Positions 1 to 64,000 of a DNA stretch of 64,000 nucleotides are shown in pieces; position 1 is the first letter of the stretch; the number at the start of each line of letters is the position of its first letter. Source of the DNA: an uncultured Ectothiorhodospiraceae bacterium (GTDB lineage Bacteria > Pseudomonadota > Gammaproteobacteria > JAABTG01); the NCBI GenBank assembly GCA_937867305.1, contig CALMKJ010000156.1, positions 12,011 through 76,010 of the forward strand, in the 5' to 3' direction. Below the pieces are notes generated by a model that searched no databases, was not told the origin of the DNA, and saw only the letters and a list, made by a program, of their open reading frames with translations. Both the position numbers and the translations under genes were made by a program.

Positions 1-1041
1 CTGCAACGGCACGACAAGGCTGGGCTGGTCACCGGAAGCAGACCGTTGCGCGACCGGTGTGTTCAACGCGCCCACCGTGGTCGCCGTCGACTTCCACATG
101 TAGATGCCCGGGTTGCGGTACAGGGCGCTGCCGTCGCTGGCCGCGACCACCGAGACCGTGACGGTGACGGTGCGCGGCGAGGTGAGCTTCCACCACATCC
201 CGAGCGTCGAGTTGGCGCCTTCGCCTGTCTCCCCGGTCTTCAAGTGGTTGTCGTAGTCGCGGCTCGTCCACGGCGCCCCGGACGGGGCCAGGTTGATCGG
301 GTGAGCGCACGCGATCATGTCGTTGTCGCATTCGATGGTGAACGTGGCCGGTGCCGACTTCGGTCCTTCGGTCCCGTCCACCGTCGCTGACACGGTCACC
401 GTGTGGTCGCCTGGAGGCACCGACGTGAGCTCGACGTTGCGAGACGCCCCGGTGGCGACCGGGATGGTCGAACCGTCCAGGTAGAGCGCGTAGTTGGTCG
501 CGCCGACCACCTCGTCCCACGTGATGATCGCGTCCACGTCACCCGGAATGACCGTTGCGGTCACGTTCGTCGGGGTCGTCGACGGGTCCGCCGGCCCCGC
601 CTCCACACCGGTCCCGTCGCAGTCGGACACGTGGTTCCCGCGACCCGAGTCCACGATCGCACCCGAGTCGGAGTCGTAGATGGCGTACGCCTTCACGATC
701 ACCCCGGCGCTGGACAGCACACAGATCCGGAACCCGTCCTCGTCGGCGTAGTAGCCGGCGATCCGCGACCCGACCGTCAGGTTGACGCCGCGGACACCGG
801 CCCCGTTGGACGCGACCGTCTCCGGGTAGGCGTCCTCATGGATCCGGTGCGCCTCGATCCCGACAGAGATCTGCTTCGCGTCCGAGACAGCCCTGGTGAC
901 GTAGGTCCGCTCACGGAACATCCCCATCGACTGGACCGCGATGACGGCCAGCAACGCGAAGATCGCCATACCGAGCAGCACGTCGAACATGGCGAGCCCA
1001 CGGTGGTCGCGGGCGGTGCCGCGGCGTCGAGGCGGAGTCAT
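1..1041 (-). CDS. prepilin-like secreted protein with fibronectin-III-like domain (N-terminus complete; C-terminus runs off window start; paralog of 62495..63469 product)
   Basis: Manual reverse-complement translation from ATG at about 1041 gives MTPPRRRGTARDHRGLAMFDVLLGMAIFALLAVIAVQSMGMFRERTYVTRAVSDAKQ... and stays open to position 1. Absent from ORF track because no stop lies in the window. The N-terminal 60 aa are closely similar to 62495..63469 (basic leader, Gly, then hydrophobic helix with Asp at +5). A class-3 motif TTTGCGCATGGTG lies about 45 nt upstream. Confidence 0.5.
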   Translation of the reverse strand, partial: MTPPRRRGTARDHRGLAMFDVLLGMAIFALLAVIAVQSMGMFRERTYVTRAVSDAKQISVGIEAHRIHEDAYPETVASNGAGVRGVNLTVGSRIAGYYADEDGFRICVLSSAGVIVKAYAIYDSDSGAIVDSGRGNHVSDCDGTGVEAGPADPSTTPTNVTATVIPGDVDAIITWDEVVGATNYALYLDGSTIPVATGASRNVELTSVPPGDHTVTVSATVDGTEGPKSAPATFTIECDNDMIACAHPINLAPSGAPWTSRDYDNHLKTGETGEGANSTLGMWWKLTSPRTVTVTVSVVAASDGSALYRNPGIYMWKSTATTVGALNTPVAQRSASGDQPSLVVPLQ

Positions 1042-1316
1042 AACGGGGTTTCCGGTCAGGTGGAGGATGGGCTTGTTTCCTTCCACCATGCGCAAAGAAG
1101 GGCCGGTTCAGGCTCCCCTCAGCCTGCTAGACCGGTTCGTCACGCCTGCGAGAAGGTCTGGGCGGACCGGTCGACCGGTGGCATGATCGTCGGCACCATG
1201 CCTGCCGCGAACCCGATTCCGAAGCCGGTGACCATCCTGGACGTGCGTTCAATCCCGGTGGACACACCGGACGAGGACGAACCGGAGGTCCCGTTGCGTC
1301 GGGCGGCGTAACGCCC

Positions 1317-1562
1317 TCAGTACGGCAGGTCGAGACCGGCGACCCACAGCACCATCAAGGTGACGAACGCGGTCGCCCCGACACCGACCAAGGCCCACCC
1401 GATGATGCGTTGACGGGCCGGGAAGTCGGTCAACGGCTCACCGGTCACCGAATGGGTTCGGCCGGCACGCACCGCCATGCCGCGGCGGGTGTTTGCACCC
1501 AGCATCGCGTTGCCCCAGGCGAGCACGAAGATGGAGCCCGCGAACGACCAGAGCCAGTTCAT
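1317..1562 (-). CDS. small membrane protein (81 aa, two predicted TM helices)
   Basis: Internal Met (MNWLWSFAGSIFVLAWGNAML...) of track ORF 1317..1829; the upstream part of that ORF is Arg-rich junk. Confidence 0.35.
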   Translation of the reverse strand: MNWLWSFAGSIFVLAWGNAMLGANTRRGMAVRAGRTHSVTGEPLTDFPARQRIIGWALVGVGATAFVTLMVLWVAGLDLPY

Positions 1563-1683
1563 GCAGCGGCCCCCGTCCAGGTGAGGCTGGTGTGGTCGGT
1601 GTGAGTCATGGTTGGTTCCCTGCGGTCGTGGATGTGCGGACGCTTCTCCTGTGCCACCACGCCGGCGCCGAGGATCCCCGGCT

Positions 1684-2157
1684 TCACGACCAGTGCTCCG
1701 GCACCGTGTCCGGCACCCGCGGCGGGACGTGACCGACCAAGGCGGCGCGCAGCTCGTCGCCGACCATCTCGGCGGCCGCGACATACAGGTCGTCGTGCCG
1801 TTCCAGGTCCGGGTCGTCGACCAGGGCACGGCACTCGGTAACCGTCAACCGCATCAGGTTCTCGACACCCTGGACGCGCGGGAACCCGAGCGCTTCCAGC
1901 CGCCGGCAACGCCACGACCAGTCGGTCGAGGCGTCCATGACAGCCAGCACCCGGTTCAGGTCCACGCCTTCGGCCCGCAGCTCGAGGACCGCGCCACGCA
2001 CCGTCATTGACGCGACAAGGTCGGCAAGGTCGTCCAACGGGGCACCGATCGTCGCAGCCACATCAGGGTCCTGGGCAGCGTCGACGGCGTGGACCGCGCG
2101 TGTCATCAACGCGACGTGCTCCGCCGTCCTGTCCAACCATGCCGGGTCGGTGCTCAC
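1684..2157 (-). CDS. hypothetical protein (157 aa), GTG start
   Basis: Track ORF with normal composition; its start is a GTGA overlap with the stop of the 2154..2297 ORF. Confidence 0.45.
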   Translation of the reverse strand: MSTDPAWLDRTAEHVALMTRAVHAVDAAQDPDVAATIGAPLDDLADLVASMTVRGAVLELRAEGVDLNRVLAVMDASTDWSWRCRRLEALGFPRVQGVENLMRLTVTECRALVDDPDLERHDDLYVAAAEMVGDELRAALVGHVPPRVPDTVPEHWS

Positions 2158-2297
2158 GACGCCCGCCTTCGGAGGGCCCGGCGCACACGCAGGTCGTACG
2201 CGTACGAGGTGGCCGCACCGAGTGCGACCCCGGTCGCGAACGTGACGAACGCGGACCCCACCGACCAGACCAGGTAGCCGAACAGGTCGTGGCTCAC
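2154..2297 (-). CDS. small hydrophobic protein (47 aa)
   Basis: GTG start overlaps the stop of 2294..4711 (GTGA), and its own stop overlaps the GTG of 1684..2157; single TM helix VSHDLFGYLVWSVGSAFVTFATGVALGAA. Confidence 0.3.
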   Translation of the reverse strand: MSHDLFGYLVWSVGSAFVTFATGVALGAATSYAYDLRVRRALRRRAS

Positions 2298-4711
2298 CGG
2301 AACGTCACCACCCTGGACTCGGCTTCCACCATGTGCCGCATCGACACCCAGCCGACGAACTTGCCCACCTTCGGCAGATGCGAAGTCCGGAACGTGGAGC
2401 CACCCGGAAGAGGCAGGTCGACCTGTTGACGGTTCGCCGACCACGGGGTCAGCACCTGTTCCAACGGCGACCAGTGCACCGGGTCACCTGACGCGAGCCG
2501 GTCCGGGGCCAACCGGTCGAACAACGCCAGATCCGCTTCCAGGTCCCGTACGCCCGCCTGGGTCAGGTACGACGTGCGAGCCACCCGGGCCGCGGAGACC
2601 CGCGACAGGACCGTCTCGACATCCTCACCGACCCGGTCAGCAACCCCGACGGCCAGTTCACGGTCACGGTCCCCGATGTACGGCAGATGCCATCCACCCA
2701 CCCCGACCAGGGTCGGGGTGGACGCCTCGTACGCGTCCCGCATCCGTTCCGCGACCATCCGGATCTCCGGTTGTGCGTCAGGGTGGCACCGTTGCGCGAA
2801 GTAGTTCTCCACCGGCCCGGTCCACACCGAGACGTGCATCATGTGCGGTTCCAGCAGCCGGTTCGTGATCGACTTGTGCACGCCCAGCTCCCGCAGCTCC
2901 GACCCGAGCTGGATCGTTGCCTCCCGGTGCAGGTCCCACTTGCGGCGAGCTACCGCTTCGGCTTCCGCGGCAACCGGGTCACCACCCTGCATGCCGGAAC
3001 GTTCACTGGCCCACACGACCGGGACAGCCGGGTGCGCACGAACATCGTCGATGACCTTCACGACAGGTCGGGCACGACTCGACGCCGAGTTCTTGGAGTT
3101 GTGCACGACGATGCCGTCGGCCACGAAGTTGTGCCACGGACCTTCTACTTCGATGTCGTAGGTCATCTGCACTCCCGCGTAACGAATCGCCTTGATCGCT
3201 ACCCACTTCCGGGCGATTCGCCGTGACCTGGCCTTCGGCTTCCAGTCAGGGTGTGGTTCCTTGTCCGCCGACGAGAAGACCGAAAGGTCGTCTCCGTTGT
3301 GCAGGGCGTCGGCGAAGCGGTCTTCGAGGTTGTTCGCATGAAGGTATCGGTGATGTGTGGCGCAGAGCGTGATGAGGTTGTCGAAGTTCTTGGCGAGACC
3401 GACGTCTTTCACCACCGGGACGATGTGATGGGCCACGAGGTCGCTGCCGCACCCTCCGATCTGGCACTTGAATCCGAACTTCTGATGTACGCGGTACGCC
3501 TCGTTCTGTGTCCAGCGTCCGATGTCGGCTCGTTCACTGGTGATGCCACCCTTCCACCAGTGGTGCTCAGCCCCACGCGCATGGCGTTGGTTTGTGCGCC
3601 GACCACGCGTCTTGGGGTTCTGGTAACGCAGACCCGTGTTCCACGGCTTGCGTCCTTTCAGGATCAGCGAGATGTCGTAGGGGATCTTGTGTCGCTGGAA
3701 CGACCGCTTGACCTGGTTGACGGTTACCCCAAGATCAGCAGCGATGGACGTCGCAGACGATCCCTCTTGCCGGCGGGCGAGTAGCCATGCCGGGTCGTCG
3801 AGGCAGGCGGGCTTCTCCGGGGCAACGCGCTTCCAGCCAAACTCGGCGTACGCGCGCTCTACGCGGTGGCGGGGGACGTCGAGACGGTCGGCGATCTGAC
3901 GGATCGTCATGCCTTCCGCCCTCAATGAGCCCACGGTCTCGCGATCAAGGAGCACCTGCCCGTTCGCTGCGAACATCGGGGAGTCTCCTTGGTAGAAGAC
4001 GAGGTCCTCACTGTTGCGGCGGAGGCCGGTGGCCTCTTCCAGCGTGAGCCAGCCCCGGTCTGTGAAGAAGAGGTGGGCCTTCGATGTTGTGATGACGTAC
4101 CCGTCGTCGAACTCAACCGTGTAGGTCTCTTTCTCACCAGACTCCCACACGTCTTTGACGTGTGTGTGGACGATCTCTCCGGTTTCCTCGTTGAGACACC
4201 TGAGCCACATCCTCGAGAGGTTGGTCCGAGTGTTGTATTCGACTTCGGGAGGGTTGGAGTACCAGCGCTTGAAGTCCGCGCCATTGATGACACGGCGGCC
4301 GTTCTCGTTGGACCGAGCAGGCAGGCCGTAGAGGCGAACGGCCTTATCGAAGCCGGTGTAGTGGGCACCGAGAAGCTTAGCCAACTCCGCGGGCCGGTAG
4401 TCGCGATCGTCGACCAGCAAGGATGTGTCGAACTTCCCGCGCTTCCGACGAGAGTGGCGTGTGCCTGAATGCCACTTCCGGAAGAGCTCGTCGATCCGCA
4501 TCTTTCCGCCGGCCGCACGACCGGCCTCAACCCCGTTAGGCCGGTCGAACCACAGCTCGACATCTCCAGCGAGGCACATGACAGCATGCGTGTTCTCCTC
4601 GGCGAGCACCCAACGGTGGTGGCGCTTCTCGAACGTGGTGATCCTGTCGCCGTCGGGACTGATCGAGTCGGCGATCACCTTCGCGTACACGAAGTCGTCT
4701 GACCTGTTCAT
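2294..4711 (-). CDS. thyX: FAD-dependent thymidylate synthase (ThyX)-like protein interrupted by an intein with an HNH homing-endonuclease domain
   Basis: Short N-extein ending ...KRHHRWVLAEENTHAVM, then an intein starting CLAGDVELWF and ending ...VVHN, with Ser at +1. The intein contains an HNH block (HHIVPV...CATHHRYLH). The C-extein has ThyX-like C-terminal blocks (HVSVWTGPVENYFAQRCHPDAQPEIRMVAERM, compared with ThyX ...VVTGNYRAWRHFIAMR...EIRRLA). Start placed at ATG of MNRSDDF, with an AGGAGG RBS and an ATGA overlap with the upstream stop. Confidence 0.55.
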   Translation of the reverse strand: MNRSDDFVYAKVIADSISPDGDRITTFEKRHHRWVLAEENTHAVMCLAGDVELWFDRPNGVEAGRAAGGKMRIDELFRKWHSGTRHSRRKRGKFDTSLLVDDRDYRPAELAKLLGAHYTGFDKAVRLYGLPARSNENGRRVINGADFKRWYSNPPEVEYNTRTNLSRMWLRCLNEETGEIVHTHVKDVWESGEKETYTVEFDDGYVITTSKAHLFFTDRGWLTLEEATGLRRNSEDLVFYQGDSPMFAANGQVLLDRETVGSLRAEGMTIRQIADRLDVPRHRVERAYAEFGWKRVAPEKPACLDDPAWLLARRQEGSSATSIAADLGVTVNQVKRSFQRHKIPYDISLILKGRKPWNTGLRYQNPKTRGRRTNQRHARGAEHHWWKGGITSERADIGRWTQNEAYRVHQKFGFKCQIGGCGSDLVAHHIVPVVKDVGLAKNFDNLITLCATHHRYLHANNLEDRFADALHNGDDLSVFSSADKEPHPDWKPKARSRRIARKWVAIKAIRYAGVQMTYDIEVEGPWHNFVADGIVVHNSKNSASSRARPVVKVIDDVRAHPAVPVVWASERSGMQGGDPVAAEAEAVARRKWDLHREATIQLGSELRELGVHKSITNRLLEPHMMHVSVWTGPVENYFAQRCHPDAQPEIRMVAERMRDAYEASTPTLVGVGGWHLPYIGDRDRELAVGVADRVGEDVETVLSRVSAARVARTSYLTQAGVRDLEADLALFDRLAPDRLASGDPVHWSPLEQVLTPWSANRQQVDLPLPGGSTFRTSHLPKVGKFVGWVSMRHMVEAESRVVTFR

Positions 4712-5154
4712 TCGGTCACCTCCTGCTGGTCGGGGCACACCCGGGCCACAGCCGGCAGGTCGCCGGTCAACACGTGACCGAACACGTCGCGGGCGTACCC
4801 GTGGGGTCGGTCGGTGAAGTGGAGCCGGTTCGGCGCCTCACCGTCACGCACGTACGAAGCCGGGTCGCCGAACTCCACGCCGGGCCGGTGGTGGTACACG
4901 CGGCGTTGCGCGTCAACGAACAGGTAGGTCTCCACCCGGTCGGTGCCGTTGTTGTACACGCGGGTCTCGTCGGTGGAGAACAGCCGCTTCACTTCGTACA
5001 GGCCCACCAGGACCGGTTCACCGGACTTGTCGAACTCGTAGCGCGACGACACGAGACGGAACGCCCACACGATCACCGGGTCTTCCGACCTGGTCAGCCG
5101 CAGCCCCACCGGGACCGGGGGTACCGGTACGTCGGCGGCGTGCTTGCCGGTCAC
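4708..5154 (-). CDS. hypothetical protein (about 148 aa)
   Basis: Track ORF 4708..5196; start moved to the internal GTG that forms a GTGA overlap with the stop of 5151..5390. Confidence 0.45.
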   Translation of the reverse strand: MTGKHAADVPVPPVPVGLRLTRSEDPVIVWAFRLVSSRYEFDKSGEPVLVGLYEVKRLFSTDETRVYNNGTDRVETYLFVDAQRRVYHHRPGVEFGDPASYVRDGEAPNRLHFTDRPHGYARDVFGHVLTGDLPAVARVCPDQQEVTE

Positions 5155-5390
5155 GAGTCCGACTCCGACGAACCGGCCGCGAACTGACGTGACCAAGCCT
5201 GGAACTCGGTGTACGTGCCGAACGGCCCGAACCTCTCCGGGTTCTCGACCCGGCCGCAGTCGACGTACTTGCCGCCCGGGAACCGCACCTGCATGCGGGG
5301 AGGCGTGTCACCGGGCACCGCCCTGAACAGCGTCACGACCGTGCCGCTCGGTAGAGAGTGGGAAGACGACCACACGTTAGGGGAGCTCAT
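5151..5390 (-). CDS. hypothetical protein (79 aa) sharing a C-terminal PERFGPFGTYTEFQAWSRQFAAG motif with the downstream dNTP hydrolase-like protein
   Basis: Internal ATG of track ORF 5151..5426. The motif is paralogous to PERYGPVGRTSAEFKAWGRRFSAG at the C-terminus of 5377..6216. Confidence 0.4.
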   Translation of the reverse strand: MSSPNVWSSSHSLPSGTVVTLFRAVPGDTPPRMQVRFPGGKYVDCGRVENPERFGPFGTYTEFQAWSRQFAAGSSESDS

Positions 5391-6216
5391 AGTCGTCCTG
5401 TGTGCGGGAAACGTCGTCGGATGCACCCGGCGCGTTCTCCGGCGTGACCGCCTCCGGCCAACCTGCGGAGAACCGTCGGCCCCAAGCCTTGAACTCGGCG
5501 GACGTGCGGCCGACAGGACCGTACCGCTCCGGTCCTTTGCCGGGCCGGTCGTCGAACTCGGGCCGGTTCTCCACGAACCAAGCCAGGTTGAGTGCGTGCC
5601 AGGCGACCGCGATCATGTGCTTGACCGCCATCTCAGGGTCGTAGTCCTCCCCCATCCAGAACAAGCTCCCGTGCCGCAGCATCGCCGAGTACGAGCTAGA
5701 CCACGGGTACCCGCGCTTCCAGTTGGGTGCGCCCGCCACATCGTCCGGGTACTTCATCTGGCCCCGTCCGTACAGGACGGCCAACTCCCACAACGGGCCC
5801 GCCGGGATCAGGTCGATCCGTGCCTCCTTCATCGACTTCGACCCACCCGAAGCGCTCGTGACCAGGCGTTCGCCGCGCTCCCGAGGAGTCGCCGGTGCAG
5901 GTGCCGGTGCGACCGGGGCGGGAACCGGGCGCAGGTCGGTGCGGTCAGTCGGTGCCGGGGTCGAAGTGACGAACACGTCCACGTCGAGCAGTTCACCGGT
6001 GAGAGCGTCCAGGACCGGAAGCCCGATACCCAACGCCAACACGACCTCGCCGCGGGCGCCACGGGAGTCCTCCCAACGAGGCAGGACCGCGACCGCGTCC
6101 GCATCCGTCGTGATGTGTGCGGCGTACCGGGAAAACTCGCCCCGTAGGTCGAACCCGATGGTGTCCGGGTGCTCCTTGCCGGTGCAGCCGGCACGGGAGA
6201 TCTGGCGCCCCGTCAC
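5377..6216 (-). CDS. dATP/dGTP diphosphohydrolase-domain (MazG-like nucleotide pyrophosphohydrolase) protein; start uncertain (alternative ATG at 5832 gives a 152-aa domain-only protein)
   Basis: Block KEARIDLIPAGPLWELAVLYGRGQMKYPDDVAGAPNWKRGYPWSSSYSAMLRHGSLFWMGEDYDPEMAVKHMIAVAWHALNLAWF matches the phage/plasmid dATP/dGTP diphosphohydrolase N-domain pattern. A long GTG start gives a GTGA overlap; the alternative ATG has a GGTGGG RBS. Confidence 0.5.
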   Translation of the reverse strand: MTGRQISRAGCTGKEHPDTIGFDLRGEFSRYAAHITTDADAVAVLPRWEDSRGARGEVVLALGIGLPVLDALTGELLDVDVFVTSTPAPTDRTDLRPVPAPVAPAPAPATPRERGERLVTSASGGSKSMKEARIDLIPAGPLWELAVLYGRGQMKYPDDVAGAPNWKRGYPWSSSYSAMLRHGSLFWMGEDYDPEMAVKHMIAVAWHALNLAWFVENRPEFDDRPGKGPERYGPVGRTSAEFKAWGRRFSAGWPEAVTPENAPGASDDVSRTQDDYELP

Positions 6217-6295
6217 CCGGTCATCGGACCCGACAGGTACACCGTGTCGATGCCGTGGTGCCGGGCCGGAAGCGGAGCGGCGGCGGGATTCGTCG

Positions 6296-6658
6296 TCATG
6301 CTGTTCCTGTGCCAGAAGCACCCAGCCAGCCGGCCAACCGGTTGTCCGGATGGTCGGCGAACTCGTTCAGGTACACGGTGTGCAGCAGCCACCCGATCGC
6401 GACCGTCGAGGCGAGCACCGTGAACGGGTACGCGGTCTGTGTCGCCACGAACAGCACCGCGAGCCACCGCCACCACCGGTAGGTGCGTGCAGGTGGCACC
6501 AGGAACCACGTCACGACGGCCGGGAGCAGGAACACGGCCAGCATGAGCGCCAACCCGCCTTGCATCAGCGCGAACGTCATGGCCCACGTGACCAACCCAC
6601 CGACGCCAACGCACGCGGCCCAGCCGGCGAGCACCGCGAACGGGTTGCGGGTCGTCAT
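6296..6658 (-). CDS. integral membrane protein (120 aa, 3-4 TM)
   Basis: Track ORF; hydrophobic throughout; ATGA overlap with upstream 6655..6852. Confidence 0.5.
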   Translation of the reverse strand: MTTRNPFAVLAGWAACVGVGGLVTWAMTFALMQGGLALMLAVFLLPAVVTWFLVPPARTYRWWRWLAVLFVATQTAYPFTVLASTVAIGWLLHTVYLNEFADHPDNRLAGWLGASGTGTA

Positions 6659-6852
6659 CGGGTCACACGCTCAGCAGTGACCACTGCCCGGTCCAACCCG
6701 AGAGCCGTGAACACGTCACGTGCCTCCGGTCCGGTGAGCTGCCGGTCCCGGACGGCCCGGGCCAGACGCAACGCGGCGTCCAACTGCATGTCCGCGGGGA
6801 CGTCGGGAACCGACCTGATCTGCTGCCAGTCCCGACCGACCTTCTGTGCCAT
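6655..6852 (-). CDS. hypothetical small protein (65 aa)
   Basis: Track ORF with second Met start; GAGG RBS 6-7 nt upstream. Confidence 0.4.
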   Translation of the reverse strand: MAQKVGRDWQQIRSVPDVPADMQLDAALRLARAVRDRQLTGPEARDVFTALGLDRAVVTAERVTR

Positions 6853-6941
6853 CACGACCTCGTCTCGCTCACGCGCGTTCGGATGCGGGTGACCCCGCTG
6901 TGGTCACGTTGTGTGCGGAGAGCTCCCGGCCGTGCACCCGT

Positions 6942-8225
6942 TCAGGCCGTCTCGACCAGCTCCGGTGCAGACGCGTCACGCATCCGGTTGAAGTCACCCG
7001 AAACCAGGTGCTCCACGGCCAGCTCCATCAGCCGTTCCTGCACCTGCTCGGTCGTCGAACCGAGAGGGGCTCCCGGGTACGCGGCAGCCTGGTTCAAGTA
7101 GGTGTGCCACCGTGACCGGGACACGACGTGGCCGCGGCGGGCCGCGGCCTGCTCTGCCTCGGAGGCGACCGTGAAGTCGCTCACCGGCTCGCATTCGGTC
7201 GCCACCCACGACTCGACGAGGACGGCAGCCAGGTTCCGCCACCGCAAGTCCAGGCGACGTTGCCCGCGCGCGTCGGTGACCTTCGACGACGCGCCGGCCG
7301 CAGCGGTCCGCATCCGTTGGATCGACTTCTTCGAGGGCCGGTCGAACGGGGCAACCGCGAACTCGGCGAGCGCCGCAGCGAACCTCGGGTCGGCGTCCAG
7401 GAGCCGTTCCACCTGGTCGGCGTCGTAGGAGTCCCACAAGGCCAGCACCCGCTCGTCGACATCCCGGGTCAGTGCGTCAGGGTGTTCGCTGTACCCGAGC
7501 ACAACGGCTGCGAACGTCTCCAGCGACCGGTACGCCAACCACGGGTCGGCCTTCAACAGCTTCAGCACCTCGGCCCGGTCCCGGTAGTCCTCTGGTCGGA
7601 CCGCGGCGGGGACACCGAGGATCTCCGCCGCCTTCTCCATGCCGAGCCGCATCCGGGGCCGGCCGCGCAGACCGTGGCATTGGGCCTCGAACTCGTCGAC
7701 CTTGTCGGCGTACTCGTGTCGTGCCGCCGTGTCGTCTCCGGGCTCCGGGTCGTAGGTGACTGTGTCGAGGACGAACCCGGACGGGTCGGTCGCGGTCCCG
7801 GTGCGGCGTTCGGCGCGGCGGACGTCGCGGATGCCTTGGACGATGTGGTTGGGGACGTGCTTGCGCAGCCACCCGCACGCTGAGGAGGTTCGGGCGATGG
7901 CGAAGTCGAAGTCGCGGCTGCCGGGGGTGAGGAGCTTGGCGGCGATCTTGGCGCGGACGTGGTCGGCGACCTCGTCGAGGATTCGGTACTCGACCTGGCT
8001 TCGGCCCAGGCTCGTGCCGATCACGTTGGTCGTCATCAAGGCGGTGGCGATGATGCTGCGTGCCGTCTGCTCGTCGAAGACGCCTTCGTCGTACGCGGCG
8101 ATGACTTCTTTCACCGCTCGGTCGATGGTGTCGGTGTCATCGAACTGGGACAGTTCGGCGGCGATGACGGCCGGGTCGCGGGTCGGGTTGAAGCAGGCGA
8201 AATGGGTCGCGGCAGGTGGGGTCAC
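6942..8225 (-). CDS. hypothetical protein (427 aa)
   Basis: Long ORF without Arg bias; GTG start lies 9 nt downstream of class-1 motif CCCCGCACACC. Confidence 0.55.
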   Translation of the reverse strand: MTPPAATHFACFNPTRDPAVIAAELSQFDDTDTIDRAVKEVIAAYDEGVFDEQTARSIIATALMTTNVIGTSLGRSQVEYRILDEVADHVRAKIAAKLLTPGSRDFDFAIARTSSACGWLRKHVPNHIVQGIRDVRRAERRTGTATDPSGFVLDTVTYDPEPGDDTAARHEYADKVDEFEAQCHGLRGRPRMRLGMEKAAEILGVPAAVRPEDYRDRAEVLKLLKADPWLAYRSLETFAAVVLGYSEHPDALTRDVDERVLALWDSYDADQVERLLDADPRFAAALAEFAVAPFDRPSKKSIQRMRTAAAGASSKVTDARGQRRLDLRWRNLAAVLVESWVATECEPVSDFTVASEAEQAAARRGHVVSRSRWHTYLNQAAAYPGAPLGSTTEQVQERLMELAVEHLVSGDFNRMRDASAPELVETA

Positions 8226-8312
8226 GGACCGCTGGTGTGCGGGGAGGCCCGTTCAGTGCTCCCTGGAACCCGTTCCAAGGCCCATTATGTGATGAGGATC
8301 ACTCTCTTGGTC

Positions 8313-10832
8313 TCAGAACACCCGGTCGAGCACCTGCGCGTCCTCGTTCACCTGGCCGGCAGCAGCCAACGCCGCCGCCGCGGCCTCACGCCTCTTGATG
8401 TCCTCGGGGTTCGTCGACGACATCGCCAAGAACTCAGGCGACAAGTCAACCCGGACCGGAACAGCACGACCCGACAAGTCGACGTAGATGCACACCGACC
8501 CTCGCAACACCTCGCCGGTCACCGGGTCACGCAACGCCTTCATCGACATCGGGTTCGGCGAGACCGCCTGAGCCGAGTTACCGCCGATCGTGGCCTTCGC
8601 CATGATCCGCTGCAAACGGGCCGGTGTCGGATCCAACTTCCACAACTCGCACGCCGCCCGCGCCTCCTTCTCGTCCTCGATCGACAAGACCAGACCACGG
8701 GAGATGTACCCGGCCAACCCGGCACTCACCGCGTCGGAGACCCGCTGAGTGAACAGCATCGGGAGCACACCCTGGCTCCGGGCCAGACGCCCCAGCCGCT
8801 CCACCTCGGCACGACCAGCCCCCAAGAACACCCACGCCTCGTCGAGCATGACCACGCCCTGACGGCCGGTCAACGCCATCGCAGACCCGAACACCATCAT
8901 CCGGACCACCGCCAACGCGACCCGTTGCGGCAACGTCTGGTTCAGCGCACCCGGCTCCGGCAGATCCAGGTAGGCGTCCCCCACCTTGATCAGGGTGATC
9001 CCGCTCGACGTACGCAGACCCTCCGTGCTCGGGTTCACCCCGACGATCGCCCGGAACATCGGCGACGACGACGCCAACGCCTCCACCCGCGACACCATCT
9101 CCGGCGGCATCGGGATCTGGTCCCGCACCGCGATCGCCAACGCCTGACCGATACACGTCGCGCCCTTGTCGACCCCGTAGGACAGGGCGTGCGTCAACGG
9201 CACCTCCATGTCGGCGACCGCGGTACCCCACGGGTTGATCGCCATGAGCATCGACGCGGCCAGCTCGGCGCCCACCTCCTTCTTCGCAGAGAACCGGATC
9301 GGGTCGAAGATGCCGTCCGCGGTCACCAGCGTGTCCAACGACGCGACCTGGCCACCGGCCGCCAACACCACAGAGGAATGGTCGGAACCCATCTTCGGGT
9401 CCACGATCACGACAGGGCGACCCATCCGGGCGTACTGGTCGGCCAACGACAACAGCACCTGGGTCTTGCCGGACCCGGTCGCACCCGCACACAACGCGAT
9501 CGGCAGCCCGTCGCTCGTCGACGCGGCCGTCGGGGACAGGTACGCCGGCTGCCGGTCCCGTTCAGTGAACCCGAGCAACGCACCGTCCGGGTCGCCCACG
9601 AACGACAACGACGGGATACCCGAACACGCGACCGTCTGAGCCGGCAGGTCATGCAGATGCGGGTTCGCGCGCAGGTGACTGCACAACCACGTCTCCGCCA
9701 TCGCACCGTGCTGCCGGAAGTCCATCATCGCCAACCGGGCCGGTGCGTCCGCGGACAACACCTGGTGCACGTCACGGAACTGACCGTCGAACCCGGCCAC
9801 GATCGACGCCGACGCCAACGTCGGAGGAGGGTTCCCGCCGGTGGCGTACAACCCTTCGACGCCTTCAAGAAGCGCCATCATCTCGACCTGCTCCGCGCGC
9901 TCCATCTTGCCCTGCTTGGTGCGCTCGTTGATGTCGTCGATGAACCGCTTCCGCTGCCGGCGCAGCTCCTCACGGGTGATCGCACCCGGTTCGATGACAC
10001 CGCGGATCGACACGGCCAACGCCCCCGCACCGACCAGGTCGGCCACCCAATGCGACGTCGGGTCGGTCGCCTTCACGAAGGACAGGTCCAGGTCCTGGAC
10101 GGACGCGAACGTGACCGCGTGCGTGCCCGGGACGGTCGTGTGCGTCCACGACGCACACTGGTCCACCCCCGCCTCGTCGGCCATCCGCACCGACTCGACC
10201 GACTCGAACACGTGCACGTGGTCCGGGTGGACCAGCATCGGGGTGTCGGCGTAGTACCCGTGGTTCCACCACGCGTTCGCCAACCGGACGTCGTCAGCGG
10301 ACACCTTCACCAGACCAGACCGGTCCATCGCGGCGTTCATCCGCTCCGTGTCCTCGTCGAAGTCCGACAACGGCACGTTCCCAGCCACCACCGTCTCCAC
10401 GACCGAGTTGACCGCGTCCAAGAGACCACCACCGCCGAGCTTGTCGCGCAACCGCACCCCGACGAGCAGCAGCCGGCGGTCGATCGCGGTGTTCGGGTAC
10501 CGCTGCCGCAGCACCTCGGACAAGGCGTGGCCACGTCCCGGCGCGAACCGCTGAGGCACGTTCACCAGCAACACATGCACCTCGCGGTACGAACCACGAG
10601 ACGTCGCCCGACGCCGCATCCCGACGTTCACCTGGCCGGCCAGCTCCTCGAAGAACGACAGCAGCGGCTCAGCCGCCGTCAACGACTCGGCCGGGTTGCG
10701 GGCATCGACGACTGGGCCCAACGGCACCGCCCGGTACATCCACAACGCCCCGTTGACGCCTTGGAGTCGCCCGTCGGCGAGCCGGGACCGCAACGTCGTC
10801 GGCCAGGCCGGCTGCTCGGAAACCTCGATCAC
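8313..10832 (-). CDS. VirB4/TrbE/CagE-like conjugative ATPase (839 aa)
   Basis: Walker A CAGATGSGKTQ followed by VVIVDPKMG; Walker B VVMLDEAWVFLG (the DEAW hallmark of VirB4-type ATPases); size and domain order fit the family. Confidence 0.6.
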   Translation of the reverse strand: MIEVSEQPAWPTTLRSRLADGRLQGVNGALWMYRAVPLGPVVDARNPAESLTAAEPLLSFFEELAGQVNVGMRRRATSRGSYREVHVLLVNVPQRFAPGRGHALSEVLRQRYPNTAIDRRLLLVGVRLRDKLGGGGLLDAVNSVVETVVAGNVPLSDFDEDTERMNAAMDRSGLVKVSADDVRLANAWWNHGYYADTPMLVHPDHVHVFESVESVRMADEAGVDQCASWTHTTVPGTHAVTFASVQDLDLSFVKATDPTSHWVADLVGAGALAVSIRGVIEPGAITREELRRQRKRFIDDINERTKQGKMERAEQVEMMALLEGVEGLYATGGNPPPTLASASIVAGFDGQFRDVHQVLSADAPARLAMMDFRQHGAMAETWLCSHLRANPHLHDLPAQTVACSGIPSLSFVGDPDGALLGFTERDRQPAYLSPTAASTSDGLPIALCAGATGSGKTQVLLSLADQYARMGRPVVIVDPKMGSDHSSVVLAAGGQVASLDTLVTADGIFDPIRFSAKKEVGAELAASMLMAINPWGTAVADMEVPLTHALSYGVDKGATCIGQALAIAVRDQIPMPPEMVSRVEALASSSPMFRAIVGVNPSTEGLRTSSGITLIKVGDAYLDLPEPGALNQTLPQRVALAVVRMMVFGSAMALTGRQGVVMLDEAWVFLGAGRAEVERLGRLARSQGVLPMLFTQRVSDAVSAGLAGYISRGLVLSIEDEKEARAACELWKLDPTPARLQRIMAKATIGGNSAQAVSPNPMSMKALRDPVTGEVLRGSVCIYVDLSGRAVPVRVDLSPEFLAMSSTNPEDIKRREAAAAALAAAGQVNEDAQVLDRVF

Positions 10833-12061
10833 CGGTTCGACTCCTTCTCAGCTTGCTTGCGGGCCTTCCGCTTCTCCTTCTTCTCTGCCTTCGACAACCC
10901 GGTGTCGGTCTCGGCCTCCGGGTCCGGCTCAGGTGCGGTCTCCGTGCCAGTCCCCTCGTCCGGGTCGGTCACGTCATCAGGCGGGGACAACGTCTCCTCG
11001 CCTGATGGGTCGGACTGCTCCGAAGGGTCGCCGTCCTCGAACGTCGCGTCGCCGGTCACCGCCGCCACCGTCCGTGACGTGATCGCGTTCCCGTGACGCT
11101 TCAGGTGGGCGCCTTCACCGGGGCCACCCCACGCCACCACTCGAGGAGCGGCAGTGTTCGCCGACTCGACGAGCACGTCGAACGTCACCTCCGGAGCCTC
11201 GTTGGCGTCCTCGATCGGTGCGACCGCCCAGTCGATGCGGGCGCTCACCCGCACGATCACCGAATCCGGAACCCGGTCGGTGCCCTCCTCAGCCGGGACC
11301 AAACTCACCACCCACGCCTCATCCGCGACCGGGTCACGCAACCGAGCACCCGACAAGGGCAAGTACGAATGCGACGCGTCCGTGTCGCCGACCGTCTGGT
11401 GCAGCAAGCTCGGGTCACCGGACGCGTACGCGTCCACCCACGCCGACACCGCGGTCACCACGTCTTCGGTCGGGGTCGTCTCATCCAGGTCCGGGTACGG
11501 GTTCGGGGCCCACGACGAGTCCGCCGGCAACACCGGCGCCAGCGACGGCGACGACGCCACGACCGCGCCGTGCGCCTCATCGAACAGGACCAGCACCGAC
11601 GCGACGAACATCGCACCGCCAGGAGCCGACAACGTGACCCGGTGAGTCTCCTGACGGAACTTGCCCTGGGTGACCAGGTCCGGGTCCGTGCCCTCAGCCG
11701 GCTTCCACGTCGACGACGTCGCCGAATCCCACCCGACCACTTCACCGCCCGGCACCGGGGACGGGTCGCCGGCCAGCCATTCACGCACCGCGACCAACGC
11801 GACCGAACGGGTCTCAGAGAACTTGTCCGGGCCAGCTTCCGCGGTCACCGCCGAACCGGAACCGGACGCGCCGGCCGTCACGACGACCCCCACGAGGGCC
11901 AACGGCAGCAGCACCAGCGACGCCCACACGTACACGCGCCACCACCGGGCCCGTTTGCGCTGCTTGTCCGCCGACGGGAGGCCAGCCCGAGGAACCTCTT
12001 CGGCCTGCTCCCACCAGTTGTTCGCCGACGACCGGGCCTTCTTCGTCTTCACCCCGAGCAC
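10829..12061 (-). CDS. membrane-anchored protein (410 aa; one N-terminal TM, acidic and Pro-rich C-terminal tail), possible transfer-apparatus component
   Basis: Track ORF. The bitopic topology of a single N-terminal TM helix with an extracytoplasmic domain resembles VirB8- or TcpC-like proteins encoded next to VirB4 genes. This is an inference only. Confidence 0.45.
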   Translation of the reverse strand: MLGVKTKKARSSANNWWEQAEEVPRAGLPSADKQRKRARWWRVYVWASLVLLPLALVGVVVTAGASGSGSAVTAEAGPDKFSETRSVALVAVREWLAGDPSPVPGGEVVGWDSATSSTWKPAEGTDPDLVTQGKFRQETHRVTLSAPGGAMFVASVLVLFDEAHGAVVASSPSLAPVLPADSSWAPNPYPDLDETTPTEDVVTAVSAWVDAYASGDPSLLHQTVGDTDASHSYLPLSGARLRDPVADEAWVVSLVPAEEGTDRVPDSVIVRVSARIDWAVAPIEDANEAPEVTFDVLVESANTAAPRVVAWGGPGEGAHLKRHGNAITSRTVAAVTGDATFEDGDPSEQSDPSGEETLSPPDDVTDPDEGTGTETAPEPDPEAETDTGLSKAEKKEKRKARKQAEKESNR

Positions 12062-12064
12062 GAG

Positions 12065-12628
12065 TCACGCCTTCTTCAGCAAGGTGACGACATCTTCGAG
12101 GTCTTTGCGCAGGTCGGCCATGTTGAGCCCGTGCACCGTCTTCGCGACCACGATCGACGCCTTCGCCGACGACGCCGGCAGGTCCGAGGACGGGGCCAAG
12201 CCCATCGACGCGAGCAGCGACCAGATCCGCTTCATCCGCTGCGGCCCGAGCTCGCCGGCCACCACCGAAGCCTCGAACACGTCCGAGGTGCTGATCTTGT
12301 CCAGGTCGCCGAGAACCTGGGTCGAAGACCGGTCCGCCGTCATGATCGCCGCGGTGAGGTCGGCCAGGTCGTTGTCGCACCCCAGTAGGTGGGACGCCAC
12401 GTCACGAGTCGACTGCTCCGCGGCCACCACGTCTGCTGCCTTCGCCGCGACCCTGCGGACCAGCCGGTTCGTGTGCGCCCGGTTCGACCGCGACGGCCGG
12501 CCGGTCGCACCGGGGTGGCTTTCGTCGCCGGTCTCCGGCGTCTCGTCGACGACGGGGTCAGCGTCGTGCAGCTCGATGTCGAGCTCCTCGACGTCCAGCG
12601 GAAACCCGGGTGAGGCGATCTCGGTCAC
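12065..12628 (-). CDS. hypothetical protein (187 aa), GTG start
   Basis: AGGAG RBS 6 nt upstream of GTG; class-3 motif about 45 nt upstream. Confidence 0.5.
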   Translation of the reverse strand: MTEIASPGFPLDVEELDIELHDADPVVDETPETGDESHPGATGRPSRSNRAHTNRLVRRVAAKAADVVAAEQSTRDVASHLLGCDNDLADLTAAIMTADRSSTQVLGDLDKISTSDVFEASVVAGELGPQRMKRIWSLLASMGLAPSSDLPASSAKASIVVAKTVHGLNMADLRKDLEDVVTLLKKA

Positions 12629-12639
12629 GAAGACTCCTG

Positions 12640-12870
12640 GAACTCAATGTGGTGGGCGGGTCGGGCACTGGTCACCATGCGCAAACCACGGCACGGGCGA
12701 CCGGTGTTACGCCCTCCCCTGTGCCAGGTGGGCCGCGTCGGGTCGCCGACAACAAGAACGCACCCGGTCCGTCTGGGCGCTGACCGGGTGCGGCGAACAC
12801 GAACCCGACGAGGGCCCTTGCTACGCCGCCAGAGGGGCGACGCCGTCTAGCCCGTGTTCGCCTTTCCCTG
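12640..12870 (-). promoter_or_regulatory. 230-bp intergenic leader carrying a class-3 motif (TTTGCGCATGGTG, about 45 nt before the 12628 GTG) and two TGGCACAGGG(G) class-2-like copies with no ORF behind them
   Basis: Seen directly; possible regulatory hub or small-RNA promoter. Confidence 0.3.
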
Positions 12871-12925
12871 TGCCACCAGCCAGCACGCGGGCCTTCAACG
12901 CGCCGCCGAGAACCGGCGCGAAGCC

Positions 12926-13378
12926 TCAGTTGTTGGGGACCCCACGGTCCTCGGTGTGCCGGACGACCCGCATCTTCTTGGTTACGTTGCCGGTCGTGAA
13001 CTCCTCGACCTCGACCCACACCAGGACACGGTGACCGATCAGCGACTTCACCTTGCGGGCCATCGCCAGCCCCTCCGGGTTGTCGGTCCGCTCGGTCCGC
13101 ACCTGCTCGCACCCGGCCGGCACACCATCGGTGGCCCGGTCGGTGCCCGTGTGCAGCGTGATCACCCCACGGGTGCTCGACTGCTCCTTCTTCACGTCAC
13201 GCACGATGCCGGAGAAGACCTTGCACTTGCTGATCTGCTCGGCAGCCTTCGCCTGCGCGACCACGAAGCCGGTCATGCTGGTGGCGAAGTACGCGTCGAG
13301 CGCGGCGGGCAGCGCAGCGGCGACAGCGGCGGCGATCTGGTCGCCCTGGGCGACGTCGGCGGGGGTCTGGGTGCTCAT
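12926..13378 (-). CDS. hypothetical protein (150 aa)
   Basis: Internal ATG (MSTQTPADVAQGDQIAAAVAAAL...) of track ORF 12926..13648, preceded by a GAAGGAAG RBS; the upstream part of the ORF is Arg/Gly-rich. Confidence 0.45.
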   Translation of the reverse strand: MSTQTPADVAQGDQIAAAVAAALPAALDAYFATSMTGFVVAQAKAAEQISKCKVFSGIVRDVKKEQSSTRGVITLHTGTDRATDGVPAGCEQVRTERTDNPEGLAMARKVKSLIGHRVLVWVEVEEFTTGNVTKKMRVVRHTEDRGVPNN

Positions 13379-13413
13379 CTGGTTCTTCCTTCGGTGGTTG
13401 GGTTGGGTGGTGC

Positions 13414-15825
13414 TCAGCCGGTGACGGCCTGCGGGCGGGACGGGGCAGCGAGAACAGCCCACGGGGGCGTGGTCGGGGCGTCGGCCTCGTACAGCCGGTG
13501 CGCCGCCAACGCCAGCGTGCGGATGTGCTTGGTTCCCAGCGCCACCCACGCGTCCCACGCGGCGGCGTCCTGACCGAACGGCAGCGGGTGCGTCTCGATG
13601 AACGACCGCAGCAGGCCACGGAGCCGCATGTTCAGCCCGTTCATCCACGACGACGAACCGGACAGCTCGTGCTGGGTCGGGCGCAGCATCACCGCGAACG
13701 TCTGCGACAGACCGTCCAGCGCGTCCTTCGACAGCGCCACGTCGGCCTTCACGATCTCCTCGTAGGCCAGCGAGACCATCCCGAACACGGCGGTCGCCGC
13801 GAAGCTGTTGCCGTTCAAGAGTCCGCGCGACTCAGGCTCCCAAGCCTTGTCCTCGGAAAACACGTGCTCACTCATCATGGCTCCTACTGCGGCCTCGACC
13901 GCGACTGGTGGGGTGGAACTGACCTTGTTGTGTGCGGAACCGTCCGGTTCATGCACCGTGTCGGCCGCCGAACCGAAGTCCTCTTCGACATAAGTCGGCA
14001 CCTCGACCCGCAACGGGCGAGCCACCGGGATCCGGAAACTGCCTTCCGGTGCGGCGTTGCCGGTCCGGTCGGTCAGACCAGCGGCTTTCGCGGCCGGGCA
14101 TGTGTTCACCAACGGGCACCACCCGCACAGCGGACCCGTCTTCGTCGGGAACGACGCCTCGGACTCGAACCGTTTCAAGTCGGCCCACGCCACCTCGAAG
14201 CCGTCCAACGTCTTCGACATGTACGGCCTGCTGATTGCGGCGTCCCGCGACTTCCCGACCGCCGTGTAGTACAGCCGGGCCTTCACGGGGCGAACCCCGG
14301 TGTCGTTGAACAGCGCCTCGTCGTACAACCGCATCTGGTCGCCGTGGTCGTCGCCGTAGAACTTCATCTTGTCCCGGGGCGGCATCTTCCCGGTGTTGTG
14401 CGTCGGAACCATCGTGGGCCCGCACAGGTACAACGAGTCGAGTGCGTCGACCTGGATGCACTGCGTCGGCACCGGCTGAGCCAGGCGCATCGAAGTGATG
14501 GTCCGGTGCACGGGCACAAGAGCCGGTTCGGTTGCCGTACTGACCCCCGGCACTTCAAGCGGGATGACCCCGGTCGGGTAGAACGCCACCAGGTGACGGC
14601 GACCGCACGGTCGAACCATCGACACCCCGAGGCTGGCGACCAGCTCGACCACCAGGGCCATCAACGCTTCGTCGGTGGAGACGAACCCGGCACCACCGAA
14701 CTCCGCGTCCCAATGCCCGCGCGCGTCCATCAACCCTTGCAGCAGCGCGATCCGCTGGGTCCGGGAACCCCGCAGGTACAGGTTCCGGATCTCATCGTCC
14801 CCGCACACGTCCGGGACCACGTCGTCCACGGACGTGCCTGCGGACCCCAACCGGACCCCGGTCACCCGTGGGTCCAACGGCAGGTCGGCGTCCGGCAAGT
14901 CCAACGCGGAAGGGTTCGACACCGTGATGGTGCCGTACTCCCCGTCGTCGTGACGCCGGCACAGCATCTCGAACAGCGTGTCCGCGTCCACCACCGACGT
15001 CACCGGTACAGGCCCGGCGCCCCGGTCCTCGATCTGCCACAGGTGCACGTTGTCGCACACCACGCGGGCACCGTCGGAGAACACGATCTCGTAGCACGGG
15101 CGGTGGTGGACCTGAGACTTCAACACCACCTCGGTCGGGGTGCCGTCCGAGCCGAGCACCTTGTCGCCCACCTGCAGCTCCCCCATCGTCGACCAGCCGG
15201 TCGGCGTCGGGATGGGGGTGTCGAGGGCCAGACCCTTGTAGTCGACGATGGCGACCCCTTCGGACCCGTCCGGCAGCGTCACGTGGTCGAGACGGTCGAT
15301 GTACCCGACGAACGGGATGCCCCGCACCGCCGAGTTCGCGGTGAACCCGACCTCGATCGCCTTCACCTGGACGTGCCGCGGGTCTTCGATGTCCCACAGG
15401 CCAGCCATCCGTTGATGGACCAGCCCGTGCCAGTTGGCTCGTTTCGCCAGCGTGGCCGGGTCGCCGGCAGGCCACAGCCGAAGCTTGTGCGCCTCCAGCA
15501 GCCGCATCGCCTCGTCGAAGCTGCGCTTGAAGTACGGCAGGGCGAACAAGTCCTCGAAGATCTTGTGGACCGCGTCCCCCAACGGGGCGGCCGCCAACGG
15601 GTCCTCGTGCCGCGGCAGCAGCCGGTCGGCGGCCCACCGTGACGGGCACCCGCTCATCGCCTTCGCGGTCGACGGTGACAACGCGGACCGCGCCACGACC
15701 CGGATCGCCTCGTCGTTGAACATGAGACGGTCGCCGTCCCACGACGCGACCAGGCGCAGGTCCGGCTTCTCAGCCGACGACCCACAGGTAGGCGCAGGGG
15801 TAGCCGCATCGGTCGGGGTGTTCAC
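13414..15825 (-). CDS. Cas4/RecB-family PD-(D/E)xK exonuclease (Fe-S, Cys4) interrupted by an intein with a LAGLIDADG homing endonuclease
   Basis: Exteins carry an N-terminal Cys (MSGCPSRW), a VAIVDYKG...TGK nuclease motif split by the insertion, and a C-terminal CGWCPLVNTC (C-x2-C-x5-C). The insert runs from ...LALDTPIPTPTGW... through LYLRGSRTQRIALLQGLMDARGHWD (LAGLIDADG block) to ...LYLCGPTMVPTHN, followed by Thr at +1. It has no Cys or Ser at intein position 1, which is class-3-like. GTG start lies 6 nt after class-2 motif GTGGCACAGG. Confidence 0.6.
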   Translation of the reverse strand: MNTPTDAATPAPTCGSSAEKPDLRLVASWDGDRLMFNDEAIRVVARSALSPSTAKAMSGCPSRWAADRLLPRHEDPLAAAPLGDAVHKIFEDLFALPYFKRSFDEAMRLLEAHKLRLWPAGDPATLAKRANWHGLVHQRMAGLWDIEDPRHVQVKAIEVGFTANSAVRGIPFVGYIDRLDHVTLPDGSEGVAIVDYKGLALDTPIPTPTGWSTMGELQVGDKVLGSDGTPTEVVLKSQVHHRPCYEIVFSDGARVVCDNVHLWQIEDRGAGPVPVTSVVDADTLFEMLCRRHDDGEYGTITVSNPSALDLPDADLPLDPRVTGVRLGSAGTSVDDVVPDVCGDDEIRNLYLRGSRTQRIALLQGLMDARGHWDAEFGGAGFVSTDEALMALVVELVASLGVSMVRPCGRRHLVAFYPTGVIPLEVPGVSTATEPALVPVHRTITSMRLAQPVPTQCIQVDALDSLYLCGPTMVPTHNTGKMPPRDKMKFYGDDHGDQMRLYDEALFNDTGVRPVKARLYYTAVGKSRDAAISRPYMSKTLDGFEVAWADLKRFESEASFPTKTGPLCGWCPLVNTCPAAKAAGLTDRTGNAAPEGSFRIPVARPLRVEVPTYVEEDFGSAADTVHEPDGSAHNKVSSTPPVAVEAAVGAMMSEHVFSEDKAWEPESRGLLNGNSFAATAVFGMVSLAYEEIVKADVALSKDALDGLSQTFAVMLRPTQHELSGSSSWMNGLNMRLRGLLRSFIETHPLPFGQDAAAWDAWVALGTKHIRTLALAAHRLYEADAPTTPPWAVLAAPSRPQAVTG

Positions 15826-16004
15826 GTTCTACCTGTGCCACCCGACCTGCCCCGGCGGCAGAGTCTTAGCAGGCCCCAGCCCTTGCCGGAGCCGGCCCGA
15901 CACAGCGGACCGTGCACGCCAACCCCAGCCGGCTCAGACCGCCGACGGCGAGAGGTAGCGCCGACGACGCGTCGAGCTCCAACCGGTACCCGGTCACCGT
16001 GACC

Positions 16005-16403
16005 TCACCCTTCGACGGGGTTCTTCTTGCGCCGCGACAACCGGGTCCACCACCCGCCGGGTGCCTCCAACACCACGTCCGCGGACTCCGACGGGGTCGG
16101 TACGGCACGGTGCTGCGCGAACCACTCGTCGACCTCCGGTGGCAGCTCCTCGACGAACACCTGACGTTCCGCCGCCGCATGGCACGCGGCCAGCACACCG
16201 GGGACCGAACCCCGGTCGGCTTCGACCAGCACCCCGTTAACCGGGACCAGGGCCTTCGCCTCGAACGCGGCCTCCACCCTCGCCATGATGCTGTCGACAC
16301 ACGTGAACGTGCCTTCAGTGCCGTCCGGGCCCGGCTGGTACATCAACCTGTACCCGTCGATCCGCACGCGCAACGGCGGCGGCGCGCCCCGGTGCCTGCC
16401 CAT
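16005..16403 (-). CDS. hypothetical protein (132 aa)
   Basis: Track ORF; GAGAGGGG RBS; immediately downstream of the sigma-factor gene. Confidence 0.4.
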   Translation of the reverse strand: MGRHRGAPPPLRVRIDGYRLMYQPGPDGTEGTFTCVDSIMARVEAAFEAKALVPVNGVLVEADRGSVPGVLAACHAAAERQVFVEELPPEVDEWFAQHRAVPTPSESADVVLEAPGGWWTRLSRRKKNPVEG

Positions 16404-16414
16404 GTGGGCCCCTC

Positions 16415-17422
16415 TCAGCTATCGACCCCGGTGATCCCGAAGTAGGTCTTCAGCACCTCCTGTGCCACCTGCTTCACCTCGGCGATCTTGCGGCGCACCG
16501 TCGGTGCTGCGATCCCGACGATGTCGGCGATGTCCGCGCTCGTCGGGGGCCGGTCGAACGACGCCGCCATGTCGGTGCCAAAGAACGCCTCGGCGACCTT
16601 CCCGTGCGACTCCGAGACCTGGTAGCAGCGCTCGATCGTCACCTTCACCAACAGGTCCCGCTCCGCCGAATGCAACACCCCGTCCTGGTCGTTCGGGTCC
16701 GGGGTGCACGACACCTGCTCGCCGTAACCGGCAGCCCCGTGCGTGCCGCGTTCGTCGTGCGGGTCCGACCGGGACTCCAAGTCCCGCAACTCCACCGCCG
16801 GCCCCGAGTTCATGACCTGGTAGTCCTCGACCGTGCACAGCATCCCTTGCCGGGCCGCGTCCTTGCGGTGGGCGCGCATCCGGCGGTTCGTCTCCTCCAC
16901 GACCTGCTCAGCGGTCGGGTCGCACACGCCTTCGACGAGCAACTGGTCGCGGGTCTGCCGCATCTGGTTGATCCGGCGCTTCAACGACACCTGGCGTGAC
17001 GCGGTGTTCATCCCGGCCGACGAGTCGACCCACACCCGGACCCGCGACTTGGCCCGGTACGACACCATCCCGGTGAACGAGGTGATCTCGTCGACGGTCA
17101 GCGTCCCGTCGCGGACGTCTTTGACGACCAGCAGGAACGCCTCGTTGACCAGCGACAGCACGTCGCCGCCGTGGGTGGTGCGGTCCAGCCGGTACGACAT
17201 GGCGATCCGGGTCGCGATCTTGCGCAGCTCCGGCTGCTGGGCACGGGCGAAGTCCTCCAAGATCGCGTCGCCTTCAGCCGGGGTGGCGGACGCGATCGCG
17301 GCCAGCCATTCGGTCGGTGCAGACGACCCTGCCAGGTCCGGGGCCGTCATGGGCACGAGCGTCGACTGCCACTCCGCGGGCGCGGGGGCCTCAGTCGCGT
17401 CGAGGCAGTCGTAGTCGGCCAT
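16415..17422 (-). CDS. sigma-70 family RNA polymerase sigma factor (about 335 aa, SigF/FliA-like size)
   Basis: Region-2-like (LSLVNEAFLLVVKDV...) and region-4 HTH (IADIVGIAAPTVRRKIAEVKQVAQEVL). Start placed at the ATG 2 nt after the stop of the mIHF-like gene (TGACCATG). Confidence 0.55.
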   Translation of the reverse strand: MADYDCLDATEAPAPAEWQSTLVPMTAPDLAGSSAPTEWLAAIASATPAEGDAILEDFARAQQPELRKIATRIAMSYRLDRTTHGGDVLSLVNEAFLLVVKDVRDGTLTVDEITSFTGMVSYRAKSRVRVWVDSSAGMNTASRQVSLKRRINQMRQTRDQLLVEGVCDPTAEQVVEETNRRMRAHRKDAARQGMLCTVEDYQVMNSGPAVELRDLESRSDPHDERGTHGAAGYGEQVSCTPDPNDQDGVLHSAERDLLVKVTIERCYQVSESHGKVAEAFFGTDMAASFDRPPTSADIADIVGIAAPTVRRKIAEVKQVAQEVLKTYFGITGVDS

Positions 17423-17424
17423 GG

Positions 17425-17931
17425 TCAACGGCCCTTCTGTGTCGTGGCGGTCGCAGGCCGCGGCGCTGAAGGGAAGCCGGGCCAAGGCACTGTGTGCGGC
17501 TTGGCGGCGTCCATCCAGGCGTACAGCCTTTTGGCCCCAGCCCGCGGGACGGTCAACCAGAGGATGTCCTTGTCACCGAGATCGTTCGGGGCCGAATCAA
17601 GTCTGACAGCCACCGCCGACAAGAACGCATCCGCGCGCACCCGGCCCACGTTCGGCTGGGCCAACACGAGTTGGTTCAGCTTGATGCGACGCAACGGCCC
17701 GCCCTCGGGACCCATCGCGGAGACCACCACGTCGAACGCGGTCACCTGCCCGGTTGCGACCATCAGCAGTGCCTCGGAGCGCGCTCGTTTCGCCTTCACC
17801 GACGCGCTACGAGCCGCAGTCGTGTCCTTCCCGAGCTGGCACACAGACGCGGTCCCCTGGTTCCCCTGACAAACTCCCGTGTCGGGGTGACCTGGCGCGC
17901 GAGCTTCGGTGGTAGTGACGGTGGTGTTCAT
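17425..17931 (-). CDS. mIHF-like (actinobacterial integration host factor) DNA-binding protein
   Basis: C-terminal block RRIKLNQLVLAQPNVGRVRADAFLSAVAVRL matches the mIHF pattern (K-V-S-A-LL-x-LP-x-VG-x-V-K-A); GAGGAGG RBS; class-3 motif 22 nt upstream. Confidence 0.5.
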   Translation of the reverse strand: MNTTVTTTEARAPGHPDTGVCQGNQGTASVCQLGKDTTAARSASVKAKRARSEALLMVATGQVTAFDVVVSAMGPEGGPLRRIKLNQLVLAQPNVGRVRADAFLSAVAVRLDSAPNDLGDKDILWLTVPRAGAKRLYAWMDAAKPHTVPWPGFPSAPRPATATTQKGR

Positions 17932-18078
17932 AGGTGCCGGCCTCCTCGGCCAGCACCATGCGCAAACCTAGTGCTACCCCAATCCGGCATAGTCTGATGC
18001 GCGGAAAGATAGTCATAACGGACTATTGAGCGTGGCGTGCTCTTCCTTTGCGTTTCCGTGTGGCCTGCGTCACACGGG

Positions 18079-19170
18079 TCAGAAACCGCCGGACAGCCAC
18101 CCGTCCGACCCGTCAGAGTCCTCATCGACGAAGTCGGAGTCGAAACCGTCCGACCTCGTCATCGACAGACACCCGCTCATCGGGTCCGGTTGCACCGACA
18201 ACGCCGCCGCCACCCGGTCCGTGGAGACCTTGTCCTTCGGGTACAGGTCCCGGACCGCAGCGACCACCGACTCCACGTCGCGCAAGTCCAGGTCACGGGC
18301 CACATCCCGGATCCTGCGCCCGATCCGCGGGTCACCGACCCGTTGCCGGATCGCCTCCGCCGCGTCGCGGCGAACCGCCCGGTTCACGTACCTCAACGGG
18401 TCAACCCGGCGCATCGACTCAGGCGTCAGAATCTTCTCCACGATCGCGTCCAGCTTCCCGATCCGGCCTTCGACCCCGTACAGGAAGTCGGTGATCACCG
18501 ACTCCAACGCCACCTCGTCCAACAGCAACCGGTCCGGCATCCCCTGGAACGCACACACCTCGTGCGACACCCCGAAGTGGGCGCGGCGCAACATCAACCG
18601 CACCCTCGGTGCCATCAACGACCGCAGCTCCCACCGGGCCATCTCGCCTTCCTCGGCGATGACGGTCAACCGTTGCCGCAGCACCCGCTCCGGCTCGGTC
18701 ACCACCGACGCGAACACCGGGACCCCGAACTCGTCCTTCTCGACCTGGTCCTCGAAGCCGACGTCGTCGAGGACGACCTTGCACACCCCGGACTCGTCGT
18801 GACCCATCGACAACGTCGACCAGACCAGCTCGGTGTTCTCGGTCAGCACCGCCAACGGCTCCGACCATTCCAGCCGGACCGGCATCGAGAGACGCTCACC
18901 GTTGCGCCCGTTGTCCTTACGCCCCACGTTGATCTTCGAGCACATCCACCCGAACGACTCCGGAACGAACAACCCGCCGGACACCGGCAGGTCACCCTCC
19001 TCGACGAGACGGGCCGCCAACCGGCCCACCACGATCCGGTGCAGCAGCTCGGTCAACGTCCACAACGACGCGTGCCTGCCGTTGACCGCCAACGCGGACA
19101 GGTTCTCGTCGTCCTCCTCGAGGACCCCAGGCTCGTCTAGGTCCAGGGCCTCGACAGGTGCGGTGGTCAT
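18079..19170 (-). CDS. hypothetical protein (363 aa)
   Basis: Track ORF with normal composition; ATGA overlap with the stop of the 19167..21236 gene. Confidence 0.5.
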   Translation of the reverse strand: MTTAPVEALDLDEPGVLEEDDENLSALAVNGRHASLWTLTELLHRIVVGRLAARLVEEGDLPVSGGLFVPESFGWMCSKINVGRKDNGRNGERLSMPVRLEWSEPLAVLTENTELVWSTLSMGHDESGVCKVVLDDVGFEDQVEKDEFGVPVFASVVTEPERVLRQRLTVIAEEGEMARWELRSLMAPRVRLMLRRAHFGVSHEVCAFQGMPDRLLLDEVALESVITDFLYGVEGRIGKLDAIVEKILTPESMRRVDPLRYVNRAVRRDAAEAIRQRVGDPRIGRRIRDVARDLDLRDVESVVAAVRDLYPKDKVSTDRVAAALSVQPDPMSGCLSMTRSDGFDSDFVDEDSDGSDGWLSGGF

Positions 19171-21236
19171 CCGCGTCCGCCGAGGCCGAAGAGCCGACGT
19201 CGTCGACGAGACGGCTGGTCCTGTTCCTCCTGGATCTGCTCAGGAACCTGGAGCCCCGGGAACACGTTGCCGAGCACCGCACCCATGAACTTGGCGAACT
19301 GCGGCACCTCGACCGGCAGGCCGCCGGCGTTCTGCCGCTCCGGGATGGCCGTATCGGCGTAGCAGACCCCCAGGAACACCGAGTGCTCGGAGATCGCGGC
19401 AGCCAAGCCGTCCTGGTAGAAGCTCAGGTTGTTCGGCACCCGGTTCAGGAACGAGAGCTGCCGTTCCCGAGGCACACCGTGCGCGGCGAACTTCTTGAGC
19501 CGCGACAGCGTGTTCGTCACCCCGGACGAGGACACGTCAGTTGAACACATGCCCCACGCGCCGGAGGCCAGCAACGGAAGCAAGAACCGGTCGACCATTC
19601 CGGAGGAGTCCTTCGCCTCCACGATCTGGGTGTCGATGACGACCAGGTCGCACATCGCTCGCGCGTCGGCGACCAGTCGCATGTACACCTCCGGGGTCAC
19701 CACGGACTCGTCGGCTAGGTGCGCCGGCGGTGCCGTGATGAGCCCGAACCGGAGCGGCGTCTGCTTCAGGTCACGCGCCTCGGTCAACGTGACCGGCGAG
19801 ATGAGCGTCTGCCGGATGTCGCCGGTGACCGCGTAGTTGTAGACCGACGGCAGCGACGCCATCCCGATGCGCAGGTAGGTGCGGATGTCGCCCTGGCCCA
19901 TGTTCGCGTCGATGAGGATGACCCGCAGGCCACGTTCGGCGGCGTGCTGAGCCAGAGAGCAGGACGCGGACGTCTTGCCGGTGCCACCTTTCGCGGCCCA
20001 ACTGACCACCACCTGGCCTTGGCCCTGGTCGGGCGAACCGGTGACCAGGTGACCGGTCCGGGACACGGGCACCAGCTCGCCGCCTGGGCTCTGCACGTAC
20101 GGGCCGTCTGTCGACACCCCGCTGTCGCGCGCCTCATGGAGCTGCTGCGTCGCGATAGCGGCGAACACGTCCTCGTCGGGCTCCGGCTCGGTCTCATCGA
20201 CCGGCTGGAGCGGCGGCGCGGTGAACACGGGCTCGACCGGAGAGGGTGCGACGGTGGGTGCCGGCTCCGGCTGAACCTCCTCGCCCGTCGGCGCGGTGAA
20301 CACGGGCACCTTGTCGGGCTCCGGCTCGTCCACGGCAGGCGCGACGAACACCGGGGTCTCCGGTACGGGCTCTACCCACGGGTCCTCGCCGACGGGCTCC
20401 GCCTCCACCGGCGGTGCGGTGAACACCGGCTCCGACTCCGGGTCAGGCTCGACCGGGGGCGCAACGAACACCGGGGTCTCCGGTGCTGGCTCGTCACCCC
20501 ACGGGTCTTCGTCGGAGTGGTGTTCCCCGGCGGCCGGAGCTGTGAACACCGGGTCGGCCGCCGGGGAAGTCTCTGAGTCGTCCTCGACCGGCGGTGCGAC
20601 GAACACCGGCTCCGGGTCGGACGGCACCTCGAACACCGGGTCGTCGACCGGCTCCGGGGCAGGCTGCACCGGCGGCGCGACGAACACCGGGTCGACGGCA
20701 GGAGGCTGGTCGCCCCACGGGTCGTCGACGACAGGCTCCGGCTGCGGTGCGGTCACCGGGACGTACGGGTGCTCCTCGACCGGGGTCGGAGGGGCAGGTG
20801 GAGCAGGAGGAGCCGGCTCCGGTTCGGCGTAGTCGCCGACGAACCCGTCGACCGTGCCCCGCTCGTCGACCTTGAACGCCGCGAACGACGGGTGGACCGC
20901 CCGGTTCGCCAGCGCGAGAAGCTCCGCCAGCGTCATCGGGACGAACGCCTCGATGACCGAGTCGTCGGCGAAGTCGACACCGTCACCGGTCACGGTGCGC
21001 ACCACCACGACCGTCGTCTCGTGCGAGAACCGGGTCGCCCAGGCGCGCAGGCCCGGCCACTTCGAGTCGGCGACGAAGATCGGGAACGACCCGAACTCGT
21101 CGGTGGCGGCCCGGATGTTGGTCGCGGTCGCCTTGTAGTCATCGGCGGTGATGACGGTGTACCCGGCCGCCGTCAAGGCGGCGGCCAGCGACGGGAGTCG
21201 CATCACGCCGATCATGTGGGCTGACGTTGTGTTCAC
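19167..21236 (-). CDS. TadZ/CpaE/ParA-family P-loop ATPase with an N-terminal receiver-like domain and a long Pro/Glu/Val-rich linker
   Basis: Deviant Walker A VVVSWAAKGGTGKTSAS... characteristic of the ParA/MinD/CpaE family. The N-terminal about 100 aa have a CheY-like alternating pattern, and about 200 aa of PEPV-type repeats follow. GTG start lies 6 nt after class-2 motif GTGGCACAGG. Confidence 0.55.
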   Translation of the reverse strand: MNTTSAHMIGVMRLPSLAAALTAAGYTVITADDYKATATNIRAATDEFGSFPIFVADSKWPGLRAWATRFSHETTVVVVRTVTGDGVDFADDSVIEAFVPMTLAELLALANRAVHPSFAAFKVDERGTVDGFVGDYAEPEPAPPAPPAPPTPVEEHPYVPVTAPQPEPVVDDPWGDQPPAVDPVFVAPPVQPAPEPVDDPVFEVPSDPEPVFVAPPVEDDSETSPAADPVFTAPAAGEHHSDEDPWGDEPAPETPVFVAPPVEPDPESEPVFTAPPVEAEPVGEDPWVEPVPETPVFVAPAVDEPEPDKVPVFTAPTGEEVQPEPAPTVAPSPVEPVFTAPPLQPVDETEPEPDEDVFAAIATQQLHEARDSGVSTDGPYVQSPGGELVPVSRTGHLVTGSPDQGQGQVVVSWAAKGGTGKTSASCSLAQHAAERGLRVILIDANMGQGDIRTYLRIGMASLPSVYNYAVTGDIRQTLISPVTLTEARDLKQTPLRFGLITAPPAHLADESVVTPEVYMRLVADARAMCDLVVIDTQIVEAKDSSGMVDRFLLPLLASGAWGMCSTDVSSSGVTNTLSRLKKFAAHGVPRERQLSFLNRVPNNLSFYQDGLAAAISEHSVFLGVCYADTAIPERQNAGGLPVEVPQFAKFMGAVLGNVFPGLQVPEQIQEEQDQPSRRRRRLFGLGGRG

Positions 21237-21322
21237 GCCGTCCCTGTGCCACACCCCGTCCACGAGGTGGCCAGAAACGATGGTGCGGAGGTAAAACCGC
21301 AGGTCAGAGCCGGTTCAGGAGG

Positions 21323-22006
21323 TCAGTCGGTGCCGACCCCCGCCCGGGTCAACACGCGCGAACGCCACACCGAGATCTCGGCGTACGACAGCGAACCGGG
21401 GGCGGACTGCCACTCGTCCAGGTCGTGCAGCTCGGGCCGGACCCGCGCCCACTCCTCCTCGGTGAGCCTGCGCCCCAGGTGGTCCTCGAACGAGCCGCGT
21501 CCCTGGTAGGAGACCGCAAGACCCGACTCGTCGGCGAGCTGGAGCAGGTCGGCAACCGCTGACGCGTGCCCGGTCTGCGCCCGGTCTTCGACATGAGACA
21601 GGAACATCCGGCCGGCCGGAGCGTCCAACGAGTCCTGGACCGCGTCCTTGATCCTGGCCTGGAGAGCTTTGCCGTAGAGGTAGACGGCGTCGAACTCGCC
21701 GTTGGCCGTACTCCACTCCTCGGTGTCCGCCATGTCGGTGCGCCAACCACGCCAGAACGTCGCGACCCGGTCGCCGGTGAGGATCTGGGTGGCGATCTCG
21801 CCGTCGTCGGTGAACCCGACCTTGAACGTCGGCTCCGGCAGATGCTCAGGCCACGAGGGAAGGCCGGCAGCCAGGAGAGGGCTCACCGGGCGTCCCGTGA
21901 CCAACGGAGCCGGTTTGACCAACGGCACCCCGGACTCGTCACGGTGCTGCTCGGCGAACCTGCCGTCACCGCCGTGTAGGCGACCGTTCGCGTCAAGGAT
22001 GCTCAT
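21323..22006 (-). CDS. hypothetical protein (227 aa)
   Basis: Track ORF, normal composition. Confidence 0.45.
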   Translation of the reverse strand: MSILDANGRLHGGDGRFAEQHRDESGVPLVKPAPLVTGRPVSPLLAAGLPSWPEHLPEPTFKVGFTDDGEIATQILTGDRVATFWRGWRTDMADTEEWSTANGEFDAVYLYGKALQARIKDAVQDSLDAPAGRMFLSHVEDRAQTGHASAVADLLQLADESGLAVSYQGRGSFEDHLGRRLTEEEWARVRPELHDLDEWQSAPGSLSYAEISVWRSRVLTRAGVGTD

Positions 22007-22067
22007 GCCCCGCCGGTGTGCGGGGGTTCGAGCAGGTGATCCCCGGGTCTCTCAGTTGCCCGGGCGG

Positions 22068-23036
22068 CTACTCGTCGTCGTCATCCTCGAGGTACGCGTC
22101 GCCGGCCAGGTCCCGGTAGGCGTCCGCCGGGATGTGGCTCAACCCGCGCAGGCTCGACTCCGTCGCGATCGGCTTGCCGGTGTTCACCCGGTCCGCCTTG
22201 GACATCCACTCGAACCCGACCGTGTGCGCGAACCCGTCATCGTCGCCACCCAGGTACTGGCGCCGGCGATGCACCAGCCACTGCACCGCCTGGCCCGCGG
22301 TCTTCAACAGCGACTCCCCGACCGTGTCGGTCGTGGCCGAGCTCAGGAAGGCCAGCATCAGGTGGTGGCACACCTCGGACAGCACGAACTGCATGGTCCG
22401 GGCGTCAGCGGACGCGAACCCGACGAGTGCCGCGGACAACGGGGCCAGGTTGACCGTCAACGACGCCATCTCCCGTGACGCGGACGGGTCGACCACATCG
22501 AGCGGCACCAGGTCGAGCGCGTCCGTGCGAGTACCGAACACTCGAGGCTGATGGCCGGGCAGCCCGACGATAGTCGCGCCGGTGTCCTCGGGCAACGGAG
22601 CCGCCCCCGCCCACACGAGCTTGCGGTCCGGGTCGCCGGACGGATGGTCCGAAGCCACCTGGTCCAGGTCGATGGTCGCCGACAAGCACGTCCACGGGTC
22701 GTCGCGAGGCAGGCTGCCGGACAGGTCGGTGAGCAGGCCGGCGAAGTACGCGCACGCCCAGTCACGGTTGCGGTTGATGAACGCCGCCATCGCCTGGTCG
22801 GTCTGCGACCTGTCGGCGGTACGCAGCAGCGGTTCGCTCAACGTCACGACCCAACGAGCCACCTCGACCCTGCGGTCGGCCGGCTGCCCGGGACCGGGGA
22901 CCGCTGAGAGCCGTGGACGTGGCACGTCTTTCACCGGCTCCGTGACGAGCGGCTGGGTCACCATGAGTCCTCCCGTGGATGTGCCCTCACCGGGGGGACG
23001 GTTTCCAGGTTCGTCGTGTTGCTCGTCGTTGCTCAT
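22068..23036 (-). CDS. hypothetical protein (about 322 aa)
   Basis: Internal ATG (MSNDEQHDEPGN...) of track ORF 22068..23345, preceded by GGTGCACG and a 7-bp hairpin (CCCACCC-GAAC-GGGTGGG); the upstream part of the ORF is low-complexity. Confidence 0.45.
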   Translation of the reverse strand: MSNDEQHDEPGNRPPGEGTSTGGLMVTQPLVTEPVKDVPRPRLSAVPGPGQPADRRVEVARWVVTLSEPLLRTADRSQTDQAMAAFINRNRDWACAYFAGLLTDLSGSLPRDDPWTCLSATIDLDQVASDHPSGDPDRKLVWAGAAPLPEDTGATIVGLPGHQPRVFGTRTDALDLVPLDVVDPSASREMASLTVNLAPLSAALVGFASADARTMQFVLSEVCHHLMLAFLSSATTDTVGESLLKTAGQAVQWLVHRRRQYLGGDDDGFAHTVGFEWMSKADRVNTGKPIATESSLRGLSHIPADAYRDLAGDAYLEDDDDE

Positions 23037-23459
23037 CGTGCACCCACCCGAACGGGTGGGTTGGATCCGTGACCGGCCGCCGACGTCCCGGCAACGGGTG
23101 TCGAATGTGGCACCTTCTGTCCCTCCAGTGGCCCTGACGGATGCCTTGCGAGGCAAGCTCATGGCGGGATGGTTGTCTGTCGTTTCGCTGACCGAGTGAC
23201 CTTCGTGGGTCCGAGCCCGGAGGCCACACGGTGCACGGGAGCATACTCCGGTCCGCGGTCCGCGGTCCGCCGGGAGTGGTCCGCTGGTTTGGTGTGGCGC
23301 GTCGCACCCGATCCGGTCGTGAGGTGTAAACAGACGCAAACGCAAGCAAACGCACGCATCTGTACGTAACTGGTCTCAACCACACACAAGACGATGCGAA
23401 CGTGGTCAGCCGGGGTCTACCGGGGTGCTCCTCCGCCAAAGTCAGATGAGGTCTCGACG

Positions 23460-23890
23460 GTGCTCGTGGCCAACTCCGTGCTGCTTTGCCACTTTGCCAC
23501 GATTGGCCCGACCGAAGTGGCGAACAGCTCCAAGCCCCTGACCTGCGGAAACAGTCCCCAGACGGGGTCGTTTTGCCAGTCTTGCCAGTTTGCCACCCGG
23601 TGGGGGATACACATATGAGGGGGAGGTATATACCTGCACCTGTGGGTATACACCTATGAGACCCCATACGTACTACTACCTCTACCTAAAGTGGTAAGAG
23701 ATCTCTACATACCTACTAAAAGGGCCTCTGACCTGCGGAAACGTGTTTGCCACTTTTTTCGGCCGTTCGTGACAAAGTGGCAAGATCCGGGGTGCTGAGC
23801 GTAAAGAACAGCCCAGAAACCGGGGGTTCTTGCCACGAACCGTTCTCGCTCGTGGCAAGACCCGGCCACCCGACTGGTGTGTGGTGGCAC
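23460..23890. repeat. putative replication origin / divergent control region: multiple direct and inverted TTGCCAC repeats, duplicated GACCTGCGGAAAC, and a locally AT-rich segment with GGTATA(T/C)ACC repeats
   Basis: tttgccactttgccacg, ttttgccagtcttgccagtttgccac, gtttgccactttttt/gacaaagtggcaaga (inverted), and cttgccacgaaccgttctcgctcgtggcaag (inverted). A relatively AT-rich segment (about 23600..23740) is unusual for this high-GC window. The region lies between divergent operons, directly upstream of the primase-helicase gene. Confidence 0.4.
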
Positions 23891-23899
23891 AGGGTGAAC

Positions 23900-26800
23900 A
23901 TGACCGACGACACCCAGCGCCCCGACCAGCACACCGACAAGGCTGCGACGGAGCCCACCTCTCCCCCAGCCGTCACCCCTGACGACCACGACGCCACCGC
24001 CAACGCTCTGGCCGAGGAAGTGAAGGAGCGGCTCGCCCGAGTCGAGTCCGACACCCGCAGCCTCGAAGGCGACCTGGACGAGATGCTGAAGTGGCCCCAG
24101 CCGTGGGCCATCGCCGACTACGTCCCGTCCGGGGTGTTCGGCAAAGGAGCCAAGAAGCTCTCCGAGAGCTACGTCGCCCCGCTGGTCGCCGCCGCTCGCG
24201 GGTACCGGGAGTTCGACGAGTCCAACGTGGCCGACATCGGTCCCGCGTTCGGGATGACCGACCGTCGCTCTCAGCAGATGCGACGCGTCTACGACGCGGC
24301 CGGACGCTCCGGCGTGCTCATGATGCCTTGGTTCGCCGTCGACACCGTGGTCGCCGCGGAGACCCGCGCCGGCGCAGCCAAGCACGACTCGGTCCAGTTC
24401 CGCCCCGGCACCCTGCCGCCGGAAGTCGAAGGGGTCAAGCAGCGCAAGTACGAGTTCGTCTCAGGCGACCAGACCCCCATCGCGGTCCACCCGTCCATCC
24501 CCGCATCCTGGATCGAAGCCTCCGGGAAGGTCCTGCTCGCCGAAGGGCTCCTCAAAGGCGACGCGGCCCTGACCGGGTACCTGCTCGACCACGGGTTCAC
24601 CAAGGACGAGCTGTCGTACGACGGTGACGGGGACGCACGCAAGCGTCTCACCGCGATGCTGAACACGATCCCCGACGACGAGCGCTTGACGATCTTCACC
24701 ATGGCGGGCGTGTGGAACTGGAAGCAGAACCACGAATGGAACGCGCTGCGGCTCATAGACCGCGAGGTGTGGCTCGGGGTCGACGGCGACGTCGCCACCA
24801 AGCCGGGCGTCTACAAGGCCACCCACGCCCTGTGGAACTACCTGACCGAGAAGAAGAAGGCGGACGTCAAGCTCCTGTCGCCGGTCATCTCGATCGAGAA
24901 CAGCCACGGTGAGACCGACAAGGTCGGCATCGACGACTACCTGGCCAAGTACGGGACCTGGTCCCAGCTCCTCGGGTGCCTGGCCGACGTGCTGCCCCCG
25001 CAGCCGGCCGACCTGCAAGCCGAGAAGGGCGAGGCCCGGATCGACTCGGACGGCTGCTCGTCGTCGCGGTACGTCATCACCGAGGAAGACTCGGTGACCG
25101 GCAAGGCACTCGACGGCAGGTGGGTGCCGTTCCTGCCGATCGGTGGACGCATCCACGCGATGGTCGCCGACCGGATCCCGACCGACAAAGAGCTCAGCAC
25201 CGGGGCGTTCGGTGCCGACGTGAGCGAAGACTCCATCTCCTGGAACGTCGAGATCGAGATCCGGTTCCGCAACGGGGTCGGTGAGGTCGAGTCGTACATG
25301 GTCTCCGGCCCCCACCACATCTTGAACTTCCTGCCCGAGAAGTGGCACGACAAGGGAGCCCACATCCCCGGCCCGGTCATGGTCCACCCTGAATGGCCTC
25401 CGCGCGGCAAGGACGCCGAGTCGTGGGTGAAGGCGGTCAAGTCGTACGCGCCGGAGCGGATGGTGCGCCGCACCCGGTGGGCGTGCATGGGCTGGGTCCC
25501 GGTGCCCGGCGGGGTCCCCGTCTACGTCGCCGGCAACCACGTCATCGGCGGCTCCGACGCCGAGTCGGACAACGAGGAGGTGCTGCCCGGTGTGACCGAC
25601 GACCTGTTGGAGCGTGCCGCGGCGTTCGGTGCCGGACCCGACTCCGGTCTCACGTTCGACTCCCAGGAGTACCGCGAGGAGGTCCGGGTCGCGATCGAGG
25701 CGGTCATGAAGGCGTACGTGACCAACAACGTGTGGACGAACCGGGCGAACGCCGCCGTGGTCGTGGCCGCCGGACTGCGCCCGGCACTGCCGATCCGGCC
25801 GAAGGCTGTCATGTACTTCGTCGGCCCGAAAGGCACCGGCAAGACGTTCTCCGGCAACGCCGTCATCGCGTTCTGGCAGTCCGCCCCCGGTTCGCTCATC
25901 CCGGTTCCGGGGTCCGCGAAAGACACCTACGCCTCGATGGAGCTGAACACGGCCAGGTCCAACATCTGGGTGGTCGACGACCTGGCGCCTGCGTCGTCGC
26001 GCCGGCAGTCCGAGGACGAGAAGGACAAGATCGGTTCCCTCATCCGCAACACGTTCAACGGTGCCGCCAGGGGCCGGTCGAACGCCAACATGGAGTCGCG
26101 GAAGAAGAACAACCCGCGGGCGCTGCTCGTCATCACCGCTGAGAACGAGCCGACGGTGTCCTCCGAACTGGACCGGCTCGTGCTGTGCGACATCGGGTAC
26201 CGGTCGCTGAACCCCGAGACGTGGCCCACCGACGCGCTTCGCGACATGGTCGAGTCCGGCGGGCGACCCGGTGCCGGTGCACCGGCCCTGGTGTCCCAGG
26301 CGATGGTGAAGTACCTGCGCTGGTGCGCGGCCCAGCCTGGGTCGTCGTGGGCGTCGGTGTACGAGCAGGTGCAGCAGTCACGTGCCACCGTCGAAGGTCA
26401 GGCCAAGCTGGCGTTGGAGACCCTCGGTGGTCGTCCGCGTCACGCGGACCTGTCCGCCGACCTGACGTTGTCCTTCCACTGGCTGCGCAGGATCGCGATC
26501 GAGGTCGGGTGCTCTGATGAGGTACTGCGGTTGCTCAACTCCGTCGACGGTCTGCCGAACGACGTGATCGGCCTGGTCGGTACCACTGCTCGGGAGAACC
26601 AGGAGACCTCGCCGGGTCGCGCCCTGGTCAACGCGATCACGTCGGTGCTGCGACGCGGACGCGCCCACATCGTGTCCGCGGACGACCCGTCGGTGCCGCC
26701 GTGCGACCCCGAGACCGAGCGCAACCAGTTGTCCGCGCTCGGCTGGGTCAGCAACGGAGGCAACAACAAGGACTGGCGGCCTGCGCACGGTTCGGAGCCG

Positions 26801-27112
26801 ATCGGGTGGCTGGTGCGGGAGAAAGGCGAGCCGGTCATCATCTTCGACCCGCACTCGGCGTTCCTGATCGCCCAGCAGCACAGCAGTCTCATCCCGCACG
26901 GTCAGGGCCAGCGCATGTCGTGGGCCTCGGTCACCGGTGAAGGGCTCGGCATCGAAGACATGCTGCGTACCGACAAGTCCGGCAAGCGCATCAACTCAGC
27001 CCGGAAGACGACGAACGGGACGCTCTACATGGGGTACCCGGTGGCGTTGAGCCAGATCCTGGACGGCGGCGCGACCCGTGACATCGACGGCGAAGACGAG
27101 GACGACGACTGA
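23900..27112 (+). CDS. replicative primase-helicase (TOPRIM-type primase domain fused to a P-loop, SF3/D5-like helicase domain)
   Basis: TOPRIM-like VWLGVDGDVATKPGVYKA (DxD); Walker A MYFVGPKGTGKTFSG; Walker B-like IWVVDDLAP. Start is the ATG of MTDDTQ, 6 nt after class-2 motif GTGGTGGCACAGG. Confidence 0.6.
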   Translation: MTDDTQRPDQHTDKAATEPTSPPAVTPDDHDATANALAEEVKERLARVESDTRSLEGDLDEMLKWPQPWAIADYVPSGVFGKGAKKLSESYVAPLVAAARGYREFDESNVADIGPAFGMTDRRSQQMRRVYDAAGRSGVLMMPWFAVDTVVAAETRAGAAKHDSVQFRPGTLPPEVEGVKQRKYEFVSGDQTPIAVHPSIPASWIEASGKVLLAEGLLKGDAALTGYLLDHGFTKDELSYDGDGDARKRLTAMLNTIPDDERLTIFTMAGVWNWKQNHEWNALRLIDREVWLGVDGDVATKPGVYKATHALWNYLTEKKKADVKLLSPVISIENSHGETDKVGIDDYLAKYGTWSQLLGCLADVLPPQPADLQAEKGEARIDSDGCSSSRYVITEEDSVTGKALDGRWVPFLPIGGRIHAMVADRIPTDKELSTGAFGADVSEDSISWNVEIEIRFRNGVGEVESYMVSGPHHILNFLPEKWHDKGAHIPGPVMVHPEWPPRGKDAESWVKAVKSYAPERMVRRTRWACMGWVPVPGGVPVYVAGNHVIGGSDAESDNEEVLPGVTDDLLERAAAFGAGPDSGLTFDSQEYREEVRVAIEAVMKAYVTNNVWTNRANAAVVVAAGLRPALPIRPKAVMYFVGPKGTGKTFSGNAVIAFWQSAPGSLIPVPGSAKDTYASMELNTARSNIWVVDDLAPASSRRQSEDEKDKIGSLIRNTFNGAARGRSNANMESRKKNNPRALLVITAENEPTVSSELDRLVLCDIGYRSLNPETWPTDALRDMVESGGRPGAGAPALVSQAMVKYLRWCAAQPGSSWASVYEQVQQSRATVEGQAKLALETLGGRPRHADLSADLTLSFHWLRRIAIEVGCSDEVLRLLNSVDGLPNDVIGLVGTTARENQETSPGRALVNAITSVLRRGRAHIVSADDPSVPPCDPETERNQLSALGWVSNGGNNKDWRPAHGSEPIGWLVREKGEPVIIFDPHSAFLIAQQHSSLIPHGQGQRMSWASVTGEGLGIEDMLRTDKSGKRINSARKTTNGTLYMGYPVALSQILDGGATRDIDGEDEDDD

Positions 27113-27122
27113 GCGGCCCGAT

Positions 27123-27152
27123 AACCCCACCCTGGGTGAGCAGGGTGGGGTT
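27123..27152 (+). terminator. intrinsic-terminator-like hairpin after the primase-helicase gene
   Basis: Perfect 12-bp stem AACCCCACCCTG-ggtgag-CAGGGTGGGGTT about 10 nt after the stop codon; no U-tract, as is common in actinobacteria. Confidence 0.4.
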
Positions 27153-27356
27153 ACAGCCTTCGTCGACCCCCGTCAGAGGACCAGCTCTGGCTTGACGTCC
27201 CAGCTCTCGGGCACCGCGACGCCATAGGCGGGATTGTAGGGCTCTGTCTATGGATCGGACACCTGCGCCGCCCAGTGATCGCATGCCGCACAGGTGCGCC
27301 GCGGACCAGGCGGCTGCGCATGGTGTGCGGTGAGAAGCCGACTGGAAGGTACGGAC

Positions 27357-27800
27357 GTGACAACGGTGAAGAACGGCACACCACCGGCCGGGTGGTACGC
27401 CACCGCCGAAGGAAGCCACGAACGCTACTGGGACGGTGAAGAGTGGTCGGCACCACGCCGGCGGGTCGTTCACGTGGTCACCCACCCGCAACCGGAACCG
27501 GACGCCGGGTCGGTCGCTATGCCCGGTCACGTGTACCGGGACCTGCCGAAGTACGCCACGGTCCCGCCGTTCGTGATCGCTGCTGAGGTGTTCCATTCGG
27601 CGTTGGGCAAGTCGGGGGTACCTGGCGCCACGCACCGGGCGACGTTCCGCGGAGGACCCCGGTCGGCGTGGCACGGTGCCGGGTTCGCTTGGTTGGCGGC
27701 ACTGTGGCCGGCGCTGTGCACGATGACGTTGCTCGTGTTGGACGCGGCCGGTGTCGCCCAGTTGGGTCCCAGGGTCCTGTGGGCGGCGTACGCCGTGTGA
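27357..27800 (+). CDS. DUF2510-type membrane protein (GWY...RYWDG..W N-terminal motif plus TM segments)
   Basis: GTG start with GGAAGG RBS; PPAGWYATAEGSHERYWDGEEWSAP motif; ends at a TGA that is in frame with the next ORF. Confidence 0.45.
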   Translation: MTTVKNGTPPAGWYATAEGSHERYWDGEEWSAPRRRVVHVVTHPQPEPDAGSVAMPGHVYRDLPKYATVPPFVIAAEVFHSALGKSGVPGATHRATFRGGPRSAWHGAGFAWLAALWPALCTMTLLVLDAAGVAQLGPRVLWAAYAV

Positions 27801-27827
27801 GTCCTGTTCGCGTTCGCCGACATCGCC

Positions 27828-28115
27828 GTGGTTCGCCGGCTGCGTGCCCGCGGCCCGTTGCGTCCCGGGTCGGACCCGCCGCCGAAGCTGTCGTGGGTGT
27901 GGGGCCTGGTGCCACCGGTGGCGATCCTGGCTCGCACGAGGGCCGCTCATTCGACCCGGCTGATCCCGTTCGTGCTGTACTGCGCGATCGCGTACCCGGT
28001 CGTGTGGTTCATGCCGGAAGAGTGGGTGTCTGCAGTCGCCGGGTCGGTGAACGGTCTGTCTTCTGGTGCCGCGGCCGCCATCGAGACGTTCATGCAGGCC
28101 ATCGGCATCAACTGA
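27828..28115 (+). CDS. membrane protein (95 aa), same frame as 27357..27800 and separated only by one TGA
   Basis: Track ORF; hydrophobic; possible separate gene, or the C-terminal part of a disrupted or recoded upstream gene. Confidence 0.3.
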   Translation: MVRRLRARGPLRPGSDPPPKLSWVWGLVPPVAILARTRAAHSTRLIPFVLYCAIAYPVVWFMPEEWVSAVAGSVNGLSSGAAAAIETFMQAIGIN

Positions 28116-28167
28116 CACCCCAGTGGCCCGGGTGCACGTACCTCGTCATCCCGCACACAGGTGCTTC

Positions 28168-28515
28168 ATGGATGACGAGCACCGCAGCCCCGGGCAAGAC
28201 CCGGTGACGACCGAGCGTGTCCTCGTGTTCCGGCTGGTGGCCGGGCCGGACGGACGTACCCCGCCACCGATCTACGTCGACCAGTTGGGGGCGTTGATCA
28301 ACCGCACCCATCCTGGGGTGCCGTTGGAGGTGCTCGGGTTCTCGACCAGGTTCGACAAGCTGACGGCCGACGTCGAGTTCGACGACGTGTGGCGTGACCC
28401 GGAGACCGCGGTCGGCAAGTACGCGGTCCTGCTGTTCCCCGGCATGGTCGTACGCACGTCGATCCATGTGACCGGGGCGGCGTCCGGGTTGACTGCCTAC
28501 CACCCGGCCCGATGA
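28168..28515 (+). CDS. hypothetical protein (115 aa)
   Basis: ATG 9 nt after class-1 motif (GGTGCACG-N12-CCCGCACACAG). Confidence 0.45.
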   Translation: MDDEHRSPGQDPVTTERVLVFRLVAGPDGRTPPPIYVDQLGALINRTHPGVPLEVLGFSTRFDKLTADVEFDDVWRDPETAVGKYAVLLFPGMVVRTSIHVTGAASGLTAYHPAR

Positions 28516-28548
28516 GCACAACGGACCGCAGCCGCACACCGTCACGAC

Positions 28549-29031
28549 ATGACGACCTCCCACACCGAAGCAGCCAGCAAGCAGCCCCGTCATTGCGACG
28601 GCCGGTTCAGTTCGTTCGCCTCACCGGAAGGCGACGCGAAGCTGGATGCCGTCCCGGTGTCGCCGTCGCGTGAGTTGGAGGGTCGGTGGTCGGCCAACCC
28701 GCGTCCCGCCGACGCGGACCCGATCACGGTCCCGTGTGCCCCGACGATCGCCCTGGTCGACGACGAGACGGCTGTGTGCCCGTTGTGCCGCGGCTCGAAA
28801 GTCACCTCGACGGCGTGGGAGCTCGACGGCGGTGAGGTCTGCTACCTGTGCGCGGGTACCGGGGTTGTGCCGGTTGTCATGGCCCGCCGGTTCGTCGCCG
28901 ACGTACACCGCACGTTCGGCCCGTTGGAGAACGGCCCCGACTTCGAGCAGATGTCCGACGACCGGGTCGAGCACCTGTACGGGCACCGGGCCGAGGTCGC
29001 GGAGTGGGCTGGGGACGACAACCCGGTGTGA
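28549..29031 (+). CDS. hypothetical zinc-ribbon protein (160 aa; CPLC...CYLC)
   Basis: Track ORF; class-1 motif CCGCACACC 9 nt upstream. Confidence 0.45.
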   Translation: MTTSHTEAASKQPRHCDGRFSSFASPEGDAKLDAVPVSPSRELEGRWSANPRPADADPITVPCAPTIALVDDETAVCPLCRGSKVTSTAWELDGGEVCYLCAGTGVVPVVMARRFVADVHRTFGPLENGPDFEQMSDDRVEHLYGHRAEVAEWAGDDNPV

Positions 29032-29143
29032 CTGGCGGGTCCGGCTACGCTGAGCATCGAAGCCCTGGGGTAACCCGAGCACCCCGGGGCTTCGCCATGC
29101 CCGGACGGTGCACGGGACGTCCGGCCCCGCACACAGACACGGC

Positions 29144-29482
29144 ATGACCACTTCTTCTGAGACGTACACGATCACCACCGTCAGCGGCCGGACCCGGGTG
29201 ATCCCGGACCGGCTCATCGACCAGGTCGTCGGCCTGGACGATGAGGGCCGCATCGTCGTCGACACGCACGGCTACCTCAACGACACGTCGAACAGCGCGT
29301 TCCTGTTCGGGCTCACCATGTGCTGCGACGCCTTCGACAAGGGCGTCGAAGACGCCGTCGTGTGCCGGGGCTGCTACTCCACCGACGACACCGGCAACTA
29401 CCTGTGGTTCAACGGCCACGAGTTCGACGGCCTCGACCCGATCTCCGCCGACCCGCACCCGACGCCGCAGGAACTGCGGTGA
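29144..29482 (+). CDS. hypothetical protein (112 aa)
   Basis: Internal ATG of track ORF 29108..29482, 9 nt after a full class-1 motif. Confidence 0.45.
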   Translation: MTTSSETYTITTVSGRTRVIPDRLIDQVVGLDDEGRIVVDTHGYLNDTSNSAFLFGLTMCCDAFDKGVEDAVVCRGCYSTDDTGNYLWFNGHEFDGLDPISADPHPTPQELR

Positions 29483-29496
29483 CCGGGCCTCGTCAG

Positions 29497-29597
29497 GTGC
29501 GAACGCAAACCGGCGCAAACAACTCACCGGGCGGAACCACGCCTGCGGGGCCGCGAACCCGCCGCCGAACGCAAACCGGCGCACACAACTCGACGAC
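29497..29597. repeat. two direct repeats GAACGCAAACCGGCGCA(A/C)ACAACTC spaced about 68 bp apart (third partial copy near 29795)
   Basis: Seen directly in sequence; lies between the 29144 and 29904 genes. Confidence 0.35.
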
Positions 29598-29903
29598 GAG
29601 GACCCGGCCCGGCACGACCGGCACGTGTTCACCGCCACCGCCCTGCTGACCAACCTGCGCGCCGACATGGCCGGCCGGCCCGGGATGCCCCTGTTCAGTC
29701 CTGACGCGCAGGCACGGCTGTCGACCGAAGCTCTCGCTCACGCGGTCCTCGCGCTCGACTCGACCCTCACCCGGTTGCTCGACCAGCACCCCGCCGCACG
29801 CAAACCGTCGCAAACTGAACAGTCCAGGACCCGCACCGCATCCGAAGGTAAAGATTGAGCCCCAGCCCGATCAGGGCACCCGTTCCCCGCACACCGACAC
29901 GAC

Positions 29904-30116
29904 ATGACCACCCAACACCCGCCGACCATCACCCGCCCCGCCTGGAACCTCACCACGCCACAACCCGACACCGTCGCCACCCGCCCCGTCCGAACCACCA
30001 ACCCGGTGCACGCCACCCCGCTGCCCGTCCTCGTCGACCGGCACTTCGCGTCACCGCGTCCCCGGCACTGCACCACCCACCAGGAGCTCACCAGGGCACC
30101 CGCCCTCACCCGTTGA
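29904..30116 (+). CDS. hypothetical small Pro/Thr-rich protein (70 aa)
   Basis: Track ORF; ATG 9 nt after class-1 motif CCCCGCACACC; low-complexity, so confidence is low. Confidence 0.3.
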   Translation: MTTQHPPTITRPAWNLTTPQPDTVATRPVRTTNPVHATPLPVLVDRHFASPRPRHCTTHQELTRAPALTR

Positions 30117-30184
30117 GCCGACAGGCTCCCCTCCCACCGGGCGACAGCCCGGACCCGACCCGACAGGGCATCTAAATAAGCTCG

Positions 30185-30365
30185 CTGGCGCTCGCTTGCG
30201 TGGCGGGTTGCGGCGTTGTGCGGCTGGTCGTTTCGTGGCTCGGCGTGTTCGTGGCGTTGCTTCGTGGTGGGGCGGTTCGTCTGGCTTGTTGTTTCTGGGT
30301 TCTTGTCGTTGTCTGTGCGGTGCTTGGTGACTTCTGAGGTTGGTGTGTTCACAGTGACCCCCGTG
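30185..30365 (+). repeat. GT-rich, A-poor noncoding tract with about 6 tandem degenerate repeats ((G)TTCGTGG(C/T)G-like, 13-15 nt period) upstream of an FtsK-like gene; candidate cis-acting transfer or binding locus
   Basis: Strong strand-compositional skew (almost no A; G and T dominate). Repeats cgtttcgtggctcg / gtgttcgtggcgt / gcttcgtggtgg / ggttcgtctggc / gttgtttctggg, flanked by two GAACGTTC palindromes (about 30378 and about 30505). Confidence 0.4.
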
Positions 30366-30544
30366 GGCCCCGTTTCGGTATCCGTTGAACGTTCCGTCAC
30401 CGGTTCGGGCCCTCATCGACCCCTGATCGCCCGGAGGGCGAAGTGTTGCGGGGGCGGGGGCGAGGTGTTGTGCGGGGTTCAGTCCGGGTGAACTGTCCGG
30501 TTATCGAACGTTCCGGGGTGCTGTTCGGCGCGTGTCGGTTGCGC

Positions 30545-33109
30545 ATGGTGTCGGGCATGAGGATCCCTGACCCGACGGTGTACGCGTTGACTCGTGTGAC
30601 GGGTCCGAACACGTTGCCGGCGACGATCGACCAGCGTGCGAACGCGTTCGCGACGACGACTGAGGACTGTGCGTGGGCGTCGTTGTGGATGACTCGTGAC
30701 GAGTCGGGGGTGCGCACGTACCTGGTGTTGGACGGCCCGGAAGGGAGCGTGTCGTCGGCGTCGGTGTCGTTGGCTCACGCGGTGGGTGCTCGTGCGGAGG
30801 TGGTGGAGTCGTTCCCGTCGCATCTGGCGCAGACTCCGGGGTTGGCCCGGATGGTGGTTCATGAGACTCGTTCGGTTGCGCGGCAGCCGATGGTGGGGAC
30901 GGATCCGGCGGAGATCGCACGCATCATGGCGGTGCATCTGCGGGTGGGCGACTGGGTGGGTGTGAGTGTTCGCCGTCCGACGGACAAGGAGTCGGTGCGC
31001 AACCAGGACTGGATCCAGCACCGGTTGACGGTGCAGGTGGGTGCGCACCAGTCGCAGTCGCGTGACGCACGCACCGTGTCGTTCTGGGCGGGGTCGTCGA
31101 GTAACCGTGCGGCCCGGTCGTTGTTGGCGCGAGCTGCGTCGGCGATGCAGGGGTTCGACTTGCAGGTGAAGGCGGAGTCGGTGACGCCGTGGGCGGGTGC
31201 GCGGGGTTGGTTGGTTGCGTCGTTGGCGGGTGTCGCGGTGTCGGTGGGGGCGGTGTTCGTGCCGAACGTTCCGTCGTCGGTGGCGTGGGGGTCGGTTGCC
31301 GCGGCGGCGGCCTTGGCCTTGGTCGGGGTGTTGCGTCTGGTGGGGGTGTTGTCGTGCCCGTCGTCGGTGGCACGGGACTTGGTGTCGGTCGGGGTGTTGC
31401 CGGTTCCGCCGAAGCGTCGTGGCCGGCCTGCTCCTCCTCGGGAGGCGGAGACGAGGCGGGACGGGAAGAAGGTTGCGGAGCGCCCTGGCGACTACCCGTT
31501 GCATCGCGCGGCGTTTCTGGTGCAACCGTCGATCTTCGTCGGGTTGGCGTCTCCGCATGCGGGGACGGATGCGGGTGCGGCGTCGGCTCAGCGTCGTTCG
31601 GTGCCGATCCCGATGACGGGCCGGATCGGTCCGTTGGTCGGGTTCGACGGGGACACACCCGCGTACTTGTCGAACACGGCGTCGTACGCGGGAGTGGCGG
31701 TGGTGGGTCGTCCGGGGTCGGGCAAGTCGGTGTTGGTGCGGTCGTTGTTCGGGTGGGCGTGCATGGAGCGGGTGCACCCGTCGGGGTTGCCGTCGGCACC
31801 GGGGGCGAACAACACGCTGATCGCGTTCGAGTCGAAGGACCATCACGCGGTGGAGGCGTACCGGGCGTGGTCCGCCGCGGCCGGTGACAAGCTGCTGGTG
31901 GTCGAGCTGGGAGACCCGGCGGCGTACGGGATCGACTTGTTCGCGACGCCTGGTTCGGTTGCGCAGCGGGCTGAGGCGTTCGTGAACGCGATGGTGTACG
32001 CGTTCGGTGACGGTGACATCCAGAACCGTTCGTTCGACGTGTTGAAGCGGATCTACACGGGTGCGTTGGCGTTGGACGAGCACCGGGACGTGTTGGACGG
32101 GGTGCCGTGGATCGACGGCGCGTCAGCGAGCGTGAACCATTTCGCGGATGTGCTGATCGGCAACCACGGCGACCCGCGGGCGGTCCAGTTGGCCCAGGAG
32201 GTGATGACCCGGTCTCGGGTTCCGGAGACGTGGTCTCCGAGTTTGGCGTTGGCTGCGGAGGCGCTGGCGTACTTGTTCGAGTCGCGGACCGAGGCGCAGC
32301 GCCGGTCGTTGGTGGAGGCGGCGCAGAACAAGGTGTCCCAGTTCGCGGCGTTGGAGCACTGGTGGGCTCCGACGAAACGGAAGGTGACGTGGGACCAGGT
32401 CTTGTCGACGACGCCGGGGCAGCGGGCTGTGGTGATCAACACGGGTGCGTCGGCGTCGGGCCCGCCGGTCGAGGACCGGTTGACCGAGCTGATGAGTGCC
32501 TTGGTCATGTTCACGTTGCAGCAGGCGATCCGCCGGTTGTGTGCCGGGTGGGAGGACGAGGGCCGGTCGGTGTCGATCTTCTCTGACGAGCTGAGCTTGT
32601 TGGCGGGCACGTCGGAGAAGGTGATCGCGTGGTTGAAGGAGCAGGGTCGGGCGTTCGGGGTGCGCCCGGTGTTGGCGACTCAGCGTCCCGCCCAGTTGCC
32701 GCCGAAGGTGCGGACGGTGATCTTGAACTTCGGCACCCTGATCTGCTTCAACCAGGATTCGGTCACGACGGCCGAGGAGGTGTCGCGTGAGATGTTCGGG
32801 GCCGACGGCCCGATCGAGGCAGCCGAGATCATGCACTTGCCGGACTACCACGCGATGGTGCGTGCGTATGTGGGGAAGGAACGGCAGCCGGCGTTCACGA
32901 TGAAGGCGGGCAACTTCGAGGCGGATCGTGCCGCGGCTGTGGAGTCGCAGGGGTACTCGGTACCGAACACGGTTCCTGGCGTGTCGCCGTTGCCTGTTCC
33001 GGCACCACCGGCACCGGTCGCGGACCCTGTTCCGGTGGTGCCGTTGGACCCGGCTGATGCTGAGGTGGACGCGAACTGTTACGGCGACCTGGACGGCGAC
33101 GGCCGGTGA
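30545..33109 (+). CDS. FtsK/SpoIIIE-family ATPase with two TM helices (coupling-protein/TraB-like), 855 aa
   Basis: Walker A VAVVGRPGSGKSVLVRSL; Walker B-like VSIFSDELSLLAG; a TM pair (WLVASLAGVAVSVGAVFV / AAALALVGVLRLVGVL) precedes the ATPase. The start ATG lies inside a class-3 motif TTGCGCATGGTGTCGGGCATG. Confidence 0.6.
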   Translation: MVSGMRIPDPTVYALTRVTGPNTLPATIDQRANAFATTTEDCAWASLWMTRDESGVRTYLVLDGPEGSVSSASVSLAHAVGARAEVVESFPSHLAQTPGLARMVVHETRSVARQPMVGTDPAEIARIMAVHLRVGDWVGVSVRRPTDKESVRNQDWIQHRLTVQVGAHQSQSRDARTVSFWAGSSSNRAARSLLARAASAMQGFDLQVKAESVTPWAGARGWLVASLAGVAVSVGAVFVPNVPSSVAWGSVAAAAALALVGVLRLVGVLSCPSSVARDLVSVGVLPVPPKRRGRPAPPREAETRRDGKKVAERPGDYPLHRAAFLVQPSIFVGLASPHAGTDAGAASAQRRSVPIPMTGRIGPLVGFDGDTPAYLSNTASYAGVAVVGRPGSGKSVLVRSLFGWACMERVHPSGLPSAPGANNTLIAFESKDHHAVEAYRAWSAAAGDKLLVVELGDPAAYGIDLFATPGSVAQRAEAFVNAMVYAFGDGDIQNRSFDVLKRIYTGALALDEHRDVLDGVPWIDGASASVNHFADVLIGNHGDPRAVQLAQEVMTRSRVPETWSPSLALAAEALAYLFESRTEAQRRSLVEAAQNKVSQFAALEHWWAPTKRKVTWDQVLSTTPGQRAVVINTGASASGPPVEDRLTELMSALVMFTLQQAIRRLCAGWEDEGRSVSIFSDELSLLAGTSEKVIAWLKEQGRAFGVRPVLATQRPAQLPPKVRTVILNFGTLICFNQDSVTTAEEVSREMFGADGPIEAAEIMHLPDYHAMVRAYVGKERQPAFTMKAGNFEADRAAAVESQGYSVPNTVPGVSPLPVPAPPAPVADPVPVVPLDPADAEVDANCYGDLDGDGR

Positions 33110-34671
33110 ACGGTCAGCCGCAGGTGGTGCGCCGGCGCCCGTCGACCCCGGCCCCTGAACCGGTCCTGGCCCCCGCCCCGCCGGCACCGGTGCCTCCTCC
33201 CCCACCTGTTCCTGCCGCGGCTGCGGTCCGGGCACCAGTGGCGACGTCGAAACGGCCGGGCGTGTTCGAGCGGGTCACCCCGCCGGAGCGTCTGGTTCCG
33301 CCGGTTGACGCGTGGCGTCTGGCGGAGTTGCGGTCGGCGTGCGGGGATGAGGCGTTGGCGGCTCCGGCCCGGTTCGACCCGTACTGGGGCGGCATGTGGT
33401 CGGGTGGGTCGTCGGCGACGTGGGTCTCACACGGGTTGGCACGGTTGCAGCACGCGTCCGGGTTGGGGGCGTTCCCGGACGAGATGGTCGCGGACCGGGG
33501 CGAGGCGTTGGACCGGTTCATGCACCAGGCGTCGAAGTCGACGTACACGTTGAACGACCGGTTGTCGTTCCTGGGTGTGGTGCACGGGTGGCGCACGTGT
33601 AACGCCCAGCAGGTGGCGGCGATGATCGGGAACGCGTCGTTGGCGAAACCGACGAGCAAGGTGGCGACGGCGGCGTTCGCGTCCGGTCTGGTGGATCTGG
33701 CGGCCCCGTCGTTGTTGCGCCGCGGTCCGGTGTTCGGTCCGGAGTCGTTGTACCGACCGGGTCGGGTGGAGGCGTTCGAGTCGTTGAACGAACGGTTGAC
33801 GTGGGCGGAGTGGTTGTCGGTGACGGGTGGCCAGGCGTGGACGTCGGGCGGTCAGTTCGACCGGCACAACCTGTTGGCGACCGAGCTGGGTCTGCGGTTG
33901 GCCGAGTACACGGAGGTGGGCACCGTGTTGGGGGAACGGTTCTCCACGGTGGACTTGCTGACGGGGTCGGGGGTGGGCCGCGCCGAGGTCCGTGGCGACC
34001 GGCGTACCGCGGACATGGTGGTGGTGCGCGGCGACGGGATGCGGGTTGCGGTCGAGGTGACGGCGACGGTGTCCCCGTACTTCGACTCGAAGGTGGAACG
34101 GTGGGCCCGGTTGTTGGCGGAGTCCCCGTTCCCGGCGACCGGGTTGACGGTGGTGTTCCTGGTGGCTCAACCGGTCGATGACGTGGACGCGACCCGGTTG
34201 CGGTCGAAGACGTACCAGGCGGTGATGCGGGCGGTGCGCAAGCACCCTGGCGTGTCGGTGGACCCGACGGCGTTGCGGATCGGGGTGGCGACGTGGCGGG
34301 AATGGTTCCCGTCGGCGCACACCGCGTCGGAGGCGTTCTTGACGTTGCGGGCTCACCGCCCGGTCGACGGGTGGTCGGACGCGGACTTCCTGGACCCTGG
34401 GTCGGTTCCGTTCGCTGCCGCCGACCCGGCGTTGATGAGGGCCGTGTTCGACAACGCGTCGATGCTGGGTCAGACACCGTATTGGTTGCGTGAGCCGTCT
34501 CGGGCCCCGTCGTTGGCGCCGGAGCTGTTGGCTGCGAACGGGTTGGCTGCGGTGCCGGCGTTCCATGCGGGCCCGGACCCGGCGACTGGTCCGGTGGTGG
34601 ACACGACGGCGAGCCGCGGCGTGACGCCTGCACCGCGGTTGCCGAAACGGCTGCTCGGGTTGTCCGGGTGA
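33106..34671 (+). CDS. hypothetical protein with Pro-rich N-terminus (521 aa)
   Basis: GTGA overlap with the upstream stop; track ORF with normal composition after a Pro-rich leader. Confidence 0.45.
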   Translation: MNGQPQVVRRRPSTPAPEPVLAPAPPAPVPPPPPVPAAAAVRAPVATSKRPGVFERVTPPERLVPPVDAWRLAELRSACGDEALAAPARFDPYWGGMWSGGSSATWVSHGLARLQHASGLGAFPDEMVADRGEALDRFMHQASKSTYTLNDRLSFLGVVHGWRTCNAQQVAAMIGNASLAKPTSKVATAAFASGLVDLAAPSLLRRGPVFGPESLYRPGRVEAFESLNERLTWAEWLSVTGGQAWTSGGQFDRHNLLATELGLRLAEYTEVGTVLGERFSTVDLLTGSGVGRAEVRGDRRTADMVVVRGDGMRVAVEVTATVSPYFDSKVERWARLLAESPFPATGLTVVFLVAQPVDDVDATRLRSKTYQAVMRAVRKHPGVSVDPTALRIGVATWREWFPSAHTASEAFLTLRAHRPVDGWSDADFLDPGSVPFAAADPALMRAVFDNASMLGQTPYWLREPSRAPSLAPELLAANGLAAVPAFHAGPDPATGPVVDTTASRGVTPAPRLPKRLLGLSG

Positions 34672-35177
34672 ACGTCCGTCAGGCCCGGCCGGGCGAGTTC
34701 CCTGCCGGGGTGCAGGTGGCGGTGGCGGCGAAACGTGCGACGGGTGTGCCGTTCGACGTCGACGAGGCCACGTTGCGGGTCGCGTTGCCGGCCCGGCAGG
34801 CGGCTGCGAACCGGGTGTGGTTGGCGTTCGACGACGGTGTGGTCATCGGGCACGCGCTGGTCGCGGTGATGACCGACGATGACCCGACGTGGGGTCCGGT
34901 GACCGACCCGGCGGTGGTGTCGGCCCGCCGAAGCGGCCGGTTGTTGGAGTTGGGCGCGTTGTCGGTGCACCCGGACCATCACCGTCGCGGGGTGGCGCGC
35001 GAACTGCAACGGGTGCGCCTGTTGTGGGCCGACCGGCACGGGCTCGTCCCGGTCGCCGCGGCGTGGGACGACTCGCCTGGTTCGACTGAGCTCTGCCGGC
35101 AGGCCGGCAGACCGGTCGGTGTTCACCCGCGGTACCCGATCACGTTGTTCGTGCTGGACCGGCGTACGGCTGCCTGA
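34668..35177 (+). CDS. GNAT-family N-acetyltransferase
   Basis: LLELGALSVHPDHHRRGVARELQ (acetyl-CoA-binding motif A, R/Q-x-x-G-x-A); GTGA coupling. Confidence 0.45.
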   Translation: MNVRQARPGEFPAGVQVAVAAKRATGVPFDVDEATLRVALPARQAAANRVWLAFDDGVVIGHALVAVMTDDDPTWGPVTDPAVVSARRSGRLLELGALSVHPDHHRRGVARELQRVRLLWADRHGLVPVAAAWDDSPGSTELCRQAGRPVGVHPRYPITLFVLDRRTAA

Positions 35178-35207
35178 CACCGGCTCCCCTGCACCCGGTG
35201 TTTGCGC

Positions 35208-35387
35208 ATGGTGCCGGGCATGGAGAACAACAGCCCCGCCGGGTTCCGGTCACGCCTGCTCTCGGACATCACGCGCGAAGAGGAAGACCTGCAGGACTGG
35301 TTCCGTAGCCCGCAGGGCCAGATCGTGTTGGGTCTGGCTGGCATCGTGTTCATCCTGGTCGCGTTGTGGCGGGGGTTCTTCGGATGA
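35208..35387 (+). CDS. small membrane protein (about 59 aa)
   Basis: Start inside class-3 motif (TTTGCGCATGGTGCCGGGCATG); single TM helix IVLGLAGIVFILVALW. Confidence 0.35.
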   Translation: MVPGMENNSPAGFRSRLLSDITREEEDLQDWFRSPQGQIVLGLAGIVFILVALWRGFFG

Positions 35388-36019
35388 GGACCCGGTCCGA
35401 GACCGGTCGGGTGTTGGGCACCCCTGGTGGTTCGTTGTCGAACCCGGACTGGTTGGGTGCGTCCGCTCGAGGGGCGGCCCGGGTGGGCCAGGCCGGTGAG
35501 GTGCGGACCGCGGCTGTCTTGGACGAGTTCGCCCGTGGTGGGTCGGTCACGGTGCTGCACGACCTGATGACCCCGTCGAAGAAGTACAAGGCGAACATCG
35601 ACCACGTCGTCGTGTCCGGTTCGACCGTCTACCCGATCGACTCGAAGGTGTGGAAGCCGGGCCGGTACTGGACGTGGGGTGGCCGGACCCGTCGAGGGTG
35701 GGAGCGGTTCACGCCGGCGGAGAAGAAGACGATGGTGGTGATCACCCAGGCGTTGGAGGCGTACCTGGCTGCCCGGGGCGTGAACGCGGTGGTCGCCGAA
35801 CCGTTGCTGTTCGTGTGGCCGTCGTCGAAACATTCGTCGTTGCGGACTGGGTTGTTGACGGTGCCGGGTGCCCGGGTGGTGCCGGGCCCGAGAGTCCAGG
35901 GAACGGTCTCGAAGCTGTTCGGGAACCGTCTGCGGGGCGGCGGTCAGGCCGCTGACGAACGGGTCGTGGACGCGTTGGTCCCGTTGCTGAACCGTCCTGG
36001 GCCGTCCGTTTTCGGTTGA
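35384..36019 (+). CDS. NERD (nuclease-related domain) protein
   Basis: VLHDLMTPSKKYKANIDHVVVSGSTVYPIDSKVWKPGRYW matches the NERD core (DIDHvvi...GvfvIEtK); ATGA overlap with the upstream stop. Confidence 0.5.
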   Translation: MRTRSETGRVLGTPGGSLSNPDWLGASARGAARVGQAGEVRTAAVLDEFARGGSVTVLHDLMTPSKKYKANIDHVVVSGSTVYPIDSKVWKPGRYWTWGGRTRRGWERFTPAEKKTMVVITQALEAYLAARGVNAVVAEPLLFVWPSSKHSSLRTGLLTVPGARVVPGPRVQGTVSKLFGNRLRGGGQAADERVVDALVPLLNRPGPSVFG

Positions 36020-36035
36020 CCGGCACAGGGAAGGC

Positions 36036-39000
36036 ATGTCGACCGCCCGCGCCCGCCCGCGTTCTCGTTCGCGTTCTGCCGCCCAGCAGCCGCAGGGCAC
36101 CGAGGCGTTCGTGGTCCTGCTGGTGGTCACCGGCCTTGTCGCCGGCCTTGCTGGCGTGTGGTTCGGGGTGCCTGGGTTCGTGTTCACCTGGTTCGCGTGG
36201 GTGGTTGCGGCGTGGGCGTTGACGCCGCCTGAGCTGACCGGCACCGACATGAACCGCAACCCGGTTCCGCAGGGTCCGCGCGAGGAGCGTGCGATGCGCC
36301 GGTTCAACTTCGCCAGGTCGGCGAAGTGGGGTCTGGTGTTCCCGTTCCACGCGTTCTGGCCGGGTTGGCCGGTGAAGGCGGCGTGGCTGGCCGGCCTGGT
36401 GGCCGGGTTGGCGGCGTTCCTGGTCCCGCACCGGGCGGTACCGGGTCGGCCGCCGTTCGCGTTGAACGTGGTGGACGGGTTGTTCGTGCTCGTTCTGGTC
36501 ACCCAGGCGGCTGCGGCTCGCCGCGACTCGGTGGTGCTCGGCGACCGGTCGCCGGGGGTGGCGGTCGACGGGCTGCGGGGCTTGTTCGCCGACGCGTCGG
36601 CGAAGCTGCCGCGTGAAGCCGCCTTCGGTCTGGTCACAGCGGCCGGTCTGTTCGGTGGGGCGGTCGGCTGGTGGTACGTGGCCCCGTTGCTGGGTGCCCC
36701 GGCACCGTTGGGTTCGTTCGCGGGCCCGTTGTGGGGTGTCGTCGGCTTGTTCACGGGTCTGGGTGCCGCGGCCGGGCCGGCGTGGGTGTCGGCGTCGTTG
36801 ACGCATTGGCGCACCGTGGTCGCGGCCCGCCGGGAGTGGGCCCCGTGCTGGACCATGTTGAAGCACGTGAACCCGCCGCAGCTCCTGGACCGGCGTACGG
36901 TCGGCCCGGCGATCGTGGACACGTTCCGAGCGGACGGGTCGATGGGGTCACAGTCGTACCTGCGGCTGGGCGAGAAGATCTTGCAGGCCAGGGGCACATC
37001 GCACCGGATCGCGGTGCACACGGTCCCGGCCCGTGACCCGCAAGGTCAACCGATCCCGGGTTCGGCGGACCCGCTCGGGTTCCTGATCGTGTCGTGGCCC
37101 AACGACGTCGCACCGGACCTGACGGACCCTTCCGAAGACCCGGCGGTCCTGCGGCTGTACGTCGAGTCGGTGTTCGCGTGGCTTGGTGAAGGGTGGGGCG
37201 CGGGCCCGGTCTTGGACGAGATGACTCTGCTGACGACTCCGGACGCCGCGGCGGCGTGGATGTTGACGCTGTTCTCTGCCGGGTCGTTGCAGTGGGACGG
37301 GTTGCGCCGCGAAGGCATCAAAGGGATGTCCGGGTACCTGGGGTGCCAGGTGTTGGTCGACCACCGGGACCCGCAGGCGAACAAGCCGACCGGGCAGGCG
37401 GTGTACGCCGGCAACCTGACACACGACCCGGAGCTGTCCGGTGAGTCCCCTGTTTCGGCCGACGACTTGGAGTACCTGCACTACGAAGACGAATGGAACG
37501 GCCGGTGGGCGGCTGCGCTGAAACGGGACTCGAACCCTCCGACCCCGTACCGGTCGACCCGGTCGACGGAGAAGCTGCCGAACGGGCAGGAGATCCACCG
37601 GATGGCGTTCGTGACCCGCCAAGGCGTCGACCCGCGCGAGTTCTTCAACCTGGAAGCGAAAGTGGCGGCGACCTTGTCCGGTGCCCCGTTCCTCACGATC
37701 ACGGGGTGGCAGTTGAACAACCGGGCCGGCGAACGGCACGCGCAGGCGTTCACTGTGTTCTGGTCGTCGGCCGCGGTGCCGGGGAACCCGGACCGGTTGC
37801 CGCCGGCACCGCCTCCTGGTCGCCCCGAACGCGGCCGTAGGGGGCGTGTCGCCCCGCCGAGCACGGATGCTCAACGATGGGTGTTGGGCGGCATCGTCAA
37901 CGACGCGTTCAAGGCTGCCCGGTTGGCTCGACCGGAGGTGCACAAGGTCCGGTGTCTGACCGACCCGGGGTCTCGCGGCCACATCTGGGCGTTGAGCATC
38001 CGGCTGTTCGACGGCGTGACGTTGGCGGACGTGCGAGGCGCTTCGCAACGGTTGCGTCAGCAGATGGGCAGCGAATGGCTGCGGGTCGAGTCCGCGGCCG
38101 ACGGCGTCACGATCGTTGCAGGGGTGTCCCCGTCGAGGGCCACCGTCGCGACCAAGCACGACTCGGACTGGCTGGTCTCGTTGGACTGGGAGCAGGCGTG
38201 GCTGGACTCGAAGGTGTCCGGTGTCGGCGGGTTCACTCCGCGTCTGGTCGAGGTGGGCAACCTGCCGGCGAACCAGCAGGTCCAGGTGCTCGACTTTTCG
38301 TTGCCGTCGGGTCTGGCTGTCGGGGACGTGAAGGCGGCGACCAGCAAGTTGGAGACGGCGACCGGGAACGCGTTCGTGGATGTGCGGATGCACCCGAACG
38401 GGAAGCCGGACATGATGCGGGTTCTGGTGTGCGAGGTGAGCCCGTTGCCCGAGCGAGTCAACTTCGACTTCGAGGCGGCTGACGCCGCTGACGGGGTGGT
38501 GTTTGCGACCGGGGTCGAAGGCGAGCCGATTGTGTTCGACTCGTCGTCGTCGCCGCACGCGCTCCTGGCTGGCACCACCGGCTCAGGAAAAAGCGTGCTG
38601 GCCCAGTGCTTCTTGTACGGGTTCTTGACGGCACCGGGTGGTGCGGACGTCTACGTGATCGACCCGATCAAGGGCGCCGCGGACTTCAAGTTCGCGGAAC
38701 CGTACGCGAAGGCGTTCGCTGTCGACACGTTCCAGGCGGCCGGGGTGTTGAAGACCGTGTACGCGGAAGTGGTGCGCCGCAAGAACGAGAACGCGAAGCA
38801 TGGTGCTTCTTCGTACCGGGAGCTGCCGGACCCGCCATTGCCGATCGTGGTCATGATCGACGAGTTCACGTCGCTCATGGGTCAGTCGCCGGTCCCGAAA
38901 CCGTCGGACGACCCAGAGATGGAACGTGAACGAGCCCTGCTGATCGCGGACAACGCGGCCCGGGTGGAGGTCGGTGTGCTGACCGGGAAACTGGCCCGCG

Positions 39001-39989
39001 AAGCGCGTTCGGCCGGCGTGACTCTGCTGCTGGCGACCCAGAAACTGACCGCCAAAATGTTGGAGGTGGTGCCGGGGTCGAGCGATCTGAAGCAGAACCT
39101 GGCCCACATTCTGCTCGGCAACGCCTCTTCATGGGACCGGCAGTCGGCGTTGACCAGGCCCGAGAATGCTCCGCCGCTGGTCGGCCACGTCCCGAAGGGC
39201 CGCGGCTTGTGGGAGTCGTTGACGTCCAACGCCGTCGTCATCCAGACGTGGTTCGCACCGCAGAACGTGATGGCTCACGAGCTGTCGTCGCGTGGGCGGG
39301 TGCTGGAGGAGTCGGAGAAGGTCGACCTGTCTCGTTTCACGGCGCCGGCTTTGGAGGTCGACGGGGAGGTCATCGGCCCGGCGAACCCGGTGTTCACGGG
39401 TCCGGCGGAGGTCGATGAGGTGATCGAGCTCGACGACCTCGAGTTCAGCTTGGACGACTTGGAGCTCGACCTCGACGACGTACCGCCTCCGGGCGAGGGC
39501 GAGTCACAGGGGCCTGATTCTCCGGTCGCTCCGGCACCTTCTCTGCCGACGGCCGAGTCGGCTGACCCGGATGTGGTGAGTGTCGGTTCGGAGGTCGTGT
39601 GGGACGAAGTAGACCCGTCGCCGTGGACCCCGGAGGTGTCCGACTACGGGTGGGACGAGGTGGACGCGTTCGAGGCGTTCTTGGCCGAGTTCGGTCATGT
39701 CGGCCAGGTGACGTGGATGGACCCGAGGTTGTTGACGCCGGGCCCGGACGGGTCGCTCCTGGTGGACACGGTCCAGGAGATCGCGGATGCGGCCGGTGTC
39801 GTGTTCACGGGTCCGGACCTCCCTGTTCCCACCCCACCGTCTCCCGCTCCGGCGGCGGCGAACCTGGTCGACTTCGACTTCGAGGAGCGTCCGTCGGTTC
39901 CCCCGCACACCTTGCCGGCAACACCGGGGGACGACTTTGACGCGCCTGCGCCGCCTCCGGTTCGCGACGAGGAGGACCCGTTCGCATGA
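36036..39989 (+). CDS. large membrane-bound FtsK/SpoIIIE-family ATPase (1317 aa)
   Basis: N-terminal TM helices (AFVVLLVVTGLVAGLAGVWFGVPGFVFTWFAWVVAAWAL); a single P-loop LLAGTTGSGKSVLAQ followed by VYVIDPIKG; Walker B VVMIDEFTSLMG; acidic repeat-rich C-terminal tail. Variant class-2 motif CGGCACAGGGAAGGC directly precedes the ATG. Confidence 0.6.
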   Translation: MSTARARPRSRSRSAAQQPQGTEAFVVLLVVTGLVAGLAGVWFGVPGFVFTWFAWVVAAWALTPPELTGTDMNRNPVPQGPREERAMRRFNFARSAKWGLVFPFHAFWPGWPVKAAWLAGLVAGLAAFLVPHRAVPGRPPFALNVVDGLFVLVLVTQAAAARRDSVVLGDRSPGVAVDGLRGLFADASAKLPREAAFGLVTAAGLFGGAVGWWYVAPLLGAPAPLGSFAGPLWGVVGLFTGLGAAAGPAWVSASLTHWRTVVAARREWAPCWTMLKHVNPPQLLDRRTVGPAIVDTFRADGSMGSQSYLRLGEKILQARGTSHRIAVHTVPARDPQGQPIPGSADPLGFLIVSWPNDVAPDLTDPSEDPAVLRLYVESVFAWLGEGWGAGPVLDEMTLLTTPDAAAAWMLTLFSAGSLQWDGLRREGIKGMSGYLGCQVLVDHRDPQANKPTGQAVYAGNLTHDPELSGESPVSADDLEYLHYEDEWNGRWAAALKRDSNPPTPYRSTRSTEKLPNGQEIHRMAFVTRQGVDPREFFNLEAKVAATLSGAPFLTITGWQLNNRAGERHAQAFTVFWSSAAVPGNPDRLPPAPPPGRPERGRRGRVAPPSTDAQRWVLGGIVNDAFKAARLARPEVHKVRCLTDPGSRGHIWALSIRLFDGVTLADVRGASQRLRQQMGSEWLRVESAADGVTIVAGVSPSRATVATKHDSDWLVSLDWEQAWLDSKVSGVGGFTPRLVEVGNLPANQQVQVLDFSLPSGLAVGDVKAATSKLETATGNAFVDVRMHPNGKPDMMRVLVCEVSPLPERVNFDFEAADAADGVVFATGVEGEPIVFDSSSSPHALLAGTTGSGKSVLAQCFLYGFLTAPGGADVYVIDPIKGAADFKFAEPYAKAFAVDTFQAAGVLKTVYAEVVRRKNENAKHGASSYRELPDPPLPIVVMIDEFTSLMGQSPVPKPSDDPEMERERALLIADNAARVEVGVLTGKLAREARSAGVTLLLATQKLTAKMLEVVPGSSDLKQNLAHILLGNASSWDRQSALTRPENAPPLVGHVPKGRGLWESLTSNAVVIQTWFAPQNVMAHELSSRGRVLEESEKVDLSRFTAPALEVDGEVIGPANPVFTGPAEVDEVIELDDLEFSLDDLELDLDDVPPPGEGESQGPDSPVAPAPSLPTAESADPDVVSVGSEVVWDEVDPSPWTPEVSDYGWDEVDAFEAFLAEFGHVGQVTWMDPRLLTPGPDGSLLVDTVQEIADAAGVVFTGPDLPVPTPPSPAPAAANLVDFDFEERPSVPPHTLPATPGDDFDAPAPPPVRDEEDPFA

Positions 39990-40540
39990 CGATTCCGAAC
40001 GACGACACCCCGGTGGTCGCTGACGTGTGTACGGGTGACGTGGTCGCCGAATGGTGGGGGTTGTACCGCGGTGACGTGCGGGCCCGCTTGGGTGACATGA
40101 CTCGCGACCACGGGTTGGCGGACGACTTGACCGTGGAGACGTTCGTGCGGCTGATCCGGCATCTGCGCTTGGGGCGTCCGACCCCGGACAACCCGAAGGC
40201 GTGGCTGCGGGTCACGTCCCGGCGGCTGCTGATCGACCATCTGCGCAGGTCGGCGGTGCGCGCTGAGGAGCCGCGGGCCGACATGCCGGTCATGGTGTCG
40301 TTCTCCGACTTCGACGCCGTGGCTCGTTCGGAGGAGGCGCGTGCGTGGCTCGATACACTCGACCCGAGACAGCGCACGATCATGGAGCTGCGCGACTTCC
40401 ACGACCTTTCGACCGCCGAAGTGGCCGGCATCTTGGGGATGACGGAGCAGGCGGTTCGGTCGGCCCGCCACAAGGCGGTGGTCCATCTGCGTGGGCGAGG
40501 TGCCCCGCACCGTGACGTTGCCGAGGAGGCGAGCGCGTGA
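39986..40540 (+). CDS. ECF-type sigma-70 family sigma factor
   Basis: Region 2 (DLTVETFVRLIRHLRLGRPTPDNPKAWLRVTSRRLLIDHLRR) and region 4 (LDPRQRTIMELRDFHDLSTAEVAGILGMTEQAVRSARHKA); ATGA overlap with the upstream gene. Confidence 0.6.
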   Translation: MTIPNDDTPVVADVCTGDVVAEWWGLYRGDVRARLGDMTRDHGLADDLTVETFVRLIRHLRLGRPTPDNPKAWLRVTSRRLLIDHLRRSAVRAEEPRADMPVMVSFSDFDAVARSEEARAWLDTLDPRQRTIMELRDFHDLSTAEVAGILGMTEQAVRSARHKAVVHLRGRGAPHRDVAEEASA

Positions 40541-40908
40541 ACACGTTGCCGGTGGTGGTCTCTGTCCCGTTGGCTTTGTTGATGGCGGCGTCGGTGACCT
40601 GGGTGATGGCGGAGTCGTTGCGCCGCACCCACGCCCGCGGTACCCGTGGCCGGTTCGTGTGGGCTTCGGTGGAACGCCCCACCAGGTACCCGGCGATCGC
40701 GTACCTGCTCGTGTCGGCGGTGTTGAACGCCCGCGTGTATGAGGACTGGGTGATGTTCCTCCTCAACTGCATGGGGGTGGGTCTTCAGGTGGCGTTGTTG
40801 CAGGAGAAGAGGCGTGATGGTGAGGATGATGACTTCTGGACGGGGTTCAGTGACAAGCTGGCTGCACTGTTCGGCCACCAGGTGGCGCAGGGTCGGGTGA
40901 AGTCATGA
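40537..40908 (+). CDS. membrane protein translationally coupled to the ECF sigma gene; candidate anti-sigma factor
   Basis: GTGA overlap with the sigma stop; two TM helices. The anti-sigma role is inferred from the standard ECF sigma / anti-sigma gene arrangement. Confidence 0.4.
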   Translation: MNTLPVVVSVPLALLMAASVTWVMAESLRRTHARGTRGRFVWASVERPTRYPAIAYLLVSAVLNARVYEDWVMFLLNCMGVGLQVALLQEKRRDGEDDDFWTGFSDKLAALFGHQVAQGRVKS

Positions 40909-41339
40909 GCCTGGTACCGCTCGCACAGAGCCCGGAGCTGATCATCGCGAACGTGGCACCGCGGTCGCGTGGCGGAAGCCGTCGCGCGGACGGTCCGGCC
41001 GTGTTGAAGGAGCCGCGTCGGGCACCTGTCCCGTCACGGTGCGCGGACCATTTCGACGGGATGGTCGTCGACGTGTTCGACGCTGCCTTGTTCATCGGTT
41101 CCCATTGCCGGATCTGGCAGTCGGAGCAGGTGTTGGCGCACATCGAGATCGTCCAGATGGCGGTGGTGGAGGCGTCGGCGTACCTGCACGGCGAGATCGC
41201 GGAGCTGGGGTGGCGCGGGTATGTGACCGTGGACGGCCGGCGGCGGTTGCGCCGGTTGAACGGTGAGTTGGCGGAGCTTGGCCGGTGTGCCCGGATCTTG
41301 TTCGACGCGCACACCGGCGGACTCATCGCGGTGTGCTGA
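40905..41339 (+). CDS. hypothetical protein (144 aa)
   Basis: ATGA coupling; track ORF. Confidence 0.4.
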   Translation: MSLVPLAQSPELIIANVAPRSRGGSRRADGPAVLKEPRRAPVPSRCADHFDGMVVDVFDAALFIGSHCRIWQSEQVLAHIEIVQMAVVEASAYLHGEIAELGWRGYVTVDGRRRLRRLNGELAELGRCARILFDAHTGGLIAVC

Positions 41340-41359
41340 GTCCGCCGGTGTGCCGGCGC

Positions 41360-41602
41360 CTAGATCATGGTGATCTGGTCGACGTACACGGTGGCCGAGT
41401 GCGGTCCGCGCCGCGGCGTACCGTTCTTCTCCCATTCGGCGCTGCACGTCTCACAGGTGATGCCGGTGACGACCCGCTCCTGCAGGTAGGCCGGACCTTC
41501 GTACTCGGTCTCGACGTACAGTTCGCCGCCGCAGTACGCGCACGCCAGGGGCCGTGTGCCGGGGAAGTGACCGTGGTCGTCGGTGGTCTGTTCGGTGTCC
41601 AT
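41360..41602 (-). CDS. small zinc-ribbon protein (80 aa; CAYC...CETC)
   Basis: Internal ATG of track ORF 41360..42121, 8 nt after a full class-1 motif; two Cys pairs. Confidence 0.45.
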   Translation of the reverse strand: MDTEQTTDDHGHFPGTRPLACAYCGGELYVETEYEGPAYLQERVVTGITCETCSAEWEKNGTPRRGPHSATVYVDQITMI

Positions 41603-41649
41603 ACCTGTTCTGTGTGCGGGGCCGGCTGTTGCGTGCACCTTGCTCTGGT

Positions 41650-42447
41650 TCAGACCTCCGCGGTGATGCGGTGCGGGTAGGTGCGCCGGTATTCGCGGAC
41701 GGCGTAGGCGACGGCGTGGCACGACATGAGGAAGTGGTGGCTGTACCCGCCGAGGTCCCATTCCCACGTGTCGGCGAACTGGAAGTTCCTGTCTGACGGC
41801 AGCCGGACCTCGAAGTCGTCGAGCAGTTCGCGGGCTTCGCGTTCGTCGGTCGGGGGCAGGTCGATGAGCCGGTTGTGGACGGCGTCCCGGATGAGAGCCT
41901 GGTTGGATTCGCTGTACCAACCGGAGGCGTCGTCGAGGTGGTTGCGGATGTGCTCTTCGTACACCTCGAAGTCGAAGTCGTCTTTGGTTTGTCCACAGAC
42001 GACTTTCTCGCCCCAGTAGCCGGGGTTGATGCCGGTCCCGTTGAAGAAGTCCATCATGTCGTGGAGCCTGCGGAATGTGTACGGGGCGAAGTCTCCGCCG
42101 ACGTGCAGGTGTCCGGGCCACGTGACGATGTCGAAGTAGTAGAACCGGCTCTTCGGGGCGGCGAACCGCAGGTGCCGGTACGGGGACCCGGCGGGGCCGG
42201 ACACGTCGTGCAGCACCGTCATGGTGTGGTCGGCGGTGACGGACTCGAAGTATGCCTGGGCGCGGACCAGCGAGGTCCAGTAGGTGGTGGCGGGCCGTTC
42301 CGTCCCGTCGACGATGACGGTGGAGGGTCGTTGGGGAGCAGGCCAGATACCGGATGCGGACCGCTTGGGGTCAGGCTCGGGGTGTTCGGTGCCGAGCACC
42401 TCGTCGACGACGGGACCGGTGACGGTCTCGGTGCGGGGTTTGGTCAT
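41650..42447 (-). CDS. hypothetical protein (about 265 aa)
   Basis: Internal ATG (MTKPRTETVTG...) of track ORF 41650..42483, directly after a class-1 motif; the upstream codons of the ORF are simply the motif translated. Confidence 0.5.
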   Translation of the reverse strand: MTKPRTETVTGPVVDEVLGTEHPEPDPKRSASGIWPAPQRPSTVIVDGTERPATTYWTSLVRAQAYFESVTADHTMTVLHDVSGPAGSPYRHLRFAAPKSRFYYFDIVTWPGHLHVGGDFAPYTFRRLHDMMDFFNGTGINPGYWGEKVVCGQTKDDFDFEVYEEHIRNHLDDASGWYSESNQALIRDAVHNRLIDLPPTDEREARELLDDFEVRLPSDRNFQFADTWEWDLGGYSHHFLMSCHAVAYAVREYRRTYPHRITAEV

Positions 42448-42455
42448 GCCCGGGT

Positions 42456-42528
42456 TGTGTGCGGGTCCGGCGGGTTGGTGCACCCGGCCGGGTGTCGATC
42501 GGTTCGGCTTCGTCCCCGCACACCATGC
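42456..42528. promoter_or_regulatory. divergent control region: minus-oriented class-1 motif for 41650..42447 and plus-oriented CCCCGCACACC for 42533..43543, sharing a central GGTGCACC palindrome
   Basis: Seen directly in the 85-bp intergenic space between the two divergent start codons. Confidence 0.4.
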
Positions 42529-42532
42529 AGGT

Positions 42533-43543
42533 ATGAGCGCATCTGTCAGTAGGGGAGCCGAGTCGGCTCGTGAAGCCGCCCGTCAGCGGAACGGCAAGTT
42601 CGGGGCCCAGCACCTCCCGGAAGGCGACGGCGTCGACTTGGTTGTCGGGTCCGACGAGTTCGCTGCGGTCGCGTCTACGGACCGGCGGGTACGTGACCTG
42701 TTGGGCGACGTGGACGACTACCTGTTGGGCACCGTCACCCGCCCCGAATGGGTGGACCGGTTGTCCGAGCGGCTGCCCGCGATCGGGGACGCGGTGGGTC
42801 ATGACCGGTCGTTCGACGAGGAGTTCCTGCGCCCGCTGGTGTTGGCCGCGGAGGCTGGCGACGTGGACGAGGCGCGCCGGATCGCACGCAAGCTCGTCGA
42901 CCTGGATGTGGCGGAGCAGGCGTACCTGGACCAGGACTGGCGTCCGCCTGGGGTGCTGGTCGAGCGCGAAGACCTCATGTACGGCAACGTGTTCACCGGC
43001 GAGCGGTACGACTCGCGGCGCCGGCTGTCGGAGACGGCGAAGCTGATGCGCGCCGACATCAAGGACGCTCAGGCTGCCGGGTACATCCCGCCCGAGTTCA
43101 CCTACCGGGTGGTGACCGACTCGGGTGGCGGCGCGGTCCGCATCGAGGTGGAAGGGATGCCGGACGAGGACGCGTTCTGGCGTGACTACCACTCGCCGTA
43201 CCGGAACGGCCGCGAGTTCGGCACCCGTCCGTCGTGGGCGCGGTACCGGTTGACCGACCGGTTGAGAGGCATCGGCCGGGCGTACGCACGGCAGCAGAAC
43301 AACAGCCAGGTCGACTACTTCAACAACTCCCACGACGTGGCCGTGACCATCCGGCAGGAGTCGGAGACGATGTACTGGCGGCACGTGAAGGAGAGGTCGA
43401 ACCTGGCCGCGGAGATCCGTCGAACCCCCGCCAGTGACCCGAACCGGACCGAGCTGTTGGCGCAAGCCGAGGCGTTGCACACCGAGCAGAAGAAGGAGCT
43501 CGCCGCGAAACAGGAAGCCGACCGGGCCTCCTGGGGTTGGTGA
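42533..43543 (+). CDS. hypothetical protein (336 aa) with N-terminal SAREAARxxNGKFG motif shared with the ArdC-like protein
   Basis: Internal ATG of track ORF 42284..43543, preceded by CCCCGCACACC. N-terminus MSASVSRGAESAREAARQRNGKFGAQH, compared with MSTIQISPGAASAREAARKPNGKFGEQ at 51333. Confidence 0.5.
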   Translation: MSASVSRGAESAREAARQRNGKFGAQHLPEGDGVDLVVGSDEFAAVASTDRRVRDLLGDVDDYLLGTVTRPEWVDRLSERLPAIGDAVGHDRSFDEEFLRPLVLAAEAGDVDEARRIARKLVDLDVAEQAYLDQDWRPPGVLVEREDLMYGNVFTGERYDSRRRLSETAKLMRADIKDAQAAGYIPPEFTYRVVTDSGGGAVRIEVEGMPDEDAFWRDYHSPYRNGREFGTRPSWARYRLTDRLRGIGRAYARQQNNSQVDYFNNSHDVAVTIRQESETMYWRHVKERSNLAAEIRRTPASDPNRTELLAQAEALHTEQKKELAAKQEADRASWGW

Positions 43544-43597
43544 CCCGGTCGGCTTGGTTATGGGGTTGGTCCCGAACGTCCCCGAGCCATAACTAAC

Positions 43598-44234
43598 TCA
43601 TCGGAGGAGTGGGTCGAGCCGGCCGGCGAGGGCTTTCGTCATGGACGACCTGACCCCGCCGGGGCCTTTCACTTCGTCGCGCCACCCGGTCCACGTCCAG
43701 GTACGGAACTCGTCGAACGTGTCGGCTCGTCCGGCGTTGACCTGCCGGTGGGCCGTCTCCCGGTTCCGGGTGTCGAGTTCGGCGGTGAGCCGTTCCCAGG
43801 CGACGGTCCGGTTCTGGTGCTGGGACCGTTCTTCGGTGGCGGTGACGACGATGCCGGTCGGCAGGTGGGTCAGCCGGACCGCGGAGTCGGTCTTGTTGCG
43901 GTGTTGCCCGCCGGCGCCGGACGCCCGGTACGTGTCGATTCGGACCTCTCGTTTGTCCAGGTGCACGGGGACCGGGGTGCGGTCGTCGTCGAAGAAGACG
44001 ACGGTGACCAGGGAGGAGTGGCGACGTCCGCGTTTCTCGGTGTCGGGTACCCGTTGGACACGGTGCGACCCGGCGAGCGCACGGTAGGCGGGGTCAAAGA
44101 CGGTGGAGGTGGAACGCGCCACCCTCGAACCGGGGCGTGGCCCGGGCGTGCTTGCCGATCGCGTCGGCCAGTTCTTGTGCGAACGCGGCAGCGTCCGCTC
44201 CACCCTCACCGGGGTGGATCTCCATGCGGGGCAT
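43598..44234 (-). CDS. peptide-chain release factor homologue (GGQ domain; lacks RF domain 1, PrfH/RF2-like) encoded in two frames joined at a CTT TGA C +1 frameshift site
   Basis: Frame A (44234 down to about 44094): [46 protein letters not shown], then stop. Frame B continues as [16 protein letters not shown]...RRHSSLVTV...[41 protein letters not shown]... to 43598. The junction heptamer CTTTGAC equals the prfB shift site. GAAGGGAGGG RBS and class-2 motif upstream. Confidence 0.5.
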
Positions 44235-44296
44235 GATGCCCTCCCTTCGTTGTCGTCTCCTGCCTGTGCCACCACCGTGTGACCGGGTGGCTGAGG

Positions 44297-44602
44297 TCAG
44301 CCTTCGCCGGGTTCCGCGACGAGTTTCATCGCGGCGTACAGGTCCAGCCAGGAGGCGAGATCCCCGTCCGTCTCGTCGGCGAGTCGCCGCCGGCATTCGT
44401 CGACTTCGGCGAGGAAGTGGTCTTCGGCGCGTCCGGCTGCGTAGCGCCACTGTTCGCCGTGGACCTGGTCGCCGGCGGCTTCGGCGCGTTCGGCTCGCGA
44501 CAGGAACCGCGCGGCCACCGACGCGTGCCGGGTCACCTCGGTCGCGAGCTTGTAGTTGTCGAGGTTCTTGGTCCTGTCGGTGATGGCTCGTTGTGTGCTC
44601 AT
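44297..44602 (-). CDS. hypothetical protein (101 aa)
   Basis: Internal ATG of track ORF 44297..44773, just after a class-1 motif. Confidence 0.45.
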   Translation of the reverse strand: MSTQRAITDRTKNLDNYKLATEVTRHASVAARFLSRAERAEAAGDQVHGEQWRYAAGRAEDHFLAEVDECRRRLADETDGDLASWLDLYAAMKLVAEPGEG

Positions 44603-44689
44603 GATGTTCCTGTGTGCGGGGAGACCCGGGCCGTGCACCCGTGGTCGGCTACGTTGAAGCGAGCACCCGTCAACGTGAAGGAGTTCCTT

Positions 44690-44929
44690 GTGGCTCAGGT
44701 CGAACATGTCGTCCTCGAATGCGACCTGTGCGGGGTTGAGGGTCCGCAGGACGGGCCGGGAGTGCATGAGCATTCACTCGCGTTCGATGGCCGGGCCGCC
44801 CGCATCGTCGACGCGTGCGAGGAGTGCTGGGTGCCGTACCGGGGCATGTTGGAACGGCTTTCCGACGCGGGGCGCAGCGCGAAACGGTCCGGCAGCAGAC
44901 GCAACCGGGTCGTGAGGGTGTCGTCGTGA
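44690..44929 (+). CDS. small zinc-ribbon protein (79 aa; CDLC...CEEC)
   Basis: GTG start with GAAGGAG RBS; internal to Arg-rich track ORF 44279..44929. Confidence 0.4.
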   Translation: MAQVEHVVLECDLCGVEGPQDGPGVHEHSLAFDGRAARIVDACEECWVPYRGMLERLSDAGRSAKRSGSRRNRVVRVSS

Positions 44930-45177
44930 GCTCCTCGACGTCGGACACGACAGCCGTTCGGAGCGACGGGTGGTCGAGCCCGTACACCCGGATGCGGTTC
45001 CTCGCGTTCGGCATCGGGTTTGGGGGTCTCGTCCTGGGCGGGATCCTGTTCACGCTCGGGGTGGTGAAGGTCGGTGCCTGGTCGTTGACGTTCAACGTGG
45101 GTCTGATGCTGCTGATGTTCGGGTACGCCGGGCTCCGGATCGCCTCGTTGGCCAAGGAGTCCCGCCGGCCAGTCTGA
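44926..45177 (+). CDS. small membrane protein (83 aa, 2 TM)
   Basis: GTGA overlap with the upstream stop; tail of track ORF 44815..45177. Confidence 0.4.
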   Translation: MSSSTSDTTAVRSDGWSSPYTRMRFLAFGIGFGGLVLGGILFTLGVVKVGAWSLTFNVGLMLLMFGYAGLRIASLAKESRRPV

Positions 45178-45783
45178 TCAAGTGCCGGCTTCGGTGTCGG
45201 CGATGAGCCGTGCCACCTCGTGCACGTTGACGGGGGTGAAGTCCCACACGTCCACGCCGACGTTCACTCCGCGCTGGCGAACCGTGTACAGGTTGTGTAC
45301 GTGGCCATGGATCAGCCATCGGCCTTCGTCGCGGACCCGGAACTGGTTGTACCGGGCGTTGTCCATGTGGTCGGCCGTGTACGGGAAGTGGCTGAGCAGG
45401 ACCCGCCGCGGCGTGGCGGACGCCTTGACGGCGGGCAGGGTCAAGGTGGCGACGTCGACGACCGCGGTGAACCCGGCGTCAAGGTAGGACCGTTGGTGGG
45501 CCCATCCGTTGGTTTCGGTGACGGACGCCCGGTCGTGGTTGCCGAGCACGAGGACGTGTTCGCCGTTCAGGGACGTGACCGTCTCTGCCATGCGCCCGTT
45601 GTCGCGGGGCCCGAACCAGAAGTCGCCGAGGTGGAACGTCAGGTCGCCGGGTCCGACGACCTTGTTGTGTCGCCGGACGATCTCGGCGGTGGCGTGCTCG
45701 GAGGTCTCGAACGGCCGGTCGCAGAGCCGGTTGATGTTGTGGTGACCGTGGTGTTCGTCGGCGGTCAGGAACACGTTCGGCAT
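45178..45783 (-). CDS. calcineurin-like metallophosphoesterase
   Basis: Motifs DEHHGHHN, GDFWFG..R, GNHD, HGHVH in canonical order; internal ATG of track ORF 45178..46053; TGATG overlap with the upstream gene. Confidence 0.6.
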   Translation of the reverse strand: MPNVFLTADEHHGHHNINRLCDRPFETSEHATAEIVRRHNKVVGPGDLTFHLGDFWFGPRDNGRMAETVTSLNGEHVLVLGNHDRASVTETNGWAHQRSYLDAGFTAVVDVATLTLPAVKASATPRRVLLSHFPYTADHMDNARYNQFRVRDEGRWLIHGHVHNLYTVRQRGVNVGVDVWDFTPVNVHEVARLIADTEAGT

Positions 45784-46277
45784 CACTGTCCTGCTTCGGT
45801 GTCGGGGTCGTCGACGTGGTCGAAGGTCGCGATCTGGATGGCGGCGAGGCGTGCACGTTGCGCGGGGTCGAGGTAGCCGCTGCCTTTCGCGACCATGACG
45901 GCTTCGCGGACGGCGAGCCAGTCGTCGTGCCGCATCACCACGATGTCGGCGGTCGCGATGTGGCTGATGTGACCTGCCGCGGGTACGGGCACGGTGTCGT
46001 CGCCGACCCGGATGGTGGACACTTCGGCGGTCGTCCCCGTTTCTTCGGCCCACACGTCCTTCGCGGATCGGGTGCCGAACCGGGTGGCGACTCGTTCGCT
46101 GTTCTGCATGACGCGACGACCGTCGGCGTATTCGACGTCGAACCAGCCGTCGTCGCTGGCCCGGTACCGGTCGAGCCGGATCTTGCCGACCCGCATCTCG
46201 TTGGTGATGACGAGGAGGTTGTCGACGATCGGGACACCGTCGGCGGTGAGTCCAAGGTCAGGGTTTGGCGTGTTCAT
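45783..46277 (-). CDS. hypothetical protein (164 aa)
   Basis: Internal ATG (MNTPNPDLGL...) of track ORF 45783..46439, 8 nt after a full class-1 motif. Confidence 0.5.
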   Translation of the reverse strand: MNTPNPDLGLTADGVPIVDNLLVITNEMRVGKIRLDRYRASDDGWFDVEYADGRRVMQNSERVATRFGTRSAKDVWAEETGTTAEVSTIRVGDDTVPVPAAGHISHIATADIVVMRHDDWLAVREAVMVAKGSGYLDPAQRARLAAIQIATFDHVDDPDTEAGQ

Positions 46278-46280
46278 GCC

Positions 46281-46312
46281 TTGTCTGTGTGCGGGGCCGG
46301 CCGGTTCGTGCA
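46281..46312 (-). promoter_or_regulatory. class-1 bipartite motif (sense: GGTGCACGAACCGGCCGGCCCCGCACACAG) 8 nt upstream of the 45783..46277 start; an identical 30-mer recurs at about 46551..46582
   Basis: Exact 30-nt duplicate within 300 bp; same architecture as at least 16 other copies in the window. Confidence 0.45.
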
Positions 46313-46333
46313 CCGGTTCGGCGGGCTGAACCG

Positions 46334-46410
46334 GGTTCGCTCCGTGACCGCGGCCGGACTTGAACCGGCGACCCTCCGTCCTCGGGACGGTGTGCACCAC
46401 CAACAGGCGA
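46334..46410 (-). tRNA. degenerate tRNA-like sequence (intact acceptor stem and T-arm, aberrant D and anticodon arms); probable pseudo-tRNA or tRNA-derived remnant
   Basis: Reverse complement reads GGCCGCG CA GGTCGCCTGTTGGTGGTGCACACCGTCCCGAGGACGGAGGGTC GCCGG TTCAAGT CCGGC CGCGGTC A. It has a 7-bp acceptor stem with one G-U pair and a canonical T-loop, but no canonical 7-nt anticodon loop. Coordinates are +/-2. Confidence 0.3.
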
Positions 46411-46942
46411 CCTGCGCGGCCACGGAGCGAGTTCCCCACGAGGGGTCGGCGTGGGTGCCGTCGAGCTGTGCGGACTCGGCGCGCGTACGTCGCGCCTCAT
46501 CCTTGCAGGCTCGCTCTGCAAGTTCTGGTTAGTCGGATCGCGGTGCGTTCACGTTCAACCTGTGTGCGGGGCCGGCCGGTTCGTGCACCGGTCCGGCACA
46601 CGCAGGCTTGTCACCCAAGCGCGACTGGCTCCGGCGGACGCCGTTCCCATCCGGGTCGCCGCGGCGCGTTGAGCCGCTTCCCTGCCTCGAGGAGGACCCC
46701 GCCCCACACACCCCATTCCTGCCGTTGGAGCCCGAGTTGCAGGCATACGAGCCGGGCGGGGCAGGCGACGCAGTACGACTTCGCGTTGGCAAGCTCGATG
46801 ACGTTGTCGGGGTCGAAGATGCGCGGGTCTGCCCCCACACACGCCCATTCGAGGGAACGGTCGTGTGGCGTCGGGTGTTGTGACGCGATCTGGTGCGCTT
46901 TCGTGGCCATGCTGACGTTCACCTCCTTCGGGTTTGCGGGTT

Positions 46943-47015
46943 GTACGCCATCGGGGACTCGAACCCCGAGCCCTCGGATTAAAAGTCCGCTGCTCTACCC
47001 ATTGAGCTAATGGCG
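46943..47015 (-). tRNA. tRNA-Lys: tRNA-Lys (anticodon UUU)
   Basis: Reverse complement reads GCGCCAT TA GCTC AATGGGTA GAGC A GCGGA CTTTTAA TCCGA GGGCT CGGGG TTCGAGT CCCCG ATGGCGT A. It has a canonical cloverleaf with U33, anticodon UUU, A37, a TPsiC loop and discriminator A. A class-1 motif lies 20 nt upstream of the 5' end, with a class-2 motif further upstream. Coordinates are +/-1. Confidence 0.75.
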
Positions 47016-47028
47016 CGTGTTGACACCT

Positions 47029-47066
47029 TGATGGTGTGCGGGGTGCCCCGTCGCGTGCACCCGAAC
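47029..47066 (-). promoter_or_regulatory. class-1 motif (GGTGCACG-N12-CCCCGCACACC) 20 nt upstream of the tRNA-Lys 5' end
   Basis: Shows that the motif also precedes non-coding genes, so it behaves as a promoter rather than a translation signal. Confidence 0.45.
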
Positions 47067-47457
47067 CAGACCTGTGCCACCACCGGGTGGCCACGTGGAA
47101 GAAGGGGCGTGGTGGCTGTTCCCGCAACCGGGTGCAGTCCCTTTCGAGGCCCGCTCCGGCACGGCCGCTAAGCCGTACCGGTCAGCCCACCACTGGCGCA
47201 CATCCTTCGCCTTGCCGAGTTGTTCGTCCTCGCTTCACCCGCCGGTGAAGTCTGGTCCGCTCGGTCGCGACGCCATCTGTGCGCCGCACCCCGGATCGGG
47301 TCCGGGTACTGGTTCCGGCTGCGTACCGGGCCTCCACCAGCAGGCGCTCCGACGAGTCGGACCGGGATGTTGAGTCCCGGCGTGCTTTCTCCCGCGCACG
47401 GCTACGGCCTCCGCCTAGTTCCCCGGTTGCGAACCGGTTCTGCATGAGGTGACGCAG

Positions 47458-47530
47458 TGGGGCTGGGGAGTCTTGAACTCCCGACCTCCTGCGCTTGCCG
47501 CAGGCGCTCTACCAACTGAGCTACAGCCTC
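47458..47530 (-). tRNA. tRNA-like sequence with noncanonical anticodon loop (GGCAAGC, G at position 33) and an A-C mismatch in the acceptor stem; possible pseudo-tRNA
   Basis: Reverse complement reads GAGGCTG TA GCTC AGTTGGTA GAGC G CCTGC GGCAAGC GCAGG AGGTC GGGAG TTCAAGA CTCCC CAGCCCC A. The D-arm and T-arm are canonical. A class-1 motif lies about 48 nt upstream. Confidence 0.35.
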
Positions 47531-47632
47531 TTCAACAGGTACTGCGTGCGGCGGCTCGGGGACCACCTTTGCTGCCGTACAACCTACCTGTGTGCGGGAA
47601 CTCCCGGTTCGTGCACCGTTACGCTGCCGGTC

Positions 47633-47902
47633 ATGGCGTTGATGCCCAACGAGCTGAGGACCTTGGACCGGCACGCGCGCGGCGTCGGTCGGCGCATCGG
47701 GCACTCGATGCGTGTCTTCGTGCCGTCGAACGAGGAGTACCTGGCGTTGACGGTGCTGCACGACGGCGTCGAATGGTCGTTGGTGGGCCCGTCCCGGGTG
47801 GACAACGACTTGGTAGCCCACGACATCGACGCGACGTTGTGGTTGCTGTCGGTTGGGGCGTGCCGGATCGAGTCGACTGACGATGGGCCCCGGATCGCCT
47901 GA
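47633..47902 (+). CDS. hypothetical protein (89 aa)
   Basis: Internal ATG of track ORF 47495..47902; normal composition (VFVPSNEEYLALTVLHDGVEWSLVG); no recognisable RBS or motif. Confidence 0.3.
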   Translation: MALMPNELRTLDRHARGVGRRIGHSMRVFVPSNEEYLALTVLHDGVEWSLVGPSRVDNDLVAHDIDATLWLLSVGACRIESTDDGPRIA

Positions 47903-47935
47903 GCGTCACCCGCCTTCCCCGCACACCTCGGGGGC

Positions 47936-48871
47936 ATGAGCTTCAATCACGCGAACACGGTGTGGCAGTCACCGGACGGCACCTGGAACCGGGGCTTCCA
48001 CCCGGTCGACTACTACGAGTGCGGCATGTCGGACGACTGCGACGACGAGACCCATGAGTGGTGCGCGGTGTTCGACGACGACTCGTTCGAGTGGGTCTCG
48101 GGCGGGCACCGGACCGTCGACGAGGCGTACGCCTCGTGGGACGGCGCCAACCCGGGCAGCGCGGAGCAACGGGCCCCGTACGCGAAGCAGGACGAGGCGG
48201 GTCGTCGTGACATCGAGCGGTTGGAGGACATGGCCGCGAGGCTGTGCGAGAGGAACCCTCAGTGGTCGTATCGGGGTCCGCGGAGGCAGCGGACGTTGGC
48301 TGCGGTCGCGGCCCAGCGCAACGAGGTCGAGAGCGCCCAGTTCGGGTACCGGTTGGGCGGCTACGCCAACGACGTGACCGAGGAGTTGAAGGCCCTGAAC
48401 GATCGTGTTGTTGAGCGGTTGACGAGTGCCACCGACGATGAGAAGCGCGCCTACTTGGATCTGCAACGCGACCGCCGGGACGGTCTGCAGAAGATGTTGG
48501 ACGAGCATCTGGACCGGCGCCGGAAGCAGATCGTCCGGGACCGTCGGTACACCTTCTCGTCGTACCCCAGCCCGGAGTCGGCGGGCCGGCTGGCCGCTGT
48601 GTCGAAGGCTGAGGACGACGTAGCGAAGCGCATCGCGGCGATCGACCGAACACGGGCGCGGCAGCGTCAGGAGTTCTTCGAGCAGCCGACACCCAAGCCG
48701 GCTACCGCACCGGCCAAGAAGACGGCCGTCAAGAAGGCACCAGCGACGACACCGGCGCCGGCGAACCGGGGGAAGACGACCGCGGCGTCGACACCAGGGT
48801 CGTTCGCACCGAAAGCACTGGGCGAGGGCGACGTGGTGCTCATCGACGACCTGTGGGACGCCCCGAACTGA
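47936..48871 (+). CDS. hypothetical protein (311 aa) with Lys/Ala/Pro-rich tail ending RGKTTAASTPGSFAPK...
   Basis: Track ORF; class-1 motif CCCCGCACACC 9 nt upstream; C-terminal tail shared with the next gene. Confidence 0.5.
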   Translation: MSFNHANTVWQSPDGTWNRGFHPVDYYECGMSDDCDDETHEWCAVFDDDSFEWVSGGHRTVDEAYASWDGANPGSAEQRAPYAKQDEAGRRDIERLEDMAARLCERNPQWSYRGPRRQRTLAAVAAQRNEVESAQFGYRLGGYANDVTEELKALNDRVVERLTSATDDEKRAYLDLQRDRRDGLQKMLDEHLDRRRKQIVRDRRYTFSSYPSPESAGRLAAVSKAEDDVAKRIAAIDRTRARQRQEFFEQPTPKPATAPAKKTAVKKAPATTPAPANRGKTTAASTPGSFAPKALGEGDVVLIDDLWDAPN

Positions 48872-48889
48872 CAACGAAGGGACACAGAC

Positions 48890-49741
48890 ATGAGCAACTA
48901 CGAGTGGGAGCGCGGCACTTTCAAGCTGCCGTCGGCGGAGTTCGCCGGGTTCCGGCAGGCGGTTCAGGAATACGACCGGGCACGCAAAGAGAAGGTGTTC
49001 GCGTTGACCCAGCGGTTCTGGAAAGGACTGACCCGTAGAGAGCAGACGGATGTGGCGGCGTACCGGGATGCGCTGAGCAGATACGTGTACGGCCACTACT
49101 CCAACGGGTCCGCGTCCTCGGTTCCTGACCCGTTGACCGAAGACGTGTACGCCAAACTGCTCGTGTTCGACACGAAGCCCCGACGGGTGCTCGCCTCCGA
49201 CATGGACTACCCGACGAACCGGTCGACCGTGTTCCGTGACGGTGAAGCGACGGTGTCGTTCGACAAGGACGCGAAGACGGTCACCTGGGACGTTGATGAG
49301 AACAACCATGCCGTGGACTCGGCTCACGAAACCGAGTTGTGGCGGGTGTTCAGCGACCGCATGGGTAAGGTGCGGTGGACTCACGGCACCGGCGGGTCGA
49401 TGGCGTACCACTCGGAGTACGACGACGACTACGAGGTGGGTGGTGGCGCCAACACGTGCTCTGGTGCGTACGGCTACCTGGGGATCGCGGAGAACCCGCA
49501 TCATGTACGCCCGTTCGTCAACGCGAAAGGCCAGAACATCGGGGTGGACGTGAAGTTCTCCCGCTACGGCACTGTGGTCGGCAAGCCTGTCGTGATGGAC
49601 CGGTTCGGGCGGCCGATCCGGAAGCCGGCGTCTCGTCCGGCCGGTGGTGGCGCCCCGGGTCGAGGCAAAACGACCGCGAAGTCGACGCCCGGGTCGTTCG
49701 CCCCGACACAGCGAGGCGAAGGCTCCGACGTCCGCCTCTGA
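48890..49741 (+). CDS. hypothetical protein (283 aa) with C-terminal RGKTTAKSTPGSFAPTQRGEG tail
   Basis: Track ORF; tail paralogous to the 47936..48871 tail. Confidence 0.5.
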   Translation: MSNYEWERGTFKLPSAEFAGFRQAVQEYDRARKEKVFALTQRFWKGLTRREQTDVAAYRDALSRYVYGHYSNGSASSVPDPLTEDVYAKLLVFDTKPRRVLASDMDYPTNRSTVFRDGEATVSFDKDAKTVTWDVDENNHAVDSAHETELWRVFSDRMGKVRWTHGTGGSMAYHSEYDDDYEVGGGANTCSGAYGYLGIAENPHHVRPFVNAKGQNIGVDVKFSRYGTVVGKPVVMDRFGRPIRKPASRPAGGGAPGRGKTTAKSTPGSFAPTQRGEGSDVRL

Positions 49742-49770
49742 CCGGGGTGACGAGGAGAAGGAGCGTGGCC

Positions 49771-50334
49771 ATGAGTGTGCGGCGAGGGGATCTCGGGCAA
49801 CCAGGCAACAAGGGCTGGTTCGCCTCGTACGCCGCACCCGAACCGACCGGTGTCGACCTGGTCGACGACTCCTCCCTGTTCGCTGACCCGGAGTCGTTGA
49901 CCCCGGACGAGGCGTTCGACATGGTCTGCGACCCGGACCTGATCGACCGGTACACGCTCGGCGACTGTGCGGTCCTGGCTGACGCGGTCGCACGCCGCAA
50001 CGGATGGGGCGTCGTGGTCGTGGGCCGGCTCGAGGAGAGCGAATGGGGCGGTGACGTCGAGTACGAGGTCGAGACGCTGATCCACGCCTGGGCACGGCGC
50101 CCTGACGGTGCCCTCGTCGACATTCGGGGCGTGCACCCGCCGGATGTCGCGGAACGCCGTGCCGCCGACTGGGGTGTGGATGTGCACACGTACACCACGG
50201 CAGACGACCACGCCGCCCAATGGGACCCCGACCAGTGGGTCGACGACGACGAGGACACGGAGGTGGCTCGACTGGTCGCCGGGCTCGTGTCCCGGTTCGG
50301 GGCCGTGTACGAGGCCGGGCACGTCGAAGAATGA
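49771..50334 (+). CDS. hypothetical protein (187 aa)
   Basis: Internal ATG of track ORF 49375..50334 with a strong GAGGAGAAGGAG RBS. Confidence 0.5.
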   Translation: MSVRRGDLGQPGNKGWFASYAAPEPTGVDLVDDSSLFADPESLTPDEAFDMVCDPDLIDRYTLGDCAVLADAVARRNGWGVVVVGRLEESEWGGDVEYEVETLIHAWARRPDGALVDIRGVHPPDVAERRAADWGVDVHTYTTADDHAAQWDPDQWVDDDEDTEVARLVAGLVSRFGAVYEAGHVEE

Positions 50335-50369
50335 CCCGGTGTTCCCGGTGTGGTGGCACAGGAACAGAC

Positions 50370-51293
50370 ATGAAGCGTTTCCTGCCTGCCCTCCTGGCCG
50401 TCTACGCCCTCACCTTGACCGGGTGCGGGGACGACGAGCCGGGGACGACGACCGTGACGTTGCCGTCTGTGACCGTGGCGCCGACCGTCGAGCCGAGCCT
50501 GCTGGACTTGGACGGCTCCGCGTCTGCGTCGCCGACCGACCCGGCCGAGACGGAGACTGAAGCTTCCGGGTCGACCGACCTGGACGCCCAGGTGCTCGTG
50601 GACGCACTCGTTGACACCCGCACCGACACCGACGGCGACCGGGTGTGGCTGGGTGCCCGGCACGGGGAGAAGGCCGCCCGTGCACTCGGGGTCTCGTTGA
50701 GCCCCGGCAACAGCGCCCTGCTGGTGGCTGACGTGGACGGGCTGCGCTTCGTGTGCGTGGAGGCCGGCGAGCAGGCCGGGTACACGTTCGTGACCGCGAC
50801 CGAGGACGCGGAGGCGTTCCGCACCGGCGAAGGCGGTTGCCCCGAGGCTGACATCGAGGCGGTTCGTTCACTGGCCGACTTGTCGTCGAGGGTCGCCGAG
50901 GCGAAGACGGACGCGAAGGAAGCCCGGCAGGCGCAGAAGGCGGCCGAAGCCCGGCAGACCCGCAAGGCGGAGCGCCGAAAGGTGGTCGAAGAGCTGGAAG
51001 CCGCGGAGGCGTTGGAGGTCGCGGTGTCCTCGGACGCCCGTATGGTCGGCGCCCTGTTGGCGTTGGACCTGCGCGACGCGAACCAGGTGCCGACTGTGGG
51101 GTCCAACCTGGCCGGCCGGGTCACCAACATGCTCTCCATGTACGGGCTCAGCCTGGCCGGCGACAACAGCCTCGGGTACGCGAAGGCGGTGCGCGCCGGT
51201 TTCGCTGTGTGTGTGGAAGCCGGGGACGAGGGGCCGTCGGCGAGCTTCACCACTGGGAACAGCCGGCTGGTGGCCAGCGAAGCGGCCTGCTGA
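50370..51293 (+). CDS. lipoprotein (lipobox LTLTGC), Ala/Lys/Glu-rich C-terminal region
   Basis: MKRFLPALLAVYALTLTGCGDDEP signal peptide plus lipobox; ATG 6 nt after class-2 motif GTGGTGGCACAGG. Confidence 0.55.
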   Translation: MKRFLPALLAVYALTLTGCGDDEPGTTTVTLPSVTVAPTVEPSLLDLDGSASASPTDPAETETEASGSTDLDAQVLVDALVDTRTDTDGDRVWLGARHGEKAARALGVSLSPGNSALLVADVDGLRFVCVEAGEQAGYTFVTATEDAEAFRTGEGGCPEADIEAVRSLADLSSRVAEAKTDAKEARQAQKAAEARQTRKAERRKVVEELEAAEALEVAVSSDARMVGALLALDLRDANQVPTVGSNLAGRVTNMLSMYGLSLAGDNSLGYAKAVRAGFAVCVEAGDEGPSASFTTGNSRLVASEAAC

Positions 51294-51332
51294 CCCGGAG
51301 CGGGCGGCGCATCTCCCGCACACCGCACCGGC

Positions 51333-52391
51333 ATGAGCACCATACAGATCAGTCCGGGCGCGGCGTCGGCCCGTGAAGCGGCCCGGAAGCCGAACGGCAA
51401 GTTCGGTGAGCAGGAGCACGACGAGTCCGGGGTCCCGTTGGACGTGCCGGGTCGGGCGTTCAGCCCGTCCGAGACGTTCACCCGCCGGTACGAGTCGGTG
51501 GACGAGAAGGTCGCGGCGTTCAAGGTCGAGATCGACCGTGCGGTGGAGTCGCTCGCCGATGACGAGAACTGGCTCGACTACCTGGACATGGCGTCGAAGT
51601 TCTACCGCTACTCCCCCACGAACCAGTTGTTGATCGCGATCCAGACCGGTGGTCGGGCAACCCAGGTCGCGGGGTTCCGGAAGTGGAAGGACGAGTTCGG
51701 CCGCACGGTCAAGAAAGGTGAGAAGGCGATCGGCATCTTGGCGCCGCGGGTCGTCAACGTGACCGAGAAGGACGCCGGTGGGGCACCGGTGAAAGGACCG
51801 GACGGCAAACCGGTGAAGCGCCGGCAGGTGGTCGGGTTCACGACGGCGTCGGTGTTCGACGTGTCCCAGACCGAAGGCGACCCGTTGCCGGAGCTCGAAC
51901 GCGAGCTGTCCGACGACCCGCCTGAAGGGTTCCTCGACGACTTGGAGGCTGCCGCGAAGGCAGCCGGGTACACGGTCGAGTACCGCGAGATGAACTCGCA
52001 CTCGAACCGTACCGCGCAGGGCTGGACGGACCCGAAGAGCAAGGTCATCGTGGTTGACTCCGCGCTGAGCCGCGGCTCCGTCGCGGCGACCCTCGCGCAC
52101 GAGATCGGGCACGTGTACGCCGGGCATTGCGACCCTGAGAACGACGGGAAGTACCACGTCGGCGAAGGCGGGTGCCGGGGCCGGTTCGAGGTGGAAGCCG
52201 ACTCGGTCGCGTACGTGGTCCAGCGCGCCAACGGGGTGTACCCGGGCCAGGCGACGAAGCTGACAGCCCAGTACGTGGCCGGGTGGTCGCGGCACGACAA
52301 GGACGCGTTGCGTGAGTCCGCCGACGCGGTCTCGAAAGCGTCGAAGGCGATCCTGTCCGCAGTCCCGTTCCGGTCCGTTCAGGACGCCTGA
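51333..52391 (+). CDS. ardC: ArdC-like antirestriction protein (N-terminal ssDNA-binding ArdC domain plus C-terminal HExxH zincin-like metallopeptidase)
   Basis: FYRYSPTNQLLIAIQTGGRATQVAGFRKWKDEFGRTVKKGEKAIGILAP matches the ArdC N-domain pattern; TLAHEIGHVYAGHCD is an HExxH motif; class-1 motif CCCGCACACC 9 nt upstream. Confidence 0.6.
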   Translation: MSTIQISPGAASAREAARKPNGKFGEQEHDESGVPLDVPGRAFSPSETFTRRYESVDEKVAAFKVEIDRAVESLADDENWLDYLDMASKFYRYSPTNQLLIAIQTGGRATQVAGFRKWKDEFGRTVKKGEKAIGILAPRVVNVTEKDAGGAPVKGPDGKPVKRRQVVGFTTASVFDVSQTEGDPLPELERELSDDPPEGFLDDLEAAAKAAGYTVEYREMNSHSNRTAQGWTDPKSKVIVVDSALSRGSVAATLAHEIGHVYAGHCDPENDGKYHVGEGGCRGRFEVEADSVAYVVQRANGVYPGQATKLTAQYVAGWSRHDKDALRESADAVSKASKAILSAVPFRSVQDA

Positions 52392-53071
52392 TGGGTTTGA
52401 CGAAGACCGCCCGCCAGGTGAACTGGTTCGCACCGTCTGCGTGCGCCCGAGAAGACGTGAGCCTCGACGGTGCGCGTCACCGGAACCGTGCCCACCTGAA
52501 CACGGTGGTCGCCTCCCCTGGTGCCGGCTCATCGTGGGGTGTGTTGGCTGCCGACTACGACGACCAGGCGACCGGGTGGCCGGAGTGGTCCGGTTCTCAG
52601 GCCGGGTACACCGACACGGTGAGGGGCGCTCTCGGGTACCTGGACTGGTTCGGGGCGCTGCCCGCGGACCCGCTGGTCCTCGAGGTGGGTGCCGGGTCCG
52701 GTGAGGCGTCGGCGGTGTTGGCTGGGCGGTTCGGCCGGCTCGTCGTCAGCGACGTGTCCGCGAAGATGCTGAACCAGGTCACGACCCCCGGTGTGCCGCG
52801 TGTGGTCGCCGACGTACGCCGGCTCCCGTTCGACTCGCAGTCGGTCGACCTGGTGGTCGGGCTGAACGCGGTCCCGCACGCTGCGGAGATCGGCCGGGTG
52901 TTGAAACCGAACGGTTGTGTCGCCTGGTGCGCGTCGTTCTGGCGCCATACCCCGCTGTACGTCGACCCGGAAGCTCTTGCCGGCGAGCTTGGCCCGCGGT
53001 GGCGTGGTGTCGCCCGCCGGGTGGGGCCTGGGTCGTGGTCCGTGTTCCACCGCCAACCGAGGAGTGTGTGA
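52391..53071 (+). CDS. class I SAM-dependent methyltransferase
   Basis: Motif I LVLEVGAGSGEAS and post-I acidic residue (VVSDVS); motif IV-like DLVVGLNAV; TGATG overlap with the ardC-like stop. Confidence 0.5.
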   Translation: MGLTKTARQVNWFAPSACAREDVSLDGARHRNRAHLNTVVASPGAGSSWGVLAADYDDQATGWPEWSGSQAGYTDTVRGALGYLDWFGALPADPLVLEVGAGSGEASAVLAGRFGRLVVSDVSAKMLNQVTTPGVPRVVADVRRLPFDSQSVDLVVGLNAVPHAAEIGRVLKPNGCVAWCASFWRHTPLYVDPEALAGELGPRWRGVARRVGPGSWSVFHRQPRSV

Positions 53072-53229
53072 TGGTCGAGGTCTACGACGAGGTCACCGAT
53101 GTGGTACTCGTGTTCGATTCGCTGGCCCGTGCCGAGACGTTCGCGTTGACCGGGCAACCGACCTGGTCGGGTACGAGGGCGCCGCACCCGGCGGACCGGT
53201 TCGTGGTCACCTTGTCGAGCGTGTACTGA
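53071..53229 (+). CDS. small hypothetical protein (52 aa)
   Basis: GAGGAG RBS, TGATG coupling; tail of track ORF 52915..53229. Confidence 0.3.
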   Translation: MVEVYDEVTDVVLVFDSLARAETFALTGQPTWSGTRAPHPADRFVVTLSSVY

Positions 53230-53273
53230 CCGGCCGGGAGCATCAACGGCCCTGACCCGCACACCAGGATGGT

Positions 53274-53654
53274 ATGAGCACCCTGATGTCCCCGGTGGCC
53301 ACGGCCGCCCGCCACTTGAACACCCGGTTCTCCGGCGCAAGCCCCGAGGACTGCGACCTGCCGATGGCTCACCGGTCGGTGTCGGTGCCCGCGTCGACGA
53401 AGCCGACGGCGGCACCGTTCCGGACCGCGAACTCGTTGGAGGCGTTGGAGCACCGGTTCCTGACGATGTCCCCGACTGACGAGTCCGGGTCGGAGTACCG
53501 GTTCCTGCGTGCCTCGTACCTGGTTCGCCGGGACGAGATCGACCCGCTGGGCGAACGCGCCTGGTGCCGGTCGTGCCGGGGCGAGACCCACGGCGTCGAC
53601 GGGGTGCCGTCCCCGCACTTGGACGCGCGCGGCCGCCGGTGCCAGAACCGTTGA
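53274..53654 (+). CDS. hypothetical protein (126 aa) with C-terminal CRSCRG...C zinc-ribbon-like motif
   Basis: Track ORF; class-1 motif CCCGCACACC 9 nt upstream. Confidence 0.45.
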   Translation: MSTLMSPVATAARHLNTRFSGASPEDCDLPMAHRSVSVPASTKPTAAPFRTANSLEALEHRFLTMSPTDESGSEYRFLRASYLVRRDEIDPLGERAWCRSCRGETHGVDGVPSPHLDARGRRCQNR

Positions 53655-53681
53655 CGCTCCGGCGTTGGCGCATGGTGTCGG

Positions 53682-55571
53682 GTGTCCACTGACCGACCTT
53701 CGAGAGGCTGCGCGTTGTCCAGCATCGAACGCATCCGCATCAACCTTCCGGACGGCTTCGACCCGGCCCGCCACCAACGGGCGTTGGAGGCGCTGATCGC
53801 GAAGAAGCACGGCGACGGTTTCGAGGTCGAGTCGATCGACCCGAAGACCAGGACCGCGATCGCGTCACGACAGGTGACGATCACGGAGGTGACCCAGGCT
53901 GAGCAGTCCGACTCGTTCGAGGTGCGTCTGGCCCGCGGCACGAAGCCCACGGACGGGGACCGGGTGGAGGCGAAGCTGATGGACTCCTACCCCGGCTACT
54001 TCATGACCCGGTTCGAGCCGTTCCTCGGCAAAGCCACGCTGACCCGGTTGACCGACGACGAGGCACGGTGCCGGGGTGCTGCGGCGGTCGCGTTGGGGGT
54101 GAAACCGTGGGACGTGCAGGTGCGGTCCCGCGTCGACGGTGGCTACGACCTGGACTTGCCGAAGTCCTACGCACCGTCGAAGAGCGAGAAGCTCGACGAG
54201 GTGGCGACCGTGGTGGTGGGCCGGCCCGGTTGGTACACCCGGATCGACGCACAGAAGCTGACCGCATCCTTGATCCCGGCGGACCCGCCGACGTTCCCGG
54301 CCATCATCCCGTTCCCGGTGAACCGGCTCGGCAAGGGCGACGTGATGAGCACCCCGTTCGGGTTCCGTCTCGCCGCTCCTGGTGAGGCGGACGGCCAACC
54401 GATCACGATCGACTGGCGTGCGTCCGGGTCGCTGCTCGTCAGTGGCCTCGCGAACGGAGGGAAATCGGTGACCATCACCGCGATCCTGGCGGACCGGGTG
54501 TCGAACGGGGCCGCACTGGCGATTGTGGACACGGCCGACAAAGCGGTCGACTTCAAGCCGTTCAAAGACTTGTGCGCGGTCGAGTCGGTCAACGGCAAGG
54601 TCATCCCGACGTGGGGGTGCGACTCGTTGGGCGCGTCGGTCGCCGTGTTGGCGATGCTGTGCGAGGAAGGGCAGGCCCGCGCGAAAGTGTTGGCCCGGCT
54701 CGGGGTGAACAACTGGCTGGACCTGCCGGACGGGCAGAAGTTCCGGCCCATCTTCATCGTCGCTGACGAGTACGAGGCTCTGGTGTCTCGGGTGCCGGAG
54801 CCGAAGGCGTTGCCGAAAGACCACCCGATCCGGGTGGAGGCGATCCGGGAGAACATGGCGCACGACCTGATCGCGCACTACATGAACCGGATCGTCAAAG
54901 AGTTCCGGTTCGTCGGGTTGAACCCGCTGATCTCGACTCAGGTGTCGAACGCGAGCACCGGGTTGCCGCCGTCGCTGAAAGGCAAGATGGGGCACTTCGT
55001 GTTGTGCGGCTCAGCCCCTTCGGACCCGGCCCGCCGGCAGGCGTTCCCTGACGAACGGTCGGTGCCGAGGGTGCCGGAGCATGTGGCGTCGGCGGGCCCG
55101 GTGGCCCGGGGTACCGGGTCGGCGAAGATCGAAGGTGGCGGCGCGTACGTGTTCAAGTCGTACTTCGCGCAGATCAACGACTACCAGGCGGCGTTGCACG
55201 GGCTGGGGGTGCAGCGGTTCACCGAACGTCAGGTGACGCCAACCCAGTCGCAGATCGACACGTACCTGCCGACGTTAGACGAAGACGACGGCGACAGCTC
55301 GCCGTCGGGTCGTGCGCGTGGCGGGGAACGTGCCCCGTCCGGTCGGTCCGCCGCTGAGGTGGCCGCGGAGATGGGCGACGAAGTGGGCGTGGCGATGCAC
55401 GACGGGTCGTACGGGTCCGGGTTCGAGAAAGCGAACGCGATGCGGAACCTGGCCGCCGGTGGCGGGGTGACCCGCAAGCAGAAAGCCGAGGCCGCGGAGG
55501 AGGCCGAGTACGCGGCCCGGTCCGGTGCCGTGACGGTGACGCATCGGGAACCGGACGCCGACGGCTGGTGA
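53682..55571 (+). CDS. FtsK/HerA-superfamily ATPase (629 aa) with atypical P-loop LANGGKS
   Basis: Walker A-like LLVSGLANGGKSVTITAIL; Walker B IFIVADEYEALV; acidic Gly-rich tail; class-3 motif just upstream. Confidence 0.5.
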   Translation: MSTDRPSRGCALSSIERIRINLPDGFDPARHQRALEALIAKKHGDGFEVESIDPKTRTAIASRQVTITEVTQAEQSDSFEVRLARGTKPTDGDRVEAKLMDSYPGYFMTRFEPFLGKATLTRLTDDEARCRGAAAVALGVKPWDVQVRSRVDGGYDLDLPKSYAPSKSEKLDEVATVVVGRPGWYTRIDAQKLTASLIPADPPTFPAIIPFPVNRLGKGDVMSTPFGFRLAAPGEADGQPITIDWRASGSLLVSGLANGGKSVTITAILADRVSNGAALAIVDTADKAVDFKPFKDLCAVESVNGKVIPTWGCDSLGASVAVLAMLCEEGQARAKVLARLGVNNWLDLPDGQKFRPIFIVADEYEALVSRVPEPKALPKDHPIRVEAIRENMAHDLIAHYMNRIVKEFRFVGLNPLISTQVSNASTGLPPSLKGKMGHFVLCGSAPSDPARRQAFPDERSVPRVPEHVASAGPVARGTGSAKIEGGGAYVFKSYFAQINDYQAALHGLGVQRFTERQVTPTQSQIDTYLPTLDEDDGDSSPSGRARGGERAPSGRSAAEVAAEMGDEVGVAMHDGSYGSGFEKANAMRNLAAGGGVTRKQKAEAAEEAEYAARSGAVTVTHREPDADGW

Positions 55572-55581
55572 GTCCAAGGCG

Positions 55582-56589
55582 GTGCCTTTGCGCATGGTGT
55601 GGGGCGTCCCCCCTGAACTGCGTGAAAGGCGCCTGTCTGCGATGGCTGTCCACCTGCACGACACCGGTTCGCTGGTGCCTGCGGTCGTCCGTGCGCTTGC
55701 CGGCGTCGGGGTGGGCCATGGTCCGTTGCACGCGGTCACCATCCCGCCGTCGTGCAACACGTTCATCACCGACGGTGAGGCCGTGTTCGTGAAGGTGACG
55801 ACCGGTCCGACCGACCACGAGTACCTGGTGGCCAAGCACCTGGTCTCCGACCGGTTCCCGACACCGGAGCCGTTGACTCCTCCGACGACCGTGTCGCTCG
55901 GCCCGGGCCGGGAGGTGTGCCTGCTGCCGTACCGCTTCCACCGTGCTCACGCGACCGCGGTGTCGGCAGCAGAGACCGGTCACCTGGCTGGTCTGTTGTG
56001 GGGCGCCCGGCCACCGGTGTCTGCCCGCGGCACCCACTGGCATGCGTTGTTGTCCGCCTCGACGCGCAACGTCGACGGGGTCACGTGTGAGGAAACGGCT
56101 GGGCTGCTGCGGGGTCTGTTGGCTTCGACGGCGGACGCGTTGACCGAGTACACCCGGGTCCGGACCCCCAAGTCGGTGTTCGCTCACGGCGACTTGCACC
56201 GCCGGAACACGATGCGTGCCGAGTCGGGCGGTGCGATGCTGCTCGACTGGGAACGGGCCGGGGTGTGGTGGCCGGAGATGGAATGTGCCAAGTTCGTGCA
56301 GACATCTCTCACTGAACGGGAACATGCCGCACCGGACGGGTCGGTGTTCACTGAGAGGTCCAGTGACGTCGAGGCGTTCCTGGTGGCTTCCGAGGAGGCG
56401 TTGGGCCGGCCGTTGGACCTGGACCTCTTGGACTTGTGTGTGCGGTTCCGGGCCGCGGGTGCTGCCGCGTACCAGGCCCGGTGGGGCGTTCGGGAGGACA
56501 GACCAGACTGGTTCGACGCGGGTGTCGCGTTGGCTCGTGACGGCGTGGCCGCTGCCGGCTCGGAGCCCGGGCAGCAGGTGCTCGCATGA
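55582..56589 (+). CDS. APH/choline-kinase-family phosphotransferase
   Basis: Catalytic loop VFAHGDLHRRN and MLLDWERAG (the HGDLHxxN ... DWE signature); start inside class-3 motif. Confidence 0.5.
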   Translation: MPLRMVWGVPPELRERRLSAMAVHLHDTGSLVPAVVRALAGVGVGHGPLHAVTIPPSCNTFITDGEAVFVKVTTGPTDHEYLVAKHLVSDRFPTPEPLTPPTTVSLGPGREVCLLPYRFHRAHATAVSAAETGHLAGLLWGARPPVSARGTHWHALLSASTRNVDGVTCEETAGLLRGLLASTADALTEYTRVRTPKSVFAHGDLHRRNTMRAESGGAMLLDWERAGVWWPEMECAKFVQTSLTEREHAAPDGSVFTERSSDVEAFLVASEEALGRPLDLDLLDLCVRFRAAGAAAYQARWGVREDRPDWFDAGVALARDGVAAAGSEPGQQVLA

Positions 56590-57059
56590 GGACCGCGCCC
56601 GCCGTTGCCGTGCACCCGACCCAGCAGTTCCCGGTTCGCGCGTTGCATGTCTTGGCTCTCGACGTGATCGTGGACCAGCCCGCGTACGCTCCCGCAGTCG
56701 TCGACGGCACCCAGACGGTCCAGCAGTGGTTGTGGACTCGGATCGCGTCGTGGCACCGGGCGCTGATGGTCTCCGAGGAGGACATGGCCGGTTACATCGG
56801 GGTGCGCACCGACGCCCCGGACGGACCGGAGTTGTCCCGTCTCCTGGTCCACCCGTCCCACCGTGACGACGGGACGGCACGGGTCCTCGTCGACTCGTCC
56901 ATCGACCGGTTCGGCCCGGACCTGCGCGCCGTGGTGGTGCCGGGGTACCCCAGCCACACGTTGCTACACTCGCTCGGCTGGGTGGAGACAGGCCCGGTGT
57001 CCGCCACGCCCGCAGTCGAGCCGATCGTGCTCGTGCACCCGTCTGCGGTGAACCACTGA
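56586..57059 (+). CDS. GNAT-family acetyltransferase (probable)
   Basis: LLVHPSHRDDGTARVLVD resembles GNAT motif A; ATGA coupling to the kinase gene. Confidence 0.4.
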   Translation: MRTAPAVAVHPTQQFPVRALHVLALDVIVDQPAYAPAVVDGTQTVQQWLWTRIASWHRALMVSEEDMAGYIGVRTDAPDGPELSRLLVHPSHRDDGTARVLVDSSIDRFGPDLRAVVVPGYPSHTLLHSLGWVETGPVSATPAVEPIVLVHPSAVNH

Positions 57060-57352
57060 TGGACGCTGTCGCAGTCCTCGGCGTCGTCGCCACGCTTGGC
57101 GGCGTCCTGCTGGGCTTGTCCCCTGTGATGCAGATGCGCGTGGTCGTGGCCCGCCGCTCGGCCGAAGGCGTGTCTTTGGGGTACTGGCTGGTCCTGGTCG
57201 TGGCGATGGGCTTGTGGTTGGCGTACGGCCTGGTTTCCCGCAACGCCGCCATCATCGTTGCGAACACCGTGTCCTGCACCGTCGGGGCGGCGATGATCGT
57301 CGTCCTCCTCCGGTACCGGAACGGTGTTTTCGAGCCGGAGGAACCGTCGTGA
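57059..57352 (+). CDS. small 3-TM membrane protein (97 aa)
   Basis: Track ORF; hydrophobic; TGATG coupling. Confidence 0.4.
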   Translation: MDAVAVLGVVATLGGVLLGLSPVMQMRVVVARRSAEGVSLGYWLVLVVAMGLWLAYGLVSRNAAIIVANTVSCTVGAAMIVVLLRYRNGVFEPEEPS

Positions 57353-58182
57353 CGACGATGTCGTTGCACGGCCTGCACACGCAGCCGCGGCAACGGTCCA
57401 CGTTGACCCCGCACGGGGTGTGTACCGCTCACTTCGGTGAGCTGCACGAACCGTTGCTGCGGTTCATCACCGCCTCGGAGGTCGTCGTCGGGTGCGTCGC
57501 CTGGGTCACGTCGTCGAAGATCCTCGACGCTCTCGCACAACGACCGGTCGCGTTGGTCGTGCAGAAGGAGAACTGGTGGAAGAAGCGTGACGCCAGGGGC
57601 ACCGCGTTGGCTCGCCGGTACGCCGCGTTGACCGGTGGGCTGCCCGCGTCCGCGTTCCCTGACCCGCTGGGTACGAAGTCGTTCCGCGGCAAACCAGTCC
57701 CCAACGACGCTGTGATGGCACCGATCGCGTGCGTCGGGTACGGGTCCGGCAGCCAGTTCCAGCCGTTGATGCACCACAAGTTCATCGTCCGGTGCGTCGT
57801 CGGCCCGGACGGGCGCCTCGGCCCGACCGCGGTGTGGACCGGGTCGTTCAACTTCAGTGCGAACGCGAACGACTCGTTCGAGAACGCGGTCGAGATCCAT
57901 GACCCGGTGGTTGCGGCCGGCTACCTGGCCGAGTTCGCGTTGGCCGCGTCGTTGTCGGAACCGATGAACTGGCGCCTGACCCGACCGAACCCGAAAGGTG
58001 CCGCGTCAGGGGCCGTCCCGTTCGCTCCGTTGCCGGCGAAACCGAAAGCGACCACGGCCCGGGTCGTAAAAGGTACGGCGAAGAAACGTGCGCGCAGCGC
58101 CACCGCTACACCACGGGCGGCACAGAGGAAGAGACCCGTGAAGATGACGACCGCCCGCACCCCGCGACGCAAGGCCGCGTAG
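57349..58182 (+). CDS. phospholipase D-family (Nuc-like) nuclease
   Basis: HKD motif PLMHHKFIVRCVVGPDG...TGSFNFSANANDSFEN (HxK-x4-D-x6-GSxN); GTGA overlap with the upstream stop; Lys/Ala-rich C-terminal tail. Confidence 0.55.
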   Translation: MTTMSLHGLHTQPRQRSTLTPHGVCTAHFGELHEPLLRFITASEVVVGCVAWVTSSKILDALAQRPVALVVQKENWWKKRDARGTALARRYAALTGGLPASAFPDPLGTKSFRGKPVPNDAVMAPIACVGYGSGSQFQPLMHHKFIVRCVVGPDGRLGPTAVWTGSFNFSANANDSFENAVEIHDPVVAAGYLAEFALAASLSEPMNWRLTRPNPKGAASGAVPFAPLPAKPKATTARVVKGTAKKRARSATATPRAAQRKRPVKMTTARTPRRKAA

Positions 58183-58199
58183 GAACAAGGAGCCGACCC

Positions 58200-58760
58200 A
58201 TGATCGACCAGAGCCACATGCTTCCCGAAGATGTGCGTGAACGTGTCCGCCGTGAGGTGACCGGCCAGATCGGCGCGGAGAACCACCGCCTCATCCGGGC
58301 GGTGGCGGTCCGGGTCCTCCTCACGTTGGCGTTGGTCAGCTACGTCCTGATCACGTTGGACACGGTGGAGGATGAGCCTGAGTTCTTCGCGCTCATGTTC
58401 GCGTCCGTGACCGCGTTGGCGGGCCTGGTCGCGGCTGATGCGTCGTTGCGGATCCCGCAACTGTTCGCCGGCGCGGTGGCGAGGCGTCAGCCGTTCGCGA
58501 TCCCGGCGGACCCGAGCCGTTGGTTGAAGTGGGCGACTGTCGGTGCGTCCGCGACGTTGTGGGTGCTGCCGTTGAGCGCGGGCACGGGGACTTTCCTTTC
58601 CGGTGTTGCGTTGGCGGTTGCGTTGCTGCCTGTCTTGTTCTTCGTTTCCAACGTGGTGTTGCGTGCGTCGTTGGCTCAGTGGGTCGGGTTGCCGGCCCGG
58701 GTCACGATGGACCTCGTGTCGGGTCGAGACGGCGACGCTGATCCGCGCACTGGTGCATGA
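58200..58760 (+). CDS. integral membrane protein (186 aa)
   Basis: Track ORF; GGAACAAGGAG RBS; 4-5 predicted TM helices. Confidence 0.45.
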   Translation: MIDQSHMLPEDVRERVRREVTGQIGAENHRLIRAVAVRVLLTLALVSYVLITLDTVEDEPEFFALMFASVTALAGLVAADASLRIPQLFAGAVARRQPFAIPADPSRWLKWATVGASATLWVLPLSAGTGTFLSGVALAVALLPVLFFVSNVVLRASLAQWVGLPARVTMDLVSGRDGDADPRTGA

Positions 58761-58788
58761 GGCGGGTCTTCCCGCACACAACCCAGCC

Positions 58789-61764
58789 ATGAATGACGGC
58801 ACCCCTGGCGACCGGATCGCCGCGCTGCGCGCCGAGATCGAACATGTCCAACGCGACGTCGCCGACCTGACCGGGCCGGACGCGGCGTCCAAGGAGGTTG
58901 TCTCGCTCGGTTCCGGTGGTGTCCCGGCGGAGGTGACGCGCGCCCAGTTGGCGCAGGTCCGGGGACGAGCGTTGAAGCAGGCTCAGCGTCTGGAGTCGTT
59001 GCGCAAGCAGCTTGTCGCCGAGTACGAGGCGCAGGCGCGCGCCGTGAGGAAAGAGCTGGACGCCCTGATCGTCCCGTTGCGTGAGCAGATGGCCCGCATG
59101 GAGGAGGGCCTGTGGACGGTGAACCTGTACCTGGGCCGCGACGAGGAGATCGTGCAGCTTCTCGACGGGGAGCCGGCACCGGTCGAATCCCCGATCTCGT
59201 TGCGCCAGCAGGTGCTGTCCATGGACGAGGAGACGGCCGCGTTCGCGGAGACCGGCGGCATCGACGCCCGCAACATCGACGTGTTCGACGAATGGGTGAA
59301 GAACCCGGCGCATCTGGCGCAGGTGTTCCCTGAGCCGAAAGGTGTCGTCGTGCTGGTGCCGCGACACCGGGGCCGCGACTATGAGGACCCGTGGGTCAAC
59401 CGGGCGATGCGGGAAGAGAACGCCTGGTCGTACTTCCTCATCCGCAACGGTGAACGGTTGTACCGGATGCGCACCGACTTCGTGGTCGGGAAGCACCTGA
59501 TTCCGACGACGACCGAGTTCACTGGCCTGTTCTCGGGGCGCCGTTTCAACCCGGAGACCCGGACCGATGAGGTGTACGAACTGACCCCGGGCACTCGGGA
59601 ATGGGACGCCGCCGCGAAGTCCCAGGACGCCCGGCAACGGCACTTCATGCGGATGGCGTTGGTCCTGCAAGGTCTGGTCGACCGGACGACCGTGTGGCAC
59701 CCGCTCCCGCCCCACGGAGTGAACCTGTTGAGCAACGACACGTACGCGCACGGCACCGCGGTCCTGGTACGGGACGCCGAACACGTGTTGACGGACGGAC
59801 GGGACGACTTCTTCACGTGGCTCTCGAAGCTGACCGACCAGATGCGCCCCGGCATGAGAATCCTCGGTGCGTTCAACACCGACGAGTTCCGTCATGCCGG
59901 CGGCTGGCGCGCCCCGTCCAGCGACGACGGGTGGCGTGGGCGTACGAGCGACCGGGTCAGCCCGAACGGGTCCGAGTTCCCCGCCACTGGTGTGATTCAC
60001 CGGTTGGAGGGCCGCAAGACGCTGCACGACGTGCAGGGGTTCACGTTCAAGTTCGAGCGGGTGCGGAAGTCGTACATCGACGACGAGTACCGGGCCCCGA
60101 AGACCCGTGGGACGTGCACGGTCCTGCCCGGCGACAAGTTCGTGTTGCCGTACGACCTGGTCACCGTCGAAGAGATGCGGTACTACCTCGGTTCGCGGCG
60201 GCAGCGAGGCGCCTACGAGTACATGTTCCCGCTCCTGCACGCCGCTATCGCAGCCAAGGAGGCGGAAGCGGCCGAGGAGGCGCCGTTCCGGGGGCTGCTG
60301 GCCGGTGAACTGGCGAAGACGGACCCGTCGTTGACGTTCGACGAGGCGACTGTCGTGGCCGACGAACTGGTGCACTGGTGGAAGTTCACGAACCGGTACC
60401 ACCGTGCCCTGAACGGCGACCCGACCCATGAGGCGCAGGCGGTTCGCGACATCGTGGCTGAGCACCGGGCTCGCAGGTCGGCGGCGTCGGTCCAGTCTGG
60501 TGATGAGCCCGCGGAGCAGGCGATGGTGGAGCGGCTGCTTGCCGAAGACCCGTCGATCATGGTGGTGGCCCGTAAGCGTGACGGCCGGTACTTGGCGTTC
60601 GCCCCGCAACCCCGGGTCTACCCGGCCGGGAAGGTGGGGCACCCGGCCACGAACGTGGCGCAGCCGCGTCCGTTGACGCCGCAGGAGGTCGAAGCGTTCA
60701 AGGCGAAGCAGCATTGGATGTTCCGTGACCGTGACCCGGAGGCGGGCCGGCTGGTGTTCGCGGCGGTCGCCGACAACGTGTGGGCCGTCGAGTACGTCGT
60801 GTCGAAGACGGGTCGTTCGACGAAGCGCCGCGAATGGGTGCAGCCCGGCAACAGGTTGGATCGGACCCGCGTCCTGTACTCCTCGCAGATGTGGGACGAG
60901 TTCGACATGCACGCCAGCGCGAACGCCCACCTGACCGACGTCGAGATCGACGACGTGATCAGCCAGGTCGTGCCCGAAGTGGAGGCGTACGCGATGGCAG
61001 GGTGGCCCACGTGGCGCAGTCGAGCCGAACCGGTTGTCCCGCTGATCCTCGGGGTGTGCCTGCGTGTCGACGGCGACACTCCCCGGTTCGAGGTTCACCT
61101 GATCTCGGACGAACTGCCTGGTCCGGTGACGGCGGAGCTCTCACCCGAGCCGTGGCGCGCAGAGATGACCGCCGGGGTGGTCATGGTCCCGTTCACGAAG
61201 ACCGTCCGCACCGGGGTCGTGCTGCACCGCGACGACGGTGACGGTGCGGCACCGTGGGGTTTGCGGTTCCGTAAGCCGAGGTACTCGACGGCGACGTTGG
61301 ACCGGCCGTGGCACTACTACTGGGACGGCCGGGCACAGGACGCGATCGCGTTGGTCACGTTCCCCGGCAACCAGGCTGTCGCCGTCGCACAGGCCGAGGC
61401 GATCAAAGCACACAACGCACGGGTCGACGACCTGTATGAGCGGGCCCGCCGACCGGTCGCCGTGGTCAAGAAGGCGTGGGAGGCCCGGGCCGAGAAGGAG
61501 GCGTATGTGCGGTTCCTCGAGGAGTACGCGGACCCCGAGCTGTGGGAGTCGCACAAGGAGACGTTGCGCGGTCTGGAAGCGAACATCCACCCGGCAGGCC
61601 GGGGCATCCCGAAGGTGCTCGACGAGGCGTTGCGCCGGTTCGTTCTCGACGGCCGGTCGTTCGAGGGGCACACGGTCCGGTCGGTGGTCGAGTCGTGCGG
61701 CCTGTTCGTGGACGGTGTCGCCGAAGACCTGCTGGACCTGCCTGTGTGGGAGGCGGGCGAATGA
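58789..61764 (+). CDS. large hypothetical protein (about 991 aa), no P-loop detected
   Basis: Internal ATG (MNDGTPGDR...) of track ORF 58603..61764, 8 nt after a class-1 motif (GGTGCATG-N12-CCCGCACAC); coiled-coil-like N-terminus. Confidence 0.5.
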   Translation: MNDGTPGDRIAALRAEIEHVQRDVADLTGPDAASKEVVSLGSGGVPAEVTRAQLAQVRGRALKQAQRLESLRKQLVAEYEAQARAVRKELDALIVPLREQMARMEEGLWTVNLYLGRDEEIVQLLDGEPAPVESPISLRQQVLSMDEETAAFAETGGIDARNIDVFDEWVKNPAHLAQVFPEPKGVVVLVPRHRGRDYEDPWVNRAMREENAWSYFLIRNGERLYRMRTDFVVGKHLIPTTTEFTGLFSGRRFNPETRTDEVYELTPGTREWDAAAKSQDARQRHFMRMALVLQGLVDRTTVWHPLPPHGVNLLSNDTYAHGTAVLVRDAEHVLTDGRDDFFTWLSKLTDQMRPGMRILGAFNTDEFRHAGGWRAPSSDDGWRGRTSDRVSPNGSEFPATGVIHRLEGRKTLHDVQGFTFKFERVRKSYIDDEYRAPKTRGTCTVLPGDKFVLPYDLVTVEEMRYYLGSRRQRGAYEYMFPLLHAAIAAKEAEAAEEAPFRGLLAGELAKTDPSLTFDEATVVADELVHWWKFTNRYHRALNGDPTHEAQAVRDIVAEHRARRSAASVQSGDEPAEQAMVERLLAEDPSIMVVARKRDGRYLAFAPQPRVYPAGKVGHPATNVAQPRPLTPQEVEAFKAKQHWMFRDRDPEAGRLVFAAVADNVWAVEYVVSKTGRSTKRREWVQPGNRLDRTRVLYSSQMWDEFDMHASANAHLTDVEIDDVISQVVPEVEAYAMAGWPTWRSRAEPVVPLILGVCLRVDGDTPRFEVHLISDELPGPVTAELSPEPWRAEMTAGVVMVPFTKTVRTGVVLHRDDGDGAAPWGLRFRKPRYSTATLDRPWHYYWDGRAQDAIALVTFPGNQAVAVAQAEAIKAHNARVDDLYERARRPVAVVKKAWEARAEKEAYVRFLEEYADPELWESHKETLRGLEANIHPAGRGIPKVLDEALRRFVLDGRSFEGHTVRSVVESCGLFVDGVAEDLLDLPVWEAGE

Positions 61765-62174
61765 CGCACGAGGCCGAGGTGCACGCCACCGGTCTCTCCG
61801 CACACAACCCGGACGTGACCAGCTTCCAGGTGTTCCGCCGCGTCGGAACCAAGAACGAGACCTGCCTGTACGGCGGCCGGCACACGGTCGTGTACGTCGA
61901 TTCGGTCTGGGTGACCCCGACGGGCGAGACCCGGCCTTACGACAACGGCTACGAGACGGGCGAGAACAAGCTGTTCGTCGACCAGGACGGCGAGGTGTAC
62001 GAGCGCGTCCAAGGCTTCGACTACTGCAGTGTCCCGCGGTGGGTCCGTGACAGCGACCGGAAGCGGTTCGAGCGCAGGTGGACCGACCCGGCCCGCGAAC
62101 TGACCGGCAACGGCTTGAACGGGTGCCCTTCCGGCGCCCCGTGGTGGGCTGTCGAAGACGAGCGCCGCCATTGA
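61761..62174 (+). CDS. hypothetical protein (137 aa)
   Basis: ATGA overlap with the upstream stop; tail of track ORF 61476..62174. Confidence 0.45.
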   Translation: MTHEAEVHATGLSAHNPDVTSFQVFRRVGTKNETCLYGGRHTVVYVDSVWVTPTGETRPYDNGYETGENKLFVDQDGEVYERVQGFDYCSVPRWVRDSDRKRFERRWTDPARELTGNGLNGCPSGAPWWAVEDERRH

Positions 62175-62416
62175 ACCGGGAGCCGAATCCGGCGGTCGGT
62201 CAGCGGTGGGTCCGCCGGGGCGACGGAACACTGTGGCGCGTCATTGGCCGGCGGCGCTCCGGATGGGTGCTGTCCAGTGGACCGGGACGTGTCCTGGTCG
62301 TCGGTCTGCACGAGTTGATCACCGACTTCGACCATGCGGGGTGCGACCACGACTACGCCTGCTGTTTCGAGCACGGGACGCACACGAACCCGCACCGAGG
62401 CTGCATGCTGCGCTGA
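62171..62416 (+). CDS. small Cys/His-rich protein (81 aa), TTG start
   Basis: Overlapping ATTGA junction; C-terminal CDHDYACCFEHGTHTNPHRGC cluster suggests metal binding. Confidence 0.3.
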   Translation: MNREPNPAVGQRWVRRGDGTLWRVIGRRRSGWVLSSGPGRVLVVGLHELITDFDHAGCDHDYACCFEHGTHTNPHRGCMLR

Positions 62417-62494
62417 GCGGTCGTCGGGGTGCGTGGAATGGCCCTCGTTTGCGCATGACCCTATGTAGAGGTTGTTGAAAGAAAAGGTCCCGTC

Positions 62495-63469
62495 ATGCGT
62501 CGACGCGTCTCGTTGTTCGTGCGTCCCAGCGCGCGCCGTCACGGGGAGTCCGGTCTTGCTCTGATGGACGTGCTCCTCGGTATGGCGATCTTCGCCCTGG
62601 TCGCTGTCATCGCCGTTCAGGCGTTCGGCATCTTCAAGCAGCGTGCCTATGTCACGCAGGCAGTCTCCGACGCCCACCAGGTGGGCATGGCGATCGCCGC
62701 AGCCATGACGGACCCCAACTTCATCCCCGGGCCTGGCATGGCGGACTCGCCGACGATCCCGACCGGGACGATCACCGACGACCAGTTGGGCGCGCTGGGT
62801 GCCAACCGGACCGCCGAGAACCGGATCGTGATCCAGGTGGACCCCGGTGTCGGGTACAACGTGTGCGTCGACAACCAGTACGCCTACGCCTGGTACGAGC
62901 AGGAGCCCGGCACCGTCACCCGGTCCGGGAAGCTGTCGGAATCCGAGCCCGGCTGCGAAGACTTCGTCAGCGGGGACCCCGTGTGCATCGACCCGAGCGA
63001 GACCCCGATCTGGATCGACCCGGAACCGGCCTACATGGAGGACTACAACCCGACCGTCAGCTACGACAGCTCCGACTTCGCTCTGCCGTGGGACGCCGGC
63101 ATCACTCAGGACTACTGGGCCGCCAACGGTCACAGCTGGTGGCAGGGCGACGGGCACACGTACACGCTCGACCCGTACAGCTCGTCCGGCGCGTGGGTGC
63201 TGCGCGACGGCGTCCAGTTCGGCAACGACTGGAACGGCGACCCGGTTCAGGTCGGGCGACTCGACAATCACTGGGTGTTCCCGTGGGACGAGTACGACGA
63301 GGCCGAGTACCAGGCATTGGTGGGCGACCGGTTCTACTGGAACGACGACGGCGCCACCTACACGGCCGACTTCGAGGGTTACGTGTACCGCAACGGCGAC
63401 CTGTTGACCCTGCAGGTGGAGGTACCGGCCGAAGACGGTCACTGGTACTGCGACTCCGGCGTCGGCTGA
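62495..63469 (+). CDS. prepilin-like secreted protein (Trp/Asp-rich globular domain); paralog of the 1..1041 product
   Basis: N-terminus MRRRVSLFVRPSARRHGESG|LALMDVLLGMAIFALVAVIAVQAFG is a class-III-signal-like leader (basic, Gly, hydrophobic helix, Asp at +5). GAAAGAAAAGG RBS; class-3 motif about 45 nt upstream. Confidence 0.5.
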   Translation: MRRRVSLFVRPSARRHGESGLALMDVLLGMAIFALVAVIAVQAFGIFKQRAYVTQAVSDAHQVGMAIAAAMTDPNFIPGPGMADSPTIPTGTITDDQLGALGANRTAENRIVIQVDPGVGYNVCVDNQYAYAWYEQEPGTVTRSGKLSESEPGCEDFVSGDPVCIDPSETPIWIDPEPAYMEDYNPTVSYDSSDFALPWDAGITQDYWAANGHSWWQGDGHTYTLDPYSSSGAWVLRDGVQFGNDWNGDPVQVGRLDNHWVFPWDEYDEAEYQALVGDRFYWNDDGATYTADFEGYVYRNGDLLTLQVEVPAEDGHWYCDSGVG

Positions 63470-63477
63470 CATCGGAC

Positions 63478-63516
63478 TGTGTGCGGGGAGCACGTTTGGC
63501 GTCTTCCCGCACACAG
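63478..63516. promoter_or_regulatory. perfect inverted repeat CTGTGTGCGGGGA-N14-TCCCCGCACACAG (two class-1 cores facing each other) between the pilin-like gene and the cvpA-like gene
   Basis: Seen directly; the right arm is the class-1 element 8 nt upstream of the cvpA-like ATG. Confidence 0.4.
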
Positions 63517-63523
63517 AACCGGC

Positions 63524-64000
63524 ATGAGCCCTTTCGACTTCGCCATCATCGCCATCATCGCCGGTTACGCGTTGGCCGGTTTCTGGAACGGTTTGCTGCC
63601 GAGCGTCGCCTCGATGCTGGGCATGCTCGGTGGCCTGGCGCTCGGGGCCGTGGTCGCCCCGCTCCTGCTGTTCGGTGCCGACCCGGGCCCCTGGGTGAGC
63701 GTCTTCACCGTCGTCCTGGTCGTTGGCATCGGTGCCACCGTGCAGGGCCTGGTCACCCATGCTGCCAACCGGACCCGGGACCGGGTCTCCTCGGACGGTC
63801 TGCGGCTCGCTGACGCCGGCGGCGGGGCCGTGGTCAACGGTCTCGGTGCGGGTGCGCTGGTCGTGTTGCTGGCCGGTGCGATGGTGAACATCCCGCACGA
63901 GGGCATCTCCGGGGTCATCCGCGAATCTTCGGTCGTGTCCGCTGCGGAGAAGTGGACGCCTTCCGGTCTCGACACGGTTGCGTCGAAGTTCGCCGACGTG
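63524..64000 (+). CDS. cvpA: CvpA-family membrane protein (N-terminal 159 aa; continues beyond window end)
   Basis: Manual translation MSPFDFAIIAIIAGYALAGFWNGLLPSVASMLGMLGGLALGAVVAPLLLF... The N-terminal FDxxIxxII...GxxxG pattern and multi-TM topology are typical of the colicin V production protein family. Absent from track because no stop lies in the window. Confidence 0.5.
   Translation, partial: MSPFDFAIIAIIAGYALAGFWNGLLPSVASMLGMLGGLALGAVVAPLLLFGADPGPWVSVFTVVLVVGIGATVQGLVTHAANRTRDRVSSDGLRLADAGGGAVVNGLGAGALVVLLAGAMVNIPHEGISGVIRESSVVSAAEKWTPSGLDTVASKFADV

Follow-up and report, generated by a model that had tools for sequence, protein, structure and literature searches.

A conserved non-coding module with an adenine-depleted tract upstream of a coupling-protein-like ATPase gene: a candidate origin of transfer in actinobacterial conjugative elements

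Closest described systems and the locus in outline

The MOBC relaxases belong to the PD-(D/E)XK superfamily, and the relaxase of this type from plasmid pAD1, TraX, has an N-terminal winged helix-turn-helix and binds five direct repeats lying 70-120 bp from the nick site (review PMC12857230). In the oriT2 system of this Enterococcus faecalis plasmid, the cis region adjoins the genes for TraX and for TraW, a TraG-like, coupling-protein-like ATPase. Francia and Clewell reportedly placed the pAD1 oriT locus, in 2002, between the relaxase gene and the TraG-like gene, and are said to have found a large inverted repeat at oriT that is common to pAD1 and pAM373, next to short direct repeats that differ between the two and set specificity.

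This study focused on a 64,000-nt stretch of DNA, referred to as the window, in whose coordinates all positions are given. The window is a conjugative element of an actinobacterium, with its closest named homologues coming from Nocardioides, and the family to which it belongs comprises actinobacterial type-IV-secretion conjugative plasmids and integrated elements. It holds a G/T-rich tract almost devoid of A, which belongs to a conserved non-coding module, here in compact form, that is found directly upstream of a membrane ATPase gene. In its working, the module appears most like a MOBC-type origin of transfer (oriT), a resemblance that is close in our analysis and is one of architecture and layout only. 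The explanation favored here, at a probability of about 0.5, makes the module the transfer origin of the family of elements, with the tract as its repeat-bearing arm.

Like pAD1 oriT2, the module adjoins genes for a coupling-protein-like ATPase and for a winged-helix/PD-(D/E)XK protein (the latter, here, by its predicted fold). In both systems a conserved structured element stands beside short, lineage-specific repeats, those of the window being few and statistically weak, and in both the repeats are tens of base pairs away, at 55-105 nt from the AT-rich box in the window compared with 70-120 bp from nic for TraX. Among the differences, the nuclease of the window gave no sequence match in Pfam, NCBIfam, or PDB, and the host belongs to a different phylum. 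More generally, neither the module nor the nuclease showed sequence similarity to any described oriT or relaxase. Membership of the MOBC type is not claimed, the Pfam and NCBIfam searches having given no sequence-level link to the MOBC relaxases. To our knowledge, A-depletion, tracts of up to 800 nt, a 12-nt period, and a GA/GNA hairpin have not been reported for pAD1.

A module shared by 27 loci

Thirty-four related loci were compared, and 27 loci, with the window counted among them, carried box, hairpin, and tract in this order ahead of the homologous ATPase gene and on its strand. The hosts were species of Arthrobacter, Curtobacterium, Brevibacterium, Nocardioides, and Aeromicrobium, together with metagenomes, giving a range that covers Micrococcales, Propionibacteriales, and other Actinomycetota, on plasmids as well as chromosomes. 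Read 5' to 3', the module consists of a GGCGAYAGCC box, an AT-rich box (AT box), a small hairpin at which an A-depleted tract (110-800 nt) begins, and a palindrome with an AACGTT core. No description of it was found in the literature searched. The features of the window are collected in Table 1.

Table 1. Coordinates of the module, its flanks, and the genes discussed, in the 64,000-nt window
Feature	Position	Strand	Basis or remark
VirB4-like AAA_10 ATPase	8313-10832		
PD-(D/E)XK protein	13414-15825		
C/A-rich, T-poor zone 5' of the AT box, holding a 70-aa ORF (29904-30116)	29880-30168	+	Composition; membership of the module uncertain
GGCGACAGCC box, the window's single copy of GGCG(A/G)(T/C)AGCC	30140-30149	+	Exact match
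AT-rich box CATCTAAATAAG (family consensus CCATATTAAGAG)	30169-30180	.	Aligned with 21 other loci; within the covariance-model match
Mini-hairpin AGC-GA-GC-GCCA-GC-GA-GCT, in which tandem G.A separates the outer stem from a 2-bp inner stem with GCCA loop	30179-30196	-	
A-depleted G/T-rich tract (A-free at 30180-30329)	30180-30345	+	Base composition; equivalent tract directly after the hairpin in relatives
Short degenerate direct repeats: TTCGTGG three times (30232, 30248, 30261) and TTCGTCTGG (30277)	30232-30285	+	
Palindrome 1, GTTGAACGTTCCG, core GAACGTTC	30384-30396	.	GAACGTTCCG 10-mer at 30387-30396
Second hairpin CGCCC-GGA-GGGCG, GNA loop, CTGATC before and GAAG after	30428-30440	+	Covariation
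Palindrome 2, GAACGTTCCG, 30 nt before the ATG	30506-30515	.	Possible operator
Membrane ATPase, 854 aa, FtsK/HerA/T4CP superfamily	30545-33109	+	ATG start; Walker A motif; hydrophobic segments
Predicted winged-helix and PD-(D/E)XK nuclease, candidate relaxase	33106-34671	+	GTG overlaps the TGA of the ATPase gene (GTGA)
FtsK/SpoIIIE-domain protein, 1317 aa	36036-39989		

The module occurs in compact and long versions. The compact version, in which box and ATG are 380-470 nt apart and the landmarks are the same, is common to the window and to the loci L031, L027, L029, L030, and L033. Four of these are the closest relatives by identity of the ATPase (L031, 62%; L027, 59%; L029, 57%; L030, from Nocardioides sp. 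Leaf285, 48%), and L033 belongs to the same group. In the long versions (1-1.7 kb), the tract is followed by a mixed centre and then by an inverted, T-depleted second arm before the gene, while the window's subfamily has one arm only. Inverted 9-mers common to the T-depleted and A-depleted arms far exceeded those of composition-matched shuffles in eight of nine long versions (25 where shuffles gave 4.5, for instance, or 32 where they gave 3.7, counts equalled by 0-3 of 300 shuffles), and in L016 the arm matches were nested around the centre. The long versions are therefore large, degenerate dyads with compositionally asymmetric arms. Across 17 related tracts there was also a 12-nt period (combined z for lags 12, 24, and 36: 7.6, 5.3, and 3.2), and 11 of the 17 had z above 2.

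The GGCGACAGCC decamer of the window also stands ahead of the AT box, by 10-25 nt, in L027 and L029, with GGCGTCAGCC in its stead in L030, and loci of the Arthrobacter type carry one to three copies of GGCGRTAGCC at the equivalent place. GGCGRTAGCCGC, with either T or G at its variable position, was absent from the window, which holds the variant GGCGACAGCC. A GTTCAC/GTGAAC motif at the end of the tract was confined to the Arthrobacter-type loci and is not general, and plasmid pMP7017 of Bifidobacterium was set aside as a comparison, having a different gene order and no comparable intergenic region.

A covariance model of the AT box and hairpin was built from 13 loci, with the window left out. 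Its best match in the 64-kb window, both strands considered, was at 30165-30200 on the minus strand (15.3 bits, a modest score, with E of about 0.03 on a rough calibration), and it also matched the syntenic sites in the held-out loci L027, L031, L033, and L030. The AT box was more conserved than the stem of the hairpin, which suggests sequence-specific recognition, and in its minus-strand reading, CTTATTTAGATG, it is a candidate for the site of nicking or recognition. On the minus strand, a conserved T/A-rich sequence, CTCTTAATATGG (CTTATTTAGATG in the window), comes after the hairpin within about 5-8 nt, and this corresponds, in layout only, to the oriTs of HUH relaxases (R388, RP4, RSF1010), where the nick site lies a few nucleotides beyond a hairpin. 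Unlike in those systems, no HUH relaxase was found in the window (30 ORFs searched with Pfam), the related plasmids are classed as non-mobilizable by MOB-suite, and no match to a known nick-site consensus was established.

The tract, its hairpins, and its palindromes

The A-depleted, GT-rich character of the region, as described in a first-pass annotation made from the sequence, was confirmed. The A-free run at 30180-30329 is, at 150 nt, the longest in the 64-kb window, and between 30185 and 30345 the base counts are A 2, C 32, G 68, and T 59. With A making up 15.4% of the window, the odds of any given 150-nt run being A-free are, by simple arithmetic, about 1e-11, and the run is therefore far beyond chance. 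For bacteria it is unusual that a strand should all but lack one base for hundreds of nucleotides, and unusual, too, is the 12-nt period of the long versions. Two T-free runs elsewhere in the window (at 48.7 and 50.9 kb) are ordinary coding sequence. A strand free of A is also one without stop codons, TANNNT hexamers, or, on either strand, A/T-containing palindromes, and deamination of an exposed strand would push its composition towards G+T; such consequences or causes of A-freedom may be relevant and are noted as ideas only.

Being open in all frames, the A-free sequence could be taken for a small gene specifying a hydrophobic protein, the more so as A-free runs of 80-105 nt also occur in the transmembrane part of the ATPase gene (31185-31371), or the whole could be a chance fluctuation of composition. 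Such an origin is scarcely credible. The sole ORF over the tract (30216-30491, 91 codons with a TTG start) would produce a W-, C-, and R-rich peptide, and GC3 across the tract was 0.4-0.8 in every frame compared with 0.83-0.97 in the flanking genes, so the tract is non-coding. Nor was a conserved ORF found across the homologues, in which the tract is of variable length (110-800 nt) and unalignable even between relatives whose flanking proteins are 57-62% identical, and this, together with the low GC3, ruled out a coding tract; a chance run is countered by the probability of about 1e-11 per position given above. Tract composition, in contrast to tract sequence, is kept across the closest relatives. 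A search of plasmid DNA with the region as query gave no match.

The tract had also been described as containing five to six copies of a short repeat unit with a period of 13-15 nt. Three exact copies of TTCGTGG and one degenerate copy are present, 55-105 nt 3' of the AT box, but they do not form an array by Tandem Repeats Finder, and autocorrelation of the tract gave no significant period (the best lag was 16, with z = 2.4 among 28 lags); the 12-nt period of related tracts was likewise not seen in this short one. TTCGTGG was rejected as a polar motif of the element as a whole, its 20 occurrences in the window, with 12.6 expected, being no significant excess. The short G/T motifs differ by relative, with TTCGTGG in the window, GTCGTTGCG in L027, and GTTTCGTG together with TTGCGT in L029.

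The C/A-rich, T-poor zone on the other side of the AT box was examined as a possible pairing partner of the tract. A large hairpin between 29880-30170 and the G/T tract was rejected for the window's subfamily, the fold z score being +0.2. The best 24-nt complementarity between zone and tract was matched by 20-30 of 400-500 composition-matched shuffles, and nothing comparable was present in five relatives. The 70-aa ORF in this zone has a GC3 of 0.84-0.90, and its candidacy as a conserved gene was dropped, as it showed no similarity to the small ORFs at that place in L027, L029, and L030.

The first hairpin of the module is conserved as a structure. Across the family, 95.6% of cells were paired, five of the seven pairs had changed on both sides, none of 500 shuffles did as well, and controls slid along the alignment collapsed. 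Its anatomy is constant: the outer stem has 2-4 bp and the inner stem 2-5 bp, a 2x2 internal loop lies between them, and 3-4 nt form the terminal loop. On the A-depleted strand the internal loop invariably reads TC/TC, and hence GA/GA, or tandem G.A mismatches, on the complement, and the terminal loops TTC, TGC, or TGGC similarly correspond to GAA, GCA, or GCCA. By nearest-neighbour parameters, the hairpin of the complementary strand was the more stable in 18 of 22 loci. The shortened hairpin of the window is among the four exceptions (-18.7 kcal/mol on the plus strand, -9.8 kcal/mol on the minus strand) and is degenerate, its inner stem being symmetrically reduced to 2 bp, as in L020, L027, L029, L030, L031, and L033. 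The core in this subfamily is GC-GAA-GC, GC-GCA-GC, or GC-GCCA-GC with GA/GA on its flanks, and at the other extreme L011 has four nested GA/GA interruptions.

That the stable forms of the hairpins are strand-specific points to at least part of the module working as a single-stranded or extruded nucleic acid and not just as a duplex site. In DNA, exceptional stability is a property of mini-hairpins of the d(GCGAAGC) type and of tandem sheared G.A pairs, and Hirao and co-workers reportedly described the stability of the d(GCGAAGC) form and its presence at phage single-strand origins. The strand-specific chemistry, and the GCGAAGC and GCGCAGC cores found in L030, L020, and L029, are consistent with a single-strand priming or loading site, at which a displaced T-free strand bearing stable GNA-loop and tandem-G.A hairpins would be the entry point of a primase or helicase. 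Such a role is very improbable for this module, given that the window has only one such hairpin per strand and that no primase gene was identified nearby. A broader and tentative idea, still unlikely to be right, is that strand composition and not sequence defines the element: a T-free strand with GNA/GCCA and G.A hairpins would act single-stranded, as DNA in transfer or as RNA, and the element would be of a new cis-acting kind, one that loads, primes, or terminates the processing of conjugative DNA by a non-HUH, restriction-endonuclease-like relaxase clade in Actinomycetota.

The same hairpin could belong to a non-coding RNA. The form of this idea put forward earlier, a structured RNA, received no positive support: the fold z scores were +0.2 and +1.9, the latter being the value on which a structured sense RNA was rejected, and the Rfam covariance models gave two chance-level matches in the window (E of 3 or more), both outside the tract. 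A transcript of the complementary strand is a different proposal, by which a U-free, C/A-rich RNA would run leftward from about 30350-30400 and end at an intrinsic terminator composed of the hairpin and the U-rich AT box (CUUAUUUAGAUG). In all loci, the minus-strand hairpin is directly followed by the first T-containing stretch after 150-800 T-free nucleotides, an arrangement that, with the stability of the hairpin, fits a terminator, and depletion of U might keep the numerous GC hairpins of the long versions from acting as early intrinsic terminators. Against this stand the several A residues of the tail and its conservation in sequence (TTAATATGG) beyond what a U-tract needs, the weakness of the window's own minus-strand hairpin at -9.8 kcal/mol, and the lack of a predicted promoter or an Rfam family. 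A scan for the intrinsic-terminator consensus found none at the hairpin, where the minus-strand tail has about five T in ten along with the several A. Overall, a complementary-strand RNA is improbable.

The second hairpin was completely paired in six relatives, with compensatory changes at two of its five pairs, and 2 of 500 shuffles were as good. Between it and the tract lies the first palindrome. The first-pass annotation had two GAACGTTCCG palindromes flanking the A-poor region; both exist (30387-30396 and 30506-30515), but they lie on the same side, 3' of the tract, and so do not flank it. GAACGTTC occurred four times in the window with about two expected, a number reached by 19 of 100 shuffles, and, since it is not over-represented in the window alone, its significance comes only through the relatives. 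In the homologous modules the AACGTT core was enriched about three-fold (9 observed, about 2.8 expected, P of about 0.003), and in the long versions it lies near the centre of the dyad. GTTGAACGTTC is identical in the window and its closest relative L031, at the same relative position directly after the tract, and L027 carries CAACGTTCCG about 60 nt before the ATG.

These sites bring in a regulatory explanation, in which promoter, operator, and a long 5' leader serving the ATPase/nuclease operon make up the module. The transcript would begin close to the AT box or beyond the tract, a dimeric regulator would have its operators in the GAACGTTC-type palindromes, and the stretch free of A would be either transcribed leader sequence or a spacer unable to hold a -10 hexamer or a stop codon. 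It is favored by the position of the module, always directly 5' of the operon and on the same strand, by conservation of the second hairpin and of the TTGGCGCATG start context, and by palindromes with GGAAC/GTTCC half-sites, one of them 30 nt before the ATG, that recur in the window, L001, L019, L027, L031, and L033. Other observations fit it poorly, as no sigma-70-type promoter was predicted, the alignment shows no conserved TANNNT at the AT box, whichever strand is read, the first hairpin is destabilised on the sense strand by its conserved TC/TC mismatches, and an untranslated leader of 0.4-1.7 kb conserved in composition alone would be unusual. As the full explanation it is unlikely. It is compatible with the oriT reading and the two are not exclusive. 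Regions of oriT often overlap promoters, so the role of the module may be purely regulatory.

The neighbouring genes and a transfer mechanism

The gene following the module corresponds to the 855-aa FtsK-like gene of the first-pass annotation and is an ORF of 854 codons from the ATG at 30545. Its product gave only sub-threshold matches to TrwB_AAD_bind, TraG-D_C, FtsK_SpoIIIE, AAA_10, and HerA and is, judging from its sequence, a divergent ATPase of the FtsK/HerA/T4CP superfamily. Homologues are labelled in RefSeq as type IV coupling proteins or as type IV secretory system conjugative DNA transfer proteins, and were found on large plasmids of Arthrobacter, Pseudarthrobacter, Paenarthrobacter, and Curtobacterium, those of Arthrobacter, Curtobacterium, and Paenarthrobacter being 0.15-0.6 Mb in size. 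MOB-suite typed all 16 of 16 plasmids with a homologous ATPase as non-mobilizable, which means that no relaxase or oriT was recognised in any of them, and a Pfam scan of 30 ORFs of the window likewise found no relaxase family.

Directly after the ATPase gene, and overlapping it, is the gene for the nuclease, which held this place in at least seven of the eight related loci with gene calls that were examined. The fold prediction for its product, a winged helix and a restriction-endonuclease fold, was of high confidence. Residues D259, D266, E273, and K285, numbered on a 477-aa form of the protein, are invariant. Fold matches include the nickase N.BspD6I (7.6) and the nuclease Can2 (7.8), while a separate domain gave many matches to winged-helix folds of the ArsR/MarR/Z-alpha kind. 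Restriction-endonuclease folds are common to many nucleases that are not relaxases. The predicted combination of this fold with a winged helix, in a gene beside that of the ATPase, points to a nicking, and hence oriT, mechanism.

In the mechanism proposed, the winged-helix/nuclease protein, as a candidate MOBC-like relaxase and possibly with accessory proteins, would bind the lineage-specific repeats of the tract and the GGCGAYAGCC box, and a single strand would be cut, with two conserved landmarks as candidates for the nick. One of these is the AT box, directly 3' of the hairpin on the complementary strand, which would give the classical hairpin-then-nick layout. A nick there would mean that the transfer genes enter the recipient last, as in the classical HUH-relaxase systems, with which the module shares its place at the head of the transfer operon. 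The other candidate, the GAACGTTC palindrome, stands at the far end of the tract and would suit an enzyme of restriction-endonuclease fold. The ATPase would then feed the nicked strand to the secretion system. The tract, its conserved composition and position, the two covarying hairpins, the gene linkage, and the predicted fold of the nuclease come from the analysis itself; the oriT, the binding partners, the position and strand of the nick, and any part played by the A-depletion are inferred. The oriT model does leave the 800-nt long versions, the 12-nt period, and the inverted T-depleted arm unaccounted for, and the strict avoidance of A is not accounted for by this model or by any of its rivals.

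The earlier suggestion of a cis-acting transfer locus beside a translocase gene is, in its general idea, the one favored here, but the specific model on which it drew, a clt locus of the Streptomyces type with directional 8-mers read by TraB, was not supported. The parallel consists of a non-coding, repeat-bearing locus near the gene of an FtsK-superfamily ATPase in a conjugative element of Actinomycetota. Unlike clt with its 8-bp TRS, no conserved 8-mer is present, and the relatives have other repeats in place of the three exact TTCGTGG copies. By the NCBIfam plasmid_TraB model the ATPase falls outside the TraB family, as there was no match to the 854-aa protein and a score of 27.9 bits, with a cut-off of 800, for the 1317-aa protein encoded downstream. 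Streptomyces transfer is, moreover, free of type IV secretion genes, whereas this element has a VirB4-like AAA_10 ATPase and homologues labelled as type IV secretion proteins.

A wider version of the same idea would have an FtsK/TraB-type translocase, be it the 854-aa ATPase or the protein encoded at 36036-39989, recognise a polar array of short repeats, clt- or KOPS-like, in duplex DNA. The strong strand polarity of the tract speaks for this, as do the 12-nt period in related tracts and the FtsK/SpoIIIE-domain gene, which is conserved a few kilobases downstream in related loci. So does the arrangement of the long versions, where two arrays of the same strand-polar motifs converge on a central palindromic site, much as KOPS converge on dif. 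Unlike KOPS, the module is local (less than 2 kb) and not chromosome-wide, its motifs are small, unconserved hairpins, and the window has one arm only. The repeats differ between close relatives and include no conserved 8-mer, the excess of TTCGTGG is, as given above, not significant, and the TraB score is far below its cut-off. A VirB4-like ATPase is, in addition, typical of single-strand transfer, and the conserved hairpins have strand-specific, non-Watson-Crick features. A duplex-read array of this kind has a slim chance of being the correct explanation.

Large actinobacterial plasmids and islands with this ATPase gene have so far been typed as non-mobilizable, with relaxase and oriT missing. 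If the oriT reading is true, the box, hairpin, and A-depleted tract would provide a recognisable DNA signature for these elements, and the winged-helix/PD-(D/E)XK protein would be a concrete candidate for the relaxase, making mobility testable and extending relaxases of the restriction-endonuclease type to Actinomycetota. A defence system was also considered for this region and rejected, as PADLOC and PHROGs gave generic P-loop matches only. Among its other genes, the window also encodes a ParA-like ATPase, an ECF sigma factor, and an ArdC-like protein.

Dyad and periodic structure of the long modules

Several related loci carry long versions of the module, in which a second, T-depleted arm lies between the A-depleted tract and the ATPase gene. 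In nine of these, L016 among them, this gene-proximal arm repeats the A-depleted tract in inverted and degenerate form, which makes the intergenic region as a whole a large, imperfect dyad. The two arms have hairpin motifs in common (for example, CGCCTGCGGCGG), and the left arm of L016 also includes an internal duplication of ~270 nt.

Related loci showed a clear 12-nt period in their long A-depleted tracts. Across the 17 tracts compared (the four in the table and 13 others), the combined z reached 7.6 at lag 12; harmonics were seen at lags 24 and 36, and z exceeded 2 in 11 of the tracts when taken singly. Four 12-nt units, each with TCCG/ATCG at its end, were present in L016, immediately 3' of the hairpin. 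The period was absent from the A-depleted tract of the window itself. A 19-nt direct repeat (79% identity) was detected in the window, with one copy near the start of the tract, and the other ~110 nt past its 3' end. Both copies include TGTGCGG, a fragment noted in the first-pass annotation. The repeat may be due to chance.

Coordinates of features in the window and in related loci
Feature	Sequence	Coordinates	Detail
A-depleted tract, period analysis	L016	4485-5270	
A-depleted tract, period analysis	L001	6830-7255	
A-depleted tract, period analysis	L002	6470-7065	
A-depleted tract, period analysis	L007	4608-5208	
Dyad, both arms	L016	4485-5700	
19-nt repeat, first copy	window	30205-30223	GGGTTGCGGCGTTGTGCGG
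19-nt repeat, second copy	window	30457-30475	GGGGCGAGGTGTTGTGCGG
Hairpin	L011	4721-4765 (minus strand)	GC-GA-CC-GA-CCC-GA-CC-GA-GC-GCA-GC-GA-GG-GA-GGG-GA-GG-GA-GC
Box and hairpin	L013	3804-3845	
1121-aa ORF	window	23747-27112	
70-codon candidate ORF	window	29904-30116	
A-free runs in ATPase gene	window	31185-31371	80 and 105 nt
Predicted nuclease gene	window	33106-34671	
FtsK/SpoIIIE-domain gene	window	36036-39989	
FtsK/SpoIIIE-domain gene	L001	13079-17443	
FtsK/SpoIIIE-domain gene	L030	10291 onward	

Variation in the hairpin and its position

The hairpin of the related locus L011 is an extreme variant of the family hairpin, consisting of five short GC stems with four GA/GA internal loops between them, and is far more stable on the minus strand (-22.1 kcal/mol) than on the opposite strand (-11.2). 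In Brevibacterium picturae (L013), the score for box and hairpin is 44 bits, and these elements lie ~2.2 kb away from the ATPase gene (at about 6001); the corresponding distance in the sister loci L012 and L015 is ~0.8 kb. The extra DNA in L013 could be an insertion.

Coding sequences around the module

Two more A-free runs occur in the window, within the hydrophobic segment of the ATPase gene. They show that such runs can arise where a high-GC genome encodes membrane helices, and for this reason a coding function had to be ruled out for the A-depleted tract. The C/A-rich zone immediately 5' of the AT box holds a Pro- and Thr-rich candidate ORF with gene-like GC3 (0.84-0.90). Its place is occupied in relatives by ORFs of 64-66 aa, to which it has no detectable similarity. 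Searches with the 1121-aa ORF of the window, which has a strong coding signal, gave no hits in Pfam, NCBIfam, PHROGs or PDB sequences.

The predicted nuclease gene starts just before the ATPase gene ends, and specifies a protein without family assignment. In a high-confidence prediction (pLDDT 89.8), this protein combines a winged helix with a restriction-endonuclease-fold nuclease; it is a candidate member of a new relaxase clade. A few kb 3' of this pair, a very large FtsK/SpoIIIE-domain protein (1317-1450 aa) is conserved, its gene often preceded by NERD or GNAT genes, and the element family therefore has two FtsK-superfamily ATPases besides VirB4.

What the first reader, a model, noticed from the sequence alone, without database searches (positions are those of the whole stretch)
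42533..52391. Unrelated proteins share a conserved N-terminal 25-aa leader (SAREAARxxNGKFG): the ArdC-like antirestriction protein and a 336-aa hypothetical protein
MSASVSRGAESAREAARQRNGKFGAQH at 42533 and MSTIQISPGAASAREAARKPNGKFGEQ at 51333 are near-identical, but the downstream sequences are unrelated. Both genes start 9 nt after a class-1 motif. A shared N-terminal module on an antirestriction protein suggests a common targeting, export, interaction or degradation tag. One example would be proteins delivered early into a recipient cell. A recombination-mediated module exchange is also possible.
Basis: seen in the sequence. Interest (0 to 1): 0.5.

Follow-up and report, generated by a model that had tools for sequence, protein, structure and literature searches.

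The report
Shared cargo tag on plasmid proteins
The two proteins really do share a leader: it is one local flavour of a roughly 30-residue disordered tag that dozens of unrelated proteins carry on one family of actinobacterial conjugative plasmids, probably marking them for delivery with the DNA, though that function is inferred and not shown.

Summary
The 336-aa protein (42533) and the ArdC-like protein (51333) are similar only in residues 5-52 (BLASTP E=6e-7). The shared part is a bipartite, disordered tag: basic stretch, G-x-F, about 6 residues, acidic residue, V-x-L. The window holds seven copies, five N-terminal and two C-terminal. The copies are old: synonymous sites differ far more than non-synonymous ones (pS 0.36, pN 0.06).

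The SAREAAR..NGKFG form is a rare flavour of a wide family. The other flavours are RxPxGxPxGGQFA...E..VxL and HPRxxxGxF. An exhaustive profile search found 160 representatives, 139 of 147 with the tag at the N-terminus, on at least 98 unrelated bodies. Pfam, NCBIfam and PDB sequences have nothing for it, and I found no paper describing it.

Among 72,556 plasmids, the tag occurs only in the nine that also hold the closest homologues of this window's coupling-protein-like ATPase. It forms arrays (at least 40 copies on pACHL01) next to that ATPase and an FtsK-like ATPase. Its first half recurs between domains of phage head polyvalent proteins.

Best reading (about 0.4): a recognition tag for co-transfer with the DNA. 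This is untested.

The parts
42533..43543 (+). 336-aa hypothetical protein (P0001). N-terminal tag at residues 5-40 (42545-42652), variable linker to about residue 75, body of unknown fold.
   Evidence: the ortholog P0002, 49% identical, keeps the tag while the linker diverges; residues 1-43 have pLDDT below 50; no fold match; no Pfam or PHROG match.
51333..52391 (+). ArdC-like protein (P0003): N-terminal tag (51348-51455), then an ArdcN ssDNA-binding domain and an HExxH metallopeptidase.
   Evidence: PF08401 29.1 bits, PF06114, PF20573. (AF2 mean pLDDT 87.9; residues 1-55 are coil). (482 homologues; about half of those listed carry a tag).
21323..22006 (-). 227-aa hypothetical protein (P0243) with the N-terminal tag MSILDANGRLHGGDGRFAEQHRDESGVPL (21908-22006).
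   Evidence: best-scoring window ORF (18.8 bits, E=4e-5) under a model built without any window sequence; recovered by the exhaustive search.
28549..29031 (+). 160-aa hypothetical protein with a weaker N-terminal tag, ..KQPRHCDGRFSSFASPEGDAKL (28549-28656).
   Evidence: rank 4 of 827 ORFs, but E=0.1, so it is borderline on its own.
49771..50334 (+). 187-aa hypothetical protein with the N-terminal tag MSVRRGDLGQPGNKGWFASYAAPEPTGVDL (the RRGD..GN.G.F flavour). It follows a Shine-Dalgarno-like site, not the class-1 motif.
   Evidence: The same flavour begins Curtobacterium pS16 genes at L002 7203 and 10619.
47936..48871 (+). 311-aa hypothetical protein with the tag at its C-terminus (48749-48868): ..RGKTTAASTPGSFAPKALGEGDVVL..
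   Evidence: shares only 16/24 C-terminal residues with the next gene; 57% identity to the N-terminal tag of L004 gene 18181.
48890..49741 (+). 283-aa hypothetical protein with a C-terminal tag (49643-49738): ..RGKTTAKSTPGSFAPTQRGEGSDVRL*
42516..42535 (+). Class-1 start-proximal motif CCGCACAM-N9-ATG. Further copies before tagged genes lie at 51316-51335(+), 22004-22023(-), 28532-28551(+) and 47919-47938(+).
   Evidence: 16 matches in the window against 0.09 expected. One search shows the upstream sequences. Probably the -10 region of promoters for leaderless mRNAs (inference).
30389..33109 (+). Coupling-protein-like ATPase (906 aa), a candidate receptor or translocase for tagged proteins.
   Evidence: weak TrwB_AAD_bind, AAA_10 and FtsK matches; homologues annotated as type IV secretory system conjugative DNA transfer protein, only in the 9 tag-bearing plasmids plus distant ones; 40% identity to the pACHL01 protein.
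33064..34671 (+). Conserved 535-aa hypothetical protein of the transfer backbone.
   Evidence: 40% identity over 398 aa to the pACHL01 gene just downstream of the coupling protein.
35309..36019 (+). NERD-domain protein of the conserved backbone.
35991..39989 (+). 1332-aa FtsK/SpoIIIE-family ATPase of the backbone, a candidate translocase.
   Evidence: PF01580, E=7.7e-12. (weak FtsK, TraB and EccC matches). (41% identity over 1174 aa to the pACHL01 protein).
39941..40540 (+). ECF-type sigma factor, a candidate reader of the class-1 promoters.
   Evidence: Sigma70_r2 and r4. An HTH protein sits at the same position in pACHL01.
53655..55571 (+). Second, smaller FtsK-like ATPase (638 aa) of the backbone.
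   Evidence: weak match; 45% identity over 541 aa to the pACHL01 FtsK/SpoIIIE-domain protein.

Best explanation
The leader is a portable, intrinsically disordered recognition tag of about 30 residues. Its layout is a basic stretch containing a conserved Arg, then G-x-F/W/Y, about six residues, an acidic residue, and V/I-x-L. A family of actinobacterial conjugative-type plasmids attaches this tag to many unrelated accessory or effector proteins. I propose that a component encoded by the element itself binds the tag. The best candidates are the conserved coupling-protein-like ATPase, the adjacent conserved hypothetical protein, or an FtsK-like ATPase. Tagged proteins (the ArdC-like antirestriction protein, and elsewhere Fic, GmrSD_N, GNAT, and many proteins of unknown function) would then be recruited and handed over with, or just ahead of, the transferred DNA, to act early in the recipient cell. 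Shown here: the tag exists, it is under purifying selection as a peptide, it is disordered in models, it works at either terminus, it sits on unrelated bodies, its flavour follows the element and not the protein family, and it co-occurs with one transfer-ATPase family. Inferred: binding to that machinery, and transfer into recipients.
For: (1) The tag is a separate module. In the orthologs P0001 and P0002 the tag and the body are conserved while residues about 40-75 are not. AF2 gives coil and low pLDDT for the tag in both proteins.
(2) Selection acts on the peptide: window pair pS 0.36 against pN 0.06; 17 pACHL01 tags pS 0.51 against pN 0.15.
(3) The bodies are unrelated: 134 tagged proteins fall into 98 body clusters, and most have no Pfam or NCBIfam domain.
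(4) Position does not matter: there are C-terminal copies in the window, and one of them matches an N-terminal copy in L004.
(5) Flavour follows the element. pACHL01 tags are all RQPKGIPxGGQFA, N. pakistanensis tags all type A, and this window and L004 use [DN]GKFG. Homologous bodies carry different flavours, for example P0001 (C) and P0200 (A), and ArdC with A, B or C. This is what co-evolution with an element-encoded partner would produce.
(6) Co-occurrence. Consensus tags hit 9 of 72,556 plasmids. Those 9 are exactly the 9 best hits of this window's coupling-protein-like ATPase. The more distant Bifidobacterium relative shows no tag in the 41.5-kb stretch examined.
(7) Tagged genes form arrays right next to the coupling protein-NERD-FtsK module.
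(8) The full tag is essentially absent from 50,697 phage records, which argues against a general host-hub-binding motif.
(9) The first half of the tag recurs between domains of polyvalent, head-associated phage proteins such as portal and MuF-like minor head proteins. That protein class is predicted to enter the target cell with the DNA, and ArdC of plasmid pSa is reported to be transferred during conjugation (PMC5512222).
Against: There is no experimental or structural evidence for any binding partner. Known T4SS signals are mostly C-terminal and positively charged, whereas this tag is mostly N-terminal with an acidic second half. Co-occurrence with the coupling-protein family could reflect shared descent of one plasmid lineage and not functional coupling. 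Element-specific flavours could also come from slow intra-element homogenisation. No relaxase or oriT was identified, the VirB4-like and coupling-protein matches in the window are weak, and MOB-suite calls the relatives non-mobilizable, so conjugation itself is inferred. The presence of the half-motif inside phage head proteins means an element-specific receptor cannot be the whole story.
Confidence: 0.4

Rival explanations
1. The tag is a docking motif for a shared intracellular partner that has nothing to do with transfer. The partner could be a plasmid-encoded chaperone, scaffold or regulator, or a host hub protein. It would gather or co-regulate the accessory proteins inside the cell that carries the plasmid.
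For: The tag has the usual properties of a short linear motif: it is disordered, works at either terminus, and sits on unrelated bodies. Nothing here shows transfer. Element-specific flavours fit any element-encoded partner.
Against: A host-hub motif should also be used by actinophages, yet the full tag is essentially absent from 50,697 phage records. The tag is restricted to plasmids with one transfer-ATPase family and lies next to those genes. The tagged ArdC is a protein whose role is in the recipient.
Confidence: 0.22
2. The tag is a degron or a processing site. A protease of the host or the element recognises it to limit the lifetime of early-acting proteins. In polyvalent proteins, the same site would be cut to separate modules at domain boundaries.
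For: In large multi-domain proteins the motif sits exactly between domains: P0124, P0141, P0156, P0228, P0235 and L034 with 4 copies. One carrier has an HK97 prohead-protease-like N-terminus. pACHL01 encodes four Clp_N-domain proteins next to the transfer genes. The tag has a conserved Arg and an aromatic residue.
Against: The Clp_N proteins are not conserved in this window. Cleavage at an N-terminal tag would remove only a few residues from single-domain proteins. No prohead-type protease was found in the window. A simple degron would not need a conserved bipartite 30-residue sequence with element-specific flavours.
Confidence: 0.15
3. The tag is a virion or particle packaging signal, comparable to the T4 capsid-targeting sequence or the P1 Dar packaging system. 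The element would be a phage-plasmid that loads ArdC and other proteins into a capsid for co-injection.
For: The half-motif occurs in portal, MuF-like and other head-associated proteins of IMG/VR contigs. The element carries phage-like genes: ThyX, dNTP pyrophosphohydrolase, tRNAs and RF-1 in the window, RNR and PhoH in a relative, WhiB in L001. One 52-kb IMG/VR contig has an array of full tags.
Against: No capsid, portal or terminase gene was detected in 64 kb with Pfam or PHROGs. The only match was a weak tail-like one, E=1.5e-4. The relatives are 150-600-kb plasmids with coupling-protein, FtsK and type IV pilus genes. The full tag is missing from cultured phages.
Confidence: 0.1
4. The tag has no function of its own. 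A promoter-plus-5'-end cassette has been copied in front of new genes by recombination, and the shared peptide is a passenger. Alternatively, the sequence is constrained at the nucleotide level for leaderless translation.
For: Five tagged genes sit directly behind the class-1 motif. The same promoter-like sequence precedes tags in pACHL01 and other contigs.
Against: Synonymous sites are far more diverged than non-synonymous ones. The tag also occurs after Shine-Dalgarno sites, at C-termini and internally. Eleven of the 16 class-1 genes have no tag. The tag is conserved from about 33% to 68% ArdC identity.
Confidence: 0.05

Closest known systems
Capsid-targeting sequence of phage T4 internal proteins and the packaged Dar antirestriction system of phage P1 (from my own knowledge; the P1 Dar system is discussed in PMC5512222 and PMC12810830)
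   Same: A short N-terminal peptide is shared by otherwise unrelated proteins, including antirestriction proteins, and it directs them to travel with the DNA into the next cell.
   Different: Those signals act in capsid assembly and are removed by a prohead protease. Here no capsid or prohead protease genes were found, the carriers are large plasmids with coupling-protein and FtsK-like ATPases, the tag is bipartite, about 30 aa long, and can be C-terminal.
Type IV secretion or conjugative protein-translocation signals (VirB/D4 C-terminal signals, relaxase TS domains, plasmid-encoded proteins moved by the pED208 T4SS; PMC8406263, PMC11288057)
   Same: Plasmid-encoded accessory proteins are recognised by the transfer machinery and moved to the recipient. 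ArdC of pSa is reported to be transferred during conjugation (PMC5512222).
   Different: The known signals are C-terminal charged tails or folded domains with little sequence conservation. This one is a well-conserved linear motif, usually at the N-terminus, found only in Actinomycetota so far, and linked to a divergent coupling-protein and FtsK-type system that has not been studied experimentally.
Polyvalent proteins of phages and conjugative elements (Iyer, Burroughs, Anand, de Souza, Aravind 2017; PMC5512222)
   Same: The same kinds of effector domains appear (ArdC-N plus metallopeptidase, GNAT, RelA/SpoT-like, Fic, ParB, methylase), with the same proposed logic of early delivery with the DNA. 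The first half of the tag, (F-x-E-x-x)-H/Q-P-R-x(3-9)-G-x-F, recurs between the domains of such giant proteins.
   Different: In these plasmids each module is a separate gene with its own tag, not one giant polypeptide. A term search of that paper found no mention of the motif.
Cargo-loading peptides of encapsulins and N-terminal loading signals of PVC/eCIS payloads (from my own knowledge)
   Same: Short disordered terminal peptides, usable at either end, mark diverse cargo for one machine.
   Different: No encapsulin shell or contractile-injection genes were detected here, and the sequence motif is unrelated.

Membership tests
ArdC family (the 352-aa protein at 51333) | N-terminal ArdC ssDNA-binding domain (Pfam ArdcN, PF08401) | tested here: met
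   29.1 bits against a cut-off of 22.6, residues 83-175; 482 homologues, many named ArdC by their sources.
ArdC family (the 352-aa protein at 51333) | C-terminal HExxH metallopeptidase domain | tested here: met
   Peptidase_M78 25.0 bits (cut-off 22) and DUF6782 32.0 bits (cut-off 27). H256, E257 and H260 are invariant in an 86-sequence alignment. AF2 pLDDT is above 90 for the body.
ArdC family (the 352-aa protein at 51333) | Antirestriction activity in the recipient | not testable with these tools
   This needs a mating or restriction assay.
Conjugative T4SS protein-translocation signal | Carried by proteins of an element that encodes a coupling protein and a transfer ATPase | tested here: met
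   coupling-protein-like, VirB4-like and FtsK-like ATPases. All 9 tag-bearing plasmids carry the coupling-protein homologue.
Conjugative T4SS protein-translocation signal | C-terminal, unstructured, net positively charged tail (VirB/D4 type) | tested here: not met
   139 of 147 tags are N-terminal. The tag is unstructured, but its second half is acidic.
Conjugative T4SS protein-translocation signal | Necessary and sufficient for coupling-protein-dependent transfer into recipients | not testable with these tools
   This needs a Cre-reporter or similar transfer assay.
Phage capsid-targeting or packaging signal (T4 CTS, P1 Dar) | Short terminal peptide shared by unrelated proteins that leave with the DNA | tested here: inconclusive
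   The sharing by unrelated proteins is shown. Leaving with the DNA is not.
Phage capsid-targeting or packaging signal (T4 CTS, P1 Dar) | Capsid, portal and prohead-protease genes in the same element | tested here: not met
   None were found in 64 kb with Pfam or PHROGs. About 15 kb of the source contig lies outside the window.
Sec, Tat or lipoprotein signal peptide | Hydrophobic core after a basic N-region, with a twin-arginine motif for Tat | tested here: not met
   The sequences have no hydrophobic stretch, and the tag is followed by acidic or Pro/Ala-rich linkers. Tags also occur at C-termini.
Type IV prepilin leader | G|F(T/S)L.E followed by a hydrophobic helix | tested here: not met
   G and F are separated by one residue and no hydrophobic helix follows. 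Relatives do encode an A24 peptidase, so I considered this reading and rejected it.
Inter-domain motif of polyvalent proteins | The same motif lies between effector domains of giant phage or plasmid proteins | tested here: met
   P0124, P0141, P0156, P0228 and P0235 have 3-4 copies each. The domains include RelA_SpoT, tRNA_NucTransf2 and GNAT. L034, L061 and L059 are in head-associated proteins. Only the first half of the tag is shared.

The most novel reading that the evidence does not exclude
These actinobacterial plasmids run an effector-delivery system. A coupling-protein or FtsK-type machine recognises a conserved linear tag of about 30 residues and injects dozens of tagged proteins into the recipient during mating: more than 40 per megaplasmid, 7 in this 79-kb element. 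The tagged set would amount to a catalogue of establishment and anti-defence effectors, most of them of unknown fold. The tag would also be a portable protein-delivery handle for Actinomycetota. The related half-motif in phage head polyvalent proteins would then point to a shared, ancient 'travel with the DNA' signal used by both phages and plasmids.
Probability: 0.3. Interest if true: 0.85.

Novelty: new variant of a known kind. Interest (0 to 1): 0.68.

Why it matters
Terminal tags that mark cargo for a machine are a known principle. This one appears undescribed: Pfam, NCBIfam and PDB sequences have nothing for it, and I found no paper on it. It defines a large, previously unconnected set of 'hypothetical' genes, with at least 98 unrelated bodies among 134 sampled representatives. 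All of them sit on one family of little-studied actinobacterial conjugative plasmids. If the tag is a delivery signal, three things follow. It would be the first sequence-defined conjugative protein-translocation signal in Gram-positive or actinobacterial systems. It would give a simple sequence rule for listing the effectors of these plasmids, with ArdC as the positive control. And it would link them to the polyvalent proteins of phages. Even if the function turns out to be different, the tag is a useful annotation handle and a directly testable hypothesis.

Tried and rejected
1. A word-indexed search with only the two leaders found nothing (22 candidates, none scored). It cost one capped search.
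2. Megablast of 15 kb against phages and plasmids gave no match, so the element has no close sequenced relative there.
3. P0001 has a single homologue among 5.8 billion proteins, and its own contig is not in the contig index.
4. PHROGs and Pfam found nothing for the tagged proteins other than ArdC.
5. The AF2 model of P0001 was poor (pLDDT 64) and the Foldseek PDB search gave nothing at E<=0.001.
6. A PDB sequence search with the tag profile found nothing.
7. Literature searches gave nothing on the motif: GGQF/HPR strings (only noise), ArdC plus translocation signal, polyvalent/MuF and pACHL01.
9. Clp_N-domain proteins as the receptor: they are present in pACHL01 but not conserved in the window, so I dropped this as a general explanation.
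10. Prepilin-like, Tat and Sec readings were rejected on sequence grounds.
11. Beta-clamp and SSB-tail style motifs were considered from memory and rejected because the conserved positions do not fit.
12. Bifidobacterium megaplasmid pMP7017, a distant coupling-protein relative, has no tag in the 41.5 kb examined.
The closest named ArdC is from Nocardioides pakistanensis (64% identity).

Full report
1. THE OBSERVATION

The window is high-GC (68%). ATG 42533 opens a 336-aa ORF beginning MSASVSRGAESAREAARQRNGKFGAQH. ATG 51333 opens a 352-aa ORF beginning MSTIQISPGAASAREAARKPNGKFGEQ. Both starts agree with database proteins P0001 and P0003.

BLASTP of the two proteins gives a single significant segment, residues 5-52 against 6-52 (24/48 identical, E=6e-7), and nothing else. 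The second protein is ArdC-like: ArdcN plus an HExxH metallopeptidase, above the Pfam cut-offs. The first has no Pfam, PHROG or fold match.

In the 14-codon core there are 4 synonymous and 2 non-synonymous differences (pS 0.36, pN 0.06). CCGCACAC lies 9 nt before both ATGs.

2. MORE COPIES IN THE WINDOW

A looser scan and a profile found seven copies.
- N-terminal: 42533, 51333, 22006(-) (MSILDANGRLHGGDGRFAEQHRDESGVPL), 28549 (weaker) and 49771 (MSVRRGDLGQPGNKGWFASYAAPEPTGVDL).
- C-terminal: the adjacent genes 47936-48871 and 48890-49741. These two share only 16/24 C-terminal residues and have unrelated bodies.
- That C-terminal peptide matches the N-terminal tag of a gene in a related contig (57% over 28 aa).

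The common pattern is a basic stretch with a conserved Arg, then G-x-F/W/Y, about 6 residues, an acidic residue, 1-3 residues, and V/I-x-L.

A profile trained only on foreign ArdC N-termini ranks 22006(-), 51333, 42533 and 28549 as the top four of 827 window ORFs. All other ORFs in all loci score 12 bits or less under the full profile, against 14-41 bits for the tags.

3. THE TAG IS A SEPARATE, DISORDERED, SELECTED MODULE

P0001 has one homologue among 5.8 billion proteins, P0002 (49% identical). The tag (ASAREAARHGDGQFGTQ...DIDL) and the body are conserved, but residues about 40-75 are not.

AF2 of the ArdC-like protein with 86 homologues gives a confident body (pLDDT above 90) and a coil for residues 1-55 (pLDDT 44-71). 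The tag of P0001 has pLDDT below 50.

4. A LARGE FAMILY

About 60 of the 120 listed ArdC homologues (33-68% identical, actinobacterial) carry an N-terminal tag in one of several flavours:
- (A) R-Q/R-P-K/A-G-x-P-x-G-G-Q-F-A-x5-E-x2-V-x-L
- (B) F-x-E-x2-H-P-R-x3-5-G-x-F-x-x-K...L
- (C) REAAR-x2-D/N-G-K/Q-F-G-x-Q...
- (D) RRGD-x-G-x2-GN-x-G-x-F

Firmicute and proteobacterial ArdCs have none, and some actinobacterial ones have a Cys-rich N-terminus instead.

Neighbouring genes of ArdC in other elements start with the same tag:
- four in Curtobacterium plasmid pS16;
- eight in a Nocardioides pakistanensis contig;
- four in a 66-kb Logan contig, including GmrSD_N and DUF6573 proteins;
- a Fic protein in the P0002 contig.

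An exhaustive HMMER search of 1.84 billion representatives with a 35-position profile found 160 proteins at E<=1e-3. This is a lower bound for so short a motif. Of the 147 new proteins among the 150 listed, 139 have the tag within the first 45 residues; lengths range from 34 to 1848 aa. Their bodies fall into 98 BLAST clusters out of 134 proteins, and almost none has a Pfam or NCBIfam domain.

No Pfam or NCBIfam model and no PDB sequence covers the tag. Term searches of the polyvalent-protein and MuF-toxin papers, and four other literature searches, found no description of it.

5. WHERE IT LIVES

Consensus tags searched by tblastn gave no type A hit in 50,697 phage records and only weak partial type B hits (E>=0.3).

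In 72,556 plasmids they hit nine records:
- five Micrococcaceae megaplasmids, with 17 to at least 40 places each (pACHL01 at least 40);
- three Curtobacterium plasmids;
- one Glaciihabitans plasmid.

The window's coupling-protein-like ATPase (30389-33109) has only 16 plasmid hits at E<1e-10. The nine best (38-44% identical) are exactly those nine plasmids.

pACHL01 has the same gene order as the window: coupling protein, conserved hypothetical, NERD, large FtsK/SpoIIIE ATPase, then an HTH or sigma factor. This is followed by arrays of tagged genes, 10 in the 20 kb that follow and 8 more in the adjoining stretch. Five backbone proteins are 40-45% identical between pACHL01 and the window.

The relatives also encode a type IV pilus. 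The distant Bifidobacterium pMP7017 (28% identity) shows no tag in the 41.5-kb stretch examined.

It has 0 hits in IMG/VR and 7 loci in 185,579 species genomes, again as arrays of tagged genes.

6. FLAVOUR FOLLOWS THE ELEMENT

Within one element the tags share a flavour: pACHL01 is all RQPKGIPxGGQFA, and this window and L004 use [DN]GKFG. Homologous bodies in different elements carry different flavours, for example P0001 (C) against P0200 (A), and ArdC with A, B or C.

Yet the 17 pACHL01 tags are only 75% identical in DNA, with pS 0.51 and pN 0.15. So this is long-term selection on the peptide, not recent gene conversion. It is the pattern expected if the tag co-evolves with an element-encoded partner.

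7. LINK TO PHAGE POLYVALENT PROTEINS

Low-GC giant proteins carry 3-4 internal copies of sFvEedEHPRDxDGKF between domains such as RelA_SpoT, tRNA nucleotidyltransferase and GNAT.

In IMG/VR a type A DNA pattern hit 56 stretches. Most are an internal half-motif, [YW][NS]PxQPRxPxGxPxGGQ[FW] followed by Gly-rich linkers. It lies in large proteins with portal, MuF-like minor-head, ParB, Nudix or methylase matches.

Only one 52-kb contig has arrays of full N-terminal tags.

So the first half of the tag is shared with proteins thought to be packaged in phage heads and ejected with the DNA. ArdC of pSa is reported to be transferred during conjugation (PMC5512222).

8. INTERPRETATION

The data establish a portable, disordered, position-independent peptide. 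It is under purifying selection, sits on unrelated proteins, and is tied to one transfer-ATPase family.

My best reading (about 0.4) is that it is a recognition tag by which the element's own machinery recruits accessory or anti-defence proteins for transfer with the DNA. Binding and transfer are inferred, not shown.

The rivals are:
- a docking motif for another shared partner (0.22);
- a degron or processing site (0.15), supported by the inter-domain position in polyvalent proteins;
- a virion-packaging signal (0.10), weakened by the absence of capsid genes and by the plasmid context;
- a functionless promoter-plus-5'-end cassette (0.05), contradicted by pN/pS and by C-terminal and internal copies.

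9. VERDICT

The interpretation as a common targeting or interaction tag is plausible and is strengthened by comparative evidence. Recent recombination is not supported.

This is a new sequence class of a known kind of device, a cargo or translocation tag, and it is directly testable.

Noticed in passing
window, 16 sites, e.g. 42516-42535(+), 51316-51335(+), 22004-22023(-), 28151-28170(+), 29127-29146(+), 46275-46294(-), 58772-58791(+): CCGCACA[CA]-N9-ATG occurs 16 times against 0.09 expected, always ending at a likely start codon. It is probably the -10 part of a promoter for leaderless mRNAs, perhaps read by the element's ECF sigma factor (39941-40540). Read in frame it gives '..PAHRxGM', and the same signature precedes tagged genes in pACHL01, Curtobacterium and MAG contigs. 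It has also misled gene callers into N-terminally extended proteins (P0127, P0130).
   Followed up: partly
window 46943-47016(-), 47457-47530(-), 43598-44275(-): The element carries tRNA-Lys(UUU) and tRNA-Leu(CAA), which read codons that are rare in a 68% GC host. It also has a 225-aa RF-1-domain (GGQ) protein with only a stub of the PCRF domain. An RF-1-domain gene also sits in the related contig L001. One class-1 motif-like site lies just upstream of the tRNA-Leu gene.
   Followed up: no
window 2300-4837(-) and 13417-15828(-): A ThyX-like thymidylate synthase is interrupted by an intein with HTH and HNH domains (PHROG thymidylate synthase 3.5e-40). The 804-aa PD-(D/E)XK nuclease gets 'terminase large subunit' PHROG hits at residues 198-335. 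These may be an intein-type insertion and not a terminase.
   Followed up: no
window 5380-6366(-): A protein with a dATP/dGTP diphosphohydrolase N-terminal domain (PF18909, 4.5e-24) and a nucleoside deoxyribosyltransferase-like part. This is phage-style nucleotide metabolism on a plasmid-like element.
   Followed up: no
window 30389-40540 and 53655-55571; L006 7941-19109; L007 25655-27388: A conserved and apparently unstudied transfer backbone: coupling-protein-like ATPase, 535-aa hypothetical, NERD protein, roughly 1330-1420-aa FtsK/SpoIIIE ATPase, sigma or HTH protein, plus a second FtsK-like ATPase. It is shared at 40-45% identity with Micrococcaceae and Curtobacterium megaplasmids that MOB-suite calls non-mobilizable. 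The relatives add a complete type IV pilus gene set.
   Followed up: partly
proteins P0035, P0047, P0051, P0058, P0060, P0068, P0070-P0076, P0082, P0084, P0103: Other actinobacterial ArdC homologues carry a different conserved N-terminal extension, MC[KRL]S..(E)PGGPRRCSG(D)..RA. It is Cys-rich and could be a zinc ribbon. It may be an alternative tag used by other plasmid families.
   Followed up: no
L006 2247-5671 (pACHL01): Four stand-alone Clp_N-domain proteins lie directly upstream of the coupling-protein gene. They are not conserved in the window. Their role next to arrays of tagged proteins is unexplained.
   Followed up: partly
window 50367-51293(+): A lipoprotein (MKRFLPALLAVYALTLTGCGDD, with a lipobox) sits between tagged genes, directly upstream of the ArdC-like gene. 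It has no family match.
   Followed up: no
window 52391-53071, 55540-56589, 56541-57059 (+): A SAM-dependent methyltransferase, an APH-like kinase and a GNAT acetyltransferase lie downstream of ArdC without a tag. They may be further establishment or anti-defence genes that act from the DNA and not as delivered protein.
   Followed up: no
protein P0125 (301 aa): This protein has a full tag at both ends (residues 6-32 and 276-301). The C-terminal copy ends exactly at the last residue, so it may be a read-through into the next tagged gene or a truncated contig and not a true double tag.
   Followed up: no

Follow-up and report, generated by a model that had tools for sequence, protein, structure and literature searches.

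A putative prfB-type +1 frameshift site in the split gene of an RF1-like class I release factor lacking domain 1

The window (the whole stretch of DNA that was analysed, 64,000 nucleotides) codes on its minus strand for a release-factor-like (RF-like) protein whose gene is split across two reading frames. Frame 0 (ORF1, 44094-44234) starts at an ATG (44234-44232), has 46 codons upon translation and ends at a TGA (44096-44094). A Shine-Dalgarno sequence (GGGAGG, 44240-44245, by direct reading) is located 5 nt 5' of this ATG. The last codon of frame 0 is the slippery Leu codon CTT (44099-44097), which directly abuts the in-phase TGA, and the base 3' of the stop is a C (44093). Together, they form the shift heptamer CTT TGA C (44093-44099), and the junction reads CAC CGT CTT TGA CCC. 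The +1 frame (ORF2, 43598-44095) runs from GAC (44095) over 165 codons upon translation and is closed by a second TGA (43600-43598). The fused product of both frames has 211 residues. Upon re-reading of the minus strand, the two frames, the CTTTGAC heptamer and all peptides quoted in the earlier note on this DNA were found to be exact, as was the placement of the shift site 46 codons into the gene (prfB: about codon 26).

ORF1 encodes strand beta-1, the helix-alpha5 tip (G-E-G-G-A-D-A, 44210-44190) and the beta-hairpin of release factor domain 2. The remainder of domain 2 with the PDT motif (44047-44039), domain 3 with the GGQ motif (43912-43904) and domain 4 are encoded by ORF2. The ATG of the gene is placed 3 codons ahead of the first beta-strand of domain 2, and the GGGAGG Shine-Dalgarno sequence precedes this very ATG. 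Thus, domain 1 is truly absent, as had been claimed previously.

The upstream gene on the same strand is contained in a 158-aa ORF (44297-44773 in the ORF list). A promoter-like repeat (see below) fills the 5' part of this ORF, and the start is therefore probably the ATG at 44602, which yields a protein of about 101 aa (MSTQRAITDR..., 44297-44602). It did not match any Pfam or PHROG family. Its gene stops 63 nt before the ATG of the RF-like gene, and the two likely form an operon.

The fused 211-aa sequence matches the C-terminal end of the Pfam domain PCRF and the RF-1 (GGQ) domain. When compared to NCBIfam models, it scores 147 bits with RF1, 125 bits (124.7) with RF2 and 91 bits (90.7) with PrfH, in all cases under the cut-off (370 for RF2, TIGR00020; 166.65 for PrfH, TIGR03072). 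For the two RF1 profiles (TIGR00019 / NF001859), the scores are 147 and 143 bits versus cut-offs of 400 and 423. The RF1 and RF2 cut-offs are missed because domain 1 is absent. A sequence search against the PDB gave the same order (RF1 105, RF2 94, PrfH 53 bits), and in the alignment with Escherichia coli RF1, the first aligned residue is D47, which directly follows the shift. An AlphaFold2 model of the fused sequence has a mean pLDDT of 91.8 (94-96 for residues 1-46). In this model, the pre-shift strand beta-1, helix alpha5 and the hairpin are packed into domains 2 and 4, resulting in a single fold. When the model was compared with Foldseek, the best structural match was ribosome-bound RF1 (TM 0.82-0.83), followed by RF2 (0.73-0.78), with PrfH at 0.57 (rank 50).

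Several RF1-type determinants are present. These are Q-R-V-P-D-T (a PDT of the PxT type) with its preceding Gln, and GGQ in the form SGAGGQH. The helix-alpha5 tip of the window protein (GxGGxDA) is encoded before the shift site. The motif HRxQRxP-x-T/N is family-wide. The features of RF2 are not found (PDT instead of SPF, domain 1 absent, score below the cut-off), while equivalence to RF1 is partial, as the motifs are present and the four-domain architecture and a score above the cut-off are not. An RtcB domain was not found among the 30 large ORFs of the window. The window protein is thus an RF1-like class I release factor without domain 1, and it is neither PrfH nor RF2. The earlier note had correctly recognized a release factor homologue but had proposed a PrfH/RF-H-like protein or a truncated RF2; the family assignment did not stand, since alignment to the three models ranks RF1 above RF2 and far above PrfH. 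Judged from its motifs, the protein most likely releases peptides at UAA and UAG. Codon specificity is uncertain, however, since helix alpha5 has an Asp where RF1 and RF2 have a Glu, and since many relatives have PxN.

Two other candidate assignments were rejected. ArfB or a standalone GGQ protein is ruled out by the presence of domains 2 and 4. A total of 206 mycobacteriophage matches are GGQ-only proteins, and those from cluster C align only to residues 96-151.

Database searches returned about 90 homologous proteins (50-99% identity), nearly all with a query coverage of about 78%, which corresponds to the downstream ORF only. One of them (P0001) is 99% identical to the window protein. In 24 of the 25 informative database proteins, the sequence over the junction reads xFD or xFE, as is demanded by CTTTGA. 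The spurious N-termini of these database calls (...TVFDP..., ...SVFDP..., ...TAFDA...) represent the +1 reading of N-CTT-TGA-C. The exception, P0045, has CTT TGG in place of the stop. In RefSeq, the copies from Ornithinimicrobium murale and Aeromicrobium are called as a 'peptide chain release factor-like protein' of 126 and 133 aa.

DNA loci were collected from viral contigs, GTDB genomes and metagenomes. For each locus, the N-terminal motif and the C-terminal homology were located independently, the motif pattern being broad enough to take in the EIRAAEGG clade. This resulted in 86 split loci representing 74 unique split sequences (a false positive, L095, was left out and L035 was added by hand). 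In all 86, the N-terminal part is in frame 0 and the rest is in frame +1. Frame 0 is terminated by CTT plus a stop codon in 74 of the 74 unique sequences (61 TGA, 12 TAG, 1 TAA), and the base after the stop is C in 60 of them. The counts by stop context, with L095 removed, are 47 for TGA-C, 11 for TGA-G, 4 for TGA-A, 12 for TAG-C and 1 for TAA-C. CTT TAG is found in L005, L008, L052, L064, L087, L151, L161, L167, L174, L182, L188 and L192, and CTT TAA in L148. CTT accounts for just 2.8% of the Leu codons in the large ORFs of the window and yet is invariant in 74/74, so the CTT-stop signal is beyond chance.

In the window's own clade, all 16 DNA copies have retained CTT TGA together with the two frames, with only about 56% identity around the site. 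Each of the six positions of CTTTGA has an information content of 2.0 bits (clade C, see below). A continuous frame, which the earlier note had named as the outcome that would point to a simple mutation, was not seen among these copies, and its description as one release factor homologue joined by a prfB-type +1 site agrees with the conserved two-frame layout. Among these 16 are isolate genomes of O. murale DSM 22056 and an Aeromicrobium sp., and the layout is also found in a pilon-polished Nannocystaceae genome. Sequencing error is excluded by the presence of the split gene in isolate genomes. When clade members are compared frame by frame, amino acid identity before the site is 0.47 in frame 0, versus 0.29 and 0.27 in the other frames; after the site, it is 0.58 in frame +1, versus 0.28 and 0.25. 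Third-position variability peaks in the respective frames on either side of the site, and GC3 periodicity agrees. This pattern in the aligned sequences indicates that purifying selection acts on both halves and switches frame at the site.

A few members of the family deviate. L038 (6010-6640, from a Nocardioides MAG) is decayed, with CCT TGA and two further frame breaks; its element carries an FtsK-like gene that is 41% identical to that of the window. L171, with an extra frame break, and the protein P0045, with its CTT TGG, are further examples of decay. Four members have an in-frame TGA (L050, stop at 3034; L154, 5124; L126, 4073; L122, 789). The TGA of L050 and that of L154 occupy the same alignment column, a position that is normally hydrophobic, and L122 is nested in the window clade but has lost the CTT-TGA site. 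Such members may be pseudogenes, may come from recoded genomes or may use read-through of the UGA as a gate. Proteins of about 200 aa from Chloroflexota (Dehalococcoidia) and Planctomycetota share the signature but have a different N-terminus that is not of the release factor type (...WLALSDEELLAQC...). Examples from the Chloroflexota group are L063, L065-L072 and others, which are chromosomal (about 6001-6489). They were rejected as a separate GGQ family, which had been picked up via the shared peptide pattern.

Clades were defined by a distance tree and by alignment to RF1, using RF1 numbering. In clade A (3 unique sequences), the shift occurs past about residue 132, and GGAG(G) is located 3 nt before CTT in 2 of the 3. 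Clade B (VEIRAAEGGDDA) is the largest (55 unique sequences), with the shift at about residue 144 and with GGAG(G) at 3 nt in 38 of the 55 and at 2 nt in 4 more. The 3-nt spacing matches the geometry of E. coli prfB, and the element is often encoded as Arg-Arg (CGG AGG). Clade C, to which the window belongs, together with its subclade C', comprises 16 unique sequences (including the outlier L128, which aligns near 146), with shifts at about residues 171 and 175; only 3 of the 16 have GGAG(G) at 3 nt. The shift site is thus found at three or four distinct positions, clade by clade. The split relatives are not one recent clone, as judged from the distance tree, and have 35-75% identity. Unsplit relatives, with a length of about 222 aa, form a sister group to clade A and are nested near the base of clade B. 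Judging from this placement and the clade-specific positions, the shift cassette seems to have arisen, or to have moved, on several occasions.

The window copy lacks the stimulator. No GGAG precedes its CTT, the sequence being CACCTCCACCGT-CTT, and RNA folding around the site did not reveal structure beyond that of shuffled controls (z = +1.2).

The window has 68% GC and is read as a conjugative-element-like region of an actinobacterium. It codes for VirB4-like, T4CP-like, FtsK-like, ParA-like and ArdC-like proteins and for an ECF sigma factor; these genes bear out the earlier placement of the RF-like gene on a mobile element. The FtsK-like protein is 41-43% identical to proteins from Micrococcales plasmids of 370-600 kb. 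A megablast search with the region and the surrounding 24 kb against phage and plasmid collections returned no match, and a tblastn search with the C-terminal part against PLSDB returned only ordinary prfA genes (43% identity or less).

A promoter-like motif, GTGCAC-N12-CCCGCACAC, has nine exact matches in the window, while 0.05 are expected (28132-28158, 29108-29134, 41612-41638, 42457-42483, 44612-44638, 46287-46313, 46562-46588, 47034-47060 and 47590-47616). The copy at 44612-44638 (minus strand) is located just upstream of the two-gene unit that ends in the RF-like gene. The motif, as read on the transcribed strand, sits in a repeat of about 45 nt which ends at a start codon, and it occurs directly 5' of genes and of both tRNA genes. 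It resembles a promoter that is specific to the element and gives very short leaders, and it is perhaps served by the ECF sigma factor of the element (39986-40540). The repeat causes ORF finders to over-extend N-termini, resulting in peptides such as HEPAGPAHR.

The two tRNA genes were detected by ARAGORN and are on the minus strand. The gene for tRNA-Lys(UUU) (46943-47016, preceded by the motif copy at 47034-47060) is about 2.7 kb from the RF-like gene, and the gene for tRNA-Leu(CAA) (47457-47530, preceded by the copy at 47590-47616) is about 3.2 kb from it. Codon usage in the 31 large ORFs is unusual for 68% GC, with TTG used for 33% of Leu codons and AAA for 17% of Lys codons; these are exactly the codons matched by the two tRNAs. 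The tRNA-Lys(UUU) likely belongs to the same translation-related cargo as the RF-like gene. The large ORFs of the element stop at TGA in 29 of 30 cases, and no suppressor tRNA was found in the window by ARAGORN.

Among 50 scanned split-gene loci, 34 have tRNA genes within 5 kb, many of them inside arrays of 10-33. In one subclade, four tRNA-Lys genes (two with CTT and two with TTT anticodons) immediately precede the RF-like gene (L014, 3907-4743; L016, 2599-4147; L018, 1398-2373; L048, 5133-5609; L194, 1134-1770). L176, a tRNA-array locus, also has a tmRNA gene (3524-3884). There is no protein-coding neighbour that is conserved across the clade loci. Based on the tRNA arrays, the common motif and the lack of a conserved protein neighbour, the RF-like gene resembles translation cargo that is carried by phages and conjugative elements. 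In the window, a calcineurin-like metallophosphoesterase (45178-45750, minus strand) is encoded 1 kb from the RF-like gene. Homologues are encoded within 3-5 kb of the RF-like gene in L182 (3641-4132), L170 (3547-3945), L008 (8129-8638) and L031 (9147-9314). With only four distant loci, this link is weak and possibly coincidental.

We are fairly confident that the two frames constitute one gene which requires programmed +1 ribosomal frameshifting, that the product is RF1-like and that its synthesis would be tied to UGA termination. Anatomy, conservation, frame-wise selection and fold are direct results; from these, the slippage itself, the stop codons that are read, the mode of regulation and the biological role are inferred, with strong comparative support for a programmed shift. 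After initiation at the ATG at 44234 and translation of 46 codons, a ribosome would stall, its P site holding peptidyl-tRNA-Leu on CUU and its A site the weak stop UGA-C. If host RF2 terminates, a 46-aa peptide would be released. Alternatively, the tRNA would re-pair from CUU to UUU, and reading would resume at GAC in the +1 frame, yielding the 211-aa protein, in which the two halves would meet at Leu-Asp (...AFHLHRLDPAYR). Since the gate is a UGA, a codon that is specific to RF2, synthesis of the product would be tied to the rate of UGA termination. It would rise when UGA termination is slow and be low otherwise, resulting in an inverse coupling to host RF2 activity.

Two aspects do not fit easily. 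The window copy has neither a Shine-Dalgarno stimulator nor RNA structure, which is evidence against efficient shifting. As shifting at the prfB motif was found to be only 6.6% in Mycobacterium smegmatis, versus 52.7% in Bacillus subtilis (PMC12421855), output may be very low. Also, with 29 of 30 large ORFs stopping at TGA, the element has no obvious need for extra termination at UAA and UAG.

The earlier note had called the site autoregulatory, and this is the alternative that survives best, although we consider it unlikely. In RF2-style autoregulation, the product itself would read UGA, or all three stops, and would exert negative feedback as in prfB. The signal is the same as in prfB, and a UGA-reading factor would be useful to an element whose genes almost all stop at TGA. 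The variants in helix alpha5 (Glu to Asp) and at PxN would permit an altered specificity, and if the factor reads all stops, the 12 TAG gates and the single TAA gate would be self-regulating, too. However, all family members have Q-R-x-P-x-T/N where RF2 has S-P-F and Val, and both sequence and structure are nearer to RF1. In addition, TGA gates and TAG gates share one reading motif, which does not fit a single self-recognized codon; in prfB, TAG is found in none of 8,160 genes. With a UGA gate, which is the codon of RF2, and an RF1-like product, the arrangement does not imply self-regulation in the manner of RF2. A gate that senses host RF2 activity is thus more likely than autoregulation. The latter is possible if specificity is wider than the motifs indicate, for which the alpha5 Asp, PxN and the 29/30 TGA stops could be cited.

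A shift would not be required if two products were made, a 46-aa peptide and a C-terminal protein with its own start at a GTG or ATG inside the +1 frame. This frame is open upstream to 44275 and holds GTG codons, and database calls of 126-228 aa exist, including the 126-aa release factor-like protein named by RefSeq. The N-termini of these calls, however, correspond to the conserved EIHPGEGG region read out of frame and are themselves poorly conserved (0.29 identity), and there is no conserved start or ribosome binding site. According to the structure model, the C-terminal part alone would lack strand beta-1 and helix alpha5, the latter bearing a stop-codon-reading element. Also, the invariant rare CTT before the stop would be left unexplained. 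This makes two independent products improbable.

A pseudogene or an assembly error, with a continuous gene broken by a single-base insertion, is still less credible and would be surprising given the data. A frameshift mutation would leave just such a pair of frames with an internal stop, and decayed copies (L038, L171) do exist. Against this, 74 unique sequences with 35-75% identity, isolates included, keep the split with CTT plus a stop, which upholds the previous argument that the heptamer speaks against a pseudogene. Each half is under purifying selection in its own frame, while a true pseudogene, L038, has lost CTT and has extra breaks. Transcriptional slippage, which would restore the frame in place of ribosomal slippage and can serve the same gene family as the latter (dnaX, IS elements; PMC3711429), can be dismissed with equal confidence, as the site has just three consecutive T while slippage of RNA polymerase needs long A/T runs, and as ribosomal +1 shifting is typically marked by an in-phase stop and a Shine-Dalgarno element at a fixed distance.

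Programmed +1 frameshifting thus being the preferred reading, it is tempting to go one step further, although we do so tentatively and consider the following possible rather than probable. The protein may belong to an overlooked, mobile, RF1-like fifth family of class I release factors without domain 1. Its gate may have evolved repeatedly, as CUU-stop at three or more independent positions and possibly as in-frame UGA read-through. The factor might be made only when host release factor activity drops (phage take-over, stress, attack on translation), and it might serve as a back-up or broad-specificity terminator alongside the tRNAs of the element.

In the literature, surveys of the bacterial release factor families name only four (RF1, RF2, ArfB and PrfH; PMC6514570). 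CUU-stop +1 shifts are credited to prfB alone, as stated in a recoding review (PMC5009743), in the GeneTack survey (PMC3711429) and in a RECODE-based study (PMC10885494), in whose source database every CUU* entry is a prfB gene. According to a reviewer comment in the RF-H paper (PMC1586002), the RF1 family has no mechanism of this kind, and no UAG/RF1 counterpart is known according to the recoding review (PMC5009743). Neither the RF-H paper (PMC1586002) nor a survey of stop-codon-recoded phages (10.1101/2021.08.26.457843) mentions such a frameshift. In the largest prfB survey, the cassette was found in 0 of 2,658 Actinomycetota genomes, and this phylum was proposed to use it inefficiently (PMC12421855). 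A full-text literature search did not uncover a description of the RF1-like split family or of its recoding, which is not proof of absence. The family, which uses a variant of a known recoding mechanism, is thus apparently unreported and has largely been missed by annotation. It is invisible in protein databases because gene callers and RefSeq reduce the genes to C-terminal fragments.

If the reading is correct, an RF1-like family uses the textbook RF2 signal, at several independently placed sites and sometimes with UAG. The same signal occurs in Actinomycetota, a phylum in which the loss of the signal from prfB is reported to be universal (PMC12421855). This provides a natural test case for the question of whether autoregulation is intrinsic to the cassette or whether the cassette senses the efficiency of termination in general. 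It also bears on the portability of the cassette and on the role of release factors for phages and conjugative elements.

Among known systems, the RF1 and RF2 genes of phages (Lak, crAss-like, Jade) resemble the window gene in that a release factor is encoded on a mobile genome, often near tRNA genes. They differ in being ordinary genes that are tied to a code change, with no frameshift reported (10.1101/2021.08.26.457843); compared to recoded phages, no suppressor tRNA was found in the window, and the element uses the standard TGA stop. PrfH (RF-H) shares the lack of domain 1, the length of about 200 aa and a sporadic distribution by horizontal transfer. However, PrfH lacks the canonical stop-codon-reading motifs, which the window protein keeps, and pairs with RtcB (RtcB2), while RtcB is not encoded near the window gene; the score of the window protein is under the cut-off for PrfH, and the structural match to PrfH is weak (TM 0.57, rank 50). 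RF1 (prfA) shares GGQ, the Q-R-V-P-x-T loop, the GxGG of helix alpha5 and the fold of domains 2/3/4. It differs from the window protein, which lacks domain 1 (the part that interacts with RF3 and the L11 stalk), has a deletion of about 12 residues that removes part of the domain 2 hairpin, and has an alpha5 Asp in place of Glu; moreover, no use of frameshifting is known for RF1 genes (reviewer comment in PMC1586002; PMC5009743).

The closest parallel to the gene layout is the prfB cassette. The sequence CUU UGA C is identical, with the stop in phase and followed by C, and most of the functional part of a class I release factor is encoded by the +1 ORF. In most relatives from clade B, GGAG(G) is located 3 nt 5' of CUU, as in E. 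coli prfB; the window copy differs in lacking this Shine-Dalgarno element. Further differences are that the gene is an RF1-like paralogue without domain 1, that the site is in domain 2 (codon 46) rather than in domain 1 (about codon 26) and that it takes three or four positions across the clades. TAG is found at the site in 12 of the 74 relatives, versus none of 8,160 prfB genes. Judged from its motifs, the product probably does not read its own gating codon. Finally, the cassette occurs here in Actinomycetota, where 0 of 2,658 prfB genes have it.
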